A stretch of DNA of 64,000 nt, taken from the NCBI GenBank assembly GCA_963833575.1, contig CAWHXY010000007.1, positions 1 to 64,000 of the forward strand. Direction: 5' to 3'. A program made the position numbers and the translations under genes. This document shows positions 1 to 64,000 of this stretch, piece by piece. The notes under the pieces were generated by a model. It was not told where the DNA came from, ran no database searches, and saw only the letters and a list, made by a program, of their open reading frames with translations. Positions within the stretch are counted from its first letter, which is position 1. Every line of letters begins with the position of its first letter. Origin of the DNA: Candidatus Bathyarchaeota archaeon (GTDB lineage Archaea; Thermoproteota; Bathyarchaeia; Bathyarchaeales; Bathycorpusculaceae).

Positions 1-3
1 TCC

Positions 4-1389
4 ATGAGCAGCGTTGCTGAGTCTCACGAGAACGCCTCAGTTTCTTTCAAGAATACCGCTATGACTATGAACACTTTGGCATTATCTGGCGCCAATTTGT
101 ATATGAGTTATGACCAAATCCAGAAATCAGAAATTGCTCTTGACAGGGCACACGTAACCTTAGAGAAAGATACCAATGCAGTTCAGGCAGCCCAAGAAAA
201 ATACAACGCAGCCGTTGCCAAATATGGTCCCAACAGCCAGGAAGCTACGGATGCAGCTAATAAGTTGAAAGCTGCGCAAGATGCCTTAACTGTTGCTCAT
301 GAACGTTCTGATCAAGCGCAAGTTAACGTCAATAACACCATGATGATGAGTGCACTAACCGTTATTCCCAGCTTCATAGGAATTATTGGCAGTTTAAGCA
401 CCATTACAGCCTCCTGGACAGCTATTCAAGGAGCGGCTGCTGCTGCAACTGAAGGTTTAAGCGTCGCCATGGACTTTCTGTCGGCTAACCCGATTGTTTT
501 GGTGATTGCAGGAATTGCCGCCATCGCAATAGGACTCTACGAAGCCTATCAGCATTGTGGACCCTTCAGAGATGCAGTAAATGCAATAGCTAGCGTTCTT
601 GGCGGTGCCTTATCAGCTGCTGTTAATGCGGTTTACCAGGGTCTTCAATGGCTTTGGAATAACGTGCTCGTCCCGCTGGGACAATTCTTAGGCTCAGTTT
701 TCAACATGTACCTGCAAAGCTGGATCGCCACATGGAACATACTCAAAACAGCAGTCAGCGCCGTTTACGATGGATTAAATTGGCTATGGAATAATATTCT
801 AAAGCCCTTAGCCACATTTTTTGGCAACGTCTTATTAGCTGAATGGAATGCTTTTTCTAATGGGCTCAGCTGGGCTTACAATAATTTGATAAAACCCGTT
901 TTTGATGCACTGGAAAAGGTTTACAATGCAGTTTTAAAGCCAATCGGAGACATTCTTGGCACCATTGGCAACGGATTAGGCAGTGTCGGGAAGACTATCA
1001 GCGGCGGCTTAGGCAGCGTTGGAAAAATGCTTGGACTAGCAACGGGCGGAGTTGTCACTGAGCCGACAATCGCAATGGTTGGAGAAGATGGTCCCGAAGC
1101 AGTAATCCCGCTAGATGAAAATGTCGGTGATGCCCTTGACGACATTTCTGGAGGCGGAACAATTGGTCAAACAACCAGCAACAACACAGTCAACAGTGGA
1201 GATTCGAATCAGAACATCACAATTCAAATGACCACAAACCCTCAGATCTCCATCTCACAACTTAGCGGCAACGCAAGCCTCACAGACATTATCAACGCCA
1301 TAACAACTGCAGTCAATAACGGGATGGCTCAACCTCTCATTGATGCGCTCAATAAGGCGTTTGCTGAGCAAGTTCGGAGGCGACGCTAA
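4..1389 (+). CDS. Phage tail tape measure protein (probably 5'-partial)
   Basis: Ala-rich coiled coil; NPIVLVIAGIAA segment; periodic W repeats (LQWLWNNVLVPL, LNWLWNNILKPL, LSWAYNNLIKPV); C-terminal ATGGVV..AMVGEDGPEAVIPL motif typical of tape measures. Confidence 0.88.
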   Translation: MSSVAESHENASVSFKNTAMTMNTLALSGANLYMSYDQIQKSEIALDRAHVTLEKDTNAVQAAQEKYNAAVAKYGPNSQEATDAANKLKAAQDALTVAHERSDQAQVNVNNTMMMSALTVIPSFIGIIGSLSTITASWTAIQGAAAAATEGLSVAMDFLSANPIVLVIAGIAAIAIGLYEAYQHCGPFRDAVNAIASVLGGALSAAVNAVYQGLQWLWNNVLVPLGQFLGSVFNMYLQSWIATWNILKTAVSAVYDGLNWLWNNILKPLATFFGNVLLAEWNAFSNGLSWAYNNLIKPVFDALEKVYNAVLKPIGDILGTIGNGLGSVGKTISGGLGSVGKMLGLATGGVVTEPTIAMVGEDGPEAVIPLDENVGDALDDISGGGTIGQTTSNNTVNSGDSNQNITIQMTTNPQISISQLSGNASLTDIINAITTAVNNGMAQPLIDALNKAFAEQVRRRR

Positions 1390-1391
1390 AA

Positions 1392-1787
1392 ATGTCTAGT
1401 AGTTGGGCTCTTACTCAAGGGTCAACAACTGTTAATTTGCCTACGGCGCCCAAGGTAATTAATGATCAGAACCCTGCCGATATTACAGTTGTTAAAGTTC
1501 AAGGCGCAGCTCCGGTGCTTGTCGGAGTTGATCTAGATGCTCGAACTATACGTTTAGAGGGCAGTATTTGGGTTCATGGCCAAACTAACGCTCAGTTAGA
1601 ATCAACTTATTTGGCACCGCTGAGAGCAATGGCAAGGCAATTAGTCACAATTACCGATCCCGACAATCAATTCTCTGGTAATTGGATTATGAAAGAGCCC
1701 GATTTTAAACGTGAAGCGGAAGGCGCTGAAGTTCGCTACACTTACACGATGACATTGCTGCAGGGTCAAAGCGTAGTGGTGCTCTAA
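1392..1787 (+). CDS. Putative distal tail (Dit/GpU-like) protein
   Basis: 131 aa beta-rich protein directly after the tape measure; ARTIRLEG and GNWIM...YTMTL pattern. Confidence 0.6.
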   Translation: MSSSWALTQGSTTVNLPTAPKVINDQNPADITVVKVQGAAPVLVGVDLDARTIRLEGSIWVHGQTNAQLESTYLAPLRAMARQLVTITDPDNQFSGNWIMKEPDFKREAEGAEVRYTYTMTLLQGQSVVVL

Positions 1788-1788
1788 G

Positions 1789-3519
1789 GTGACTGCGAAA
1801 TATCTTTTCCAATACTACAATGGCGCAACCTGGATCACCCTTTCAGGCATAACTTTCGATCACACGCTCGAGGAGCTCAATGGAACTGAAGAATTCATCT
1901 TCAACCTGCCAAACACTTCAGCAAACCGAGCAATCATAGCAAACAATGTTTTATTGAACGCGAGCTACAACGGATCCGTTATCTTCTATGGCCTACTAAC
2001 TGGAGCTGACTACACCGCTGCAAACCTTCAATGCAAAGTTTACAATCCAGTTTTTGTCGCTCTCAAACAAGCAACAGGCGTTTTAAACAAAAGCTACACT
2101 ACAACAGCTGCAAATTCTATACTCGCTGACATCATAGCTCTAACTGGTTCTCAAGTAAGTCCCTATATCCCAGCTATAACGGCTGGAGTTTGCCCCACAA
2201 CCGCAGTTAGCATAAAATTCACCAACGCCAACCCATTTGACGCCATGGTATCTCTCACCAAAGCTCTCGGCTCATATTATTGGGGAGACGGCAATGCCTT
2301 AACCATAAACATTGGCACCAGAGATAACACAGTTCAAACGCCTACGATTTATGAACAAGGAACCAAAAGAGGGGTAGATCGCAGCAAACAAATCGGTCAA
2401 GTGGTCATTAAAGGAACAGACGTTAATGGAGTTTTAATTCAAGGCTCTGCAGGAACCAGCGGAGCCATAAAATACTTCACGGATTCTAAAGCGGCAGACG
2501 TCTCAACCCTAAACAGTCTTGCCTCATACAAATTAACTCTGCTAAATAACCCTTCCACCGGCAACCCAATAGTCGTTTTGACAGACCAAGCCTACACATA
2601 CAAGCCTGGCCAATATGTCAGTATTTCGAGAACAGACTTGGCGCTTTCAGGCTCTTTTATAATTCAGAGAATAACCAAACGTGACGTTTTAACAACAATC
2701 GATGTCGATGTGCCAGTAAATCAAGATGATGTTTACCTGACTGAAACCGATCAATATGGAGATCTCGCAACCTACCAATCGCAGCCAACCACAAACACAC
2801 CAACAGCATTAACGCTTCAAGGGCTTCTACATCTCTATCACTTATCTGAAGGCTCCGGAGCTACAGCGACCGACAGCTCGCCAAATGGAACAGCCAAAAA
2901 CGGAGTGATAACAAATGGAAGCTGGATTAATGGGGCGATATCTGGAACCAAAGTTCTCAACTTTGGTGGAAGTGGATATGTCGACTGCCCAAATACCGAT
3001 ACATTAACGAATGCTTTGGCTATAGGTTGCTGGTACAGTCCTTCACAGCTAATAGATCACGAAGCCATGGTTGGAAAAAATAACAACTACCTTCTCGAGA
3101 TCTCAGGAACTCAAGGCGCCATACGCTTCGGGTTGCATATTGGCGGATCATGGGTTTACTTAACAGCGCCTACAGGAACTATCTCGGCAAATGGAAGAGG
3201 TTTTGCATTAGCCGTCTATGACGGGTCTAAAATGTACCTTTATGTCGCTAACCCTCAAGTGCTAAATCAACTTCTAACTTATAGTCAAGCGCAAACTGGG
3301 AGTCTCGATAGCTCTTCAGCTGACCTCTACTTAGCTGCATCAGGCTACAAAGGCGTAGTTGCCGAAGTTATGATCTGGGGGAGAGCTACAAGCGCTCAGG
3401 AGCTGCAGGAGCTATTTTTTCGACCCCTTACTCGAATTGTAGCCAAAAGCGGCGGAATAACAGCTCAAGAAGGCTCCGTCGACGTAGTTTTCAAAGTCGT
3501 GAATCTACCCTATCAATGA
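1789..3519 (+). CDS. Baseplate hub/tail protein with C-terminal LamG (ConA-like) domain
   Basis: Position after Dit-like gene; C-terminal LLHLYHLSEGSG..ATDSS, LNFGGSGYV, VYDGSKMYLYV, YKGVVAEVMIW LamG signature. Confidence 0.75.
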   Translation: MTAKYLFQYYNGATWITLSGITFDHTLEELNGTEEFIFNLPNTSANRAIIANNVLLNASYNGSVIFYGLLTGADYTAANLQCKVYNPVFVALKQATGVLNKSYTTTAANSILADIIALTGSQVSPYIPAITAGVCPTTAVSIKFTNANPFDAMVSLTKALGSYYWGDGNALTINIGTRDNTVQTPTIYEQGTKRGVDRSKQIGQVVIKGTDVNGVLIQGSAGTSGAIKYFTDSKAADVSTLNSLASYKLTLLNNPSTGNPIVVLTDQAYTYKPGQYVSISRTDLALSGSFIIQRITKRDVLTTIDVDVPVNQDDVYLTETDQYGDLATYQSQPTTNTPTALTLQGLLHLYHLSEGSGATATDSSPNGTAKNGVITNGSWINGAISGTKVLNFGGSGYVDCPNTDTLTNALAIGCWYSPSQLIDHEAMVGKNNNYLLEISGTQGAIRFGLHIGGSWVYLTAPTGTISANGRGFALAVYDGSKMYLYVANPQVLNQLLTYSQAQTGSLDSSSADLYLAASGYKGVVAEVMIWGRATSAQELQELFFRPLTRIVAKSGGITAQEGSVDVVFKVVNLPYQ

Positions 3520-3528
3520 GGCGCAAAT

Positions 3529-4476
3529 ATGAGCATCAGTAACTATCCGCCAATTAACGGTGCAACAATCGTTGTCTCCCAAAACGGCAGCAACATTGCT
3601 ACGCTAACTTCGGACGCCACAGGACAAGCTGAAGTAGAAATTGCCACTCAAGGCACTTACAATGTAGCCATCTCTGCGTCGGGATTTCAACCCATAAACT
3701 TCACAGTCAATATCCCAATGAATAATTACAATTTGGCTTTCCGCCTTAACTCGCAACCAAAAAACAACTCACTTCCAACGGCGATGCTCGCAATAACTTT
3801 GAACGCAACTGCCGCTATCGCCTCAACCGTTAATGAATCAATGCTTCTGACACCCAATGCTCTAAACTCAACAACCGTTACCGAAGGCATGACTGAAAAC
3901 CCAACCGTAACCGCCTCGCCCACAAATTGGTACTTATTCATTGAAGTTGGGTATGGAAGTTCCGATCTGCAACAGGGAATAACATCACCCGGACTAGGGC
4001 TCAACACTATTGGGTCTTCAAGCCAAGTGATCTCTGGAACGACAAGACAATATTGCATTTACGCTTACATGTACCTTGACGGCGTCTACGTCTTAGACAA
4101 TGCATCAACAACAAATGAACTCATCAATACCGTTCATTCGATAACTGCCTCAATGCCCTCACTTGGCATCATCAGGCGAGCCATCTTATTCTTCAGAGAC
4201 GCATGGGAACTAACAGCCTCGGGCACAACTACAGACGGAACCTTCGAGGTGCTGGTCGGCTATTCAAAAACATTCACAAATAATTTAGGTTCTCCACCAG
4301 TCTGCTACTACGACTACAACCTTCAAGGACAGATTATCGGAACTCATTATGCGACCTATCAATGGTATTTCGATAGCGCAGCCGTAGGTCGCGGAGCAGG
4401 AAGTTATACAGTTACCGCTCAAACAAGGGGAACATCCCATACCATTTCGTGCAGCTGGACTTGCGTTGGGGTATAG
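3529..4476 (+). CDS. Putative tail fibre/adhesin with N-terminal carboxypeptidase-regulatory-like beta-sandwich
   Basis: INGATIVV...TSDATGQA...GTYNVAISASGF motif; paralogous to the next gene. Confidence 0.55.
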   Translation: MSISNYPPINGATIVVSQNGSNIATLTSDATGQAEVEIATQGTYNVAISASGFQPINFTVNIPMNNYNLAFRLNSQPKNNSLPTAMLAITLNATAAIASTVNESMLLTPNALNSTTVTEGMTENPTVTASPTNWYLFIEVGYGSSDLQQGITSPGLGLNTIGSSSQVISGTTRQYCIYAYMYLDGVYVLDNASTTNELINTVHSITASMPSLGIIRRAILFFRDAWELTASGTTTDGTFEVLVGYSKTFTNNLGSPPVCYYDYNLQGQIIGTHYATYQWYFDSAAVGRGAGSYTVTAQTRGTSHTISCSWTCVGV

Positions 4477-4478
4477 TC

Positions 4479-5384
4479 ATGAGCCTAATTCAAGGAGCCA
4501 CAATCACCGTTTACGACAACAACGGCATATTGATTTTTAGTGGAACCTCAGACGCCAACGGAGAAGTAAGCATTTCCGCACTTGACCGCGGAATATACAA
4601 CATTCAAATTTCAAAGAACGGCTACGCAACAACAACTTACGCTATCAACATTATCGAGTATAAAACGTACGTCCTTAACCTTCCAGCAACATCAAACACA
4701 ATTTACGCAATGATGGTGACGGAAACTATGGCAGAAATGCCCGCCATTTCAAAAAACACTTCGGTAACTCAAACCTTAACTGAAAATCCTTCAGTAGCGT
4801 TGGGCTCAGCTTATCCATATTCTAACCCAACCATGAGCGTTATCCCAACCGTAATCAAGTTACCAGCCACATGGCGCTTAATCATTTGTTTTCTCTATCC
4901 AGACGGCGGATTAATTACAGGAACCTTCACCCCAAACGGAGCCCCAACATACATCGTTGACACTGCAAGCGGGAGCACACTCGTCACAACAGCCACAACC
5001 AAACAATTCAACCTCTACAGCTACGAGAAGCTCAACGGCGGAGCAAACTTAAACGACAACAGCAGCATCCATTTTGAAGCCGTCAACACCGCTCACAGTT
5101 ATACCGTTTCAGCTCAAACTGCGGGCTCCATTCAATCATTCCTTGTCGCATTCAAATCAGCCTGGGAAATGGCGACTTCAGCAAGCGGTCCAGGGACTCT
5201 CAACTATGCTGGAACTTATGAAGTTGAAGATGGGTATAGTTTTGCAGTAACGGCAACCGCTAACAGCGGTCACGTCTTTTTGCGTTGGGAATTTGACGGG
5301 GAAGTAGTGTCGACGTCTACAAGTTACACTTGTCCGGTTCAACAACGCGGTACCAGTCACACATTGATAGCAATCTTCATGTAA
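4479..5384 (+). CDS. Putative tail fibre/adhesin, paralogue of 3529-4476
   Basis: IQGATITV...TSDANGEV...GIYNIQISKNGY; C-terminal ATANSGHVFLRWE (InlB B-repeat-like); shares TENP, AWE and RGTSHT motifs with the upstream gene. Confidence 0.55.
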   Translation: MSLIQGATITVYDNNGILIFSGTSDANGEVSISALDRGIYNIQISKNGYATTTYAINIIEYKTYVLNLPATSNTIYAMMVTETMAEMPAISKNTSVTQTLTENPSVALGSAYPYSNPTMSVIPTVIKLPATWRLIICFLYPDGGLITGTFTPNGAPTYIVDTASGSTLVTTATTKQFNLYSYEKLNGGANLNDNSSIHFEAVNTAHSYTVSAQTAGSIQSFLVAFKSAWEMATSASGPGTLNYAGTYEVEDGYSFAVTATANSGHVFLRWEFDGEVVSTSTSYTCPVQQRGTSHTLIAIFM

Positions 5385-5410
5385 GGAGTAGAAAAACAGG
5401 AGGTGGTATA

Positions 5411-6184
5411 TTGGCAAAATGGGAAGATGATTTGATAGAAGACATACTCAAAGGCGAGCATTGGGAAGATAATTTATCCGGGTTGAAGTGGACGCCTAAA
5501 CTGAAAGAGGCTGTACTGAACAAGCATACGTTAGACATTAGAGAATGGCGAGCTGAAGATGAACTAGTACAATTAAAGAAAGTCAAGACACTCAAGGACA
5601 TCAAAGCTTTCAAAAATCAGGCGCTTCCAAGAATGATTGACGCCTCATGCGTAGCCGTACTAAAAAGCATGAAGGACTTAAGAATCAAAGAAATTGGGTT
5701 CAATCGAGCAGACGATATGTTCCTAAACAACTGGGGAAACGCTATCGCCTGCGGCATCCATGGCAACACTGGCGCCATTTATCCCTACACACTGTATAAC
5801 CTAACAAATAGCGCAGTCAGCGCGGGCGGAGCAAGTTTTTCTTTTATGAGTGGATCCACAAACAATTATTTCTTGATCCAATTTGGTGCTGGAACAACAG
5901 CTGCTGCGAAAACAAACTACAACATCCAAACGGCATTCGTGACTACACCTGAAAGCACAAGATTCAACTGCGGTCCAGGAGCATATGCAGGCGGAACCAT
6001 CAGCTTTGGCAACCTAATTGCAGCAGGCGGATCAGGAACTGTCAATGAAATAGGACTTTTCACATACTTCTACTACACAGCCAGCGTCTACGATACTTTT
6101 ATGGTAACTCATGACATTCTCGGAGCAGGCGTAGCATTTGTAGCAGGCAACCCTCTCGTCGGAACTTTCGCTATTAGCATCTAA
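5411..6184 (+). CDS. Putative tail collar/fibre-associated protein
   Basis: TTG start after strong SD GGAGGTGG; FGAGTTAAAKT...GTVNEIGLF resembles phage tail-collar motifs. Confidence 0.5.
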   Translation: MAKWEDDLIEDILKGEHWEDNLSGLKWTPKLKEAVLNKHTLDIREWRAEDELVQLKKVKTLKDIKAFKNQALPRMIDASCVAVLKSMKDLRIKEIGFNRADDMFLNNWGNAIACGIHGNTGAIYPYTLYNLTNSAVSAGGASFSFMSGSTNNYFLIQFGAGTTAAAKTNYNIQTAFVTTPESTRFNCGPGAYAGGTISFGNLIAAGGSGTVNEIGLFTYFYYTASVYDTFMVTHDILGAGVAFVAGNPLVGTFAISI

Positions 6185-6313
6185 ATTTCCGGTCTCATTT
6201 TTGAGACTAAAATAATTTAGTTTTTACCGGCATTCTCAGCATACTTGCCAGCTTACCTCATTCTCGGTTCCTCATTTACGGAACACCATGCTTTTTGGAG
6301 GTGAATGTAAAAA

Positions 6314-6700
6314 ATGGATATCTCACCATATTACGGAATACTCTTTGCCCTAGCCATGGCAATCTTCACAGCACTACTCTCCTGGAAACTAAGCGGAGAA
6401 GTTTTTAGCGAAACCAAATTCCTACGATTAGTTCTTGCGTCTTTTGCACTGGCATTAGGATTCAACATCTCAGGCACACCCTTAGCAAACGTTGCAGTCA
6501 ACCCATTCGCATCAGCCCTAGCAGGATTACTCTTTAGCAAAGGACTCAACTACATCAAAGAAGTCCCAACCCAACTACTACCCCAAATAGAAGGCATCGT
6601 TACTGAAGCGGCAAAACAAATACCTGCCTCGGATCCAATAACTGCACCCGCATCTGCTACTTTTCCTGCTTCAGTTCTTGCATCATCGACTAATGATTAA
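6314..6700 (+). CDS. Small membrane protein, holin-like position
   Basis: SD GGAGGTGA; about 3 hydrophobic segments plus hydrophilic tail; last gene of the tail operon. Confidence 0.5.
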   Translation: MDISPYYGILFALAMAIFTALLSWKLSGEVFSETKFLRLVLASFALALGFNISGTPLANVAVNPFASALAGLLFSKGLNYIKEVPTQLLPQIEGIVTEAAKQIPASDPITAPASATFPASVLASSTND

Positions 6701-6704
6701 AAAT

Positions 6705-6738
6705 TATGTTTGTTTTTTCTTTCTTTTTTTCTTTTTTC
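6705..6738 (+). terminator. Oligo-T archaeal terminator ending the viral late operon
   Basis: tttgttttttctttcttttttttcttttttc immediately after the stop at 6700. Confidence 0.6.
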
Positions 6739-6834
6739 GGCAATTAATTTTTGTTTTAGCGAAAGCTATCTGCATTCATGGTTTTTATTGAAAGCATTTA
6801 TAGTTGACATTATATATTTTATTAACTGAGCTTT

Positions 6835-7284
6835 ATGTCTGAAAAAACAGTTTCAATTCTCAGAGCTCTGGGAAATCCCAACAAGGCCAAGATAATCGCC
6901 CACTTAGCAAAACATAGAGGAGAGACCGCGGAAGGCATTGGAAAACATTTAGGATATCCACTACCAACTGTCTACAAGTACCTACGGGAGCTTGAAGCTG
7001 CAAGAACAGTTGAGAGCGAAGCAAAAGGCAATACACGAGTATATTTTGCTTGCGACTTCAAGCTTGAGGTTTCGCCAGAGAAGTTGATGGAAGCGTTCGA
7101 GGAACATACGATGACAGATCTTTACAGAGGCAGGTTTGGAGATGAGGGCATAAATAAGCTTAACGAAGTTACAGCTAAGGTGAAAGCTGGAAAGATGACT
7201 TTCAGACAAGCAGCCGCGACTCTGGGAATAACCTACTATGAATTTGTCTCACTTCTAGATGAAGCCGGCGCACTCGATGCCTAA
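6835..7284 (+). CDS. Putative antitoxin: ArsR-like wHTH fused to UPF0175-like C-terminal HTH
   Basis: ALGNPNKAKII...PLPTVYKYLRELE (ArsR-type); GKMTFRQAAATLGITYYEFVSLL (UPF0175-like); overlaps the PIN gene. Confidence 0.7.
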   Translation: MSEKTVSILRALGNPNKAKIIAHLAKHRGETAEGIGKHLGYPLPTVYKYLRELEAARTVESEAKGNTRVYFACDFKLEVSPEKLMEAFEEHTMTDLYRGRFGDEGINKLNEVTAKVKAGKMTFRQAAATLGITYYEFVSLLDEAGALDA

Positions 7285-7774
7285 TTGTCTGGTGGTAGAT
7301 TCATCAATTCTTATATTCTTTGATAGGAAAGGGCAATTGGAAGCATTCTTGAGACTAAAAAAGAAAGAAAACTATAAAGTTATTATCCCAAAAGCGATAG
7401 CGCGGGAAGTCATTGATGAGCCAAAAGAGTTTGCAGAAAAAATCAAAAAAACAGTTCCAGAGTTGGCAATCAAAATATCAGATTCTGTTGTGAGGATTAG
7501 CACTGCTATTGAGCAAGGGCTCATTGAGGTTGAAACGGTGAACTATAGAAAGTATTCGAAAGTGATGGATAATGTCAGGAAACATTTGAGTAAGCTGGAG
7601 GCAAAGCCAGAATATGCTATAAAGAAGGGCGATCCAGAACTCATAGCATTGGTTATTCAGCTCTATGATGAAACTAAAGAAAAGGTCTTTGTCGCAACGT
7701 TGGATAAGGGACTGCAAAAGGCACTTAAGCCGTTTAGCGGTGAAGTTGAATATGGACTCTTAGAGACGCTATGA
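7277..7774 (+). CDS. PIN-domain (VapC/DUF3368-like) ribonuclease toxin
   Basis: LVVDSSILI, IPKAIAREV, GDPELIAL, VATLDKGL acidic PIN motifs. Confidence 0.8.
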   Translation: MPNCLVVDSSILIFFDRKGQLEAFLRLKKKENYKVIIPKAIAREVIDEPKEFAEKIKKTVPELAIKISDSVVRISTAIEQGLIEVETVNYRKYSKVMDNVRKHLSKLEAKPEYAIKKGDPELIALVIQLYDETKEKVFVATLDKGLQKALKPFSGEVEYGLLETL

Positions 7775-7818
7775 CCATTTTGCCATGTTCTAACATGGAG
7801 TATTAAGTAATGCCCTCT
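7773..7818 (+). repeat. Degenerate junction motif B
   Basis: gaccattttgcca...tgccctct overlapping the PIN stop codon; internal hairpin ccatgtt-ct-aacatgg. Confidence 0.4.
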
Positions 7819-7868
7819 AATAAGATAACGAGACGTTAAAGGTAAATTTGCAAAAAGGGAGGGGTGGG

Positions 7869-9425
7869 ATGAAAAAAAGGTTAGCAATAGTTTTGTCGAT
7901 TGTAATAATCAGCGTTATTGCTGTTTCATCGTTTGCCGCTATAGAAGATTACTTACCTTACTGCAATCATGTTAAAGCAAAGAAGCCATTTTATGTAGGA
8001 GTTAACTACTACGGGGATTCCGTAACTGATGCCGAGCAATTAATCGATAAGGTCAAGAATTACACTAACCTGTTTGTCTTGCAGTCTGGCCCTTTAATGT
8101 ATAACGCTAATGCTTCTGAACAAATATGTGATTATGCAGTCAAGGCAGGACTAAATATCATCATAAGTGGAAGCACCAACAGTTTAGGCAACAACTTAAA
8201 CGATATACTTGATGTTGCTCTTGAACGTTGGCAAAGTCACTTTCTTGGCTTGTACTTTAATGATGAACCAGCAGGTCGTATGCTTGATTCTGCCATTATG
8301 TTTCTTAACGATAACAATACAAGCGTTAGTATATCAAAAAAGTCTGACATACTGCTTGATTCTCCCTTATCCATTCTTGACGATAAGAATTCTGACATAA
8401 TCATTTCATTTAGTAACCAGTCAGGGGTGGGGTTGAATATAATTTCAACTCAGTATAGCTTTGACATTGTTTCAGGAATAATAACTAAAATAACAACAAT
8501 TTCAACGACTACTCCACACGATTCAATTCCCACGGTTACTAATATAACGATAAATGGAACGCCTGTAATACCTGACAAAACAGTTTACTATCCTAATGGC
8601 ACGATTACGTATGAAACCGATACAACGCTTATCTATGAGCCAAACGGAGAAGTTTTTGATGGAAACGGTCAGGTTATAACTAATCAGGGACCCATTTCAC
8701 AGTTTGAACCCTACCAACAAGTCTGGAATTTAAATCCACTTCTAAATGACACTGACATAGCTAAATTGTATGTAAAAAACCTACAAAATACCTTATCGTC
8801 AATTGGTAATCAATCTTATGTTAACCTCTTCACATCAGACTATTCCCTATACTGGTTCGACTATCTTGGTGGGTATAATACCGTATTTGCCGAACTATTT
8901 GGTCAGCAAACTGACGCCCAAACTTTAGCTTTAGTCAAAGGCGCCTCAGATATGCAAGGTAAAAGTTGGGGAGTGATGATAGAGCCAGCAAGCCAATTAC
9001 CGCTTAACCTTCAAACGGGTGACAAAATATACAATGAGCTACAACAAACATATGAAGATGGAGCTGAATTTGGCGTAGTCTTCAACTACGCACCAAACAG
9101 CAACAGTATTGGCCTTTTACAGGATCAGCAGTTTAACGCAATCCAAAAGTTTTGGACGGATGTGGTTCAGAATCCCAAAGTAACCAATAATGTGAAAGGA
9201 CAGGATGCGTTATTTCTTCCAAGTGACTATGGCTCAGGCTTGCGAAGCCCAACTGATTCTGAATGGGGTATATGGCATCCTGATAGCTCCCAGCAAGTTT
9301 GGAACTCAATGCAGGCATCACTTGCCAAATATGGGTCTAAACTTGACATAGGCTACAATGCTCCAAATGTCTCGAACGCTGGAAAATTCCAGCACATCAT
9401 TTACTGGAATCAAACAATTGATTAA
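7869..9425 (+). CDS. Secreted TIM-barrel/glycoside hydrolase-like protein, paralogue of 21215-22567
   Basis: N-terminal signal anchor; FLGLYFNDEP, LFTSDYSLYWFDY, VFAE and WGVMI blocks shared with 21215-22567. Confidence 0.65.
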   Translation: MKKRLAIVLSIVIISVIAVSSFAAIEDYLPYCNHVKAKKPFYVGVNYYGDSVTDAEQLIDKVKNYTNLFVLQSGPLMYNANASEQICDYAVKAGLNIIISGSTNSLGNNLNDILDVALERWQSHFLGLYFNDEPAGRMLDSAIMFLNDNNTSVSISKKSDILLDSPLSILDDKNSDIIISFSNQSGVGLNIISTQYSFDIVSGIITKITTISTTTPHDSIPTVTNITINGTPVIPDKTVYYPNGTITYETDTTLIYEPNGEVFDGNGQVITNQGPISQFEPYQQVWNLNPLLNDTDIAKLYVKNLQNTLSSIGNQSYVNLFTSDYSLYWFDYLGGYNTVFAELFGQQTDAQTLALVKGASDMQGKSWGVMIEPASQLPLNLQTGDKIYNELQQTYEDGAEFGVVFNYAPNSNSIGLLQDQQFNAIQKFWTDVVQNPKVTNNVKGQDALFLPSDYGSGLRSPTDSEWGIWHPDSSQQVWNSMQASLAKYGSKLDIGYNAPNVSNAGKFQHIIYWNQTID

Positions 9426-9428
9426 ATA

Positions 9429-9467
9429 GACCTTTTCCCACGGCAGGCTGTACTCCACCTGCCCTCT
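9429..9467 (+). repeat. Junction motif B
   Basis: gaccttttcccacggcaggctgtactccacctgccctct, 3 bp after the stop of 7869-9425; hairpin ggcagg/cctgcc. Confidence 0.75.
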
Positions 9468-9521
9468 GAAAAACATATAAACGCTTAAAACAAATAAATG
9501 CATAAAACAGTTGACCGTTAA

Positions 9522-9806
9522 ATGTACAAAAAACTATTACCAATCGCTATTTTTAATATTTTAATCAGCTTTGTCTTTATTGGGACAAACTTATACCTTT
9601 GGAATTTTCTTAATGGAAAAATCTCTTACAATACTTGGGGTCCTCTTCAAGTGGTCATTGTTCCGAAAACAATTGTTGCGGGAGAAGTCACTACTATAGG
9701 TTTATTCACTCCGATTCTGAATTACCCGTTTATTCTCTTTTGGGTTGCTATCGTGGGTAATTTTGTTCTTACCTTTTTAGCTATCAGAAGTGCAAATAAG
9801 AACTAA
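9522..9806 (+). CDS. Small membrane protein (2 TM)
   Basis: Two hydrophobic helices; TATA-like element upstream. Confidence 0.7.
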   Translation: MYKKLLPIAIFNILISFVFIGTNLYLWNFLNGKISYNTWGPLQVVIVPKTIVAGEVTTIGLFTPILNYPFILFWVAIVGNFVLTFLAIRSANKN

Positions 9807-10039
9807 CCCTCAGGTTAATTGGCAGTCAAAAAATCTTTTTTATAATCTCGCATTATTGACTAATTTGATAGGTTTGTTCTGTTCTTCCACCCCTTTATGA
9901 ATTTAAGCCGCTAAAAATATTCTCAAGAAATAATTGCCTGTCTTGTTTTTAATCTACTAACCATAAATCTAAGATTATTTTATTACTTTATTGATTATGA
10001 TTAAACTACTAAACGCTCAATCTAAGTTATAATGGATAC

Positions 10040-10070
10040 AGAGGGGATACCCACACCCATGGGAAAAGGT
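10040..10070 (-). repeat. Junction motif B, inverted copy
   Basis: Reverse complement reads accttttcccatgggtgtgggtatcccctct. Confidence 0.7.
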
Positions 10071-10123
10071 ATCTATTGGCTTAGAAGTAACTTCTAAAAT
10101 AAGATATAGTGAAAATAGCCCTA

Positions 10124-10178
10124 TGTAGACTTTTGAGAAAATAACTATCAGAACGTTTAGTCCAGTTTTCAGGACAAC
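10124..10178 (+). repeat. Junction motif C, copy 1
   Basis: tgtagacttttgagaaaataactatcagaacgtttagtccagttttcaggacaac; close match to 13165-13216. Confidence 0.8.
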
Positions 10179-10259
10179 TTGTTAAAGAATGTTCTATAAT
10201 GTAGCATTAAATATCGGCTAAGAGAATGTTTTCTAGTCTAAGTTGGGGAAGTTTAAACA

Positions 10260-10808
10260 ATGAAACGTAGATACCAGTACATAATTTCAACTATTCTAAT
10301 TGTGATAGTTATTGTAGGTTTAGTGGTATATTTCGATTACAACCAAACAAGTAAAACTCCAGCAAGTACACCGCCACTTCTGTATACTTCCAGCTTTTCT
10401 CCTCAAATCATTAATGCTTCGCAAGGGACTATACAACAGGTTAACCTGACTATTACATCACTTTGTTCTACAAAAATAGCAATCCCCATAGAAAACCTCA
10501 CGATTAATGGCTACACAATCGGCATAAGTTACAACGTTAATGCAAGTTCACCTTGGAGCACATCTGTTCAAGAAAGAGTTTTCAATTATTCTTTTAGCCT
10601 CAATCAATTAATTCTGCAACCATTTAAGTCTAACTCGACTTTGATTACAATCCACTTGACGGATAGTTTCTTGCAGCAACCAACTACATTGGGAAGTTAT
10701 TCTTTAGAGATCAATTTAGGTAAAATTATCTTCCTGTCTGAACCTGAAAAATATGATGTATCATATTCAGGGAGTACTTCCTTAGTAATGGTAGTTACTC
10801 CATCTTAG
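10260..10808 (+). CDS. Membrane-anchored secreted protein (Ig-like beta-sandwich)
   Basis: Basic N-terminus + TM helix, then S/T/N-rich beta domain. Confidence 0.75.
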   Translation: MKRRYQYIISTILIVIVIVGLVVYFDYNQTSKTPASTPPLLYTSSFSPQIINASQGTIQQVNLTITSLCSTKIAIPIENLTINGYTIGISYNVNASSPWSTSVQERVFNYSFSLNQLILQPFKSNSTLITIHLTDSFLQQPTTLGSYSLEINLGKIIFLSEPEKYDVSYSGSTSLVMVVTPS

Positions 10809-10869
10809 ATTAAAGTTGGTTAGTACCTGACTGCTCATAATAACAATCGAAAACGGAGGAACCCTCAAG

Positions 10870-11301
10870 TTGAAAAATAAAAAAATCATAGCAGTTTTTT
10901 TAGTAGTTACTGTTTTTATTGGAGCTATTTTTGGCTATGAATTCTTAGCTAATTCGCTTTCAGGCTATACCAAACTTTCTCTTAGGTCTGCTCAAACCTA
11001 TTCTGTAAAATTTGGCAGTACCACTTATTACATAACCTACTTTTATAGTTACGTTCATAATGGAATCTCCTCATCAAGACCTGTTTTTCAGGTCACAACG
11101 GTCATTAATAACTCAATCGAAAGTTTCGAAGCACGTCAAGGACTTAGATGCAGTTTCTCAGTGCTTCAAATGGTGGTGGGCGATGTAAACTCCAACCAAA
11201 TGATTTTATATGTATCGTCTACCGTTTCAAACTCTAAGCCAATAATTTCTCCATCTACAGTACTAACTGCTCCACTTCCATCTCCAATACAAATTTACTA
11301 A
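10870..11301 (+). CDS. Secreted/membrane-anchored hypothetical protein
   Basis: TTG start after GGAGG; signal anchor. Confidence 0.7.
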   Translation: MKNKKIIAVFLVVTVFIGAIFGYEFLANSLSGYTKLSLRSAQTYSVKFGSTTYYITYFYSYVHNGISSSRPVFQVTTVINNSIESFEARQGLRCSFSVLQMVVGDVNSNQMILYVSSTVSNSKPIISPSTVLTAPLPSPIQIY

Positions 11302-11331
11302 CGTGTTGGAGGAAATGATTTTTTTGGATTC

Positions 11332-11356
11332 AGGCATCGAAAAACCGCTAACTTGA
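11332..11356 (+). repeat. Junction motif A (non-coding copy)
   Basis: aggcatcgaaaaaccgctaacttga, 30 bp after the stop at 11301. Confidence 0.8.
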
Positions 11357-11451
11357 ATCAGCAAAAAGTAAGGGGCAAAAAATTAGATAGAGTAATTATA
11401 ACAAAATTTATAACTAAATGGTCAGGCATTAATTCATAATTAGGAATTAAA

Positions 11452-11691
11452 ATGATGAGCGACAGACATTTGCGATTCATCAGTTACGGTTTTATTATTT
11501 TAGGGATTATTATGCTGGTATTGGGAATCATCATATCTGGAAATTTGTTTTTGAATAAAAATTCGCCTAATAGTTACTTGCCAGTTCTTACGGAAGCTAA
11601 TTTTCTTTACTTTGTTATTCCTTTTGTAGGACTGTCATTAGTCTTTTTTGTAATAGGTAGTATAGCCGCTTATATTGGCAAAAAAAGTTGA
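11452..11691 (+). CDS. Small membrane protein (2 TM)
   Basis: Two hydrophobic helices. Confidence 0.65.
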   Translation: MMSDRHLRFISYGFIILGIIMLVLGIIISGNLFLNKNSPNSYLPVLTEANFLYFVIPFVGLSLVFFVIGSIAAYIGKKS

Positions 11692-11699
11692 AAGAACTT

Positions 11700-11757
11700 G
11701 CATCGAAAAAAACGCTAACTTGAAGCAATTACCTTTTCCCACGGGTAGGTGTTCCAC
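11700..11757 (+). repeat. Junction motif A+B (non-coding copy)
   Basis: gcatcgaaaaaaacgctaacttgaagcaattaccttttcccacgggtaggtgttccac, 8 bp after the stop at 11691. Confidence 0.8.
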
Positions 11758-11833
11758 AGTATGACCGCTAATCTTTTAAGCAAAATCAAAACAAATACAA
11801 AGCGTTGAAGTGATTTGAAAGGAAACAGAAGAA

Positions 11834-12022
11834 TTGGTATTGGTTTATAGGATTTTTGGTCTTATTTTATCAGTTTGGAGTTGGATTATTCCTCTTCCAC
11901 CCTTCGACATCATTAGTAAATTTTTCTTGTTTATTGTTGGGTTTCTATTAATTGTAGTTGCATTTACATTAAATCATATTCAAACAAATAAAAACAAAAT
12001 TGATAAGCAACTAATTAGATGA
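11834..12022 (+). CDS. Small membrane protein
   Basis: 62 aa, two hydrophobic segments. Confidence 0.5.
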   Translation: MVLVYRIFGLILSVWSWIIPLPPFDIISKFFLFIVGFLLIVVAFTLNHIQTNKNKIDKQLIR

Positions 12023-12070
12023 AAAACAAACGAAGAAGCAAAAAGAACCTTTTTTTGAATAAACACATAA

Positions 12071-12104
12071 GATCTTTTCCAGCGATGTGGCGTATTCACC
12101 CTCT
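12071..12104 (+). repeat. Junction motif B (degenerate)
   Basis: gatcttttccagcgatgtggcgtattcaccctct. Confidence 0.55.
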
Positions 12105-12145
12105 AAAATTCCAAGTAATTTAAAAAACATGAAAGAAGAAGTAGT

Positions 12146-13111
12146 TTAAGGAACTAATGCTCTAGCATTTAAAGTTATATTGCTTTCCAATTTAAGTAAA
12201 GTCAACTGGATTAAACTACTTTCATGCATACTGATTGATAGGTTGACATAGAATTCAAGGGGTTTGCTTAAATCTGGGTTCGTGGGCGAAAATATTAATT
12301 CTTGGTAGAATTCCCCTTGATTTGAAACATTGTTATTTGATATAATAGTAACATCATTTCCGTTTGGATACGGATTGCTGTATACATCAGCAATTTCTGA
12401 ATTCGACTTAGCATTTGGTTTTAAGTAGAAATCTGTTACGTAAGTAAATTGATTACTAACAGAAGATGAAAATGTAGCCTTAACTGAATCTATTCTAAAG
12501 TTTTGCCCTTGGGTAACTTCAAACAAAATCGGAATTTCAGAAGAGTTTACATAAGGTGGTCCCACAATCATCGTAATTTGACCTACAGTTCTTCCTGAAA
12601 AATCAATATCATTAATTGTCTGGTAAGCGATTCCATTTTGAAAGTAATCTGGACCTTTTGTCGCAATGTTTTGTAACTCAAGATTTTGTGTAAATATGAA
12701 ATGTGAAGATGAAAATAATACTATTATTGAACTTACAAGTACTATGGCTATAAAAATCAATGAAACAGATTTTAAGCCTAACTTATCGCCAAAGAAACCT
12801 CTATGCGATTTTTTCAATACATCGTTTTTTGATGACACCTTCTCAACTGTTTGAACTGTTAGCAAGGCTTCTTTTCCTTCATCAGATAGGCAATATTTCC
12901 CGTATTCATCGTTTTTTATCAAGCCGTTTAATTTGTTTAAGTGGTGTTGTAGGTGTCCACTACTCTCAATCGTTGTCTTTTTCTTCAAATCCGCAAACCC
13001 AAGAGACCCTTCGCTTAGAACTTTAAGGATTAGTATGCGTGTTGGATGTCCAAGGGCATCAAAGACTTCTGCCTTTTGTCTGTCATGCTCAATCTGACTC
13101 TGGTCTTCCAT
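12146..13111 (-). CDS. ArsR-family wHTH + TM + extracellular domain (membrane-tethered regulator)
   Basis: EVFDALGHPTRILIL...SSGHLQHHLNKL wHTH, one TM helix, beta-rich C-terminal domain. Confidence 0.8.
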   Translation of the reverse strand: MEDQSQIEHDRQKAEVFDALGHPTRILILKVLSEGSLGFADLKKKTTIESSGHLQHHLNKLNGLIKNDEYGKYCLSDEGKEALLTVQTVEKVSSKNDVLKKSHRGFFGDKLGLKSVSLIFIAIVLVSSIIVLFSSSHFIFTQNLELQNIATKGPDYFQNGIAYQTINDIDFSGRTVGQITMIVGPPYVNSSEIPILFEVTQGQNFRIDSVKATFSSSVSNQFTYVTDFYLKPNAKSNSEIADVYSNPYPNGNDVTIISNNNVSNQGEFYQELIFSPTNPDLSKPLEFYVNLSISMHESSLIQLTLLKLESNITLNARALVP

Positions 13112-13164
13112 GTTTGCCTTTGCCTCAAAGCTAGCATGCACATAAGCATATTTAATCCCTCTTT

Positions 13165-13216
13165 TGTAGACTGAAAAAATAACTCTTAGAACGCTTAGTC
13201 CAGTTTTCTGGACAGC
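13165..13216 (+). repeat. Junction motif C, copy 2 (followed by motif D at 13218-13249)
   Basis: tgtagactgaaaaaataactcttagaacgcttagtccagttttctggacagc; perfect inverted repeat gtccag-tttt-ctggac. Confidence 0.8.
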
Positions 13217-13274
13217 CCTTAGTCAAGAAATCTTTACGAATAACCTTTTATTTAAAAACGAATATCTCTTAATT

Positions 13275-14480
13275 ATGAGCAAAAGTCTAGTCCTGCTATT
13301 AATCGCCTTGTTGTGTGCATCTATACTACTCATAGCAGTTAGACCTTCATATGGTGATGTTACAACCAACTCTTGGGTGACTAGAGCACCGATGCCAACA
13401 GCAAGAAGTGACTTGGGAACAGCAGTTGTTGATAACAAAATTTATGCTATAGGTGGTTTGGTTCTTTTTTCCCAAGACCAAGAACAAACACAAAGCAAAG
13501 AAGTTGGTGTAAATGAAGTTTATGACCCAACAAATAATTCATGGACAGAAAGGTCATCTATGCCTATCCCAAGTAGCGATTTTGCAACTGCTGTTTATCA
13601 GGGCAAAATATACTGTATCGGTGGTGGAGTAACCAACGTCTTTAATGAATCAAATCAAACTTGGGAATCAAAAACTAGTGAGGGATTTAACCAAGTTTAT
13701 GACCCATCGATAGATAAGTGGGAAAATAAAACTGCTATGCTTATACCAGAAATTAGCTCTCAAGCAAATGTACTCAATGGAAAAATATACCTTCTTGGTG
13801 GATACCCCAATGCATCTATTGTTGAAATGTATAATCCAGCAAGTGATAACTGGACGATTATGACACCTATTCCCGTTGGGTTCAATGGTGCGTCAGTAGT
13901 CTACGATAATAAACTCTACGCTATAGGTAGCATGAATTGGAATCAACCGCAAACAATAGTGTATGGCCCACAAAATAATTCTTGGAGTATTGAGTGGAAA
14001 TCGTCTGATTTCATAGGTCAATCGATAGCCGTTGCCACCTCAGGAACATATGCACCTCAAAAAATCTATGTATTAACTATTCCGATAGGTTCGCCAACCA
14101 ATACGGTGATTAAGAACAAAGTTTTTGACCCAACCAACCAAAATTGGGCAGAAGGTTCGGCAGTCCCAACTACAAGAGGTAGAGGTTATTCCATTGTTAT
14201 TGATAACGACTTGATTTATGTAATTGGCGGTTATTCGTCTTCCTCTTCAAGTTACTATCAAAATCCAAGTATTACATATTTGGCAACAGTTGAAGAATAT
14301 ATTCCATATGGATTCAGCACAGTTCCTATTTCGCCCTCTCCATCTCCTTCCCTTCCAGAGTTATCTTGGTTTGTAATCCTGCCTTTGCTTCTATCTGTAT
14401 TCGCTGTTGCTGTAGTTCTAAGGCATAGAAAAATCAGTAACTTGAGTAAAGATAAAAATCGCTTAGTTAAGGAATGTTAA
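13275..14480 (+). CDS. Kelch-repeat beta-propeller surface protein with C-terminal PE(L/F)-TM-basic anchor
   Basis: Signal peptide; repeats KIYAIGG...EVYDP..NSW, MPTARS; tail SPSPSLPELSW-TM-RHRK. Confidence 0.88.
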   Translation: MSKSLVLLLIALLCASILLIAVRPSYGDVTTNSWVTRAPMPTARSDLGTAVVDNKIYAIGGLVLFSQDQEQTQSKEVGVNEVYDPTNNSWTERSSMPIPSSDFATAVYQGKIYCIGGGVTNVFNESNQTWESKTSEGFNQVYDPSIDKWENKTAMLIPEISSQANVLNGKIYLLGGYPNASIVEMYNPASDNWTIMTPIPVGFNGASVVYDNKLYAIGSMNWNQPQTIVYGPQNNSWSIEWKSSDFIGQSIAVATSGTYAPQKIYVLTIPIGSPTNTVIKNKVFDPTNQNWAEGSAVPTTRGRGYSIVIDNDLIYVIGGYSSSSSSYYQNPSITYLATVEEYIPYGFSTVPISPSPSPSLPELSWFVILPLLLSVFAVAVVLRHRKISNLSKDKNRLVKEC

Positions 14481-14495
14481 CGAATTCCCTTATAT
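14421..14495 (+). repeat. Junction motif A (in frame, RHRK) + motif D
   Basis: aggcatagaaaaatcagtaacttga then cttagttaaggaatgttaacgaattcccttatat. Confidence 0.65.
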
Positions 14496-14527
14496 CGCTC
14501 CTTTTGTATCAACAACATATTGAAGGG

Positions 14528-15454
14528 ATGATTGGAATGCACAAACGTTTGGTAATAGCAATTATTTTTGTCCTCTTTCTATCATTAGTTCTGGTTAGCA
14601 TTCCAGTCAAAGCACAAACAACAAACAGTATAGTGATAAATCCCGATGGGTCAGTTACTGGAACATATAGTATTCAGCAAGTTGGCAACACCTATACTTT
14701 TATTTCAAATATCTCAGGTAGTGTCCAAGTCAGTAAAAGTGGGATTACAATTGACGGGTCAGGTTACTGCCTAAATGGTGGAATAGATCTAACAAACGGT
14801 ATAGGAGCAAACTTGCCAAGCTCAACTAGACCAGAAATAACCGATGTAACAGTCGAGAACTTGTTTTTAAATGGTGGAATTGGAACTAATGGTGGTGGAA
14901 ACGACACTTTCTACAACGATTATTTCTTGGGGGGTAACGTTGAATATGGTAGTGCTGCCATTTTTCTTCTTGGCTGTAGCTACAATAACATATCATACTG
15001 TAACTTTGCTAACGGGTCACAAATTAGCATGGATTATTCCGCAGCTTTCAATACAGTAACTGAATGTAATCTTCCATCGTATGGAGTTTTGGTTTGGCTG
15101 AGTGGATACGAAACTGTCGATAGAAACTATTGGGTTGACTATTCAACTAAGAACCCAAATGTGTCAGAAGTTGACCATACAGGGGTAGGCAACCAACCAT
15201 ATGTTTACTATTCAACCCAAGATACAAGCCCTAATGGAACAATAATACCAACAATCTATCAGGACAGTCACCCATTAATGAAACCAGTAACAATTCCGTT
15301 GATTGGTTTAACACCAACCCCAACGCCATATCTACCACCAAGAAACCCACCACATTTAGACCCAATAGTCTACTTGATACCTGTTAGTGTATTGGCTGTC
15401 GTTATTGTGCTGTCTGTTTTGCTTTCTATAAGGCATCGAAAAACCACTAAATAA
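14528..15454 (+). CDS. Parallel beta-helix (NosD/pectin-lyase-like) surface protein with C-terminal TM
   Basis: IVINPDGSV, ITIDGSGY, RNYWVDY, GVGNQPY, DSHPLMKP motifs; TM + RHRK tail. Confidence 0.78.
   Translation: MIGMHKRLVIAIIFVLFLSLVLVSIPVKAQTTNSIVINPDGSVTGTYSIQQVGNTYTFISNISGSVQVSKSGITIDGSGYCLNGGIDLTNGIGANLPSSTRPEITDVTVENLFLNGGIGTNGGGNDTFYNDYFLGGNVEYGSAAIFLLGCSYNNISYCNFANGSQISMDYSAAFNTVTECNLPSYGVLVWLSGYETVDRNYWVDYSTKNPNVSEVDHTGVGNQPYVYYSTQDTSPNGTIIPTIYQDSHPLMKPVTIPLIGLTPTPTPYLPPRNPPHLDPIVYLIPVSVLAVVIVLSVLLSIRHRKTTK
15431..15450 (+). repeat. Junction motif A (in frame)
   Basis: aggcatcgaaaaaccactaa. Confidence 0.75.
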
Positions 15455-15574
15455 TGATTTGAACTTTGACTAACCACAGTAAAAGTTAACTTTAATGAAT
15501 AGTCTTTTATCGCTATGTCATTTAATAGTTATATATATTATCAATAAGTACAAGTCTGCTGGAGAGAAATAGGA

Positions 15575-16060
15575 TTGAAGTTACCTACTGTTGTCCTGTT
15601 AGCTATAATCCTTCTATCTTCTTCCTTCGTTTATGAGGTCAAAGCGAATAACACTAGCATAGATGTTAACGCTTTACCGTCAGTTAACGCTAATTCACCA
15701 TTAATTGAAAACTTAACTGCACAATGGAGTATTGAAAGTCCAACACAGCTAAGAATCCATTACTATACATCTCCTGGCCAGTTAACAAAAGCTTATAGTT
15801 TAGACAATCAAACAAGCATACAAGTGACAAGTAACTTTACCCTAACCAACCTATCCATTGGAAAACATAACCTTATCATCTACTTATCAGACCACTCAGG
15901 AAATATTAGACAACAAGATTTCACAATAGAAATGCCTGAACCAATAGTTTATTATGGTGCTGCATTTTACATGGCACCCGCTTTTGCCATTGCATGTGTG
16001 CTAATATTGGTACTTATGTTGTTTAGAAGGCATCGAAAAACCGCCAACTCCAAACAATGA
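15575..16060 (+). CDS. Secreted Ig-like protein with C-terminal TM anchor
   Basis: Signal peptide; YSLDNQ...NFTLTNLSIGKHNLIIY..D..GN; TM + RRHRKTAN. Confidence 0.75.
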   Translation: MKLPTVVLLAIILLSSSFVYEVKANNTSIDVNALPSVNANSPLIENLTAQWSIESPTQLRIHYYTSPGQLTKAYSLDNQTSIQVTSNFTLTNLSIGKHNLIIYLSDHSGNIRQQDFTIEMPEPIVYYGAAFYMAPAFAIACVLILVLMLFRRHRKTANSKQ

Positions 16061-16070
16061 CCTTTTCCCA
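16028..16070 (+). repeat. Junction motif A+B (in frame, includes stop codon)
   Basis: aggcatcgaaaaaccgccaactccaaacaatgaccttttccca. Confidence 0.8.
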
Positions 16071-16120
16071 AGCGAAGTTTCTTTTTTTTGCTTTTAATTA
16101 TTTAATTTAATATTTTGATA

Positions 16121-16180
16121 TTTCACTTTCACTTAGCCCCCCACTGCTCCATAAAGTAGTTTGACCCCTTGACTTATATG
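16121..16180 (+). promoter_or_regulatory. TTTCACTTTCA element plus TATA box upstream of 16259
   Basis: Exact tttcactttca at 16121-16131; TATA-like ttatat at about 16174. Confidence 0.4.
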
Positions 16181-16258
16181 CGGTTTGAGCTGATGCTGTG
16201 CCCACGTGATTTCCTATGAAACAGAATTCAGATAGACGGTTTGGAGGTTTAGCAGGGT

Positions 16259-16537
16259 ATGGGTAAGACTGTTGAATCTTTCAGGATGGCTCTGGAGGGA
16301 GAGATTAACCGGTGGAGCAGCTTCGCTAGAGCCTTGCGCAAGCCTGACAGAGAAGCTTTTGATGGGCTGATGGATATGTGCAGAACGTATGCTTCAGAAA
16401 GTAGCTGCGCAACTAACCCAATAATTTTCGAGCCCATGGTGATAAGCATCCTATTAGCGCAGCAGGTTAGGATACTGAAGCTTGAACGCGAACTAAAAGA
16501 TGCATCGCAGAAAAGCGGAGAGTTAACCCATGGTTAA
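16259..16537 (+). CDS. Small alpha-helical protein of the family usually encoded with PolB2 (arCOG07300-like)
   Basis: MGKTVESFRMALE...W..F.RALRK.DREAFD.L...NP...ISILLAQ matches the recalled family pattern MGRT.P.YR..L...W..FRRALR. Confidence 0.7.
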   Translation: MGKTVESFRMALEGEINRWSSFARALRKPDREAFDGLMDMCRTYASESSCATNPIIFEPMVISILLAQQVRILKLERELKDASQKSGELTHG

Positions 16538-16808
16538 GTTTACAGAAAGTAACTTTCTAGATATGCTAGATGATTTGGAAGAACCAGCTATAATGAAAAT
16601 CTACACTCATATAATTAGGCCGAAATACAAAAGACAAACTCCTTACGCTTATCCTAAGCATTTGGTACCGGTGAGTGCAAAGTATAATGAACGGATAGTC
16701 GAGTTTTTGGGGAGGCCTTTGGAGGAAAAAATCTACATTTTGGGCAAGACAATGCTCTTAATGCTCACCCAACAAGAAGGCGAGGCACCCCAAAATGGCA
16801 ATAAATAA
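16530..16808 (+). CDS. Hypothetical protein
   Basis: Overlaps the upstream stop; SD-like GGAG. Confidence 0.55.
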   Translation: MVKFTESNFLDMLDDLEEPAIMKIYTHIIRPKYKRQTPYAYPKHLVPVSAKYNERIVEFLGRPLEEKIYILGKTMLLMLTQQEGEAPQNGNK

Positions 16809-17252
16809 CGTCGACCAAGCAAAGATTGTAAGGAAAAATTGCTGGCGCTCCTTGATAAGAAGCCTAAGATCTACAAAGATGCTGTCAAATGGACATTAGC
16901 AGGCTGGTCCGGGATTTTTCAAAAAATTTGATTGTGTCTTTGCTCCCGAAAGCTGCCCCCATGTTAGTACTTGTTCCGTAAATCACTAAAAAATTGTTAG
17001 GGCAAAAATTTCTTTTCCAAAAAAAACACCCCTTAAAAACTCCCTCCATTTCCTCCTAAACAGTTGTTAACCCAACTGTTTTTGCTAGAAATTCAGCAAT
17101 TTTTGTCAGGTTAGCGCTTGAGCTACATTTTGCCCCAGACGTTTTTTTGGAAAGAAAGATTTTACCTCGGGCTTAGCAGGAGTTTTTGTTCGGGTTAGTG
17201 TGATAAGCTTGCTCTTCTTTGGTGCTCCTTTACGACTGGGGGCATTGCCTAA

Positions 17253-17639
17253 GTGGCGAAGAGTACAAGCGGTGGCATAAAGCTTGAGGTGTTTAGTGGC
17301 AAACAGGCTAAACTCAACCGCATTATATTTCTTGTTCTTCTCTGCAAAGGTGTGCTTACCAGTTATGAGACCTACAAGGAAATCAGGTCAATCAAGGGTT
17401 TTAGGCATGTGAATCGGCAAAATGTTGACAGAAGGATGAGAGCGCTCCATGAAGAAGGCTATTTAGAAGTGACGGGAACCAAACCTGCAAAAGCCCATTT
17501 TCAGCAGCCACTTTATAAATTGAGCGATTATGCGGAAGCAGCCTTAGAACTGAGCAAAAAAAACTGGAACGTAACACTCAAGAAGTCACCAAAAGAGGCA
17601 CTCAGAGAGCTGATTGATCTCCTCAGATTGTTGCCTTAA
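17253..17639 (+). CDS. Winged-helix DNA-binding protein
   Basis: LTSYETYKEI...NVDRRMRALHEEGYLEV...YKLS wHTH pattern. Confidence 0.7.
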   Translation: MAKSTSGGIKLEVFSGKQAKLNRIIFLVLLCKGVLTSYETYKEIRSIKGFRHVNRQNVDRRMRALHEEGYLEVTGTKPAKAHFQQPLYKLSDYAEAALELSKKNWNVTLKKSPKEALRELIDLLRLLP

Positions 17640-17693
17640 GCGGATATGTAACTTTGTGAGGCTCGCAAAGGGATGATCCCTTTGTGACGATAG

Positions 17694-17981
17694 ATGGTTC
17701 TTATGTTCAGCCTGCAAGACAGTGCAGGTGACAACAACTTGGTAAATTTAATTGATGATTGGGACGTTCTTGAGGAGTATGCTGGGGAAAAGCTTGGTTT
17801 CTATCAGTTGCTCGCAAGTGACGGAATGTTTGAAATTCGTGTTATGACTGGAAAAGTGGGTTTCAAAAAAGAGTATGCGTCAGCTGAGGATCCGGAGCTG
17901 ACCAAGGTTCTTGAGTTCTGCAGAAAACGTCGCTATATCAGAGTTAGCCAGAAACTTCGAGATGAAGAATTTTTCAGATAA
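17694..17981 (+). CDS. Hypothetical protein
   Basis: Co-oriented ORF with plausible composition. Confidence 0.6.
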   Translation: MVLMFSLQDSAGDNNLVNLIDDWDVLEEYAGEKLGFYQLLASDGMFEIRVMTGKVGFKKEYASAEDPELTKVLEFCRKRRYIRVSQKLRDEEFFR

Positions 17982-17997
17982 TCCGGAAGATGAACCC

Positions 17998-18333
17998 ATG
18001 AGCTGCACTCTTGAAGAACCCAAAACAAAACCTTCGGCTGAAAAGGGACCATATAAGAAACGTCAAAAACCCTGTCTCATATGCGGTAAACCGTCTGCAG
18101 GAGTCACAAGCTATGTCTTCCAGGTTGACGGCACAAATAAGATTGGAGTGCCCTTTTGCCAGTTGCACTTAGATCATCAAGCGGTTTTTGCTTCGCCGGT
18201 GTTTGAAAACCAAGACGCATTGTGGCGGTTCATGAAGGAACACAGTGGGCTCTTTAAGCGCTGTGTTCATGGCAAAATAATTTTGTTTCTTTATCCGCCA
18301 AAAATCGAAACGGTCAGCATAGATTTGAAATAG
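17998..18333 (+). CDS. Putative Zn-binding protein
   Basis: CLICGK...FCQLH motif; start re-assigned to MSCTLEE. Confidence 0.55.
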   Translation: MSCTLEEPKTKPSAEKGPYKKRQKPCLICGKPSAGVTSYVFQVDGTNKIGVPFCQLHLDHQAVFASPVFENQDALWRFMKEHSGLFKRCVHGKIILFLYPPKIETVSIDLK

Positions 18334-18350
18334 GTGAGGGGTGGGAGGGA

Positions 18351-18809
18351 ATGGTTGAACTTACTGCAGAGGCGAATTCAATTGAAAGTAGCTTAATGAG
18401 CTCTCAGTCTAGTCCCTGCAAATGTAAGTCAGAACCCGCCCAAGGCTCTGCAAACACCAGCCCCCTACACCCGCTCCTCTATATTCGTTACAAAGATCAC
18501 GTGTTTTTTAAAAATGTACAAAATCCCAGACCTGAAGCGATCGAGCGTGAGACTATTGGCTGGGTAAAAGAGCAAACTGACGAGGTGTTGCTTCTTGAGA
18601 ATGATCGCGCTATTCCAAGCCAAGGCAAAAATGTTAATGGGCTTATTATTTTGAAAAGCTGTATCCTGGAAGCGCATCCTTTGCTATTACAAAATAATTT
18701 AAAATGGGTTTTAAATCCGGCAAAGCCTACAGTTAATGATGAGTTAGCGTTCCGACCATCGGAGCGAAAAACTCATGGAGCAAAAGACTCCAGAAGGAAA
18801 CAACTATGA
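18351..18809 (+). CDS. Hypothetical protein of the integrase module
   Basis: Strong SD; stop overlaps the integrase start (ATGA). Confidence 0.6.
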   Translation: MVELTAEANSIESSLMSSQSSPCKCKSEPAQGSANTSPLHPLLYIRYKDHVFFKNVQNPRPEAIERETIGWVKEQTDEVLLLENDRAIPSQGKNVNGLIILKSCILEAHPLLLQNNLKWVLNPAKPTVNDELAFRPSERKTHGAKDSRRKQL

Positions 18810-20233
18810 TCCAACGTGAGACGCCAATAGTAGCCCCGACTATAATCCATCAACGTCAACTTTCTGTTGAAGACCTACAAACCCTTAATCTTCCTCTGAC
18901 TTTTCAAGGCGATCAAATAATAATCTTTAGAAGCTTACGCGGCTGGAAACTCAAAACCCCATTAGTCTTAGACCTAAACAAGGTATTAGAAGTCAAAGAA
19001 AAAGGACTCGTCGATTACATCATCAGATCTTGTTTAGAACGACCACGCCTAATTCCATACATATTCGACAATAAAACCATGATAAAACTCGCACGACATT
19101 TCCTACGACATCTCTCAGGCTCATGCAAAAGCTGCCTAGTTTACTCTATCAACGTCAGACAATACGCAAACTGGCTCGGATACACACCAGACCTAATTAT
19201 TCAAGATGTCAAATCCCTAGGCGCAATTCCAGATCCCTTAAAAGTTCAGAACCATTGCGGATTTCTAAATGACTATCTCGCCGAACTACAGGACAATGAT
19301 CTTAAACCTGCAGCAGTCAGCAACTGCATAAAATCAGTAAAAACTTTCTACCGAGTAAACGGCATCGAAATTAAACTTGCAGAACCCCTAAGCAGGAAAC
19401 CATCATACAAAGACAGCGCACCGACACCAGAAGGCATCACAAAAATGCTAGATAAATCTGCAACACGTGAAGCATTCATAATCGCAGCTATATCAACTGG
19501 AGGATTCAGAGAAGGAACATTCTGTAGGCTAAAATATCGTCACGTAAAAGAAGACCTAGAAGCCAATGTTATTCCAATACATATTCATGTCGAAGCCGAA
19601 ATAACAAAAGGAAAATACCACGATTATGACACTTTTCTAAACCCTGAAGCAAGTTCTCTGCTCAAAATGTATATCGCAGACAGAAGACGTGGAACACCAT
19701 TTACTCCACCCGAAGAAATTAACGATGAATCTCCGCTAATACGAAACGAGCATGTTTCACAAAGAATAGTAGGCATCAGCGAAAAAGCAATAAGAAAAAT
19801 TGTTCATACAACAGCCGTTAACGCAGAGGTTTCAAAGAAAATACCTAACAGCTGGATGTACACAGTTAGAACTCACAGCCTAAGAAAATACTTCAGAACC
19901 CAAATGAGTAGATCCAAAGTAGACAGCGAAATCATCAGATACTTCATGGGCAAAACAATCGACACCTATGAAGACGTCCAAAGCTTAGGAATAAACACAC
20001 TTAGAAGCCTCTACAATTCAGCAGGACTTACAATTAGACCTAAAACTCAGATGAATAGAATTGAACAACTTAAAGAAATCATACGAGCTTGGGGAGATAA
20101 CCCAGAAGAAATCTTAACCAAAGATGCGTTATTGCGGGGCAACATAACTGAGACCCAAGATCAGAACAGTGCTCATCAATTAACATTACTTGCTGAGCAG
20201 CTGAAACAGTTGATTAAACGGGAGGTCTCATAA
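18806..20233 (+). CDS. Tyrosine recombinase/integrase (XerC/D-like fold)
   Basis: SAM-like core-binding domain; catalytic R (GGFREG), K (TKGK), HSLRKYF, MGK...DTY. Confidence 0.92.
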   Translation: MIQRETPIVAPTIIHQRQLSVEDLQTLNLPLTFQGDQIIIFRSLRGWKLKTPLVLDLNKVLEVKEKGLVDYIIRSCLERPRLIPYIFDNKTMIKLARHFLRHLSGSCKSCLVYSINVRQYANWLGYTPDLIIQDVKSLGAIPDPLKVQNHCGFLNDYLAELQDNDLKPAAVSNCIKSVKTFYRVNGIEIKLAEPLSRKPSYKDSAPTPEGITKMLDKSATREAFIIAAISTGGFREGTFCRLKYRHVKEDLEANVIPIHIHVEAEITKGKYHDYDTFLNPEASSLLKMYIADRRRGTPFTPPEEINDESPLIRNEHVSQRIVGISEKAIRKIVHTTAVNAEVSKKIPNSWMYTVRTHSLRKYFRTQMSRSKVDSEIIRYFMGKTIDTYEDVQSLGINTLRSLYNSAGLTIRPKTQMNRIEQLKEIIRAWGDNPEEILTKDALLRGNITETQDQNSAHQLTLLAEQLKQLIKREVS

Positions 20234-20394
20234 AATAAATCCAATTAACTGGTATATCTTATCACCTCGAAGGCGTGACTTCTTTCGACGGCGCCATATT
20301 ATTCTTATTTTCAAAAGATTCATAGAATAGTTCAAAGAAGTTCTGTGTATTTTTCGCAGAAACTGAGAATTTTTATAGAAAATGTGTTTTTGAT

Positions 20395-21093
20395 TTAAAT
20401 GGCCGTAAGTAGTACGGCAATTATACCGCTTAAGAATACGCCGTCGAAGGTGCCCGCGCCCCCGATGCTTGCAACAGGTGCACCAAGCTTGGGAATTTTC
20501 CTCAGGTTAAGCAGGTCTGCTCCTATTAGTGTTCCAAGTGTGCCTGCGACATATGCGATTGTTTTTGGTTGCGATGGGAGAAGGACGAGTGCCACTACTG
20601 CTGCAACTATCGGCGGAATAAACGCTGGAGTAGCTATGCCCACGCCTTTGACCGGTCTAGCTACAGCATGAGTTACGATAGCTACAACTAAAATTCCTAC
20701 GAAGCTTAGGAGGATAGTTGATGTTGAGCATTTGCTTAGCAGATAGATGCTCACAGCAGTTGGTATCAGGGCGCCTCCGACGTTGATTGCGACCACTGTA
20801 ATGGCTTGTCCGTACTCCATTTGGGGAATTCGATAGTTTACGCCAAACCAGTTGACAAATTCATCGCGGATAATCGGTATTTTTGTTTTCAGTTTGATCA
20901 CTGGAATGTTTACAAAGCTTCCAACTAAGGTACCGACCAAAATAAACAAGATAGTGACTGGGGTAAAGCCTACATTTTCAAATGCAACACTTACTACACC
21001 AATAAAAACTAGGGCAACAACAGCAAAAAGCAAGACTGCTAAAAGAACGAAGAACAGAAAACTGTGCTGGAAATAAATTGTTTTCCGGCTCAT
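20395..21093 (-). CDS. DUF1614 family membrane protein
   Basis: GSFVNIP, AINVGGALIP, GTLIGADLLNL, SIGGAGTFDGVF motifs. Confidence 0.88.
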   Translation of the reverse strand: MSRKTIYFQHSFLFFVLLAVLLFAVVALVFIGVVSVAFENVGFTPVTILFILVGTLVGSFVNIPVIKLKTKIPIIRDEFVNWFGVNYRIPQMEYGQAITVVAINVGGALIPTAVSIYLLSKCSTSTILLSFVGILVVAIVTHAVARPVKGVGIATPAFIPPIVAAVVALVLLPSQPKTIAYVAGTLGTLIGADLLNLRKIPKLGAPVASIGGAGTFDGVFLSGIIAVLLTAI

Positions 21094-21214
21094 AGATTCA
21101 CAGCTTGATAGGTTGTTTTCAGAAGTAAACTCTTAAGAAATGACTTTATTTAGATTGCCTATATAAAAAATTTTGCCGCTGATATAAAATTTTAAATTGT
21201 GAGTTGGAGAATTC

Positions 21215-22567
21215 CTAAAATTTAACCCTTTTTCTTCTTACCTTTAGAACTGAATTTGTAATCGCAAATGCGACTAGAATGCCTGCGGCAATTGCGTAAA
21301 TGTAAATCATAATTGGGTAAGACAGCCAGGAGCTGTCTTGTTGAGTGCGTTGTGGGGTCGTAGAGGATAGGATTGGACTTGGGGATTGCGTGGTTGGCAC
21401 GTTGGGAATAAGGCTTGTATCATTCCAATAAATGATTCGTTTGTATCCTATCGATTGAACTGTTTGAGATCCATCAGGGTAAACTATGTCTAGGTTATTT
21501 CCGCAAATTTGCATAAGTGTTTTTATGCTCATGCTTATGTCGATAGTAAGATTATCAGCTGGCCAAAGTCCCCAAATTTTATCTTCTGGACCGCGAAAAC
21601 CATAGGCGTAATCGTCGGGAAGAACGTATGCAATCCTGTCGCTTACTGAGGTTACAGTTCGAGGGTTAGCCTGAGTATATTGCCAGAACTCCTTAATCGC
21701 ATCAAGCTGGGTTTGCGTTAGAACATTTTGCGTCCAGTCTATATTGCTGTCAAACACAAAAATGTATTTTGCGCCATTTTCATAGGCCAAAACCATGTCA
21801 TTGTAAAGCTCCATTCCAGACTCCATGTAAGGCGGCTGAGTGTATTTCCAAGTTATCATGATCCCCCAATCCTTGTTTTGAGCGGTAGCTGCTCCTCTAA
21901 CAAGATCCAGATTTAGAGTCCGGTCATAATTAAGGGCAAATTCAGCAAAAACCGTGTCATACCCTGCCTGATAATCATACCAGTAAAGTGCATAGTCTGA
22001 TGTAAACAAAGGAAATTCTGTAGGATAAGCAAAATTATTTGTAATCGAAAATAGCCCACTACGTAGATATCCATTTACGCTCTGAACATACTTGGTTGCA
22101 GCGTCACTGTAGTTGGTCGCATTTTTTACGGCTGGTAATTTTGCTTGGTCAAGTTGTTTTCCACCTGGTTCATCTAAATAATAAATTCCAAGAAAACGGT
22201 TCCCCCAATTGTTTTTGGCGTCTGAAAGCCATTGAGCTGAGGGGTATTTGGGGTAGTCTGAGTATATTATGAAGGACAACCCTTTGTCATAGACGTATTG
22301 GCTGATAATACTTAGTCTTGTTAAATTGTTATTTCCATTACATCCTATTATGAAGGCGTTGGTGTAAGAACTAACATTATCAATTAACTGTTCAGTTAAA
22401 GGTATGCTTTCATAGGCAACGTCTACTCCTAAGAAGAAGCTTGGTGATGTTGTGGCAGTAGCGGCTTTTGAAGTCAAATTGTAGTTTAGGAACAAAGGTA
22501 AAATTAGCAAGAAAACTAGCAGAACAGTCAGTTGCTTATGCTTCATTTGATCTAACTTCGATTTCAT
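21215..22567 (-). CDS. Secreted TIM-barrel/glycoside hydrolase-like protein with C-terminal TM anchor
   Basis: Signal peptide; FLGIYYLDEPGG, FTSDYALYWYDY; TM + basic tail. Confidence 0.7.
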   Translation of the reverse strand: MKSKLDQMKHKQLTVLLVFLLILPLFLNYNLTSKAATATTSPSFFLGVDVAYESIPLTEQLIDNVSSYTNAFIIGCNGNNNLTRLSIISQYVYDKGLSFIIYSDYPKYPSAQWLSDAKNNWGNRFLGIYYLDEPGGKQLDQAKLPAVKNATNYSDAATKYVQSVNGYLRSGLFSITNNFAYPTEFPLFTSDYALYWYDYQAGYDTVFAEFALNYDRTLNLDLVRGAATAQNKDWGIMITWKYTQPPYMESGMELYNDMVLAYENGAKYIFVFDSNIDWTQNVLTQTQLDAIKEFWQYTQANPRTVTSVSDRIAYVLPDDYAYGFRGPEDKIWGLWPADNLTIDISMSIKTLMQICGNNLDIVYPDGSQTVQSIGYKRIIYWNDTSLIPNVPTTQSPSPILSSTTPQRTQQDSSWLSYPIMIYIYAIAAGILVAFAITNSVLKVRRKRVKF

Positions 22568-22899
22568 GACCTAATAAGACTTTTCCAAAATCATCAAAAC
22601 GAGAATTGATCTGAGTTTTTGCTGAATCAGATAGTCTTCTTTGTTGCTGCCTTTTTACAGGTTATGTTGATCGAAACGAGTTCATTCAAAAAACTTCGGT
22701 ATATAATGCAACTTTAACGCTCATTAGACCCAACAAGAATCATGTGAACAATGACAAACAATTTCAAAAATGCTTGAGATTTTTTGATTATTTAACGAAA
22801 TTCCAATTCGACCTTGAATATGCAAAAGCTTTTTAACAATTTACATAGCAAACAATCTTGTCTCGATGAGGCTAAAATGGGTTTAGGGGATATGAGTTT

Positions 22900-23124
22900 T
22901 TGATTAATGGAGAAAGCGTTTTTCGAAAACAAGAGCAAATCGCTCGCGAAATAGTCCCAGAAAACAAGAAAATAAGATATTGCACGGGCTGCCATCAATC
23001 TATTGGCATTATATCAACTATGCTTTATGAGATTGATGAAAAGCTGTACTGTTCCGAATGTTATTCTCGAATGATAAGCAGTAAAGCAGTAGAGAGAGAT
23101 CATTCGGATATAATGCACGCGTAA
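22900..23124 (+). CDS. Small Zn-finger protein
   Basis: CTGC...YCSEC motif. Confidence 0.5.
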   Translation: MINGESVFRKQEQIAREIVPENKKIRYCTGCHQSIGIISTMLYEIDEKLYCSECYSRMISSKAVERDHSDIMHA

Positions 23125-23228
23125 GAAGCTCAAAAATAGTCTGCAACAAAAATCATCGCGAAGAAGCTCCTTAAGTAGTGTTGGCTATTCACTTATATTT
23201 TAGGAAAGGCTATGAATGTGAAAACTTT

Positions 23229-24671
23229 TTAGCCCTCTGCGATAGGCGCGCTGGTTTGAGCTTTCTTGATTCTTCCGCCGATCAAAGCAGGTATGATTGC
23301 TAAGGTGTTAACGACTGCGAACACGAAGTAAGTGTTTTTTAAGCTAGCTAAAAAGAGCGCTATTCCTCCAGCAGGTATCGATTGCGGATTTGCGGCAGTT
23401 AATATCTGCGTAATTAGGTTGTAAGGTGCCGTGAAGGACATAACTAGTACTGCAAGGTTTAAGCTTACAGTTAAGCCAATGTTTAAAAATAGTGTAAACA
23501 GTGCTGAGCCGATTCCATGTCTTTCGGGAGGAACCGAACTCATTACAGCTCTTAAGTTTGGAGCAACAAAAAGTCCTGTGCCAACTCCCAACAATGCCAT
23601 GAAGATGCTAAGGACCAAATATGGTGTTGTTGCGTTGGTGGTTGAGAATAAAAATAGTGCTGTGCTACATAAAACCAAACCTGTTATGGTAAATTGAGAT
23701 TGCCCATATTTGTCTGCTAATCTTCCACTTAGGGGTCCAACTGCTAAGAAGGCTATTTCAAACGGTAGAATTCTTAAACCCGCTTGAAGAGGACTGAGAT
23801 TCTCTACTAGTTGAAACTGCAGACTTAATAATAATAGGACTCCTGTCCACGTTATTATGTTCAGCAATGAAGCGAATAATCCACCTGAAACCTCCCTGAT
23901 CCTGAAAACTTTCAAATAAATGAGGGGACAATCAACACTTCGTTCATACAATAGAAAAACAACAATCAAAGCCGCGGCACTGGCTAAAAGAACATACGCT
24001 GTCGTTAATCCGTTTGTCCCATATGCGCCGTATGTTAATCCAACCATTAGACAAAACAGAAACCCCGTGAATAGCGCAAAGCCTATCCAATCGATGTGCC
24101 TGTCTTGGTCTAGAAGAGCAGTTTCTTGAAGTTGTCTTCTTGCCCAAAATGTTCCAAAAATCCCAATCGGAATGTTAATGTAGAATAATGCTCGCCAATC
24201 AAAAAACGAAAGGATTAAGCCGCTAAGAGTTAAGCCTAAGAGTGCTCCTGCTCGAAAAGCTATTTGATTTATGCCTAAAAATAGCCCTAGCTGGTTCCTT
24301 GGCGCTGCGTCTGTTGCTATGGCAATGCTGTTTGTGAACACTAATGCTGCGCCCACTCCTTGTACCCCTCTAAAAATAATGACTTCCGTTGGATTTTGAC
24401 CGAGGCTGGTCAAAGCTGAGCCCACAGTGAATAAGGCAAAGCCGTACGTGTAAATTTTTACTCTTCCGAAGATGTCGCCTAAACGCCCAATTATGGAAAG
24501 TGTTAAAGTGTTGGTTAAAACGTAGGCTTGAGTTATCCAAATTGCCTGTTCAATATTTGCTTTTAATTGTTCTGAAACCTGGGGTAGACCGATTATTACT
24601 ATTCTGGTGTCTAAACCAACCATTAAGATTCCGATTGTAGTAACGGTTAACGCTACCCACTTATACTGCAT
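23229..24671 (-). CDS. MFS transporter, DHA2 (EmrB/QacA) type
   Basis: GRLGDIFGR motif A, WRALFYINIPIG, many TM helices. Confidence 0.92.
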   Translation of the reverse strand: MQYKWVALTVTTIGILMVGLDTRIVIIGLPQVSEQLKANIEQAIWITQAYVLTNTLTLSIIGRLGDIFGRVKIYTYGFALFTVGSALTSLGQNPTEVIIFRGVQGVGAALVFTNSIAIATDAAPRNQLGLFLGINQIAFRAGALLGLTLSGLILSFFDWRALFYINIPIGIFGTFWARRQLQETALLDQDRHIDWIGFALFTGFLFCLMVGLTYGAYGTNGLTTAYVLLASAAALIVVFLLYERSVDCPLIYLKVFRIREVSGGLFASLLNIITWTGVLLLLSLQFQLVENLSPLQAGLRILPFEIAFLAVGPLSGRLADKYGQSQFTITGLVLCSTALFLFSTTNATTPYLVLSIFMALLGVGTGLFVAPNLRAVMSSVPPERHGIGSALFTLFLNIGLTVSLNLAVLVMSFTAPYNLITQILTAANPQSIPAGGIALFLASLKNTYFVFAVVNTLAIIPALIGGRIKKAQTSAPIAEG

Positions 24672-24845
24672 AAAAACCTGTCCAAAATATATGCGGCTAA
24701 ATCCGCAAATAGTTAATTGTGATTTAACGTAATTAACTTTTCAGTAAAACTAACCGTAGTGTGCTACTTTTGGATTGTTAGTTGGTAATCAACTAAATGA
24801 TACAATCAATTATTGCCCGAATTTATTAAATTAAATAAAAAAAAC

Positions 24846-26126
24846 TTATGTTTCCTTTTCCTTTATTTCGAAATTCTGCTTTAGGAACGCTATTGAGTTA
24901 TTCGGCAAATCTCTTTCAACCATTAAGTTTGGTCCTACCCAGCTGTTTGTTCCAACCTTTACTCCAGGCATAAAGAGTGACTTAATCCCCGTTTTCACAT
25001 TGTCACCTAAGACCGCGCCGAGCTTTCTCCTACCAGTGTTAACCACTTGGCCTTTCACCATCATTTTGATTGATCCAGAGTCAAAACGATAATTAGCCAT
25101 CACTGTGCCCGCGCCTAAGTTGCATTGCTCGCCGAGAATGCTGTCGCCAACATAAGACAAATGTCCGACATGCGTTTTGTCCATGATAATGCTGTTTTTA
25201 ATTTCGCAAGCGTTGCCTACACGAACTTTTTTGCCTAAGCTTGTTCCTGGTCGAATGTAACAGTTTGGACCAATGTCGCATTCTTCATCGACAAAGCAGG
25301 GTCCTTCAATGTATGCACCCGAGCGGATACGTGCTGACTCTGCAACAGAAACTGGTCCAATGAGGTGTGCACCCTGTTCAACCGTGCCCAAAACTTGAGG
25401 GTCCATGCGTTTCAATGCCCAATTGTTAGCATCTAGTAAATCCCAAGGTCGGCCTACATCAAACCAGTCATCTTTTGAGAGCTCAGAAACCAAAACCGTT
25501 TTGCCCTCGCTAGCAAGCTGGGTAACGGCATCGGTGAGTTCCCATTCTCCTCTAACAGAAGATTTTGTTTGTTTTATATTACCGAATACGTCAGAGGAAA
25601 AAACGTAAACTCCAGCGTTAGCCAAGTTTGACGGCGCTTTTTCAGCAGAAGGCTTTTCTACAATGCGCTTAATCTTTTTTTGCTTATCTAACTCTACAAT
25701 CCCATAGTTTTCTGGTTTATCGACTGGAACAACACCCATAACGGCAGCGGATCCACCATGATTGTACAATTCTAAAATGTTTTTTACTACATTCTGACCG
25801 AACAACAAATCTCCGTAAACGAGTACAAAATCGTCCTCCACATACGGTTCAGCCACACCCGCCGCATTTCCAGTACCAAGAATTTCTTTCTGCTCAACGT
25901 AACTAATGTGTAAGCCAAACTCTTCTCCGTCGCCAAAGTATTGGCAAATTGCGTCACCCATATAATGCGTAACAATTATGACCTCAGTTATTCCAGCAGC
26001 CTTTACCGCTTCCAAACAAAACTGCAAAATTGGTTTTCCACCGACTTTAATCAAATGCTTAGGGCGTGTCGCGGTTACGGGCAAAAGCCTGAGTCCTTCG
26101 CCAGCTGCTAGTAATACTGCTTTCAT
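24846..26126 (-). CDS. glmU: Bifunctional sugar-1-phosphate nucleotidylyltransferase/acetyltransferase (GlmU type)
   Basis: LAAGEGLRL..T..RPK; hexapeptide repeats; HLSYVGDS. Confidence 0.88.
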   Translation of the reverse strand: MKAVLLAAGEGLRLLPVTATRPKHLIKVGGKPILQFCLEAVKAAGITEVIIVTHYMGDAICQYFGDGEEFGLHISYVEQKEILGTGNAAGVAEPYVEDDFVLVYGDLLFGQNVVKNILELYNHGGSAAVMGVVPVDKPENYGIVELDKQKKIKRIVEKPSAEKAPSNLANAGVYVFSSDVFGNIKQTKSSVRGEWELTDAVTQLASEGKTVLVSELSKDDWFDVGRPWDLLDANNWALKRMDPQVLGTVEQGAHLIGPVSVAESARIRSGAYIEGPCFVDEECDIGPNCYIRPGTSLGKKVRVGNACEIKNSIIMDKTHVGHLSYVGDSILGEQCNLGAGTVMANYRFDSGSIKMMVKGQVVNTGRRKLGAVLGDNVKTGIKSLFMPGVKVGTNSWVGPNLMVERDLPNNSIAFLKQNFEIKEKET

Positions 26127-27487
26127 TTTATATCAGCCTCCACTTGTTTCTTTATTAGTGCTGTAGCCTTTTCAGTTATATTATTTGCCACTTCTAACGA
26201 TTCTCCTTCAACAGTTAGACGGATCAAAGGTTCAGTGCCAGAAGCCCGTACCAATAGCCAACCATCTTTTAGCGCCAATCGGACGCCATCAACTGTTGAG
26301 AAATCAAGATAAGATGGAAAAGCTATCTTTAAGTTGTTACCGATTTCTTCTACTATTTTATACTTCTTTAGATTGTTACAGATGATATTTTCGCGTTGAG
26401 TAACGTACTCTGGGACTTTAGAAATAAACTGGCTTATTGAATTGTTTTCTTCTTCCAATGCCTTTAACATCAGTGCCGCAGAAAGAGGTCCATCGGGGCA
26501 GTAATGATGCTTAGGATGTACCCATGCACCACATGGTTCACCGCCAAAAACTGCATTCGACAGTTTTATGGCTTCTGAAACGTAAATGTCTCCAACTTTG
26601 GTGCGTATGACTTTGCCGCCCTGCGCATGCACCATTGTTTCAACACACATTGACGCTTCAACATTTGTCACCACTACTTTGCCGCTACTCTGTTTCAGTG
26701 CATAGGCAGAGTATGCTGCTAATGAACGGTCAAAGTTAACAAAGACGCCTTTCTCATCAACGAATGCCACTCGGTCACCGTCACCGTCAAAAGCTATCCC
26801 TAAATCAGCGCCGAGATTTTTGACCACGTTTGACAAATCCTTGAGCGATTCAGTGTTCGGCTCAGATTTGCGGGCTGGGAAATATCCGTCTGGTTGAGCG
26901 TTTAGAGCAGTCACTTTGCAACCCATGGATTTGAGCATTTTTGGGGCAATATCAAAAGTTGCACCACATCCGGGGTCAACCACTACATGCCAATGCTTTT
27001 GGAGTGAGACAGCTTTTAGAACCATTTTCAAATAGACTTCGCTTGCGTCAACTAGGGTGGTTTTGCCTAGACTACGCCAATCAGCTAACGCAAAAGTTCC
27101 TTCCTTCACTATTTTTTCTACAGCATCTTGATCCTCGTCTGAATAGGAAAGGGTGTCGGCATTGAAGACTTTAATTCCATTATATTGTGGGGGGTTATGT
27201 GAAGCAGTTAGCATGAAACCGGCGTCTGCTTTTAGCGCTTTGGTTGCGTAAGCTAGGGTTGGTGTAGGAACCATACCGGCTAATAAGACATCTGTGCCGC
27301 TTGAAAGTAGACTTGAAACTAACGCATCTTCAAGTATGTTTCCTGAAACCCTTGTGTCACGAGCTACAATTGCTTTTTTGGCTTTTGCATGTGCTGCCAC
27401 AGCTAAGCCGACTTTGCATGCGAGTTGCGGTGTTAGTTCAACATTTGCTAAGCCTCTAACGCCTGAGCTGCCAAACAGTTTAGCCAT
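26123..27487 (-). CDS. glmM: Phosphoglucosamine mutase
   Basis: LFGSSGVRG, TASHNP, DGDGDR, RASGTEP. Confidence 0.9.
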   Translation of the reverse strand: MAKLFGSSGVRGLANVELTPQLACKVGLAVAAHAKAKKAIVARDTRVSGNILEDALVSSLLSSGTDVLLAGMVPTPTLAYATKALKADAGFMLTASHNPPQYNGIKVFNADTLSYSDEDQDAVEKIVKEGTFALADWRSLGKTTLVDASEVYLKMVLKAVSLQKHWHVVVDPGCGATFDIAPKMLKSMGCKVTALNAQPDGYFPARKSEPNTESLKDLSNVVKNLGADLGIAFDGDGDRVAFVDEKGVFVNFDRSLAAYSAYALKQSSGKVVVTNVEASMCVETMVHAQGGKVIRTKVGDIYVSEAIKLSNAVFGGEPCGAWVHPKHHYCPDGPLSAALMLKALEEENNSISQFISKVPEYVTQRENIICNNLKKYKIVEEIGNNLKIAFPSYLDFSTVDGVRLALKDGWLLVRASGTEPLIRLTVEGESLEVANNITEKATALIKKQVEADIK

Positions 27488-27537
27488 AGTTTTGCACCTT
27501 TGAAGTGTTATCTTTACTTGATGATAAAGTTTGCATG

Positions 27538-27670
27538 CCTAAAAAATTTTTACATCTACCTTCAAGCCTTGGTCATCTATTATTTTGGAGCGCCCCAGAA
27601 TCAACTTCGAAACCTACACTTTGCAGAGATTTTAAGGCATCATAAAAAGTGACTTTCTCATGTAAGCGAT
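27538..27670 (-). pseudogene. Remnant of an AbrB/MraZ-like gene homologous to 47721-47996
   Basis: Minus strand reads LHEKVTFYDALKS / frameshift / CKV*VSKLILGRSKIIDDQGLKVDV, which aligns with LTEPIDIQTILEKGNRVQIPKIIQYKIESDQVLNVGL. Confidence 0.5.
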
Positions 27671-27707
27671 TTATTTCTTAGTTCTAACATTATGCATGAA
27701 CATTTAG

Positions 27708-27787
27708 AACGCAAAAGAACGCAGATAAACGCAAAAAGACGCAAGATAACTTAGAAAGACGCAGAAACACGCGAAAACACGCAACCT
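27708..27787. repeat. Tandem array, 8 units, exact 10-bp period (core ACGC)
   Basis: aacgcaaaag aacgcagata aacgcaaaaa gacgcaagat aacttagaaa gacgcagaaa cacgcgaaaa cacgcaacct. Confidence 0.85.
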
Positions 27788-27916
27788 GCAAACACAGCAA
27801 ACCCTAAACCAAAAAAGTAACTCAAACCAGCTTGAACAAAAAAAGAAAAACCCCTCAATTGTACGGTATATAGTTGCTTACAAAAATTCCTGAACAGAAA
27901 ACAACAACGTCATTAA

Positions 27917-29050
27917 TTAAGAATAAGAATCACGCAGAGTGTTGTCATTAAGAAACTTGGAAAGTTTTTGCCAACTTGGATGTTTTCCATCTGCGTCTGA
28001 TAGGTAGCAGGCTGCAACAGCATTAGCCAACAACAAACGGCACTCATCTGACAAACCATTGTGGTCTCCTACTATGTTTCCTGCAGTCCAAGCATCGCCC
28101 GCTCCGGTCGCCCGCAAAACATTAACTTTGAATGATGGAACCATAATTTCTTTTTTACCTTTTAAACTGGCGGAAAAGAGCGTGGTATGTAAATCTATTC
28201 TTGCTGTTAACTGTTTTGCTAAGACGCGGGCTGCTTCCATCGCTAATTCTGGAAAGTTCGAGTTTTCTTTTTTAGAACTAAATGTCTCCTCAAGCAGTGA
28301 GGCGTAGGTTATGGCTTCATTCTCGTTTATGCTTAAGATATCTACTTCATTCGCTTTCAATACTGTTTGGATTAGTTCTGCAATTTTGATGCGGTTAGGC
28401 GTTGGATCGGCTGTATCATAGTAAGTTTTACTTTTACCTTTCGCTTTTGCTCTGTCGAAAACTGCTTGAGCTAGTAATGTGCCAAATCTTAATGTTCCAG
28501 CCCAATTGAAAAGGCAAGTGTAATCAGCTGCTTCGATTAAAGCGTAATCATTCTCGTTAAGGTTGTTTGGTCCAAAATCTGCTAATGAACCTAAGTCGCG
28601 GATCATAACGTTGGTTTTCTGGTTTTTGTTTTGAAATTCTAAAGCGGTGGTTATTGAGGTCTTGTCTTGAATTTTTATGTGTGAAGTGTCTATTGGAGTA
28701 TCTTTGAAGTAGTATCTTATTAGTTGCAAACCATATTCGCTTGTACAAACAATAGGCGTAACCGTGGCACCTAAATTGACTAAGGCTGAAGCAACATTGA
28801 TAGCGTTTCCTCCCCGCAGATCAGTTTGTGGGATACCATCGATACTTCCCCCTTTACGTTTAGCTACATCCGCAACTAAGTTCGAAAATTCTTCTTGGTT
28901 CCAATTTAGGTTTATCAGGCGATCAAAAAAGAAATCAGGCAAAACCACAACTTTGCACTCTTTAACTTTTTGTTGGTGTAAGAAGTACTTGAGTTCTTTC
29001 TTGCATTCCACAATGGTCAATTCAAGGCCCTTTACCTTGTATTTCCACAA
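27917..29050 (-). CDS. PfkB/ribokinase-family carbohydrate kinase
   Basis: GGNAINVASAL, SINENEA, ATGAGDAW; true start may be slightly downstream. Confidence 0.85.
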   Translation of the reverse strand: MWKYKVKGLELTIVECKKELKYFLHQQKVKECKVVVLPDFFFDRLINLNWNQEEFSNLVADVAKRKGGSIDGIPQTDLRGGNAINVASALVNLGATVTPIVCTSEYGLQLIRYYFKDTPIDTSHIKIQDKTSITTALEFQNKNQKTNVMIRDLGSLADFGPNNLNENDYALIEAADYTCLFNWAGTLRFGTLLAQAVFDRAKAKGKSKTYYDTADPTPNRIKIAELIQTVLKANEVDILSINENEAITYASLLEETFSSKKENSNFPELAMEAARVLAKQLTARIDLHTTLFSASLKGKKEIMVPSFKVNVLRATGAGDAWTAGNIVGDHNGLSDECRLLLANAVAACYLSDADGKHPSWQKLSKFLNDNTLRDSYS

Positions 29051-29109
29051 GCCTAAAATAACCTTTTGATCAAATTGGATAAAGGATATCTGGAGAAGGG
29101 GAAAGGGGA

Positions 29110-29325
29110 ATGAACTTTAAAACAGAAGTCAGTCTACTCGCATTAGCTATAACATTGTTTGTCGTGAGCACTTTCTTTTTTTCGTATCAAAACGGCAGTA
29201 CAACATACCTAAGTTTAGCTTCTTATCCATATCGAGGATACGCACTTGCATTTGTTGGCTTTGGCTCAGTCCTAATGGTAACTGCCTCGCTTTCCTACAC
29301 AAAACGCAGCAAAGACATCCTCTAA
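29110..29325 (+). CDS. Small membrane protein (2 TM)
   Basis: Two hydrophobic helices, purine-rich SD. Confidence 0.7.
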   Translation: MNFKTEVSLLALAITLFVVSTFFFSYQNGSTTYLSLASYPYRGYALAFVGFGSVLMVTASLSYTKRSKDIL

Positions 29326-29335
29326 AATTTTGTTT

Positions 29336-30160
29336 TTAGCCAATAACAAATCTGACAAGTAACCACACTACATCTCCGAAAAGTAAAGCTACAATTAAAC
29401 CTGCAGTTATGAATATTAACATTGGTAAACCAGGCGTTGCCCAAACATAATTGTCAATTTTTCCAGCATTAACGGCGTTGGACAAGCGTTCGACAATTTC
29501 ATTTCTTCCCTCATCATGTGGAACAACTACAAGCTTTCTTTCTAAACCATTCTCGCCTTTTTCCTCAACATCTTCCATGGGAAAAACATGCCACTTTGCC
29601 TTTAACTTGTCAACTGTAACTTTGTAACCTGTTATTAGGATAAGTATTTTTTTTCCGATTGATTCTTTGGCTAGTGTTCCAGCAAACATTTTTTTGCCTG
29701 TTTTTCTGTGCCAAACCACATTGCGCCCCACTATGTAAATAGCACTCACAGCTGCGAATAAAACGCCGTTACCGAAAATGGTTACTGGAAATATGACCTG
29801 TGAAGTAGGCGACAAACCGGCTGCATAGAGAGGCGTTGACAGAATGACAGGAGCAAATGGCAAAGCCACGGCGATACACATCAGAGCTTTTGAGTCAGCC
29901 CCACCAAATCCGCCAGAATAAAACAACAAAAATGCCAATCCAATGGTAAAACCTACGCTAATTCCAAAAAGAGGCAACTTTGACGATTCATAAAGCAAAA
30001 GTTCTGCAAGAGAAAGTGCAAGTGCAGTGGGCCCATAAACTACCCATACGCGGTTGCTTACTTCTCGAACTTTGTAGTCTCGCCATGATGCATAAATCAA
30101 GAAAGCTGTGGTTACTGCTACACTTGTTGCCGCTAAGATTATTTGAAAGCTCAATATCAA
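29336..30160 (-). CDS. Prepilin/prearchaellin peptidase (A24, FlaK/PibD-like)
   Basis: ASWRDYKVREV, FGGADSKAL, C-terminal VWATPGLPMLIFI. Confidence 0.9.
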   Translation of the reverse strand: MILSFQIILAATSVAVTTAFLIYASWRDYKVREVSNRVWVVYGPTALALSLAELLLYESSKLPLFGISVGFTIGLAFLLFYSGGFGGADSKALMCIAVALPFAPVILSTPLYAAGLSPTSQVIFPVTIFGNGVLFAAVSAIYIVGRNVVWHRKTGKKMFAGTLAKESIGKKILILITGYKVTVDKLKAKWHVFPMEDVEEKGENGLERKLVVVPHDEGRNEIVERLSNAVNAGKIDNYVWATPGLPMLIFITAGLIVALLFGDVVWLLVRFVIG

Positions 30161-30265
30161 TCCCTTACTATTACTCCTTTCTTGTTGCTCTTTTAAAATA
30201 ATATGCTTTAATATTTAGCATATGAAGACTAAATACTTACCAAAAATAAGTATTTGTCAACTTGG

Positions 30266-33200
30266 CTAGTTTCCAATTTTTATAATTATCGTTGGTGGTA
30301 GTTCAGCTAATATCCATAGTCCTGGTAGCCCATTCCCGACATAAATCGGTGGAACGGATCCGTCAAAGGTGACAACAGCGCCATACCACGTTACATCTAG
30401 AGGCGTTTGGAAAGAGACCGAGTTAAGGGTCACTGGCAACAACGAGGTTGTTTGAGCTACGGAATCCGTTTTTACAGCGCCTCGCAGGTTTACCGGAGAC
30501 ATAGTGTCAAATGTGTAGAGCATTTGGTTTGCTTGGTCGGTGAACATTATTCCTGCGCCTTCGGTGCCGTCGCTGAATTGGCTCCAATGATGCACCCCAG
30601 ATCCTGTAGAGTTGCTTAGCGTTTGAGTGCCTATGGCTACGATAGGGTCGCCATTCAACGTTCCATTTTCTGTCTGTAATTGTCCCACAGTTGAAGAGAC
30701 GCTTATTGGGCACAAATCAGTGATTGAGCGTGCTTGCTGCGAATTGATAAACGTGAGCCGAAGTTGATAAGTAAAGTAGCTTGCGTTAGCTGGCAAGGTT
30801 AGCACGGCGTTGGCATATAGATTAGGACAATTAGGGACACCGTTTGACCATTCGGCTTCTTGCTGAATAATGTCCCTTACCACTCCATTATAGATAACAT
30901 ATGCTTCGCTCGAACCGTAAGTGCTTGCTTGACCGTTTATTCGCATGAAGGATGATGTACTTGTGATACTGCCAACTGTAGAAGTTACCGTGAATGAGCC
31001 AACGTTTGTGACAGTGATTTTCAATTTTCCGTTGGTTAACATATGAGCAGATGGATTATCTCCTGTGAAGTATGTGTTGGTGTAAGCAAGTGGGGTTTGG
31101 GTTGCTTGGTCGCTACCGTTCCACCACAAAGTGAAATCTGAGACATGAGTATTTACTAAGAAAACAATCATTTGCCTGTTGCTAAATACAGTTGTATTAT
31201 CCGTTAAACCTAACGGAACAGTGTAAGACGAAGCCCAGTCTTCGACTTGGAAAGGCACTTGCTGATTGACCCCGTCAATAGTTTCATTGACGTGAATATC
31301 TTTTACAGGAATTGGCGGAACCGGAACAGTTTGAGTTGTAATTTGCAAGTTTTGGCCTAACCAGATCATAGAACCATTTTGAAGGAGTTCAACAGCTGTT
31401 GTCGCAGCTGGGTTTTGTAGCGAAAGGAACAGGTTTTGGTCTGATTCAGGCCTAAGCAACGTTGTATCTATCGCCCAGTTATCTTGGATGGAATCGCCGC
31501 CATTTACACCTCTAAATCTGATTGTAAAGGTTGATGAGCCAGCATATGCTGAGACAGAAACATTGTTCCAGTTGTTACTCACAAGAGCTGGTATTACTGT
31601 GTTCCATACACCTTCATACCAAACATCAACTGCCAAATTTTCAGAGCCTAAAGTACCCGTTTTTATGCATAACGCGGGATGAAGCGCCGTGTAATTTACG
31701 TTATTCCATTGCTCTTCAAGAGCAAGGGCGTAAATGGGTTTTATTGTTCGGAATCTTGCCAAATCAATGCTAATGTCGAATACAGATGAGGTTGACATTA
31801 CGGCTGTAAACTTGAGTTTCCATGCCCCAAGGCTGTCTCTGAATTGAGTTGGGTTAGCAGTTATGCTTTGTTCGTTTAAGGTGCCAGTAGTTCCCAGAGT
31901 TGCAGCCATGTAGCCGTCTCCGCTGGTTGGATATTGTCCTGTTTGATAATTATAAAGTTGGAATGTCATACTTGTTCCAGCAAGACTGGATAAGCTGTTG
32001 ATGCTGTAAAGAAGACTATTCCAATTGTCAATGTTAGAAGATCCTGAAAATTCAACCCCACAAGTCTGTTGTGTTGAAACTCGACTCGGCTGAACCACTG
32101 CTGCAATGGCGGTCCAACTGGCAGTTTTAGAGGTACTCCATGTCATGGAGACTGAACCGCTTGTAACAGTTTTTTCGCTACCATATCCTTTGAAGTAGGA
32201 GCCTCCGGTTGTGCTCCAGCGAGTTGTCTGCTGATCCGTGACTGTATAATCGTTACTGGTTCTGTAGGCGCTCATATGACCAAAGAGGATTTTGTTGTTA
32301 GTGCCAGATGCTGTTAAGGTAGCTGATTGGCTTTGGCTAGATCCTTTGTTCACGCTGGCTGTTTGTAGGGGGTTTGTCTGGTCAACATTTGCATATGTTA
32401 TCGAACCTCCGATTGCAGTAGTTGTGCCTGAAAAAGATACTGCGATGGTTTTGCTTCCTGAGGAGGGGTTTACTAAGTAGTAGAGGTAACTCAAAATTTG
32501 TGGGTTTGTAGTGTATTGAACTGTTGTCGACTGAGTTAATGCTACTCCGCCATAGGTTATGCTCGATATAGTTTTTGGACTTCCGCCGCTATTGAATATG
32601 TCTACTGTTACTATTAGGAGTCTACTATTTCCGTTTCCTGTTGTGTGTTGCCAACTCATCGAACTGGCTGGAGAAGTAAGGGCAATACTATTTTCAGAAT
32701 CATAAGTTATTGTGTTATAAGAGGAGGAGTCGTAGCTCGCAAACTTCATTGAAACTCCGTCAGTTGCTGTCAAGTTTGATAGGCTTCCTGAAACAAGTGT
32801 CGTTGAACCTAGCAAACTATAGCCTGTCGGATAATAATCTTGGGTTTGGCTCCCCGTGTTTGCTTCTGTCAAGGTATCAAATGTATTGTCTGGCGCTGAT
32901 TGTTGAGCTGCAAAGTTGCTATGAGTACCGACATCTGATACACCGTCAACAGCCGAATTGTAGCTGACTACATAATTGTCATTTTCAACAAAACTACTAT
33001 TAAATGCTAATGTACCAGTGTATTGGCTAAAAGATGAAGCTGCAACAGTTATTCCTCTGCTATCTTGAACTTGAATAACGAAGCCTTGAGGGTTTATTCC
33101 AGATGGGATGTCAACAGTATATGTACCGTCGCTGGAAGAGAAGGGCTCATCTGGAGGATTTGCCATTGCCCAAGACATATTATTATTCTGATAGAGATAA

Positions 33201-33742
33201 AATTTGAAGTTGGACTTGCCTAATCCAACAACTGGGCTATTTTCATCTTGGGTTACTGTTAAGTATACTTGGTTGCTGGTGTGTGAAGGGGAAATTTGGA
33301 CATCAAGTCTGCAGGATGCTGAATAAGCTATGCCGCTTATTCCCAATCCCGGCAAGTCGTATGTTACGTTTAGGCTGCCTTCGCTGAAACTTTCATTTGT
33401 AAACCAGTAAGTGTTCAATGTAAGAGATGTAACGTTGAAAGACGCGGCCCATTCTGGTCTAATGTCAGCGGTGTTTTGTAAACCGCTGTCCAAGTAGTTT
33501 GTGGCAAGTGTCTGTGCATATGATGAATTACCGGTAACTTGTAAAACAGAGCCGTAATAGCCTACTGTGAAACCCAAAATCTGTTTCAGAGCCAAATTGG
33601 TTTGATCGACTGCACTCATGATTTGTGGTTGGCCTTGAACAGGGCTATATCTTATCGCAGAATACGTTGTCATAACTGAGGCTATTAGAACTACGGCAAC
33701 AAGCAAAGCAGCAATAATTGAAAACTGACCTCTATTGTTCAA
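30266..33742 (-). CDS. Large pilin-like adhesin with class III signal peptide
   Basis: MNNRG/QFSIIAALLVAVVL; 1158 aa S/T-rich beta domains. Confidence 0.8.
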   Translation of the reverse strand: MNNRGQFSIIAALLVAVVLIASVMTTYSAIRYSPVQGQPQIMSAVDQTNLALKQILGFTVGYYGSVLQVTGNSSYAQTLATNYLDSGLQNTADIRPEWAASFNVTSLTLNTYWFTNESFSEGSLNVTYDLPGLGISGIAYSASCRLDVQISPSHTSNQVYLTVTQDENSPVVGLGKSNFKFYLYQNNNMSWAMANPPDEPFSSSDGTYTVDIPSGINPQGFVIQVQDSRGITVAASSFSQYTGTLAFNSSFVENDNYVVSYNSAVDGVSDVGTHSNFAAQQSAPDNTFDTLTEANTGSQTQDYYPTGYSLLGSTTLVSGSLSNLTATDGVSMKFASYDSSSYNTITYDSENSIALTSPASSMSWQHTTGNGNSRLLIVTVDIFNSGGSPKTISSITYGGVALTQSTTVQYTTNPQILSYLYYLVNPSSGSKTIAVSFSGTTTAIGGSITYANVDQTNPLQTASVNKGSSQSQSATLTASGTNNKILFGHMSAYRTSNDYTVTDQQTTRWSTTGGSYFKGYGSEKTVTSGSVSMTWSTSKTASWTAIAAVVQPSRVSTQQTCGVEFSGSSNIDNWNSLLYSINSLSSLAGTSMTFQLYNYQTGQYPTSGDGYMAATLGTTGTLNEQSITANPTQFRDSLGAWKLKFTAVMSTSSVFDISIDLARFRTIKPIYALALEEQWNNVNYTALHPALCIKTGTLGSENLAVDVWYEGVWNTVIPALVSNNWNNVSVSAYAGSSTFTIRFRGVNGGDSIQDNWAIDTTLLRPESDQNLFLSLQNPAATTAVELLQNGSMIWLGQNLQITTQTVPVPPIPVKDIHVNETIDGVNQQVPFQVEDWASSYTVPLGLTDNTTVFSNRQMIVFLVNTHVSDFTLWWNGSDQATQTPLAYTNTYFTGDNPSAHMLTNGKLKITVTNVGSFTVTSTVGSITSTSSFMRINGQASTYGSSEAYVIYNGVVRDIIQQEAEWSNGVPNCPNLYANAVLTLPANASYFTYQLRLTFINSQQARSITDLCPISVSSTVGQLQTENGTLNGDPIVAIGTQTLSNSTGSGVHHWSQFSDGTEGAGIMFTDQANQMLYTFDTMSPVNLRGAVKTDSVAQTTSLLPVTLNSVSFQTPLDVTWYGAVVTFDGSVPPIYVGNGLPGLWILAELPPTIIIKIGN

Positions 33743-33743
33743 T

Positions 33744-35087
33744 TTATGCCCCTCCAGCTAGTCCAAGCTCCAAGACAACTACACGTGAAGTTCCTGATGC
33801 CGTGTATTCTGATGGGTAGAGTCTAGGGTGATAATCGGACAATAAGCCCAATGCTGTGAGCCTGATGTCTGGAGTTCGCGTTAAACCTAACGCATAGAAT
33901 CCACCTTGGTATTGGGTTGTGTTACCTACTGTAATAGAATGCCGATAAATCGCGCCAGGGTTCCAAGTCCCTATTGTGTTAAAAACATAGGTTGTTATAT
34001 TCAGATGATAACTATTTTGAATAGACGTTGGCAAAGCCCTAGTCGAAGTCTGAGATTGTGATGGGTATATGCCATAATAGTTGCAGTCATCCAAGGCTTG
34101 AGTGGACAAGTTTACTATGCCTGGACTACCTGTAGTGCTATCACCATATGAATACGTTTGATTGTCTAACCCCTGAAGGAAGGCGTTTAATCCTGCCGCG
34201 CCGTCACCACCATTCCGGCCGATCATATTCATACCGTAAATACCCCAAGTGTTCTGACTGCTGGAAAACAAAGCATTATTGGACACGTAGTAAAATGGCC
34301 AGCCAACTATGCTTGTCCATGTCCAATTGTATTGCAAAGATCTTTGACCTATAGTGTAGGCATAACGTGTGTATGAATTGCTGGCAGAATCGTAACCTAC
34401 GCCTGTGCTCGCGTAATAACCAGACGGGATTGGAACGGCTTCTCCGCATGTGTTGACAATTACGGCGTTCTGAACTGATTCGCCTTGCAACGATGTTCCG
34501 TTTAGGATCTGTGCAAGCTGTGAAGTGTTCTGCACCATTACAGTTTTAACAAAATAAGGAGACAATAGATTGTAGAGGTCTTGCGCTAAGCTTTGTGATG
34601 TGTACCCAGTGATCCACCAACCGTTTGCATCGCTGCAATTCAAAATATATAATGTTCCACCATTACCATTTTCACCAATTTTTTCAGGTGAAACATTAAA
34701 AGTTACATTTGAAGAAGCAACTGTATATGTGGAAACATCAGAGGTAGCACCCAGGCTTTGCGCATTTGAGATATTAGCAACCGGCGTGAATAGTTGTCCA
34801 TTAGCAGTATTTACATCATAAACAGTCAGATTGTATAATATGTTTGGCGGTAGCGAAGCTGAAAGGGCAACCTGCAGACTACTCCAAGTTGTGGAATCGT
34901 TAGTTTCGAAGGCAGCATTGCTTAAATCATGATTTGAATCAAGCATCTGCAATGTTGTCAAGGATAGACGGTTAAGATTTATCGGTGAAACCTGTCTAGG
35001 CGCTGGTAAAACAGCAAAGTAGGATGCGCCTATGAAGGCACCAGTAATTATTATTATTACAAAAAGGACCTCTATTGTACGAATCAT
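33744..35087 (-). CDS. Minor pilin-like protein
   Basis: M-IRTIE followed by hydrophobic helix; lies in the pilus operon. Confidence 0.7.
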   Translation of the reverse strand: MIRTIEVLFVIIIITGAFIGASYFAVLPAPRQVSPINLNRLSLTTLQMLDSNHDLSNAAFETNDSTTWSSLQVALSASLPPNILYNLTVYDVNTANGQLFTPVANISNAQSLGATSDVSTYTVASSNVTFNVSPEKIGENGNGGTLYILNCSDANGWWITGYTSQSLAQDLYNLLSPYFVKTVMVQNTSQLAQILNGTSLQGESVQNAVIVNTCGEAVPIPSGYYASTGVGYDSASNSYTRYAYTIGQRSLQYNWTWTSIVGWPFYYVSNNALFSSSQNTWGIYGMNMIGRNGGDGAAGLNAFLQGLDNQTYSYGDSTTGSPGIVNLSTQALDDCNYYGIYPSQSQTSTRALPTSIQNSYHLNITTYVFNTIGTWNPGAIYRHSITVGNTTQYQGGFYALGLTRTPDIRLTALGLLSDYHPRLYPSEYTASGTSRVVVLELGLAGGA

Positions 35088-36332
35088 TTAGGTAGTCACC
35101 TGGCTCCCGGTTGTATCCCACAACTCAAGTTTTACTTGATACGCAACACCGCCAATAGTTACTTGGCGTAAATCAGTTGTGACCCATTCTTGCCCCTGAG
35201 GATTGCCTCCGAAAGTTACTGGAAAAGCCAGCGAACTAATGCCCCAAGGCATTATTAATATGCCGCCTTGAGTGGGACTCAGTTGGTATGTAACTATCAA
35301 AATGCCAGTTGTGGTTGATGGTAAGAAAATATTTGGTGATGGATTACCAATTCCCGAGGTAACAGTACCCACTAAGCTCAGATTACCAGCTGCGCCAAGG
35401 GACAACTCGCTAAGCGTAAAATCCTGTTTTAGAATGACAAATGTGGCGTTGTATTTTAAGCTGGAGCCTTCTGGACCGGTGCTGTTGAGGTCAAAGTTAT
35501 GGGCTAATGCTATTTGTTGTGTAGCCATGTTTTGAACTAGTGGGACAACATATTGATCACTGCTTGAAGTGCGTGTATGATAGCCAACCCCTAGCACACC
35601 ATTCAAGTGTGCGTAGGCTACGAATGCGTAAATTTGGTTGGGATCTGTAATGCTTGAAAATGCTATGTTGGCTATGCCTTGTTGATCGGTTGTTACGGCT
35701 CCACTTTGTATAGTGTAAGCTGGATATTCAGCTTGTGACTGAGGCAGTTCAACCTGTATGAGACAATAGTTTATTGTCGCATAGGCAAATGGAAAACCTG
35801 TTCCAACAGCGCTTACTGTTAGATTCAATGGAGAGCTAGCTTGATTTTCAGTAATTGAAACTGTAATGTCTGGAGTGAACGATAATTGAAACCCATACGT
35901 GTTTTTTATTCCAAGGATTGTCAAAGCTGACGAGTAATTAAGAGCTTGATCAGCAGGTGTTAGCAGAAGACTTCCTGACCCTAAAGATTCATCATTGTAG
36001 TAGATGTTGGGGCTGGTTTTGTCACATTCCAACGTATTACCTGTTGAAGACTCCAACCGCATTATTGAAAAAGGACTTATTTGATACTGCGTAAACTCAG
36101 GATCTTGCACACCGAAACCTGTTACATCGGAATTGCTTTGTCCCCAGTTAGCTGGGATACCAGGGTTTAAGAGCATAGTATCTAAAAGGTCGCTAGTTTT
36201 CGTTGATAGTGCACGGTGGCGTTCGTAAACATTTGCAGTTTGGATGCTTTGGCTGAAAAGACCAATGAAAATTATTATGGCTCCGATAAACACTATGAGG
36301 GAAATCATATGGTCTATTGTTGCACTTGCCAT
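35088..36332 (-). CDS. Minor pilin-like protein
   Basis: MA-SATID + hydrophobic helix; LLNPGIPANW motif; start follows SD GGAGG. Confidence 0.7.
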   Translation of the reverse strand: MASATIDHMISLIVFIGAIIIFIGLFSQSIQTANVYERHRALSTKTSDLLDTMLLNPGIPANWGQSNSDVTGFGVQDPEFTQYQISPFSIMRLESSTGNTLECDKTSPNIYYNDESLGSGSLLLTPADQALNYSSALTILGIKNTYGFQLSFTPDITVSITENQASSPLNLTVSAVGTGFPFAYATINYCLIQVELPQSQAEYPAYTIQSGAVTTDQQGIANIAFSSITDPNQIYAFVAYAHLNGVLGVGYHTRTSSSDQYVVPLVQNMATQQIALAHNFDLNSTGPEGSSLKYNATFVILKQDFTLSELSLGAAGNLSLVGTVTSGIGNPSPNIFLPSTTTGILIVTYQLSPTQGGILIMPWGISSLAFPVTFGGNPQGQEWVTTDLRQVTIGGVAYQVKLELWDTTGSQVTT

Positions 36333-36333
36333 G

Positions 36334-36810
36334 TTAAGTTCCTCCTTCAAATGATAACCAGATAGAATTGGAAGTTTTTGTGGCGTTAATTGACGAGACT
36401 AGAACGCTCTTAACAGTAGAGTTCTCTTGCCAAACTGCGTTTTCTCCTAATGTAACTAGTGTTGATGCTTGGTTGTTTGTGCCTGTCAGAGATAACGTTA
36501 AGTTCATTGTTCTTACTGAGCTGTTTGGGTTTGTGGCGTTATGTATTGTTATTGTATAGCCCTGATTCTCGATTAATGATGGTGTGTCCAAACTGGCTGT
36601 AAGGGTTCCGCTAGAAATTGATGCGTGATTCATAGTGTAGTATACTTGCTGGATTGAGCTGCCCATGTGCCCAGCAATTTCTTGGAGTTCGGTTACTTTT
36701 CGTTGATCAACCCAAACATTCATGATAGTGCTGGCTACTATCGGAAAAAGGAAAATCTGCATTATCAAGATGGGTATCATTATCATGTATTCAATAGTTA
36801 TGTTTGCCAT
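36334..36810 (-). CDS. Pilin-like protein
   Basis: MA-NITIEY + hydrophobic helix. Confidence 0.72.
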   Translation of the reverse strand: MANITIEYMIMIPILIMQIFLFPIVASTIMNVWVDQRKVTELQEIAGHMGSSIQQVYYTMNHASISSGTLTASLDTPSLIENQGYTITIHNATNPNSSVRTMNLTLSLTGTNNQASTLVTLGENAVWQENSTVKSVLVSSINATKTSNSIWLSFEGGT

Positions 36811-36827
36811 TGTTTCCCTTCCATTTT

Positions 36828-37679
36828 CTACACCGAACCTATTGTCACGAGCACTGCGCCCATGTAAAATTCCACAACAGAATTTGGAGGTAGAGCAATA
36901 GTTACGTTATTTTGCTGAAAATTGAAAAAAGAAGAATCAAATCCAGCTGCTGTTTGAGGAAAATTGACGCTGATTCTGACTTGATCGACGCCGTTTTCCG
37001 TAACTTTTGTGATGCCATCTCCTGTCATCGCTAAAGATTGGGACAGGTAACGGCTAGTTCCATTCTCGAGAATTGGCAAATAAAACTTGAAGTAGCTTAC
37101 TTGATTTTGAGTTCCAGTTATTGTTGAATTAAGCATCCTTATTGTGGGAACGGCGGCAATTCGGGTGTAACTGCCATCTGCCATAGGTAATTTTTCTTCG
37201 CATATTACTTGGCTAACTGGTGCCGATGAACCAGACAATAAGATTGAGCTGTTTGCGGATGTTGGCACTCGCTCAAAATAGTTCTTGTTTACTGAGTAAG
37301 AGCTTACAGGCATGTTGAAGAGGATGATTCCTGTATCGCCAGTTGTTAGATTTCCCCAGGATCCTGTAGTATAATGAACTTGGAACGTATAATTAACTGC
37401 CAATGGTTCAAAATGCACAGATCCAAAGTTGCTTGAGTAAGTAACTGTCTGTGTTCTACCAATAGTCCACGCAATATCATCAATTTGTAGTCCAGCGCTT
37501 TGCATGAAATTCTTGTTAGAGCTAAATTCGTTCTGTGCCATATTTGTATTCAAGAAGCCATTTGCGAAGGCCATCGCCACTAAAATCAAAACAACGATAG
37601 CTGAAGTTAGTATCATGGTTGAAAGGGCGGGGCTCAATGCTTTCCTGTCTTTCCGTAAACTTACCTGTTTGGTCGTCAT
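36828..37679 (-). CDS. Pilin with class III signal peptide
   Basis: KDRKA/LSPALSTMILTSAIVVLIL. Confidence 0.8.
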   Translation of the reverse strand: MTTKQVSLRKDRKALSPALSTMILTSAIVVLILVAMAFANGFLNTNMAQNEFSSNKNFMQSAGLQIDDIAWTIGRTQTVTYSSNFGSVHFEPLAVNYTFQVHYTTGSWGNLTTGDTGIILFNMPVSSYSVNKNYFERVPTSANSSILLSGSSAPVSQVICEEKLPMADGSYTRIAAVPTIRMLNSTITGTQNQVSYFKFYLPILENGTSRYLSQSLAMTGDGITKVTENGVDQVRISVNFPQTAAGFDSSFFNFQQNNVTIALPPNSVVEFYMGAVLVTIGSV

Positions 37680-37691
37680 TCTTGATCGAGC

Positions 37692-39431
37692 CTACCCTAG
37701 TTTAACGAACCGCGGAATTAGTTTCGCCGCAACTACTGCTATTACAACGAGGATTGCTGCGTGTTTGAATCCTGAAGCGATTGATTCATCACTTATTTTT
37801 CCAGCTACTATACCGATGATAAAGCTGTTGAAGATTGCTGACGTTACGAATATTGTTTGCATTAAGCCGGTACCTGCTGCTGTTGCCGTGCTTTGCACGC
37901 CTGTGTCAGTTGCACCAAAACCAGTGGTCAAACTCATCATCATTATGGTTGTTGCCACTAGCAAGATTGATGCTAAATAAGGCATCATGACGTAGGGGCG
38001 AACTGACATTTTCTTTTCTTTTTCAACATCCTGTGTTAAGCTGTTAAAGCGGGCCAATGACTCTATCATTGCAATTGTGCCGCCGCCGACATCTATGGTT
38101 TCAACCAAGAGGAACATTACGATCTGCACCATCCAACTGCGAGTTCGATGGAGAAAATCCATCATGACTTTTTTAATTGGAATACCCCACGAGATTTCGG
38201 CGCTGATCTTACGTAGCTCTGGGCTAAATGATCCATAGTCACGTTTTGATAGGCTTTCAATGCATTTTTCAGGTGATAATCCGGTTTTGCGTACTTCCGT
38301 GAGGTCTCTGAGGAAGTTTGAGACGCCTTGCTCCATGCTGTTTCTGACTTTTGAAAGTCTTATATGGACGATGGCTGCTGGTGCAGCGGTTATGCAAAGT
38401 GCGGTTGCTATTGCTATGGGTAAATCGACGCCCATTGCTTGCAGTTGCGTGAAGACAGGAAGCTTTGTTGCACCCATGAAATTTGTTAGGAGAAGGAATA
38501 CAACTACACCGATTATGCTGCATAAACCGAATACCTTGTAGGGACGCATTTCAGACTTTGGTGTTTTCGGCTGCATGCTGTGGGCTAGATAAATAAATAC
38601 CATTGATAGCATGGGCGTAAAAATGTAAGTATACATTAAAATTCCTGAATACTGCGACAAGCCAGCGTTTGCCGCTGTGGCTGCACTAGTTTGAATGTTG
38701 TTTACTGCGAAAAGTATGTAGAAACAAAGCGACATCATAACCATGACGATAATGAATGTTTCAAGCAACATACCGAGGCGTTCAGCCGCGGCTTTAACGC
38801 GGAGCGCTCGAGTCTTGAATATGTCTTCTGCTTTTCGCTCAAGAAAATGACCAATGTCACCACCAATAATAACTGTTGAGGCGTATCCTGACAAGAAATC
38901 TTTGAATATATCTAGTGGAGTTTTCTTTGCAGCAACTTCAAGAGCTGACAAAGGGTCGACTCCGAAGATTTCGACGTCTTTCATTATGTCTCTTGCTTCT
39001 TTCCGCATAGCTGGCATAAGATCTACTTCAGTGAGACGCTTGAAACTATTATATGGCGCAATGCCTCCTGAAGCCATGACGCTAATGTATGCTGCCGCGA
39101 AAGGCATTTCCCGCTCTAAACTTGTGGCTCTTTCGCCGGCATTATTCTTCGGCACCATTAGAAAACCAAATATTACAAAGAGCGGAACAGGAACTAAAAT
39201 AAGCAAAGGCAGAAAACCGGTAAATAATGCCAGAATTATCCCCAATGCTGATACTGGAAGCGTTAATATTGCGCAGAAAAACATTACTGAAACATAAGTC
39301 TCAGAGTAGATTCTTACTCTTCCCATTTCTAATGTGTTTTTTAGGGACTGGAAAGTGTTTTTTAAGAAAAATGGCGCGAAACGCCCAAAGAGGCGAAAAG
39401 ATAGCGCTTCAAATTTCTCAAGAAACGGCAA
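37692..39431 (-). CDS. Type IV pilus platform protein (TadC/FlaJ, T2SS F family)
   Basis: Two T2SSF domains (EREMPFAAAYISVMASGG; FLRDLTEVRKTGLS), multiple TM helices. Confidence 0.9.
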   Translation of the reverse strand: MPFLEKFEALSFRLFGRFAPFFLKNTFQSLKNTLEMGRVRIYSETYVSVMFFCAILTLPVSALGIILALFTGFLPLLILVPVPLFVIFGFLMVPKNNAGERATSLEREMPFAAAYISVMASGGIAPYNSFKRLTEVDLMPAMRKEARDIMKDVEIFGVDPLSALEVAAKKTPLDIFKDFLSGYASTVIIGGDIGHFLERKAEDIFKTRALRVKAAAERLGMLLETFIIVMVMMSLCFYILFAVNNIQTSAATAANAGLSQYSGILMYTYIFTPMLSMVFIYLAHSMQPKTPKSEMRPYKVFGLCSIIGVVVFLLLTNFMGATKLPVFTQLQAMGVDLPIAIATALCITAAPAAIVHIRLSKVRNSMEQGVSNFLRDLTEVRKTGLSPEKCIESLSKRDYGSFSPELRKISAEISWGIPIKKVMMDFLHRTRSWMVQIVMFLLVETIDVGGGTIAMIESLARFNSLTQDVEKEKKMSVRPYVMMPYLASILLVATTIMMMSLTTGFGATDTGVQSTATAAGTGLMQTIFVTSAIFNSFIIGIVAGKISDESIASGFKHAAILVVIAVVAAKLIPRFVKLG

Positions 39432-41121
39432 CTACTTTCTCCTCCTCACTCCCTTTGATCTTTTTATAGAATTCTTTTGGTTTAGCATAGTATTCTGCGA
39501 TTTCTGAGGCTACTTCTTTGTAGCTGCGGATTTTTTGCTCTCTCATCCAACGTAAAACGTCGGTGCGTCGCTTCATCTCGCTAACGAGTTGTTCTCTTGT
39601 TATGCCGCTTCGCTCGGAAATGTTTGTGAAAAGGAAACTGCTATCTATATCAATGATTTGTTGGTCTTTGATTGGGTCCCATTTGAAGGGGTTCATGAAT
39701 TTTTCTGAGTCCACAATTTCATTTACTGATAGGACGCGGCGGTATGCTCTTTTTTCGCCGTTTTTCACCAAGTGGACACGTTGAACGGACATTACAATGT
39801 TCATTAGTGGTATGTAAGCGGGTGAAATGTCCATTGGTTTCTGTGTTAGACGTCTGACTGCTGACTGAACATTTTCGGCGTGCATTGTGCACATGCCTCC
39901 GTGGCCTGTTGCTAGAGCTTGGAACAGAACGTATGCTTCTTGGCCTCGAACTTCGCCAACAATCATAAGGTCAGGGCGGTGTCTCATGCATGTTTTCACC
40001 AAGTCGAATAGCGCAACTTCGCCTACATTGCTACCGCCTAAGCCATAACTTTGTCTTGAAATGAGCGAAACCCAGTTTTCATGTGAAAGATTTAGCTCAG
40101 CGGTTTCTTCGATGGTCATGATTTTGCTACCTGGCTTGATTAAGCAACCTAAAGCGTTCAGAGCGGTTGTTTTTCCCGCGGCTGTTCCTCCGAGAACCAT
40201 AATTGAGGCCCGGTTTTCAAGGCAAATCCAGAGATAAGCCGCCATTTCCTCAGTGAAGGTGCCGATGTTGATTAGGTCAATAATTGAGTAAGGATCATCA
40301 CGGAACTTTCTAATGGTGAAAGCTGTGCCAAACGGTGTAATTTCGCGTCTATAAGCTACGGCAAGGCGATGTTTTCCTGGAAGGGAGGCGTCAACAATTG
40401 GGAAGGCGCTGCTAACGTGTTTGCCCGCCATGTGGACTAATTTGACCACAAGATTATCAAGAACTTCATCATTTTCAAACCGAACATTCGTCTCTATGCT
40501 TTCAAAAGTCCTATGCCATATGTACACTGACTTGTTTACCCCATCGCAGGAAATATCTTCAATGTTTGGGTCACGCATTAAAGGATCAATTATGCCGAAG
40601 CCAACCAAGTCGCGCTCTGCGTGGTATAAAATTTTGTACCATGAAACATCAGGTAACCAACCTAAGCTGATTCTGTATTTGTCCACTATTCTTTTTGCCG
40701 CTTGAGCGAAGAATTTTCTCGGATCAGCAATTTCTTCTTTTGGAGACTCGATTTCAGCGAGTAAGATTTCTAGAACGCGGTTGTATATCCCTCTTTCAAA
40801 TGTATCAAGTTGGAGCTCGTCAAGGATATACTTGTATTCGCCAGTTTTTGGTTCTTGGACAATTGCAACTTGGGCGAAGGGTTCATATAATGAGTATTTG
40901 TCAACAATTTTGGTTCCTTTTGGCAAGGCTTTAGCTACTGTTGGGAGCTCTTGTTCCGGTACTTTCTTCTTAAAACCCAGTTTTGGGAGTTTGAATCCTT
41001 TTTTAGTGGTTTTAGTGGTTTTTTGTTCTTCACTGGTCGTTTTTGGTTGTTTGTTGGTTTTTTTGGTTGGTTGCAGTTTTTTGATGGTTTGTTTCAGTTG
41101 TTTGAAGCTTTGGTTTGGCAT
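39418..41121 (-). CDS. Type II/IV secretion ATPase (FlaI/VirB11/CpaF family)
   Basis: GGTAAGKTT Walker A, TIEETAEL, RHRPDLMIVGEVRG, TGHGGMCTMHA. Confidence 0.93.
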   Translation of the reverse strand: MPNQSFKQLKQTIKKLQPTKKTNKQPKTTSEEQKTTKTTKKGFKLPKLGFKKKVPEQELPTVAKALPKGTKIVDKYSLYEPFAQVAIVQEPKTGEYKYILDELQLDTFERGIYNRVLEILLAEIESPKEEIADPRKFFAQAAKRIVDKYRISLGWLPDVSWYKILYHAERDLVGFGIIDPLMRDPNIEDISCDGVNKSVYIWHRTFESIETNVRFENDEVLDNLVVKLVHMAGKHVSSAFPIVDASLPGKHRLAVAYRREITPFGTAFTIRKFRDDPYSIIDLINIGTFTEEMAAYLWICLENRASIMVLGGTAAGKTTALNALGCLIKPGSKIMTIEETAELNLSHENWVSLISRQSYGLGGSNVGEVALFDLVKTCMRHRPDLMIVGEVRGQEAYVLFQALATGHGGMCTMHAENVQSAVRRLTQKPMDISPAYIPLMNIVMSVQRVHLVKNGEKRAYRRVLSVNEIVDSEKFMNPFKWDPIKDQQIIDIDSSFLFTNISERSGITREQLVSEMKRRTDVLRWMREQKIRSYKEVASEIAEYYAKPKEFYKKIKGSEEEKVVAVS

Positions 41122-41309
41122 AGGTGGTCAGTATTTAGGATTCATTTTTACGCTTATTAAGTATTATGTCTTACTATATGTTAATGTTGATGTGTTTAAC
41201 ACAGATACAGCGAGCTAACCACAACGATAAACTTGCCAACAGTCATCAAAACAATTTTAAACCCACAAAACCATCCACATACACAAACGCACTAACGGAA
41301 GAAAAACAA

Positions 41310-42005
41310 TTGAACCAAACCTCAAAAATCATCAGTCAAGCAAAGAAAGAAGGAAGAAAAGCCCTCCTCGAACCTGAAGCCAAAACAATCTGCACAGAAT
41401 ACGGCATTCCCGTAACCAAGTTCAAAGTCGCATCCAACGCCAAAGAAGCAGCAAAGTACGCCGACGAAATCGGCTACCCAATTGTCCTAAAAATCATTTC
41501 CCCAGATATTATCCACAAATCAGATGCCGGAGGCGTAATAGTTAACTTGAAAACCGGGGCCGAAGTTACTACCGCATACAATAGAATTTTAAAAAATGTT
41601 AAAAAATTCAAAGCAGATGCAATAATTGTGGGAATTTTAGTGCAGGAAATGGCTCCAAATTCAACCGAAGTCATCGTGGGAGCAATTAAAGACCCTCAGT
41701 TTGGGCAAACGGTGATGTTTGGTTTAGGTGGAATATTTGTTGAAATCCTAAAAGATGTAAACTTTAGAATTGCGCCCCTTAGCATTGATGATGCAAAAGA
41801 AATGATTACTCAGCTTAAGGCTTATCCGCTTTTGAAAGGGTTCCGTAACACGCCGCCCGCAGACATTGATGCATTAGTCGGGATACTTTGCAGCACTTCG
41901 CGATTGGTTATGGATTACCCAGAAATCAAGGAGCTAGACTTGAACCCGGTGATATCATACCAGAAAGGTGCAAAAACAGTCGACGCAAGAATAATACTAG
42001 AATAA
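41310..42005 (+). CDS. acdB: Acyl-CoA synthetase (ADP-forming) beta subunit, ATP-grasp
   Basis: LLEPEAK, GYPIVLKIISPDIIHKSDAGGV, DPQFGQTVMFGLGG, ELDLNP; TTG start proposed at 41310. Confidence 0.85.
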   Translation: MNQTSKIISQAKKEGRKALLEPEAKTICTEYGIPVTKFKVASNAKEAAKYADEIGYPIVLKIISPDIIHKSDAGGVIVNLKTGAEVTTAYNRILKNVKKFKADAIIVGILVQEMAPNSTEVIVGAIKDPQFGQTVMFGLGGIFVEILKDVNFRIAPLSIDDAKEMITQLKAYPLLKGFRNTPPADIDALVGILCSTSRLVMDYPEIKELDLNPVISYQKGAKTVDARIILE

Positions 42006-42055
42006 AAAAACGTACAATTTTTATTTTTAAAACAAGAAAAAGAAAACAAAAGAAG

Positions 42056-43327
42056 TTATTGTTTTTTGGTTAGTTCTTCGAGGATTTCCTTGGCTCTGTC
42101 CACACGGACTTTGCGTTCCTTAACCATCTGTTCAGCCACCTTATCAACTAAGTCATCTTTTGCGCCTGCAGTTACCGCGATGTTTCTTGCGTGAAGAGAC
42201 ATGTGACCGCGTTGAATTCCTTCGCTTGATAGGGCTCGCAGTGCGCCTAGGTTTTGGGCTAAGCCGACAGCAGCTAAGACTTCTCCGAATTCGTTGGCTG
42301 ATTTGACGTTTAAGATTTTCATGCCTATTCTAGCTATTGGGTGAGTTTTTACTGCTCCGCCGATCAAGCCAACGGCCATCGGTAATTCAATTACGCCGTC
42401 TAAGTCGCCGTTCTTGTTTTTTGTCCATTTAGAAATTGAAGTGTATGACCCGTTTAAGGCGGCGTAGGCGTGAGCTCCGGCTTCAACGGCGCGGTGGTCG
42501 TTTCCTGTGGCTAAAACCACTGCGATAATTCCGTTTAAGGCGCCCTTGTTGTGCGTTGCTGCCCGGTAAGGATCGGCCGCTGCAAAAGCTGATGCGTAAG
42601 CGATGCCCTCTACGACTGCTTCGCCTCCAAGTGCTTCTTTGGGGATAGTGCACCATGCTTTGGCTAAACGTTTTGTAGCTAAATTAGTGATGATGCGCAG
42701 GTAAACGTGGCCGCCAGTAAGTTGTTCAATCATTGGAGCTACGGCTTCAGCCATCGTGTTAACAGCGTTTGCTCCCATGGCGTCTCTGCAATCAACATAT
42801 AACTCCACAATCACCATTTGTCCCATCGTGGTCTCGATGATTTTAGCGTCCATGTCTTTAGCTCCGCCGCCGAAAGAATTTAGAACTGGGTCTTGGTCGT
42901 TTGCTTTTTTGAGAATTTCCGCCTTAGCATCCAAGATTTGTTTTTTAGCTAGTTTCGCGTCTTTAAGTTTTACAAGTTGGATCTGCCCAATCATAACTGG
43001 CGTTGTACTGATAGTGTGAAAGCCCCCGCCATCGCGAATCATTTTAGCTGCGTAACTCGCAGCGGCAATAACGCTAGGCTCTTCGGTTGCCATCGGGATT
43101 AAGTAGTCTTTTCCGTTTATTTGGAAGTTTACTCCGATGCCTAAAGGTTCAGGGAAAACACCAATAACGTTTTCAACCATGTGATCAGCTACGTCCATCG
43201 GCAAAGAGCCAGTGTTTTCAAGTAACCGCATTTCCTCTTCAGTTAAACCAGCAAAATCCTTAACGATTGCTAAACGCTCTTTGGGTGGAAGCTTATAGAA
43301 GCCTGAAATTACAGATGATTTCGTCAT
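42056..43327 (-). CDS. mvaA: HMG-CoA reductase, class II
   Basis: ENVIG, PMATEEPSVIAA, DAMGAN, ATHNKG, GIQRGHMSLH. Confidence 0.92.
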   Translation of the reverse strand: MTKSSVISGFYKLPPKERLAIVKDFAGLTEEEMRLLENTGSLPMDVADHMVENVIGVFPEPLGIGVNFQINGKDYLIPMATEEPSVIAAASYAAKMIRDGGGFHTISTTPVMIGQIQLVKLKDAKLAKKQILDAKAEILKKANDQDPVLNSFGGGAKDMDAKIIETTMGQMVIVELYVDCRDAMGANAVNTMAEAVAPMIEQLTGGHVYLRIITNLATKRLAKAWCTIPKEALGGEAVVEGIAYASAFAAADPYRAATHNKGALNGIIAVVLATGNDHRAVEAGAHAYAALNGSYTSISKWTKNKNGDLDGVIELPMAVGLIGGAVKTHPIARIGMKILNVKSANEFGEVLAAVGLAQNLGALRALSSEGIQRGHMSLHARNIAVTAGAKDDLVDKVAEQMVKERKVRVDRAKEILEELTKKQ

Positions 43328-43411
43328 TTTTAATTCCTTTACTTGTGAATTGAGTGTAGTTTAGTTGTTTGCTTTTAAGCTTTAAGCAACTTTTAGCTAA
43401 AACTTAGGGAT

Positions 43412-44434
43412 TTACAATGTTGTTTGACCGTGATTTCTTGGCATTGCGATTGCAGAAACGCCTAAGCGCTTTCGAATTTCCTTAGCTAAAACTGCTCCGT
43501 TGTTGCCTCGATAGTTATCTGTAATAACCTGTTTTGCGCGCGAGCGTTTAACATACTCTATTATACCATCAAAATCAGAGTGGTCGCTTAAGGCAACCAG
43601 ATATTCCCTGTCACCGATTTGTCTGCATGGTGTATTGAATTCCCAACCGCTAACGCAAATCCGGGAGTTACTTAACCCCACGTGTTGGCGTTGGTTCATG
43701 TGGTAAAATGCAACGCAGGGAAGATTTCCTTCGAGAAGCTCACGTCCGTTCTCATCAGCGGAATGAGACAAGCAGCCAAGGTTCATGCCGTGCTGTTCAC
43801 ATACTTTGGTAACTTCGTAAACACGTTCAGGCATGACAAACGGAACTTCAACGTCTGCCTCTCTTAGAAGCTTCATTATTTCCTGCAGTTTGCCGTGGTA
43901 ACCAAAAACGTAAACCGCCCCGCCCCTCAAACGTTTTTCAACCATAGAAACTAGCAGTTCTCGCACATCAACGTCAAATCTTCGTCTGCACGAAGGACTG
44001 CCATACGTTGCATCAACCACCAAAACATCACAGTTTACCACAGGCGAGCCATCAGTTCTAAAATCGCCAGAGTAAGCTATCCGTATTCCCCCAGCATCCT
44101 CAACTAATACTTGTGCGGCGCCTAAAATATGATCGGCTTTGACAAGCGTTATTTTTTCTTCACCAAATTTTATTGGTTTGTCATACTCCATTGTCTCAAC
44201 CGATCGGCCACGAAGTTTGAGGGAATCGTCAAGAGTCTCTGCAAGGTCTCTTGTGGCTTTAGTCATCAAAACCTTCTCGCAGAGTTTCAAGCTTTTTCGT
44301 AATCCGCCAAGATGGTCTGCGTGTGCGTGTGTTACAATTCTCAAGGGCATATCGGCATTAAAGGCGTCACAGGCAACGCTGTCACCTAGCAAAACTGCGC
44401 CGTTTTTGCTGACTTTAGCCCTTAAAGACATCAT
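43412..44434 (-). CDS. Metallo-beta-lactamase/beta-CASP nuclease
   Basis: THAHADH, HILGA, YSGDF, DATYG, LSDHSDF. Confidence 0.85.
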   Translation of the reverse strand: MMSLRAKVSKNGAVLLGDSVACDAFNADMPLRIVTHAHADHLGGLRKSLKLCEKVLMTKATRDLAETLDDSLKLRGRSVETMEYDKPIKFGEEKITLVKADHILGAAQVLVEDAGGIRIAYSGDFRTDGSPVVNCDVLVVDATYGSPSCRRRFDVDVRELLVSMVEKRLRGGAVYVFGYHGKLQEIMKLLREADVEVPFVMPERVYEVTKVCEQHGMNLGCLSHSADENGRELLEGNLPCVAFYHMNQRQHVGLSNSRICVSGWEFNTPCRQIGDREYLVALSDHSDFDGIIEYVKRSRAKQVITDNYRGNNGAVLAKEIRKRLGVSAIAMPRNHGQTTL

Positions 44435-44445
44435 AAGCCCTCTTG

Positions 44446-44847
44446 CTACGAAGATTTTTCAGCGAGCCACTCGATGAGTGGCTGCAGATCGTCCGTTTCA
44501 ATAGTTATTTTCAAGGGGCCTAGCGGTGATTCTGATGTTTCTTCACAAAATGAGACATGTCCTGCAAAAGCTACCTGCTTGTTTAAGCAAAAACTAATAG
44601 TGTTACCTCTTACGCAGCGAAAAAGCGCTTTTCTGGATGCATCACGAACTCTGTCATTACGCATAAGGATGCGTAGTTTACTGAGAGATTCTTGACCTTT
44701 TGCTTCAGCTTTTAGGATGTTTGTTTTGCCTTCAGACTCAATTGTTATTGAAGCATTGGCTAAAATGTTAGTTACAGCTGTTTTCACTTTTTCTTCGCTC
44801 TCTGTCTGGTTAATTTCTGTTTGAACAAGAACGATTACTTCAGCCAT
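44446..44847 (-). CDS. UPF0201 (DUF54) RNA-binding protein
   Basis: TESEEKVKTAV, LNKQVAFAG, ESPLGP. Confidence 0.85.
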   Translation of the reverse strand: MAEVIVLVQTEINQTESEEKVKTAVTNILANASITIESEGKTNILKAEAKGQESLSKLRILMRNDRVRDASRKALFRCVRGNTISFCLNKQVAFAGHVSFCEETSESPLGPLKITIETDDLQPLIEWLAEKSS

Positions 44848-45401
44848 TTTTCCTCGATTCTCCGCAAAGCCTCTGCAACTTTAGCTTTCGTATCTTCAAC
44901 ACTACTATCATTGATTATCATTTGCTCAGCCATCGCAATCACATTTCCTAAACCAACGCTGAGCTCACGGATATCCCGTTCATGGAAAACTTCCCATGCG
45001 TTTGGGTCGTCGCTTCGATGACGGCTAGTTAGCCGTGTGAACCTTGCCTCTGGAGAAGCATGCACAGCAACTATGCTGAATTTGGCAAAATGTGCCTTAA
45101 GAGCATCCACCTCATGGAGGCTTCTTAATCCGTCAATAAGGATTTTGCTGCTTTTTTGCTCTTCTATTTTTGGAATACATTTCTGTGCAACTACTGTAAC
45201 TCCTCCATCGGCTCGCAGTTGAAGCATAACTTTGCCAACGTTCTGCGGGGTTAACTCTAATCCAAGTTTCTTGGTTTCCTCCCTAATTACATCGCCCATA
45301 ATTACAATGGCGTAGCCCAATTCTGTGGCGGTTTCAACGACCAAGGATTTGCCTGAGCCAGGCATTCCTGCTAAACCAACAACTATCTTATCGTCGCTCA
45401 T
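44835..45401 (-). CDS. UPF0200 / dephospho-CoA-kinase-like P-loop kinase
   Basis: GMPGSGKS, MGDVIRE, IDGLRS, RSDDP. Confidence 0.82.
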   Translation of the reverse strand: MSDDKIVVGLAGMPGSGKSLVVETATELGYAIVIMGDVIREETKKLGLELTPQNVGKVMLQLRADGGVTVVAQKCIPKIEEQKSSKILIDGLRSLHEVDALKAHFAKFSIVAVHASPEARFTRLTSRHRSDDPNAWEVFHERDIRELSVGLGNVIAMAEQMIINDSSVEDTKAKVAEALRRIEEKWLK

Positions 45402-45491
45402 AACTAACCCCTTTTTGGTTCATATTAGCAAAGGTTTGTATTAAAAAGCATTTATGAAAGTTAAGTGTTAAAAATACCTAAGGTGCAGTTG

Positions 45492-46070
45492 ATGTCTGAA
45501 CAAATAAGAAGTTTCATAGCTTTTGACATCGAAAATGAACAGGTACTAAACAGATTGTCAGCAGCACAAAAGCTTATTCTTGAAACAGGCGCCGACCTGC
45601 GGCCTGTAGCCCCCCAAAATATCCATGTAACAATCCGTTTTCTTGGTTCAATCAGCCCCAACATGCTGGAGAAAGTTTACGAAGCCATGAAAAACGTTAA
45701 ATTCACCCCTTTCACGATCAAAATTTGCGGTCTAGGCGTTTTCCCTAGCATAAATTATCCCCGCGTCGTATGGGCAGGAATGACTGATGGAGTGGAACAG
45801 CTCAAAAATATCTTTACCCAGCTGGAACCTCAGATTCTCGGTTTAGGGTTTGAGAAAGATGCTTTCGGGTTTAGCCCTCACTTAACTATCGCAAGAGTAA
45901 GATCCGCCAAAAACAAACAGAACTTAGCTGAGCTATTAACAAAAAGAGGTGATTTTGAGGTTGGTACAATCAAAGCTAACTGCCTTAGACTCAAAAGAAG
46001 CCAGCTATCTCCCAAAGGTCCAACTTATACAACAATCAAAGAAGTGTGTCCAGAAGCTTCAACAAAATGA
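45492..46070 (+). CDS. thpR: RNA 2',3'-cyclic phosphodiesterase (2'-5' RNA ligase family)
   Basis: RSFIAF, HVTIRFLG and PHLTIAR (2H motifs). Confidence 0.92.
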   Translation: MSEQIRSFIAFDIENEQVLNRLSAAQKLILETGADLRPVAPQNIHVTIRFLGSISPNMLEKVYEAMKNVKFTPFTIKICGLGVFPSINYPRVVWAGMTDGVEQLKNIFTQLEPQILGLGFEKDAFGFSPHLTIARVRSAKNKQNLAELLTKRGDFEVGTIKANCLRLKRSQLSPKGPTYTTIKEVCPEASTK

Positions 46071-47488
46071 TAGCAATGCAGGAAATAAATAATTTAACCA
46101 AGAATGTACTTGAAAAAATTACTCCGACTGTAGAGGATCGGGCAAAAGTTGAAGCCATAACCCGCGAGTTAGAGCTTAAAGTATTGTTGGCTTGTAGACA
46201 GGATAGCGTCGATGCAGTGGTGAGAGTAGAGGGCTCGGTTGCCAAGGACACTTGGCTTAAGGAAAACCCCGATATCGACATTTTTATGCGTTTGCCAACC
46301 TCGATTCCCAGAAAACACTTTGGCACTGTAGCTTTGCGAATTGCTAAAAACGCTGCTGGATCTTACCAGCAAATTGAACGTTTCGCTGAGCATCCCTACC
46401 TTCAATTAATTGTTGAAGATTACCGCGTTGATATCGTGCCCTGTTACGATACTAAACCTGGGGAATGGAAAAGTGCTACAGATCGCACCCCCTACCACAC
46501 AGACTACATAAAAAAGCATCTTGACAAGGACTTGCTAGGTGAGGTTCGGCTTTTGAAAAAGTTCATGAAGGGAACGGGAGTTTATGGGGCTGAAATAAAA
46601 ATTGGCGGCTTCAGCGGATATCTCTGCGAACTACTGATAATGAAGTACCGATCTTTCGCACAGACAATTGAAGCGTTTGCAAATTACAGTAAACGGGTGA
46701 TTGTAGACATAGAGAACCACTATGCAAACAGGGAAAGGGATCTTTCGTTGCTTTTTCCTGAGCCGATGGTGATCATTGATCCTGTTGACAAAGGAAGAAA
46801 TGTTGCTTCACCGGTGCGACCTCAGAAGCTTTATGATTTCGTTGGTGCCGCCAGAGCATTTCTAAAAAAACCAAGTATATCATTCTTTTATCCACCCAAA
46901 GCAAACGCGTTATCCATTGTTGAGTTACAAAGTGAATTGGTTAATCGCGGCTCAGCTCTAGTCTTTCTAGTTATAGACCACGCTTCAATCGTTCCGGACG
47001 TTTTGTGGGGGCAACTATACAGAACAAAACGAGCGCTTCACAAAATGATAGAGTTAAACGATTACAAAATCCTCAAAGACCGAGTTTGGAGTAACGAAAA
47101 AACATTAAGCGTCTTTGTTTTTGAGCTTGAACAACAATTCTTACCTAATGTCAAAAAACACTTTGGACCACCACTTGAACGAGAAACAGAATGCGAAAAT
47201 TTCCTCATAAAATATACGAACAATAATACTGCAATTTCCGGACCATACATTGAGGATGGACGCTGGATCGTTGAGATACCACGTAAAACAACCGACGTAG
47301 TTGTGCTATTGAAGGAGAAGCTTGCGGATGGAGGCAAAAACGCAGGCGTCGCAGAACTTATCGCTGAATCAATCAGCAAGAAAGTCAATATTGCAGTTAA
47401 CAATGAAATAGATGAAGTTTATGAGAAAAACGGTGATTTCGCGGTGTTTTTAACTGATTTTGTTTATGGGAAACCATTTTGGATTTGA
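46067..47488 (+). CDS. cca: CCA-adding enzyme (class I)
   Basis: GSVAKDTWL..DIDIF, AEHPY, SATDRTPYH, GGFSGYLCELL. Confidence 0.95.
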   Translation: MIAMQEINNLTKNVLEKITPTVEDRAKVEAITRELELKVLLACRQDSVDAVVRVEGSVAKDTWLKENPDIDIFMRLPTSIPRKHFGTVALRIAKNAAGSYQQIERFAEHPYLQLIVEDYRVDIVPCYDTKPGEWKSATDRTPYHTDYIKKHLDKDLLGEVRLLKKFMKGTGVYGAEIKIGGFSGYLCELLIMKYRSFAQTIEAFANYSKRVIVDIENHYANRERDLSLLFPEPMVIIDPVDKGRNVASPVRPQKLYDFVGAARAFLKKPSISFFYPPKANALSIVELQSELVNRGSALVFLVIDHASIVPDVLWGQLYRTKRALHKMIELNDYKILKDRVWSNEKTLSVFVFELEQQFLPNVKKHFGPPLERETECENFLIKYTNNNTAISGPYIEDGRWIVEIPRKTTDVVVLLKEKLADGGKNAGVAELIAESISKKVNIAVNNEIDEVYEKNGDFAVFLTDFVYGKPFWI

Positions 47489-47600
47489 GACAATATTAAC
47501 TTTAGAAGAAGAAGGACACTACTTTTTGCATTTTTTGATAAGTCTGTTCTGGGGTGCTTCTTTGGTTTAGGCTTTAATTCATTTCCAGCTTGAGTCTGTA

Positions 47601-47670
47601 ATAGTCACTATCAGTCATAAATAGTCATTAAAAGTCTTAAATAGTCTTAAATAGTCAATAGGAGCCATTA
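47601..47670. repeat. Tandem array, 7 units, exact 10-bp period (core AGTC)
   Basis: atagtcacta tcagtcataa atagtcatta aaagtcttaa atagtcttaa atagtcaata ggagccatta. Confidence 0.85.
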
Positions 47671-47720
47671 TTAATAATCACATTAGTAAATGAAGTCTAC
47701 GAGTTAAACGAGGTAAAATT

Positions 47721-47996
47721 TTGCCCCTCACAGAACCGATTGACATTCAAACAATACTTGAAAAAGGCAACAGAGTGCAAATCCCAAAAATAATCCAGTA
47801 TAAAATTGAATCCGATCAAGTGTTAAATGTTGGTTTGCTCCCTCTTAATTCACATGGAAGGTGGCATTATTTTTATGCAAAAATGGACAAGCAAGGCAGA
47901 ATATTTGTCCCCAAGCTGACATTGGAACATTTGGTAAAGGAAAATAATCAAAATCTTGTAGGATACGTTTTCCAGGTAAGGCTGTTACCCGCTTAG
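47721..47996 (+). CDS. Tandem AbrB/SpoVT (MraZ-like) DNA-binding protein
   Basis: Two swapped-hairpin motifs: LEKGNRVQIPKII and KMDKQGRIFVPKLT; TTG start after GAGGT. Confidence 0.72.
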   Translation: MPLTEPIDIQTILEKGNRVQIPKIIQYKIESDQVLNVGLLPLNSHGRWHYFYAKMDKQGRIFVPKLTLEHLVKENNQNLVGYVFQVRLLPA

Positions 47997-48398
47997 ACCT
48001 TCGGCCAAAGTTTTTTTGTCATATCCTGCCTAAATTGGCTTGTGCGCTCTTATTTTTTTCTAAAGGTGCAATGAGGTTCTTTTTGCATCATGTAACTGCG
48101 CTTCTCAAACAGACGCTGGTACATTAAACCCGTGCAAACTTACCCCGTCTTAAGTTCCAATTATATGCACACAGGGAGATTTTAAGCGTCGTTATTTGTG
48201 ACTATAAAAATAAAATAGAGAATAGGACACTGATATGGCTTTTTTTAGTCTCAAAAAAGTTTTCAGTTCTTATTGGATTAACATTTATTTTTAAAATGTT
48301 TAAGTGGAATTTTGCGAGGTTAACAATAATCGTTGCATCAGGAAAATAAGTAAGAAAAAGTTTGGTGTACTTTAGATTTCTTTATTGAGGTTAACCGA

Positions 48399-48704
48399 AT
48401 GAAGCCAAGTTTATTTTTATTCAAAAGAGATGTTGGAAGGACAATTGAAAATCCGAAAACTGTAGTTCATTTTGTAATTGTGGATTCAGAGACACCTGAA
48501 GATTATCCTTTGAATTTTGTTTGTGTGCTCCCAAATGTTCAGGGTTTAGTTAATGGTCATACCACTTTTAGTAGACTCTTTGGTAAAGATAGTGTGCCGA
48601 TAGCCAAAAAACTGTTAGCTAAGGCATTGAAAAAAGAGAGTGATTTAGAAATTAAATTGCAAGTTGGGCAACGTTTGAAAATGATTGTTCAAAGCCGTAT
48701 CTGA
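48399..48704 (+). CDS. Hypothetical protein
   Basis: ATG after GAGGT; plausible composition. Confidence 0.65.
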   Translation: MKPSLFLFKRDVGRTIENPKTVVHFVIVDSETPEDYPLNFVCVLPNVQGLVNGHTTFSRLFGKDSVPIAKKLLAKALKKESDLEIKLQVGQRLKMIVQSRI

Positions 48705-48934
48705 ATGTTTTTAATTCGCTATTGAAAATTCAACTTCTCATTCTCTGGGCTTAGTTCTCAATTATTTCGGCCCATAGAACGGGCGTAATGCTTACGCGTT
48801 ATATCTAAAAGAAAAATGTCATCTAAACCTTCTGATTCTTTAATGATTTTTTTTGAAGAGTGGCACATATAATGAAAAAGGTGAACAATCATCCATGGAA
48901 TTTACTCCTGCAATACCCAATTAAGTTTTGGAGA

Positions 48935-49360
48935 CTAGATGTCCCAAAGAGACAGCCCAGTTACGGTATCATTTTTTCGTACAAGTTTTCCTCCCAATAG
49001 TTCAGTTAGGTAAACTTCGGCAGCGAAAACTTTTCCCTCAAGCAGATGTCCAGCTTTCGTGTTGCCATTATGATCAGCTAAAACTATGTGGGCATGAACA
49101 AAGGGCTGGCTGTCTTTAATGGAAATGTTGCCCATGCAACTTGCAATCTCTTGCGGCGCCAAAAGTAAAGTCTCCAAGTATTCATGTTTTTCTTGATCAT
49201 AAAATCCAAGCTTCGCGCATTTCAAAGCGCCAATTACTGTGAAGCTTGCGGTCATAATTGCATTCTCTTTTGCGAATTCAGTTAAGGCCTTCATTATTTC
49301 TGAATCATGTATAGCCCGAACAAGAAAAACCCGCCCAACCTCTAATTTACTAAAACTCAT
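48935..49360 (-). CDS. PPC/DUF296 (AF0104-like) protein
   Basis: IGAL, EIASCMGNIS, HAHIVL, AGHL motifs. Confidence 0.9.
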   Translation of the reverse strand: MSFSKLEVGRVFLVRAIHDSEIMKALTEFAKENAIMTASFTVIGALKCAKLGFYDQEKHEYLETLLLAPQEIASCMGNISIKDSQPFVHAHIVLADHNGNTKAGHLLEGKVFAAEVYLTELLGGKLVRKNDTVTGLSLWDI

Positions 49361-49460
49361 TTTTATTTCTCCTTAATTCAAGATATGTTTGCTTAATTAT
49401 TTATTTTGAAATCGGTAAGTTATTTGTGCATACTACTTCGTGCTTCTCCAAGCTCTCTTG

Positions 49461-49652
49461 AACTCGTCCATTAGTAGTCTCAAAGACGGACAGGATCTTG
49501 TTTTAGGTGTACAATCATGGATACTTCGATGTTCCTCGTAGAATTACCACTGAGAAAACTTGCTGGGACGCTTAATCTGGTGAAGTCAATGTATCTGTAC
49601 ATGTATGGATGGCCGAACGAAGCTTGCTGTAGAGATGCTGAGCGAATTCTAA
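49461..49652 (+). pseudogene. Frameshifted HTH-10 (Bat-type) regulator remnant
   Basis: Across several frames: SSLKDGQ / VYNHGYFDVPRRITTEK / LAGTLNLVKS / VSVHVWMAERSLL, matching the GYFDxPR..T.EELA...STLS.HLR.AE signature. Confidence 0.7.
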
Positions 49653-49660
49653 TTCTATGA

Positions 49661-50761
49661 TTATTGTGTTACTGAGTGGTACCAGCTGATTATGTATTCT
49701 GGTAGGTTTAGTCCTCTTTGGCCTAGTCGTTCAGCTAATTTTACTGGAACTGGACTCAGTACGTATGCTGCTCTGGTGTAGAAGCGTCTTGGCGTAAGCG
49801 GTTTTGCTTCTTCTGGAAGGATAATTTTTAAGTCAGCTTTTTTGGCCAAAGTAGATTCAGCTGAAGTTGTCATTGCAAATACTGTTCCTGCAAATTTTTT
49901 GATCACGTCTGCCCATATGATGACGGGTCTTGTTTCGCCAGAGTATGATAGGAGGATTTCAAGGTCTCCTGCTCTTGGATGTGGAGTGTTGACTCCTCTT
50001 GTTATGTAGACGTTATCGCCTAGGAAGCTTTTGATGTGGAAGAGTCTGACGCCTGTCATTTTGGCGATTTCGTTTGCTGTGCCTTTTCCGCCTAAGAAAA
50101 CGTTGGTTCGTTTTTCAAGTACATCTACGAGTTGCGTGTAAGTGTCTGAAGTAACGTTTGAATCTATCATTTCGCCAATTTTTTCAAATTCTTCAACGCA
50201 AAGTCGAAAAACATCGTCAACCTCAAGATTTCGGAAAATAGCTTCAATCATGCTATTCAAAAGTTCAAGAGTGCCTAACTCAAAAATGTCGCCCATCATT
50301 CCTGTTTCACTATATTCAGTGCCCGGCTTCGATTTTCCCCGTCCTTTAAGTTCAACTACGTTGCCATATTTGCTTACTATTTCCCCTAAAGGCGAATTAA
50401 TTGCAGAAGTGAAAAGACCCATCGAAAACTTGGTTGATTTCTTTTCTTCAATATACTTAGCTAAATCTTGAGCCATAACTAATGGGTCATCTGAGTAGCC
50501 GCTGCCAGAATTTATTAAAAGCAAGGTTTTCTTGTAGCGTCTTGAAAGATCCGCTGCTGCATCATACATGCTTTTTCCGGGGAAACCTGGGTCGTCAGGA
50601 GTTAAAACCACTTTGTTTCTCCAGCCAACTTGGCTCAACGCAATTTGGCTCAAAGCAGCGTTTAGCGAGTAAAGTGATCTGCCTGACCCACCGCATATCA
50701 CGCAATCAGCAGCTTTTAGTTCGTTATATAATGGTGAAAGTTCTTTATGTTTAATACTCAA
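49661..50761 (-). CDS. Tandem SIS-domain sugar isomerase (HxlB/PHI-like)
   Basis: GGSGRS, INSGSG, MGDIFELG and a second SIS domain LSYSGET; frame stays open upstream to about 50833. Confidence 0.75.
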   Translation of the reverse strand: MSIKHKELSPLYNELKAADCVICGGSGRSLYSLNAALSQIALSQVGWRNKVVLTPDDPGFPGKSMYDAAADLSRRYKKTLLLINSGSGYSDDPLVMAQDLAKYIEEKKSTKFSMGLFTSAINSPLGEIVSKYGNVVELKGRGKSKPGTEYSETGMMGDIFELGTLELLNSMIEAIFRNLEVDDVFRLCVEEFEKIGEMIDSNVTSDTYTQLVDVLEKRTNVFLGGKGTANEIAKMTGVRLFHIKSFLGDNVYITRGVNTPHPRAGDLEILLSYSGETRPVIIWADVIKKFAGTVFAMTTSAESTLAKKADLKIILPEEAKPLTPRRFYTRAAYVLSPVPVKLAERLGQRGLNLPEYIISWYHSVTQ

Positions 50762-50962
50762 AATGTTTTCTTGGATTTTATTAACATATCCGATGCTGCT
50801 GATTTTGCTTTTGATGGCAACCGCACCTTCAAGTCAAACATGATTTACTTATTCTCTATATTATCCTTGTGCTTGCTAGATTGTAAATAAATCAATTATC
50901 ACATTAATCGCTCAGCAGATTGTTGTCTTACGAAGATAATTCTTACAGTAATTCGAAAATGT

Positions 50963-51808
50963 CTACCTGCTTCTTTTGAACACTTGTTTAACGTCTTCAA
51001 GCTTTGATCCGAGGATCTCTATGTCATCGATGTTTCCTAGTCCTTTCTCGCCTGCTCTTCTGATGTGGCTAATTTCTTTTGGGTCAAATCCCATGATTCT
51101 AGCTCCAGTAGCGTCTGTTGCAACCACGTCTTTCCCCGCAATTATCAAATCCATTTTGACAGGCGTTCCATCGGTTGGGCCTCGACCTTCCATCGCCACG
51201 AAACCATCTATAACCGTCAAAGCAGGTTTAATTACAGAATTAATGTCCACTACAACGCTGCTAATTCCTCTGGCATGATATTTTGCTTTGAATTTGTCTG
51301 GCAAAAGACCAAACATGTTTTTCATGCCTAAAGTGACTTTTGTTGCCATATGAGTTTTAAGTTTTGCAGCGCTAATTACGGCTGATTCAGTTACGATTTT
51401 TGGGACGGTTATGCTTCCTAAGGTTTCGCATCCTGGGATGGGAATTTTGATTTTTTCTTTTTGATACCTTAAGTTTAGGAATTCGACGCCGTTTTGTTGG
51501 CACATTTCTTTCATGCCTGTGGCTTCATAGGCTTTGTCGGCGTTGGTCATAGTTGCGTCTGATTCCACAACATAGACTTCCACTCCGAGGGGTTTGAGTT
51601 TTTGTATTATTGCCTCAACTACTATCGGGTCGGTTGTTGCTCCTGATTCCCACGTTTTAGTAGATATGAAATTGACTTTTATGAGCGCCTTCTTATAACC
51701 AGAAAAACAAGATTCGTAATTTATCAAGTCAAGAGCCTTAAAAACGGGTTCATGCCCTCTTTCACCCTTCACAATTGCTACCGTCGATTTCTCCATCTGT
51801 AACACCAC
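50963..51808 (-). CDS. DUF362 family (putative Fe-S) protein
   Basis: LIKVNF, TTDP, KLKTH...TLGMKN.FG, MEGRGPTDG, DVVATD. Confidence 0.85.
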   Translation of the reverse strand: MVLQMEKSTVAIVKGERGHEPVFKALDLINYESCFSGYKKALIKVNFISTKTWESGATTDPIVVEAIIQKLKPLGVEVYVVESDATMTNADKAYEATGMKEMCQQNGVEFLNLRYQKEKIKIPIPGCETLGSITVPKIVTESAVISAAKLKTHMATKVTLGMKNMFGLLPDKFKAKYHARGISSVVVDINSVIKPALTVIDGFVAMEGRGPTDGTPVKMDLIIAGKDVVATDATGARIMGFDPKEISHIRRAGEKGLGNIDDIEILGSKLEDVKQVFKRSR

Positions 51809-51901
51809 ATTTTATCTGGGGCAATATCTCTCTTTAAGCTTTTCATACAAAAAAATAGGTAAATTCTTGTTCACTGATTTTTTATTATTAAAAATAACCG
51901 A

Positions 51902-52831
51902 CTATAGAAGAAGAGGAAGAATCAGAAATCCTGTAATGAGTCCGCCTGCTAATCCTAGCATGATTGGGAAGGGCAAGCCTGGGAAGATTCCTTTTCGTCC
52001 AAGCATGTAGAAGGTTATGATTGAACCTGCTAAGATACCGATTATCGCTACTATAGTTGGAAATATGCTTTGTGGAATGCCAAAAATCAAGGTTTGTGGA
52101 AAGCCGAAGATCATGGCTCCTGTTAGCATGGAGTAGAATACTAAGTCTCCTAGCCCCATCTGAATGTCTTTGAATGAGAAGCTTAAACCTTGTAGTTCAT
52201 CGAGGGCTGATCCTGATCCTGATGCTGATTGGGATTGAGCGATTTTTCCTACTGGACCTCGGTAAACCGCTATTACATCGTAGATTGCCAAGAAAATTAG
52301 AATTATGACTGCGCTGTAGAGTGGAATTGAGAAGCCAAAGAAAATGCCCAAGGCGCCGCCAACGGCGACCACTGCTACGTTTCGGGGTATGCTTCCAAAG
52401 CGGAAAATGGCAAGATCAAACAACACAGTGATGATTATTGAGAGGGGTATTAGTACAAAGATGCTCCAATCAGGTAAAGATGCGAAAATTGCTGACAAAT
52501 AAACAACCGACAACAGTAAAGATGCAGTTGTCATTGCAACAATTATTAATCCTTTAATGATTTTTTTGCTTTTCCGCTTAAGAAGAATATAGAACAAGGT
52601 CGCACTAATCGCGACGAGGATTACGAAGTAGATTGCGTTGCCAAATGGTGCTCCAGGTGTGCTTTCAGGAATAGGAGTAACTGGAATAGCATTTCCCTGT
52701 TGAGGAATTAGTAAGTAAGCGCAGCCTAAACCGAAAATAATGCTTGCCAGTATCGGTACTAAATAAACAATTTGAAATCTAAACTTATCTTGCTTATTAG
52801 CTTCAGTCACAGTTTTGTCTGGTTCGGTCAA
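51902..52831 (-). CDS. Presenilin/SPP-family GxGD intramembrane aspartyl protease
   Basis: AIYDVIAV, MGLGDLVFY, PGLP (PAL-equivalent), many TM helices. Confidence 0.88.
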   Translation of the reverse strand: MTEPDKTVTEANKQDKFRFQIVYLVPILASIIFGLGCAYLLIPQQGNAIPVTPIPESTPGAPFGNAIYFVILVAISATLFYILLKRKSKKIIKGLIIVAMTTASLLLSVVYLSAIFASLPDWSIFVLIPLSIIITVLFDLAIFRFGSIPRNVAVVAVGGALGIFFGFSIPLYSAVIILIFLAIYDVIAVYRGPVGKIAQSQSASGSGSALDELQGLSFSFKDIQMGLGDLVFYSMLTGAMIFGFPQTLIFGIPQSIFPTIVAIIGILAGSIITFYMLGRKGIFPGLPFPIMLGLAGGLITGFLILPLLL

Positions 52832-52836
52832 GTTGC

Positions 52837-53388
52837 TTACCCTAAATTGTTGATCGCTAATGAGGCTTGCAAATAACATTGGTCACACAATAAGCTTTGC
52901 TTTTTATCCGTGTCAAATATTGAGTTAGAAAAATGCATAACACAAAAAGTACTCTGACAATGTCGCAGGCCCAAGGTGTGCCCCAACTCGTGAATAGCCT
53001 CCTTAAGTGACCTCAACATAAAGACGGATATGTCTGCTTTTTCGCCGCAAAACTCAGGTCTTAGTCTCCAGAGTGAAATCAAAGCAGCTTTTCCAGGAGC
53101 GTAAGCTTCTCCAAATTCATAATTTAATCCTGAAGAAAAAATGTCCGCGTCAACCAATCCTAAAATTCGGTCGTATCTTTCGTTTTTAGTAGCAAAAACC
53201 CTGAGTTCGTTAAGTATCACGCTTGAACTGTATTGTTTCCGTTTTTTTTCAAAAGCTTTCCCAGGAACGGGCATAGCCTCGCTTATGACTGAGCAAATGG
53301 TATCAGGAAAAAGTTTAGCCAAACCCTGAGAAACCTCAAGCAGAGTCTCTGGAGCTATTTGGCCGATGGGTAAAATTCCAATCTTCAT
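52837..53388 (-). CDS. amzA: Archaemetzincin (M54 zinc metalloprotease)
   Basis: HELGHTLGLRHC....CVMHFSNS...D.K...C..C. Confidence 0.92.
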   Translation of the reverse strand: MKIGILPIGQIAPETLLEVSQGLAKLFPDTICSVISEAMPVPGKAFEKKRKQYSSSVILNELRVFATKNERYDRILGLVDADIFSSGLNYEFGEAYAPGKAALISLWRLRPEFCGEKADISVFMLRSLKEAIHELGHTLGLRHCQSTFCVMHFSNSIFDTDKKQSLLCDQCYLQASLAINNLG

Positions 53389-53397
53389 AGGGTCAGC

Positions 53398-54654
53398 CTA
53401 AATTTCGTAGGTTTCTCCAGTTCTCGGAGCAACTGCTTCTAAACCAAGCTCAGTTTTCGCCCAACTCGCCAACAATTCACAGTTACCTTCTGCTCCGTGA
53501 ACACAGAAAACTTTTGGTTTCCCTCCGAGACGACGCAACCCCTCTTTGAGTTGACTTGCTCCGCAGTGGGAAGAGAAATCAAAGTGGCGATACTGCGACT
53601 TAACCTTGCGCACTTTTCCATCAATCAAAGTGACACCTTTATCCATTAGCTGTTTGCCAGGAGTTCCAGGAATCTGATAGCTGACAAGAAAAATCGCGTT
53701 AGTCGCCTTCTTTGCGATTTTGGAAACATAGAATTGCGATGGACCGCCCTTCAGCATGCCTGCGGGTGAAATAACTAAGCCTGGATCTTTTGCTGCTCTT
53801 CTTCTGTCTCGCCAGCCATCAACCCAGTCGAGTGAGTTCATGGCATTCGTAAAAAGCCTTGGATCCCTTAGGAATTCTTTGTAATTCATCATTATTCTGC
53901 TAGCTTCGCGAGCCATACCATCCAAAACTATGGGGTATTCAAAATGGTTTGCTGCCAAAACACAAGCAATTTCTTGTGCACGTCCAACACCGAACGCTGG
54001 CACTAAAACAGTTCCGCCTCGTTCAACGACTTCAGTTGCTGCTTCAACAAAACTTTTTTCAAGTTCAGGCCGCAAAGTATGATCCTCGCTTGCATAAGTG
54101 CTCTCAGTGATAACGGCGTCGAAATCGCCGTAATCCATTGTTGCTCCTTTCAACATTTTGCTGTCCTCCATGTTGTAGTCGCCAGTGAAAAGAATCTTTT
54201 TACCATCTGCCTCAACTTGCACCTGAGCGCTTCCAGGTGTGTGACCCGCATCAAAAAGTTTAATCTTCATGTCGCCGACGGTTTCTTCAACACCAAAATC
54301 TATGTGCTTACTGTTATGCATCATGCTGTTAAGTTCAAGATATTCAAAAGGCAAGAAATAACTTGACAAATGAATAAAATCTGAAATCAGAACTTGAGTT
54401 AATTCCAAATTTAACTTGTTTGTGATTAATAGTTTTTTATCATTTATGTAGAAGATTGGTATTGCTCCGGAATGATCAAGGTGGCTATGAGTTAAAATCA
54501 CAGCATCCAATTCTTTTGGTGGAATATGCATCGGAAAACCTGGTTCACGATCAAGCATAACACCATAATCTAACACAACTTTAGTTTTTTCTGATTTAAC
54601 AGTTATACCAATTCTGCCAACTTCTCTAGCTCCACCTAAAAATCCAATTTGCAA
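53398..54654 (-). CDS. Beta-CASP ribonuclease (aCPSF2-like)
   Basis: FLGGAREVGR, THSHLDH, AGHTPGS, ESTY, PAFGVGRAQE, FSSH, VHG; no N-terminal KH domain. Confidence 0.88.
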   Translation of the reverse strand: MQIGFLGGAREVGRIGITVKSEKTKVVLDYGVMLDREPGFPMHIPPKELDAVILTHSHLDHSGAIPIFYINDKKLLITNKLNLELTQVLISDFIHLSSYFLPFEYLELNSMMHNSKHIDFGVEETVGDMKIKLFDAGHTPGSAQVQVEADGKKILFTGDYNMEDSKMLKGATMDYGDFDAVITESTYASEDHTLRPELEKSFVEAATEVVERGGTVLVPAFGVGRAQEIACVLAANHFEYPIVLDGMAREASRIMMNYKEFLRDPRLFTNAMNSLDWVDGWRDRRRAAKDPGLVISPAGMLKGGPSQFYVSKIAKKATNAIFLVSYQIPGTPGKQLMDKGVTLIDGKVRKVKSQYRHFDFSSHCGASQLKEGLRRLGGKPKVFCVHGAEGNCELLASWAKTELGLEAVAPRTGETYEI

Positions 54655-54707
54655 TTAGACCAATCCTTGTTATCAACAGTTAACGAATAAAAATTAACTA
54701 TGCTATT

Positions 54708-55313
54708 TTAAAAATGTATTGACCCTCTTCCAGACTGCGCAGATACAAAACCCTTCTTAATCGCCTTCAAAATCGAATCAATTTCCAAAGAGGCGTCGAT
54801 CTGATTGTAAACGCTAAACAATTCAGACATCTGATGTGCGTCACTTCCAGCTGTACCTGGCAAACCCATACTTTTAGCTAGCTCTTTAGCTTGACTATTT
54901 GCAGATGCTGAAGACCCACCGTTCTGTACCTCTATGGCGTCAATCTTGTAATTTCTTGCTAAGTCGCCCATTCCATATTCGCGGTAAGGGTGTGCAACGA
55001 CAGAGACTGCATCTATACTTTTTGCGTAATCAACCATAGCTTCAGGAGTCCAGGGACGCGGCGGCAATTCGTCCGTACCTATAATCACCATGTCACCCTG
55101 AGGCGTGCTAATCTCAACTCCAGGAATAATCAGGACATCGGGGTAAGCCGAAGCCAACTCAACAGTCGCCCTACAGCCTCGCACGCTATCGTGGTCGGTC
55201 ACAGCAGCAACTTTAATGAAACTATGAGCGACAAGCTGATCTACAAGAGTTTTTGGTTGAAGCGCAGAATCATGAGAATAAACAGTATGAATATGTAAGT
55301 CGGCTTGAATCAA
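54708..55313 (-). CDS. PHP-domain phosphoesterase
   Basis: DLHIHT, AVTDHD, PGVEIS, AHP, GSDAH. Confidence 0.9.
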   Translation of the reverse strand: MIQADLHIHTVYSHDSALQPKTLVDQLVAHSFIKVAAVTDHDSVRGCRATVELASAYPDVLIIPGVEISTPQGDMVIIGTDELPPRPWTPEAMVDYAKSIDAVSVVAHPYREYGMGDLARNYKIDAIEVQNGGSSASANSQAKELAKSMGLPGTAGSDAHQMSELFSVYNQIDASLEIDSILKAIKKGFVSAQSGRGSIHF

Positions 55314-55315
55314 GG

Positions 55316-56941
55316 TTATTCACCGAGCTGTTTCAGAAAAATGTTCTTTAAACGCTCTAAAATCTCTTTGGTTCCTTTCACATTAGCATCAACACAATTA
55401 AACGCTAAACCACTTGTTCTACAGGAGGACCTGCAAGTTTTTTCAATTATTTCCTGCCAAAGGTTTGCATCATTTAGCAAAACTACACCTTCGTAATTCG
55501 TGCGTTTGATGTATTCTTGAATTTGGTTTGCCACATAATTCATAGTTTCAAAGTCAAGAGGCAAAGCCATTTCATGTTGGCTGAGCGGATAAACTTCGTC
55601 AAGCTCCAATGGAACAATGCCGAATGGAGCAGAATAAACGCATATGTGGATTTCTGAGGCAAGCTCTTTGCCTAAATTGCGGAGGAGCTGGCGGATTTTT
55701 TTGAATTCAGGTGCTTTATGGAATGGTTTATTTCTTGTTTGGGGTACAAGAAAAAGAACTTTAGCGTTTATGGGGGGGTTATATCGTTCGCGTAAGCGTT
55801 TTTGGTAGTGAGTGATTTCGGGGCGTGCAAGTCCCACAGAGTCGAAATAGAAGAACCCGCTGCACTTCACCGTTGGACTGTACTTTTCTAAGAAATCGGC
55901 GTGGTTTCGAAGTTTTTTGAGAGCAGAGAGCAATGCTGGGTGCCCATGAACCCGCATCTCTGTATGTTCCCACAGCCTGCCGTCTCGTATAGCCTGTTTA
56001 ATTCGCCGCATCTCAGCAGCACAGACGTAAAGATTATGTTCAGCTAAGAAAACCTCTTGTTCCTTCTTTGTTTTCTTCTCAAGTCCTCTTGGTGTTTCAG
56101 ATGCACATCGGGAGCACGAGCATGGGAAATAATCCATTTCTCCAAGCCGCCATGTTCCATTTTCAGTCATGTAACGGCCTTCCCGAGCATACAAAACATA
56201 AGCTGCTGAATCGAAAAGGTCACAGCCAAGCGCAACTGCCAGTGAAAACATAGCTGGGTGCCCAGCACCAAACAGATGCAATGGACGCTCAATCGGTAAA
56301 CCTTTTTTCGCGGTCAAGATCATGTCGGCTAAAACATCGTAGCGGTAGCTTTCCATAACTTCAGTTGGGCTTCCAAGCGCATGGATTTGGAAAGGCAGTT
56401 TTCCCATTTCAACAGCCGAACTGGCCACAAGGTCTAAGTGCCTTCCCCCCTGTACTGGACCAACCCATAAAATATCGTCACGTGTTTTAGTTTTAAAGAA
56501 ATCTTTAGCCCTTCGCAAAGTTTCAGCCACAGTTTCTTGCGCTTGTTCTTTAGTTACTTTCCAACCTGTAGGAATGTCAAGCATAGTGGCGACGTCGCTT
56601 CCGATGTTTTCTTGGTAAGCAACGATTTCTTTTTGGCTGACTTCAACTCCGCCGTAAACAAGGATTTGGTAGGCTCCTGAATCAGTCATTATTGCGCCTT
56701 CAAAATCAAGAAATTTATGTAAACCTTCTTCTGCAAGTTTATCTCCAAAACGTTTCTTGAGTATGTACGCGTTAGTTATGACTGCTTCAAAACCAAATGT
56801 TTCTTTCAGCTGTTTAGGTGTAACAAGCTGGATGCTGGGGTTAATTACTGGGTATAAGAGAGGGGTTTCCACTGTTCCACTTTTGGTTTTTAATTTTCCT
56901 ACTCTACCAAGCAAGTCTTTTTCTTTAATTTCGAAACTCAA
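55316..56941 (-). CDS. tgtA: Archaeosine tRNA-guanine(15) transglycosylase
   Basis: ETP, MTDSGAYQ, LDIPT, VQGG, HLFGAGHP, DLFDSAAY, CSCSRC...HNL. Confidence 0.93.
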   Translation of the reverse strand: MSFEIKEKDLLGRVGKLKTKSGTVETPLLYPVINPSIQLVTPKQLKETFGFEAVITNAYILKKRFGDKLAEEGLHKFLDFEGAIMTDSGAYQILVYGGVEVSQKEIVAYQENIGSDVATMLDIPTGWKVTKEQAQETVAETLRRAKDFFKTKTRDDILWVGPVQGGRHLDLVASSAVEMGKLPFQIHALGSPTEVMESYRYDVLADMILTAKKGLPIERPLHLFGAGHPAMFSLAVALGCDLFDSAAYVLYAREGRYMTENGTWRLGEMDYFPCSCSRCASETPRGLEKKTKKEQEVFLAEHNLYVCAAEMRRIKQAIRDGRLWEHTEMRVHGHPALLSALKKLRNHADFLEKYSPTVKCSGFFYFDSVGLARPEITHYQKRLRERYNPPINAKVLFLVPQTRNKPFHKAPEFKKIRQLLRNLGKELASEIHICVYSAPFGIVPLELDEVYPLSQHEMALPLDFETMNYVANQIQEYIKRTNYEGVVLLNDANLWQEIIEKTCRSSCRTSGLAFNCVDANVKGTKEILERLKNIFLKQLGE

Positions 56942-57138
56942 AGCTGAAGCCTAAACAAGATGGTCTACTCGGTTATAAAAAACACTAGCCTGGGATACTG
57001 TTAAGTTACATATGATGTCATGGTGGATAGTAATTGTGTTGTACAACTTGTTGTAGTGGTATTTCAAGCACAAAGGTTTAAAAAGCAATTATTATCACTG
57101 TTTATGTTGAACGAAATAAAGAGGGTGTGTGTGGTTGT

Positions 57139-57252
57139 ATGAGCAAAATTACTAGTGTTGTTTCTAAATGGATATATCACATTACTACTCAACAGCTAGA
57201 CCGTGTTGTTAATAAAAATAAGCAAGTTTTTGACGAACTAGCTAAACAATAA
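57139..57252 (+). CDS. 37-aa putative antitoxin peptide (not in ORF track)
   Basis: MSKITSVVSKWIYHITTQQLDRVVNKNKQVFDELAKQ*, 27 bp upstream of the Doc gene; G-rich SD. Confidence 0.5.
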   Translation: MSKITSVVSKWIYHITTQQLDRVVNKNKQVFDELAKQ

Positions 57253-57279
57253 AATACTAAATAAAACTATTATTTTTCT

Positions 57280-57855
57280 ATGGTTATAGCTATAAACGAA
57301 AGAATAGTTGTCATTGTGCATAATTATGTTGTCCGGAAACTAGTTGCTGTTGATGGTGTGTTATTTCCAGCAACAATTTCTGGACCTATTAACAGAATAT
57401 TCTCCAAAACATATGGAGAAAAATACGTAGGTGCAAAAGAAAAAGCTGGGGCAATTCTATATTCTATTGTACACGGGCATTCTTTTGCGGATGGAAATAA
57501 AAGAACTGGGCTTCTAACAACATGTCTTTTCTTGGTATACAACGGTTATGCTCTACATGTACCGCCTGACACAGCAAGATTTTTGGAAAAAATGGCTGAT
57601 GCTTTAGACCCCACCGCACCATTAGAAATTGATGCAATAAATTGGATTAAGAAAAACACGAAAATGGACTTTGGAAGCATAACCATTAATTTGTTGCTGA
57701 TTCTTTTTTGCAAAGCTCAAGGTATAGGTCTTATTGAAGCAGTAACTCCAGGTATGCTTGAAAATTCGATACCTTATATAAACAAAGAAGAACTCACGGA
57801 CACAGCTTTAAAGAAAGCACACATGAACCAAGAAAGTATATGTGAAAAAACTTAA
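57280..57855 (+). CDS. Fic/Doc family toxin
   Basis: EKAGAILYSIVHGHSFADGNKRTG (Doc-type HxFxDGNKR). Confidence 0.88.
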   Translation: MVIAINERIVVIVHNYVVRKLVAVDGVLFPATISGPINRIFSKTYGEKYVGAKEKAGAILYSIVHGHSFADGNKRTGLLTTCLFLVYNGYALHVPPDTARFLEKMADALDPTAPLEIDAINWIKKNTKMDFGSITINLLLILFCKAQGIGLIEAVTPGMLENSIPYINKEELTDTALKKAHMNQESICEKT

Positions 57856-58084
57856 AGTGATCATTATTTGATTCTAATCTTATCTTTGATCCTTGCTTCA
57901 TATTCTCTCTTCTGTGATGATGCCCATTTCAGCATTAAAGTTGACAAAGAAAGAAATGTTGTTTGGCCGGAAAATAACTTGGATATAATAACTTGAACAT
58001 AAAAAAACCTCATTTCTTTTTTTGAGATATTGGGTAACTTAATAGTATATATCCTGGAAAAACTATGAAGCCAAGCAATTGGAA

Positions 58085-59499
58085 CTAACTTTCGTTAACC
58101 GTGTTTTTTGGTTTACGCCGTCGCCGTTTGCTTGTTGATTTAAGTTTTTCATTTCTTCTAAATTTTATGTTAATTAATGCAATTATTGTCACTGCTAACG
58201 CAATAGATAGAACAATAACCAGCATGTTGTCAATATCTGTAATGTTGAATTGCCCCACTATAGATAAGGGGGTTCCTTGTGGTTTTTGTGGGCTCTGGGT
58301 AGGAGTTGACAGTGGAGTGGAATATGGAATAGGTGTTGGCGTTTGTGTAAAATAGGGGGTTGGTGTACCTATCGGGTTGTAAGGGGTGGGCGTTGGACTC
58401 GTGGAGGACGTTGGTGGCGGGGTTGGAACCACAATAGCGCCTGGAACAGATGGTGCATTGGGGTTTGATCGTGTTAGAAATGGAACGAAGTCTAAAGTAC
58501 CTAAGTTTGACGAGTTTTTGAAATCCCAAATTGTTTGGTTAATAGCTGCCACATCATTGGTTCCCCACCAGTTGTTAACCGCGTTAACGTCGGTTGCATT
58601 TTCTGTTAGATGAATATTTTGAGTATTATCCAAGATGCTATTTTGGGTGATTATCGATAGTGCGGTTGGTCCCCAAATGCCATAGTTGTTGTTTACAATA
58701 GTGTTGGCTTGGATGTTTCCATCTCCTCCGATTCCGCATATGTTATTGGCGATTGCATTGCTTTGGATTGTTGAGGCGGAACTGTTGCTGCGTATTCCGT
58801 CGTTGGCATTGTTCATTATTATGTTTTGTTCAATTGTTGTCTGTGTTAATGCATAAACGCCTGAAAAACAATTAATGATTGTATTGTTAGTTATAGTAGC
58901 GGTTCCTTGATTGTAGATTCCGTAATCTTGATCTTGACCTTTGATCACATTATTTATAATATAGGCTTGCCCCACGCTAACCGTAATACCGTTACAGGAT
59001 TGAAAATCTAAGACATTGTTTGATATTCCACAAGAACCTCCGTTGATAGTAATGGGTGTGGCAGATGCTGAGACAAAATAACTGTTACTTACTTGTGTGT
59101 AACCACCTTCAACAGTTATAGGAACCGAATTAATCGTGGCATTATCAATTATAGACCCAGTACTGCTAGGGGCAAAATCAATTCCCACAGTAGAATAGCC
59201 ATTGTTTGTAATTACTATTTGGTTATTGCTTGCACCTTGCGCTTTTAAAGTGCCAGCTATCGTTAGCTGGTACGCGTTAACATTAACTGTCACCCCAGGC
59301 TGAATCGTTAAAGTTGCACCACTAATTACAACTGTATCGGCCGAAAGTGAGTAAGTACTTCCTGTTGCCCAAGTTGATTGCCTATTGTTCCGCTGACATA
59401 AATAACTGCATGAACGTTTTCAACAAGCAGAAGCCCTCCAACCATAACTGCAATTATCAGAATTATGCATGCAAGCTTCCGCAAGTTCACACCCATCAT
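58085..59499 (-). pseudogene. Beta-helix surface protein split by one frameshift near 59375
   Basis: Signal-peptide ORF (..VSGTIGN) continues in another frame as TWATGSTYSLSADTVVISGATLTIQPGVTV into the 58085-59293 ORF (NNWWGT, PT-rich linker, TM). Confidence 0.72.
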
Positions 59500-59756
59500 A
59501 CAAGTTCTTGATTTAAAATTTAAGTTTTTCATGCTTTCCTTTGATTTTTAGTTAATGCTTCAGGTTGATCTGGCTAAACGGTGATACTTTGTTTAACAAC
59601 ACCTAAACATCGCATTGAGAGGAACAACAACTGCCTCTTTAAAAACGAACGTTTTGCAAGATATTGGTTAGATTTGACGCGATGAATCTACCTAACAAAT
59701 AGTCAATAGGTACTGACAAGTAAGGCTTAAAAAGTAATAAAAGAATAAGCACATTT

Positions 59757-60488
59757 ATGGCGGTTGACAATAATAAAGACCTCTCTAAGTATTGGGAAAA
59801 GACTGTTAAAGACGTGGAAACGGCACCTAAGTACAATTTCTTAGAGCTCCAACGTGAGCTTTATCATACGTGTAAACTGCAAGGATATGCCACCTCAGAA
59901 ATACAAGCATTTAGCTCTAAATGTTTTGAATTGGCACCAAATATTAACGAGGAAGAAAACAAGGCATTACTTAACAAAATTGGTCAGAAAATTTGGTTTA
60001 ATCTTTTAAACTCGTTAGAGGTAGTTGAGTTTCTTGATTCAACCAAGCTTACACCGAAGCAAAAGTCGCTTATCAGCCTCTATGTCTACCTGAACATGGT
60101 TGAAGGAGCCAGTTCTGTCTATGTTCAATTTATTGCTTTGATGCTTATTAAGAATGGAAGCAAACTATATGACCATTATAATAAGCGGATTGCCCAAACC
60201 TATGAAGACTTAGAGCGAATCAATTTAAGCTCAAAACTCAAGTTTTTGGTTGAAAATGGCTTAGGTTTTGCCGTTAAGCAAATTGATAGAAATCTCCGTA
60301 ATTGTATTGCACACCAAGATTTTATTATTTTCAATGATGGATCCGTTAAGAACCTAAAGACAGGAGAACCCATTGATATAGAAACAAAATTGCACTCTCT
60401 TTGTCTAACCAGTTCTTTAACTTCACTGGTGTTGAAGCAAACGTTCGATATTATATCACCAAGTACTGACAAGTCTCTTACTGCATAG
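59757..60488 (+). CDS. Putative HEPN-domain protein
   Basis: Helical protein with RNCIAH (Rx4H). Confidence 0.55.
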   Translation: MAVDNNKDLSKYWEKTVKDVETAPKYNFLELQRELYHTCKLQGYATSEIQAFSSKCFELAPNINEEENKALLNKIGQKIWFNLLNSLEVVEFLDSTKLTPKQKSLISLYVYLNMVEGASSVYVQFIALMLIKNGSKLYDHYNKRIAQTYEDLERINLSSKLKFLVENGLGFAVKQIDRNLRNCIAHQDFIIFNDGSVKNLKTGEPIDIETKLHSLCLTSSLTSLVLKQTFDIISPSTDKSLTA

Positions 60489-60811
60489 TCAGCTATGTTA
60501 ATTTCTTTAAGGGTGACATCTTTAGATTACCTGCGTTCCTAACTTTATCCATCTCAGTACAGGGTTGAACTTCTCCTTCTGGAGATTTTGGCACGGAATG
60601 TATTGAAACGCCTCCTCCCATGAAGATAACACCCGCATTCCCGATTTTTTCTGGAAACTACGAGTTAGTCTCCGGAAATAGATGTTTGGAATGAATAAAT
60701 ACAGCTTGCGAAGCCTTTCCCAACCAATTTCAGAAAGACTTGGACTGCCTTTTCCTTACTTTCCAAATTCTTAATACATTAACTAACTTCTAACTAAACT
60801 GGGAAGCAATA

Positions 60812-61675
60812 ATGGATAATTTGACGGAAGAAAAAGCAAAAGCATATGACAAATACGGGATAACGAAGGCTGAGATAGAAAAAGCCCTTGTCTTATTGAA
60901 AGATTTTAGAAGAAAATTTCCTTTTGCTGAGAATCCAGACTCAATCGATTCGTTGAAGCCTGATGACATTTTTAAAATTAATCCAGACGAGTTAGGAGAT
61001 TTCTTCCGTTATGTAGAGTTCTATCTCAGACCACTTGGGCATCTTACAATTCATGGCTCGACTGCATATCGGAATATTAGAATGCAAATTGAAGATTTCA
61101 AAGAACTGCTACACATAACAGTAGATAAGAAAAAATCGCTTGCTGAAAAAGTGGATGCTCATTGGGAAAAGATAAGCCGATTGGGACAAGACAAACAGAT
61201 TGCTAAAAAAATAATTTTTTGTTTCAATTATGAAAGCGGAGAAATTCTGCCGATTTTTAGTACTGCACATTTAAGGTATTTCGTTAAAAAAATTGTGGAT
61301 AAACCAAGCAATCCCAATAAGTATTATTCGCTCGGAGAAGAATATGCGTATTTAATATCTGAACTGTTGAGAGCCAAGGAAAACTCGACAATAACTAAAC
61401 CGTGGGAAATAAGTTATTTTTCCCGATTTTTATATAATGCTTACCCACCACCCGATCAAGATGAAGGTTCAACGAGCACGACCGAAAATGGTAAACCTCG
61501 AAATGTGGTGACCAAAGAAATGTTGTCGATGGGGGAATTCGCTAGATTACTTCAAGAGTTGCAAGCAAGAGGAAAGATTAGTGGTGAACAATTCAGGGAT
61601 TATCGCGCTCAATGGACAAGGCAACCAAACGATAGAGAAAGACTAATTCAACGACTAAGAGAACTCAATGTATGA
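60812..61675 (+). CDS. Hypothetical protein, possibly restriction/McrB-associated N-terminal-like domain
   Basis: KIIFCF...ILPIFSTAHLRYF segment recalls such domains; weak evidence for function. Confidence 0.55.
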   Translation: MDNLTEEKAKAYDKYGITKAEIEKALVLLKDFRRKFPFAENPDSIDSLKPDDIFKINPDELGDFFRYVEFYLRPLGHLTIHGSTAYRNIRMQIEDFKELLHITVDKKKSLAEKVDAHWEKISRLGQDKQIAKKIIFCFNYESGEILPIFSTAHLRYFVKKIVDKPSNPNKYYSLGEEYAYLISELLRAKENSTITKPWEISYFSRFLYNAYPPPDQDEGSTSTTENGKPRNVVTKEMLSMGEFARLLQELQARGKISGEQFRDYRAQWTRQPNDRERLIQRLRELNV

Positions 61676-61699
61676 AAATTCTGAAGATAAGGGTTTTCC

Positions 61700-61828
61700 A
61701 TGAAATGTAAGAATTGTGGCCATCTCATTTTGTTTGATAATGAAGTTGGGAAGAAGGATATCGTTTACAAACATAAACAATCTAACCATTCCATGTATTG
61801 TCCATGTAGGAAGCCTGAACCAACTTAG
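61700..61828 (+). CDS. 42-aa Cys/His-rich peptide (not in ORF track)
   Basis: MKCKNCGHLILFDNEVGKKDIVYKHKQSNHSMYCPCRKPEPT*. Confidence 0.5.
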   Translation: MKCKNCGHLILFDNEVGKKDIVYKHKQSNHSMYCPCRKPEPT

Positions 61829-61923
61829 TCTTGTTTTCTTTTTGAAAATTCGAGTTTAGTCTGTTAAAGCATCAACTATTAACTAAGTAAGTATGCAGAG
61901 AAAGACGTTTACTAATGATTTCA

Positions 61924-62244
61924 TTACGTTTTCTTTTCAGAAGTACTTTCATTAACCTCTATTTTGTAAGTTCCCGGAAACTTTCGTGGTGCAGCACTTA
62001 CTTTTTCTTCGATTTCAGGTTGGCAATCCCTGCAAAGCGGTTTATCGAAATTCCTAGGTGAAAATTTGAACTCTCCATAAGTTATTGCTTGTTTGCACTC
62101 GTTACAGAAGTATTGCTTTTCTGGTACGGCTGTTTTTTGGTGTTCAATACAAAGAGCTTTACTAAAGCGGTTCATTGAATATTGTTGAACTTGTTCACTT
62201 ATGACTTCTTTGCAAATGCTGCAATAGTGGCCCATAGATGTCAA
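61924..62244 (-). CDS. Tandem Zn-finger protein
   Basis: Two repeats: CSICK..IS.....YS...F.KALCIEHQ and CNECK..IT.....FS...F.KPLCRDCQ. Confidence 0.7.
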   Translation of the reverse strand: MTSMGHYCSICKEVISEQVQQYSMNRFSKALCIEHQKTAVPEKQYFCNECKQAITYGEFKFSPRNFDKPLCRDCQPEIEEKVSAAPRKFPGTYKIEVNESTSEKKT

Positions 62245-62410
62245 GCATTCACGTAAGTATTTTAGCTTTAGGTCGTCAACCTATGAGCTTGTTTTTTTCC
62301 CATCTTGAGAATTAATAAAAATCATTGCATTCACTGAAATATTAACTTCCTCTAAAATGAGGCATGCTTATATCATCATAGTTTGTCTAATATCGAAGAG
62401 AGATGTAACC

Positions 62411-63163
62411 ATGGTCTGCTCAATTGACATAAGCGAAAAACCAAAACTAAACGACCCGATCCTTATTGAAGGGTTACCTGGAATAGGGTTTGTAGCTAAT
62501 ATTGCAGCGCTGCATTTGATAAAAGAGTTAAAGGCTAAACGTTTTATTCAGATTTTCTCCTCTTCGTTCCAAGATTTTGCAGTAACAACTGAGAATGGCG
62601 GCGCCCTTTCGCCTATTAATGAACTCTATTATGTTAAGCGAGAGGAGGGTAAACATGATTTGATTATTTGGTTTGGAAACACTCAGGCCCTTACAACTGT
62701 TGGGCAATACGAATTAGTAGGTAAAGTTCTTGATTTGGCACAGGAATATGGTTGCAAATTCGTAATTTCCATTGGCGGCTTCAAGAAGGATGAGGCAGAG
62801 CAAGTACCGGCAGTTTACAGTACTGCTACAGACTTGGACACAATGCAGGAAGCTTTAGATTTAGGTACAAAAGTGATGGTTGGGCATGTTTTTGGAATCG
62901 CAGGTTTGTCAGTTGGATTGGCGAGAATCAGAGACCTGAAAGGCTTCTCCCTATTGGTTGATACACCCGGAATGAATCCAGACGTAAATGCCGCTCGTCA
63001 AGCATTGATCCTGCTTGACAAATACTTGAACATCCAAGTTGATTTAGCCACGATTGAAGACAGCAGCGTTGAAATCAAGAAAACTTTAGAATCTTTTGGA
63101 ATTATTAGGAGTATAACAGAAGAAAAGAAGAAAGAGGAGCAACAATTGCGTTGGTTTATTTAG
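62411..63163 (+). CDS. PAC2-family proteasome assembly chaperone
   Basis: LIEGLPGIGFVANIA, ISIGGF, GIAGL, PDVNAA. Confidence 0.88.
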   Translation: MVCSIDISEKPKLNDPILIEGLPGIGFVANIAALHLIKELKAKRFIQIFSSSFQDFAVTTENGGALSPINELYYVKREEGKHDLIIWFGNTQALTTVGQYELVGKVLDLAQEYGCKFVISIGGFKKDEAEQVPAVYSTATDLDTMQEALDLGTKVMVGHVFGIAGLSVGLARIRDLKGFSLLVDTPGMNPDVNAARQALILLDKYLNIQVDLATIEDSSVEIKKTLESFGIIRSITEEKKKEEQQLRWFI

Positions 63164-63582
63164 GGTTTTACTTCACTCATGAACGCTTGATAGACTTTCT
63201 GCACTCGGTCGGCTGCTGGACCTGAACCTTCAATAACGCCTTTTTCGGTTAGTTTGACTTTGTCCATGACCCAAATGAATCCTTGGTCTTCGTATAGTTT
63301 GACCATGGTTGGAAACACTTTTTCAAGTCTTGAAGCTAAAGATTTGAGGTCGAAAGGTTTTTCTGCGCTTGATATTTGAGCAACAACGTTTCCATTTAGA
63401 AATATTCGATGCAGCAATTTTCCAGTTTCATCTTTTGCATCAGCAATGCTTAGGCTCATAGTATCAGGGTTAATGCCAATTAGAGTGCCATTGAATGTTT
63501 TCCCAGTAGTTGTCACTACAGACACTGTTTTATCCGCCAACGCTGAGATTTCAGTGAAGTATTTTCTTTGCGCTACAGACAA
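63160..63582 (-). CDS. Lsm/SmAP3-type RNA-binding protein
   Basis: Sm fold (GKTFNGTLIG, IFLNG) plus C-terminal domain (PFDL, GSGPAADRV); TTG start after GGAG. Confidence 0.85.
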   Translation of the reverse strand: MSVAQRKYFTEISALADKTVSVVTTTGKTFNGTLIGINPDTMSLSIADAKDETGKLLHRIFLNGNVVAQISSAEKPFDLKSLASRLEKVFPTMVKLYEDQGFIWVMDKVKLTEKGVIEGSGPAADRVQKVYQAFMSEVKP

Positions 63583-63826
63583 CTTTATTTCTCCTTTAAG
63601 GTAACGAAATTGCACTACCAGTATTTATCTTTAGACGCTTCGCTGGCTACCATAATTAAAATACCGCAAAAACCGAAGTTTTTTAATGCAGGGAGGTGTA
63701 CTTTAATATTACATTCGGTTTTGCCTTTCTGCTTTTTTTGAGTTTTCACTTTCGCTATAGCCTCTACTGTTCTAAAATATCGGTTCAAAACCTACTTTAT
63801 ATTGCGTTTAAACCTCAAAAACAGTT

Positions 63827-64000
63827 ATGGTTGACTTAACTAGACCTTGTGATGCTTGCGGAAGAATGATTGGCGGTGCTGGCAAATAGTGCCCTAAATG
63901 TAAAGTTTACTTCTGCAATGTTCGCGCTTGGCAATTAATGAATAAGCAAAATAAATTTCCAGTTGTTTGCCCTATATGTGGTGATAAACTTGAGTTTCCT
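63827..64000 (+). pseudogene. Small Zn-finger ORF interrupted by in-frame TAG, runs off window end
   Basis: MVDLTRPCDACGRMIGGAGK*CPKCKVYFCNVR...CPICGDKLEFP; TAG at 63887-63889. Confidence 0.6.

Follow-up and report, generated by a model that had tools for sequence, protein, structure and literature searches.

How does a run of otherwise unrelated genes come to share the same short DNA sequences at their 3' ends? This question is raised by an accessory gene array at 7.8-16.1 kb of the window, the 64,000-nucleotide stretch analysed here, which belongs to a 2.75-Mb Bathyarchaeota genome (G000). The original prediction described about ten mostly co-oriented, AT-rich and non-homologous genes, most of them tagged by motif A, motif B or both, and proposed either a non-integron cassette system linked to a nearby tyrosine recombinase or homology-facilitated swapping at short anchors. 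The description of the array holds. Nine of the ten genes are on the plus strand, no two of them are alike in blastp at E<=0.01, and GC content is 35.9% in 7801-16100 against 40-41% in the surrounding window. With genes named by their lower coordinate, A and/or B is at the 3' end of seven of the ten (7848, 10870, 11452, 11834, 13275, 14474 and 15575) and is missing there from 9522, 10260 and the minus-strand gene 12146.

The array is the AT-rich hyperplastic accessory region of a tailed provirus of ~41 kb. The provirus extends over contig C6:1-20883 of G000 and window positions 1-20281, and is integrated at tRNA-Asn. The intact tRNA gene is found at one end (C6:20884-20960), and attR, where the tRNA-Asn 3' end is repeated over 15 nt, is at the other (20282-20296), 49 nt past the integrase stop codon. 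Within the same right end (20247..20296, plus strand), a 14-mer at 20247-20260 recurs inverted at the opposite end of the provirus. Host synteny in four relatives restarts just outside these limits, on the window side at ~20406. PHROGs matches in the provirus include the large terminase (3.6e-102), portal, major head protein, neck protein and tape measure. On the plus strand of the window, a tail module (4..6184) is composed of the tape-measure gene (4-1389; PHROGs tape-measure families, E down to 5.5e-16) and five tail/fibre-like ORFs, with 84% DNA identity to the provirus contig of a sister species, G032. The virion block is closed by a gene for a 128-aa membrane protein (6314..6700), which sits at the equivalent point of the G032 provirus and shows 81% identity to positions 7377-7917 of locus L059. 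It is followed at 6835..7774 by a TrmB-like wHTH gene (6835-7284; Pfam TrmB 3.7e-7) and a PIN-like gene (7259-7774; PIN_12 1.4e-4, below its cut-off), a pair with 90% identity to G032:C74.

Beyond the array there is a small-ORF block (16121..18809, plus strand), which a G016 element (L009) shares along with the integrase and which has one PHROG match, of unknown function. It is followed by the tyrosine recombinase of 475 aa (18806..20233, plus strand). This gene is intact-looking, as was predicted: its frame is open, it matches Pfam Phage_integrase (2.7e-7), and many copies occur in the genus. The link that had been drawn between this enzyme and the array is not borne out. Since the gene adjoins the attR tRNA fragment, we read its product as the provirus integrase and not as a cassette recombinase. 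No second integrase was found in the provirus, where 18806-20233 is the only one recognised.

The proteins encoded in the accessory region are unrelated; they are small membrane proteins or are secreted with a C-terminal anchor, and their genes appear to be transcribed individually. The first gene of the region (7848..9425) encodes a 525-aa protein with an N-terminal signal/anchor, which shares 36% identity with a host-side paralogue (21215-22567) and has orthologues in G012 and G072 (82%), with B after each. The next is a gene for a 94-aa membrane protein (9522..9806) with a paralogue in a cluster on contig C8. Then come ORFs for a 182-aa N-terminally anchored protein without a Pfam family (10260..10808), a 143-aa protein with a homologue in G032:C151 (10870..11301; 80%), and membrane proteins of 79 aa (11452..11691) and 62 aa (11834..12022), with copies in G032 that are 94% and 96% identical, respectively. 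Three genes for secreted proteins with a C-terminal membrane helix and an A tail close the array: a Kelch beta-propeller (13275..14480; Pfam Kelch families, E down to 7.9e-28; tail at 14421-14445), a 326-aa protein (14474..15454; tail at 15431-15451) and a 161-aa protein (15575..16060; tail at 16028-16052). All of these are on the plus strand. On the minus strand, 12146..13141 encodes a membrane-tethered wHTH regulator with a DUF7347/ArsR-like N-terminus (Pfam DUF7347 8.5e-11), a membrane helix and an extracellular domain; a paralogue is encoded on C8, and G014 and G032 have orthologues. Its predicted operators are palindromes. One, GTCCAGTTTTCTGGAC (13198..13213), is between the divergent regulator gene and gene 13275. 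The other, GTCCAGTTTTCAGGAC (10160..10175), is likely an operator upstream of gene 10260; it is within a 39-nt block that is repeated at 13176-13214 (a 90% repeat) and on C8, and is conserved in three loci.

Temperate tailed phages carry morons and have mosaic module boundaries. The array resembles morons in being an AT-rich accessory block between tail genes and the lysogeny module, with genes, apparently transcribed independently, for membrane and surface proteins that are likely for lysogenic conversion. It differs in that its junctions carry a defined, searchable repeated sequence module, which morons in general do not.

Motif A occurs as an exact 25-mer at 11332 and with three mismatches at 16028 (two matches, with 0 expected from 100 shuffles). 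Sequence inspection and genome-wide scans add looser copies at 14421, 15431 and 11700, the last with one extra A, so that all five predicted positions carry a copy. However, A is not the non-coding site it had been taken for. It is coding sequence, which translates to a cytoplasmic tail, (Y/L)RRHRKTAN, after a C-terminal membrane helix. In every copy in an intact gene, R-(H)-R-K-T is in frame, right after the hydrophobic helix and near the ORF end. The two copies that seem non-coding are remnants. One (11332..11356, plus strand; RHRKTANLN) continues the frame of 10870-11301 past its in-frame TAA, with no membrane helix before it, and the other (11700..11723, plus strand) is just past the TGA stop of 11452-11691. 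The uniformity of the codons goes far beyond what is needed at the amino-acid level: in 25 A tails, AGG is counted 19 times, CGA 19 times and ACC 18 times, while their genome shares are 12%, 18% and 21%. A resembles archaeosortase/exosortase signals such as PGF-CTERM and PEF-CTERM in that a Pro/Thr-rich linker and then a membrane helix at the C-terminus precede a basic cluster, but in those signals the conserved part is a signature motif before the helix instead of the cytoplasmic tail. Among 13 proteins tested, the eight with a membrane helix and basic tail had no match to NCBIfam sorting-signal models at E<=0.1.

Motif B is an element of ~38 nt that begins at or just after the stop codon. 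Its 12-mer, with <=1 mismatch, is found at 9429, 10060-10071 (minus strand), 11730 and 16059, four matches against 0.42 expected and a number reached by none of 100 shuffles. A profile recovers a further copy at 12070. Thus, the predicted copies at 9429, 10070 (inverted), 11731, 12071 and 16059 stand. The one claimed at 7773 does not; since neither profile finds it, it is at best a degenerate relative of B. Contiguous A and B copies occur at 11700/11729 and 16028/16058, as predicted. The copy at 9428..9468 (plus strand) starts 3 nt past a stop codon (nhmmer E 3.9e-5; CM 26.7 bits). That at 10032..10072 (minus strand), found by 12-mer, nhmmer and CM, is an inverted orphan without an adjoining gene end, and that at 12070..12110 (plus strand) is between convergent genes (nhmmer E 5e-4; CM E 1.2e-4). 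The copy at 11729..11769 (plus strand), which the profile finds, is seen in the G032 comparison to be a hybrid of the two B copies on either side of an extra gene there. At 16058..16072 (plus strand), the 12-mer match is to the core only (TGACCTTTTCCCAAG), the first ~15 nt, followed by a T8 run, and this variant recurs in G032.

In G000, the profile matches only 9428, 10072 (minus strand), 11729 and 12070 of the window and three sites in C8:156.4-158.5 kb, which form one paralogous cluster. B is present in 29 of the 61 genomes of the genus, mostly clustered. Of the 75 genomes from elsewhere in the order, one has B; it is a discrete, genus-specific element. Among 80 flanked copies, 46 are directly after an open frame and 17 after an A tail. 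Both orientations of B are found, and some copies are orphans or in tandem. B is most likely a 3'-end/terminator-type regulatory module, often followed by the next gene's putative promoter. Operators or TATA-like boxes come after some copies, which points to a regulatory junction, but CTTTTAA/TTTTTAA follows only 11 of 80 copies, compared with 28 of 2000 random windows. The T-run within B is only T4, and we found in B no hairpin supported by covariation, no conserved fold and no inverted binding arms.

Gene content changes between genomes at both motifs, as predicted. G032 matches the window at 94% over 11332-11755 and at 96% over 11723-12028. At the place of the single hybrid B of the window, G032 has two B copies with an extra 94-aa gene between them, and the crossover of this indel is placed within the shared stretch GCAATGACCTTTTCCCACG. 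A second crossover is inside A: the homology to G032:C152 (94%) begins exactly at the remnant at 11332, where the window joins a C151-like left side to a C152-like right side. The block shared with G032 also has one boundary, at 12028, at a gene end without a motif. Across genomes, which are relatives and whose counts are not independent, 64 of the 361 HSP ends within 1.5 kb of B fall at -10 to +45 of it, against 6.7 expected. This enrichment arises in part because B is conserved and the surrounding intergenic DNA is not. Homology runs through the stop in 2 of 38 HSP sides where B follows, compared with 223 of 435 at other stops. Among HSP-overlapped ORFs of >=80 aa, those with B have an HSP end close to the stop in 6 of 12 cases and those lacking it in 75 of 219. 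One gene is present in three genomes with the first ~15 nt of B in common and a different 3' half, and one genome pair has in common only the DNA downstream of B. Since the crossovers are resolved only to stretches of ~19-30 nt, a fixed cleavage point is still compatible with them. Circular or deletion junctions were not seen, in data too thin to show them.

We suggest that A and B act as DNA-level anchors for homologous (short-homology) recombination, since otherwise unrelated genes have them in common at the DNA level. The 475-aa recombinase would integrate and excise the whole provirus at tRNA-Asn, and the shuffling would not need it. We estimate the probability that accessory genes are shuffled by homologous recombination at short conserved 3'-end modules at roughly 60%; the pathway itself is what we infer. 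This was the second option of the original prediction, and it fits the breakpoints and the rarity of homology through B. The motifs could instead be purely functional, with A as a protein-level anchor tail, B as a terminator or 3'-UTR signal of co-regulated genes and no anchor role for either, and the mosaicism could be what ordinary divergence, together with illegitimate recombination and the turnover of genes, leaves in the accessory region of a mobile element. That HSP ends fall at gene ends generally, also in ORFs without B, that the block shared with G032 has a motif-free boundary, and that operators and TATA-like boxes come after some B copies all agree with this. However, the G032 indel is flanked exactly by two B copies with one hybrid left, which is the signature of repeat-mediated recombination, and the junction inside A links sides that are otherwise unrelated. 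The scarcity of homology through B and a codon uniformity of A that exceeds protein-level constraint also count against a purely functional role, which we regard as unlikely.

Alternatively, B could be the site of a tyrosine recombinase from Bathyarchaeotal integrative elements, for example an integrase of 281-322 aa with a small acidic partner, and B-tailed genes could be captured and excised as units, with integrase-less arrays such as that of the window served in trans. B arrays do resemble cassette arrays, as in G014, where 9-10 copies spaced by 0.3-2.5 kb are in ~8 kb, each at a gene junction. The variable 3' half of B next to its common first ~15 nt, in the three-genome gene and the G032 indel, would also suit crossovers in a conserved 5' core. 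Four loci (one in G014, two in G015 and one in G063) combine an integrase with a small ORF that has an acidic tail and with a B subtype that contains a 10-bp hairpin; in G014 and G063, a tRNA gene was called at the end with the integrase. In G034 and G060, the acidic-tail ORF and this B subtype are likewise present, close to an integrase homologue. Integrases that are 93% identical in two species point to recent transfer of such elements, and in at least seven genomes, short tyrosine integrases lie a few kb or less from arrays. On the other hand, the candidate family is in 49 of the 61 genus genomes and B in 29, and the candidate integrases adjoin tRNA genes, which commonly serve as att sites. 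G000 lacks a close copy, its best match having 29% identity, and neither of its arrays has one in the vicinity. One crossover is in A, outside B, and the pair that matches only downstream of B does not fit either. The two orientations, the orphan and tandem copies and the lack of inverted binding arms or a supported structure are likewise contrary to a site of this kind. With no attC-like cores, conserved hairpin or consistently array-linked recombinase found, the dedicated capture system is not supported, and we consider it quite unlikely. A further reading, that a transposase acting in trans inserts B at gene ends as a miniature mobile element (REP- or MITE-like) that is not autonomous, is highly improbable. 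B is short, patchy and restricted to the genus, its varied orientations and orphan and tandem copies would suit such an element, and G000 has one Y1 (IS200/IS605-type) transposase gene. Nevertheless, the ~7 copies in G000 are in two loci and not dispersed, B has neither terminal inverted repeats nor a supported hairpin, a clean pair of filled and empty sites was not found, and the sole Y1 gene is >600 kb away with an internal stop.

Integron cassettes with attC sites, including those of archaeal integrons as described in the available excerpts of Ghaly et al. 2022 (PMC9668308), are similar in having tandem, mostly co-oriented short genes with a repeated site after each, a patchy distribution, and arrays that mostly are without an adjacent integrase (CALIN-like). 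As predicted, however, the motifs have no attC layout: an R''/R' core pair occurs in only 1 of 80 B copies per strand, and B has no conserved folded structure. Moreover, the neighbouring recombinase has its own tRNA att site and reaches 48.8 bits against the NCBIfam XerA/integron-integrase model, for which the cut-off is 220, and promoters and operators of their own seem to control the cassette genes. A precedent for homologous recombination at A and B is provided by the promoter-early stem-loop (PeSL) cassettes that drive similar shuffling in T4-type phages, within their hyperplastic regions (Arbiol et al. 2010, PMC2839356; Comeau et al. 2014, PMC4122927). In the available excerpts of these papers, short conserved junction sequences surround small, unrelated, non-essential ORFs in a viral accessory region, the repeats mark the limits of the indels and replacements that distinguish close relatives, and homologous recombination between the repeats is inferred. 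Here, in contrast, the host is archaeal and the virus an integrated provirus, B arrays are also in other islands, anchor A codes for a membrane-anchor tail, B has no supported stem-loop and only putative promoter/terminator activity, and mini-circles were not observed, from data too thin to show circular junctions.

The three genomes with related terminases (83-90%) have just 1-3 B copies each, none of which is shown to adjoin the provirus, and B arrays are also present in five genomes where the terminase of this provirus was not found. Therefore, the array is not fixed in the virus lineage. Recombination at the anchors would insert, delete and swap genes among related elements.

The ten genes at 7848-16060 form an array that separates the tail genes of a putative provirus from its integrase block. 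They share no mutual similarity at blastp E<=0.01, and the GC content of the region is 35.9% against 40-41% around it, as expected from the original prediction of about ten mostly non-homologous, AT-rich genes. Pfam names just two of them, a Kelch propeller (13275-14480) and a DUF7347/ArsR-type wHTH protein (12146-13141, minus strand). Five copies of motif A, four full copies of motif B and one B core are found within 8.3 kb. All five predicted positions of motif A are borne out: the 25-mer is exact at 11332, has three mismatches at 16028 (2 matches, against none in 100 shuffles) and occurs in looser form at 14421, 15431 and 11700. The core of motif B has four matches where 0.42 are expected, namely 9429, 10060-10071 on the minus strand, 11730 and 16059, and a profile search adds a copy at 12070. 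The predicted B copies at 9429, 10070 (inverted), 11731 and 12071 are therefore recovered. The one at 16059 consists of just the first ~15 nt of the element, and that at 7773 is found by neither profile.

We interpret the array as the accessory region of a ~41-kb tailed provirus integrated at tRNA-Asn (window 1-20296 plus G000:C6:1-20960), the halves of which lie at the starts of two contigs of the source genome (G000) and are unjoined in the assembly; the window itself is G000:C7:1-64000. This is because tail and head genes, a tRNA-Asn with an att repeat and synteny on the outer sides are all present, and no second integrase was found in the element. Tape-measure and tail proteins are encoded at window 4-6184, and large terminase, portal, major head and neck proteins at C6:1-20.7 kb. 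PHROGs matches the terminase at 3.6e-102, the portal at 3.6e-28, the major head protein at 3.6e-11, the neck at 3.5e-10 and the tape measure at 5.5e-16. The intact tRNA-Asn is at C6:20884-20960, and a 15-nt copy of its 3' end is at window 20282-20296, 49 nt past the integrase stop. This repeat became apparent once the tRNA had been located on contig C6; a repeat search of 15900-20500 around the integrase block gave short, chance-like repeats only. A 14-mer is also found inside each provirus end, in inverted order. Beyond both ends, host synteny with four other genomes (G003, G004, G013 and G016) resumes. A DUF1614 gene (window 20395-21093) is syntenic in all four, and the radical-SAM gene beside it in G003 and G013 (broken in G004) has its counterpart in the source genome at C6:21031-22488. 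Thus, the 475-aa tyrosine recombinase (18806-20233), which had been proposed as the cassette enzyme, is best read as the provirus integrase.

With terminase, portal, major capsid and tail genes, an integrase and tRNA-end repeats, the element has the hallmarks of a temperate, Caudoviricetes-like tailed provirus. Relatives of its terminase are found in metagenome-assembled genomes labelled Candidatus Bathyarchaeota or Bathyarchaeia, and tailed, integrase-bearing viruses of this class have already been published (PMC10848311); that paper's passages on integrases and proviruses use neither the word "hypervariable" nor "moron". The sister species (G032) has a provirus with virion genes 84-90% identical and an array at the same position. 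We considered a linkage of array and terminase and rejected it, since the terminase has no match in five array-bearing genomes. Three genomes with a terminase 83-90% identical have only 1-3 copies of B. B arrays are thus not bound to this virus. The cassette gene 7848-9425 is a paralogue of 21215-22567, just outside the provirus (36% identity over 238 aa), whose synteny is kept in three or more further genomes of the genus. The relationship suggests that a host gene was captured, or the reverse.

Motif A is coding sequence. In every translated copy of the source genome it reads R-H-R-K-T-A-N, straight after a C-terminal hydrophobic helix, and the proteins with this tail have N-terminal signal sequences or anchors. 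The genome has about a dozen such tails: the array region and C7:625-631 kb contain five apiece, C6 has two and C8 has one. At 11332, the copy keeps the frame of ORF 10870-11301 but lies beyond its TAA stop and has no helix; the copy at 11700 lies just past the TGA of 11452-11691, with one extra base. Both are remnants. Among 25 tails of this genome and its relatives, AGG is used 19 times, CGA 19 times and ACC 18 times, though the tails are mutually related and these counts are not independent. The genome shares of these codons within their families are 12%, 18% and 21% (long ORFs). Because the codon choice is so uniform, we conclude that the tails are of common DNA ancestry or have been homogenised, beyond mere selection on the peptide. 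A known archaeosortase-type sorting signal is not supported: 13 proteins, eight of them with a C-terminal membrane helix and basic tail, gave no match to the curated NCBIfam C-terminal sorting-signal (CTERM) models at E<=0.1. Two genes for secreted, C-terminally anchored proteins (G000:C6:3860-5290 and 7969-8823, locus L069) lie within the head/neck module, on the strand opposite the virion genes. One of them has an RRHRKT tail, and the pair look like moron-type insertions.

Motif B has a consensus of ~38 nt, (T)AGACC / TGACC TTTTCCCAC GG..GGGTGTACCCACCC, from an alignment of the window and its relatives. Its first bases are often the stop codon of the preceding gene, with TAG ending 1 nt before the ACC core in nine copies and TGA overlapping the core in seven. 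In the 80 copies examined, 46 lie within 15 nt after an open frame and 17 after an A tail. Within the genus, the sequence-only covariance model detects B in 29 of 61 genomes, each with 1-15 copies that mostly form clusters; elsewhere in the order, it does so in 1 of 75. The clustering expected of relatives is thus seen, and so is the position after genes; the expected link to the integrase is not supported, as the numerous copies of the 475-aa family across the genus do not lie near arrays. The profile search finds about seven B copies in the source genome, confined to the window and a paralogous cluster at C8:156.4-158.5 kb, which has a DUF7347 regulator of its own and a further copy of the operator block described below. 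Copies occur in both orientations, as orphans and as a tandem pair; the pair is at L062 9987-10060 (genome G015), 36 nt apart.

Several identities for B were weighed. A general genome terminator was rejected, because the copies are few and in two loci. A REP/MITE-like mini-element is very unlikely: copies are not dispersed in the source genome, no palindrome is supported, and the genome's sole IS200/IS605-type Y1 transposase gene (G000:C7:653945-654303) is distant and interrupted by a TGA. An origin as coding sequence, or as an extension by read-through (peptide TFSHxRVYPP), was discarded since both the type of stop codon and the frame relative to B vary. An ORF does run through B in one copy of genome G014 (L025 10622). 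At this locus, the gene at 9787-10671 has CAG in place of the usual TAG and continues through the A tail into B. A conserved hairpin is not supported: the folds of single sequences disagree among 12 copies, and RNAalifold gives no pairs on 94 copies. The GGGTG/CACCC helix is no better than shuffles; the CCCA/TGGG helix is weakly supported (4 of 500 shuffles reach the same), and related sequences can produce such a signal. No Rfam family matched window 6500-21000 at E<=1. For the B upstream of the regulator gene, the three loci aligned as filled and empty sites are strongly divergent.

The sequences 3' of B include candidate regulatory signals. A TATA-like box lies behind 11 of the 80 copies, whereas 28 of 2000 random windows have one, and palindromes related to GTCCAG-N4-CTGGAC lie downstream of several copies. 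In other genomes these take the form GTCAAGAAACGTTGAC and are often paired. A conserved 39-nt block with the same palindrome adjoins genes for membrane-tethered DUF7347 wHTH regulators at window 10138-10176 and 13176-13214 and at G000:C8:162270-162310; in the window, one block precedes the gene at 10260 and the other separates the regulator gene from the one at 13275. These palindromes are probably operators of the DUF7347 regulators. At the array end facing the integrase block, a B core is followed directly by a T8 run (window 16059-16109 and G032:C152:743-792, 88% kept across the two species), and this looks like a stronger, oligo-T terminator.

Comparison with the sister species shows gene content changing at the motifs, as had been predicted. 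Identity to G032 is 94% over window 11332-11755 and 96% over 11723-12028, against ~73% for host-side genes. Where these two stretches meet, the window has one B, whereas G032 carries two, with an additional 94-aa gene between them. On its left flank the window B agrees with the first G032 copy, and in its body and right flank with the second, with the crossover falling within GCAATGACCTTTTCCCACG. Homology to G032:C152 starts precisely at the first base of A (11332), while to the left the window resembles a gene of G032:C151 (80%), itself followed by A and the B core. We therefore place a second crossover inside A, as read from these alignments. The third boundary, at 12028, is a gene end without a motif. 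In addition, gene 7848-9425 has orthologues in G012 and G072; the likeness covers the gene and the first ~15 nt of B and is lost in the remainder of B and past it.

Counts were also made across loci from different genomes. Of 361 alignment segment ends (HSP ends) at most 1.5 kb from B, 64 fall at -10 to +45 of B, against 6.7 expected if uniform; 45 sides reach B from the gene upstream and end there, 16 begin in B and go downstream, and 3 pass through. Segments run through at 2 of 38 sides at stops with B, versus 223 of 435 at other stops, in a comparison where the control set contains spurious ORFs and the genomes are related. Since segments also end near the stop in 75 of 219 ORFs without B, the weight rests on the missing run-through and the explicit cases only.

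We favor homologous recombination at A and B as anchors, with a probability of about 60%; we infer both the pathway and the transcriptional role of B. A and B would be functional 3'-end modules, one a membrane-anchor tail and the other a post-stop regulatory element, then the next promoter. Because unrelated genes share them as DNA, they could serve as anchors for homologous recombination. Such recombination would insert, delete or replace genes one at a time and let elements from different species exchange them. The motif-bounded swapping in the original prediction is thus retained in its homology-based form, and a dedicated capture system is the less favored form. In the latter, an integron-unrelated cassette system on Bathyarchaeotal integrative elements would use the 38-nt B as a site-specific site, with a tyrosine recombinase of the element acting on the ACCTTTTCCCAC core. 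If true, single surface or membrane protein genes would be captured, excised and exchanged between species. We consider it unlikely, since crossovers occur at two anchors, one boundary has no motif and the source genome has no linked recombinase.

One candidate enzyme for such a system is a short integrase (281-322 aa), which with an acidic partner could act in trans on arrays such as that of the window. In four loci it sits at the array edge, ahead of a small ORF with an acidic tail and a B subtype that forms a 10-bp hairpin (L025 4163-5411 in G014; L062 11888-13055 and L063 18940-19930 in G015; L067 13671-14906 in G063). A tRNA gene is called beside the module in G014 and G063. Between G014 and G015, the integrases share 93% identity, a sign of recent transfer across species. 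The source genome has no close copy of this integrase, and none is near its arrays. A specific linkage of arrays to the short integrase was rejected, because the family is found in 49 of 61 genomes. The module thus keeps the site-specific reading alive, without supporting it. In public sequencing data, which list no RNA run, four DNA runs contained 0.29, 0.12, 0.00 and 0.00 of the sampled words and gave short contigs, too low in depth to bear on excision or expression, with no joints and no alternative junctions.

An integron is ruled out. By the criteria for archaeal integrons (PMC9668308), the array differs on three points: its recombinase gives no IntI-like score, B lacks the attC layout, and a folded site is not supported. 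On NCBIfam NF040815 (XerA/integron integrase), where the cut-off is 220 bits, the 18806-20233 protein reaches 48.8, and its gene lies 49 nt from the tRNA-Asn att repeat. The ordered core pair R''(RYYYAAC)...R'(GTTRRRY), 40-130 nt apart, is found in 1 of 80 B copies per strand. Together with the empty fold, this agrees with the predicted absence of attC sites.

A closer likeness is to the promoter-early stem-loop (PeSL) cassettes of T4-type phages, for which PMC2839356 and PMC4122927 describe such modular shuffling. Both have a repeated short motif at gene junctions in a hyperplastic region of a tailed virus genome, and in both the motif marks the borders of indels and replacements that distinguish close relatives, as between the window and G032. 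However, the present setting is a provirus or island of an archaeon, one of the anchors is coding sequence and no stem-loop is demonstrated. Our findings would extend PeSL-type modular shuffling from T4-type phages to archaeal elements. Among the titles listed in literature searches, none was relevant to the B core, or to islands, gene cassettes, recombination or surface proteins of Bathyarchaeia.

Very little is described of the mobile elements of Bathyarchaeia, a group of abundant, uncultured archaea of sediments. The locus provides sequence-level evidence that accessory genes of proviruses or islands are exchanged at defined, searchable junction modules, and the B model offers a practical way to find hypervariable arrays across the genus. 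The A tail is a lineage-specific C-terminal anchor and a candidate for a role in sorting or retention. As a coding tail that doubles as a recombination anchor, it would allow unrelated ectodomains to be joined to one membrane anchor. Since the exchanged genes mostly encode membrane or surface proteins, the surface of the lysogen is likely changed.
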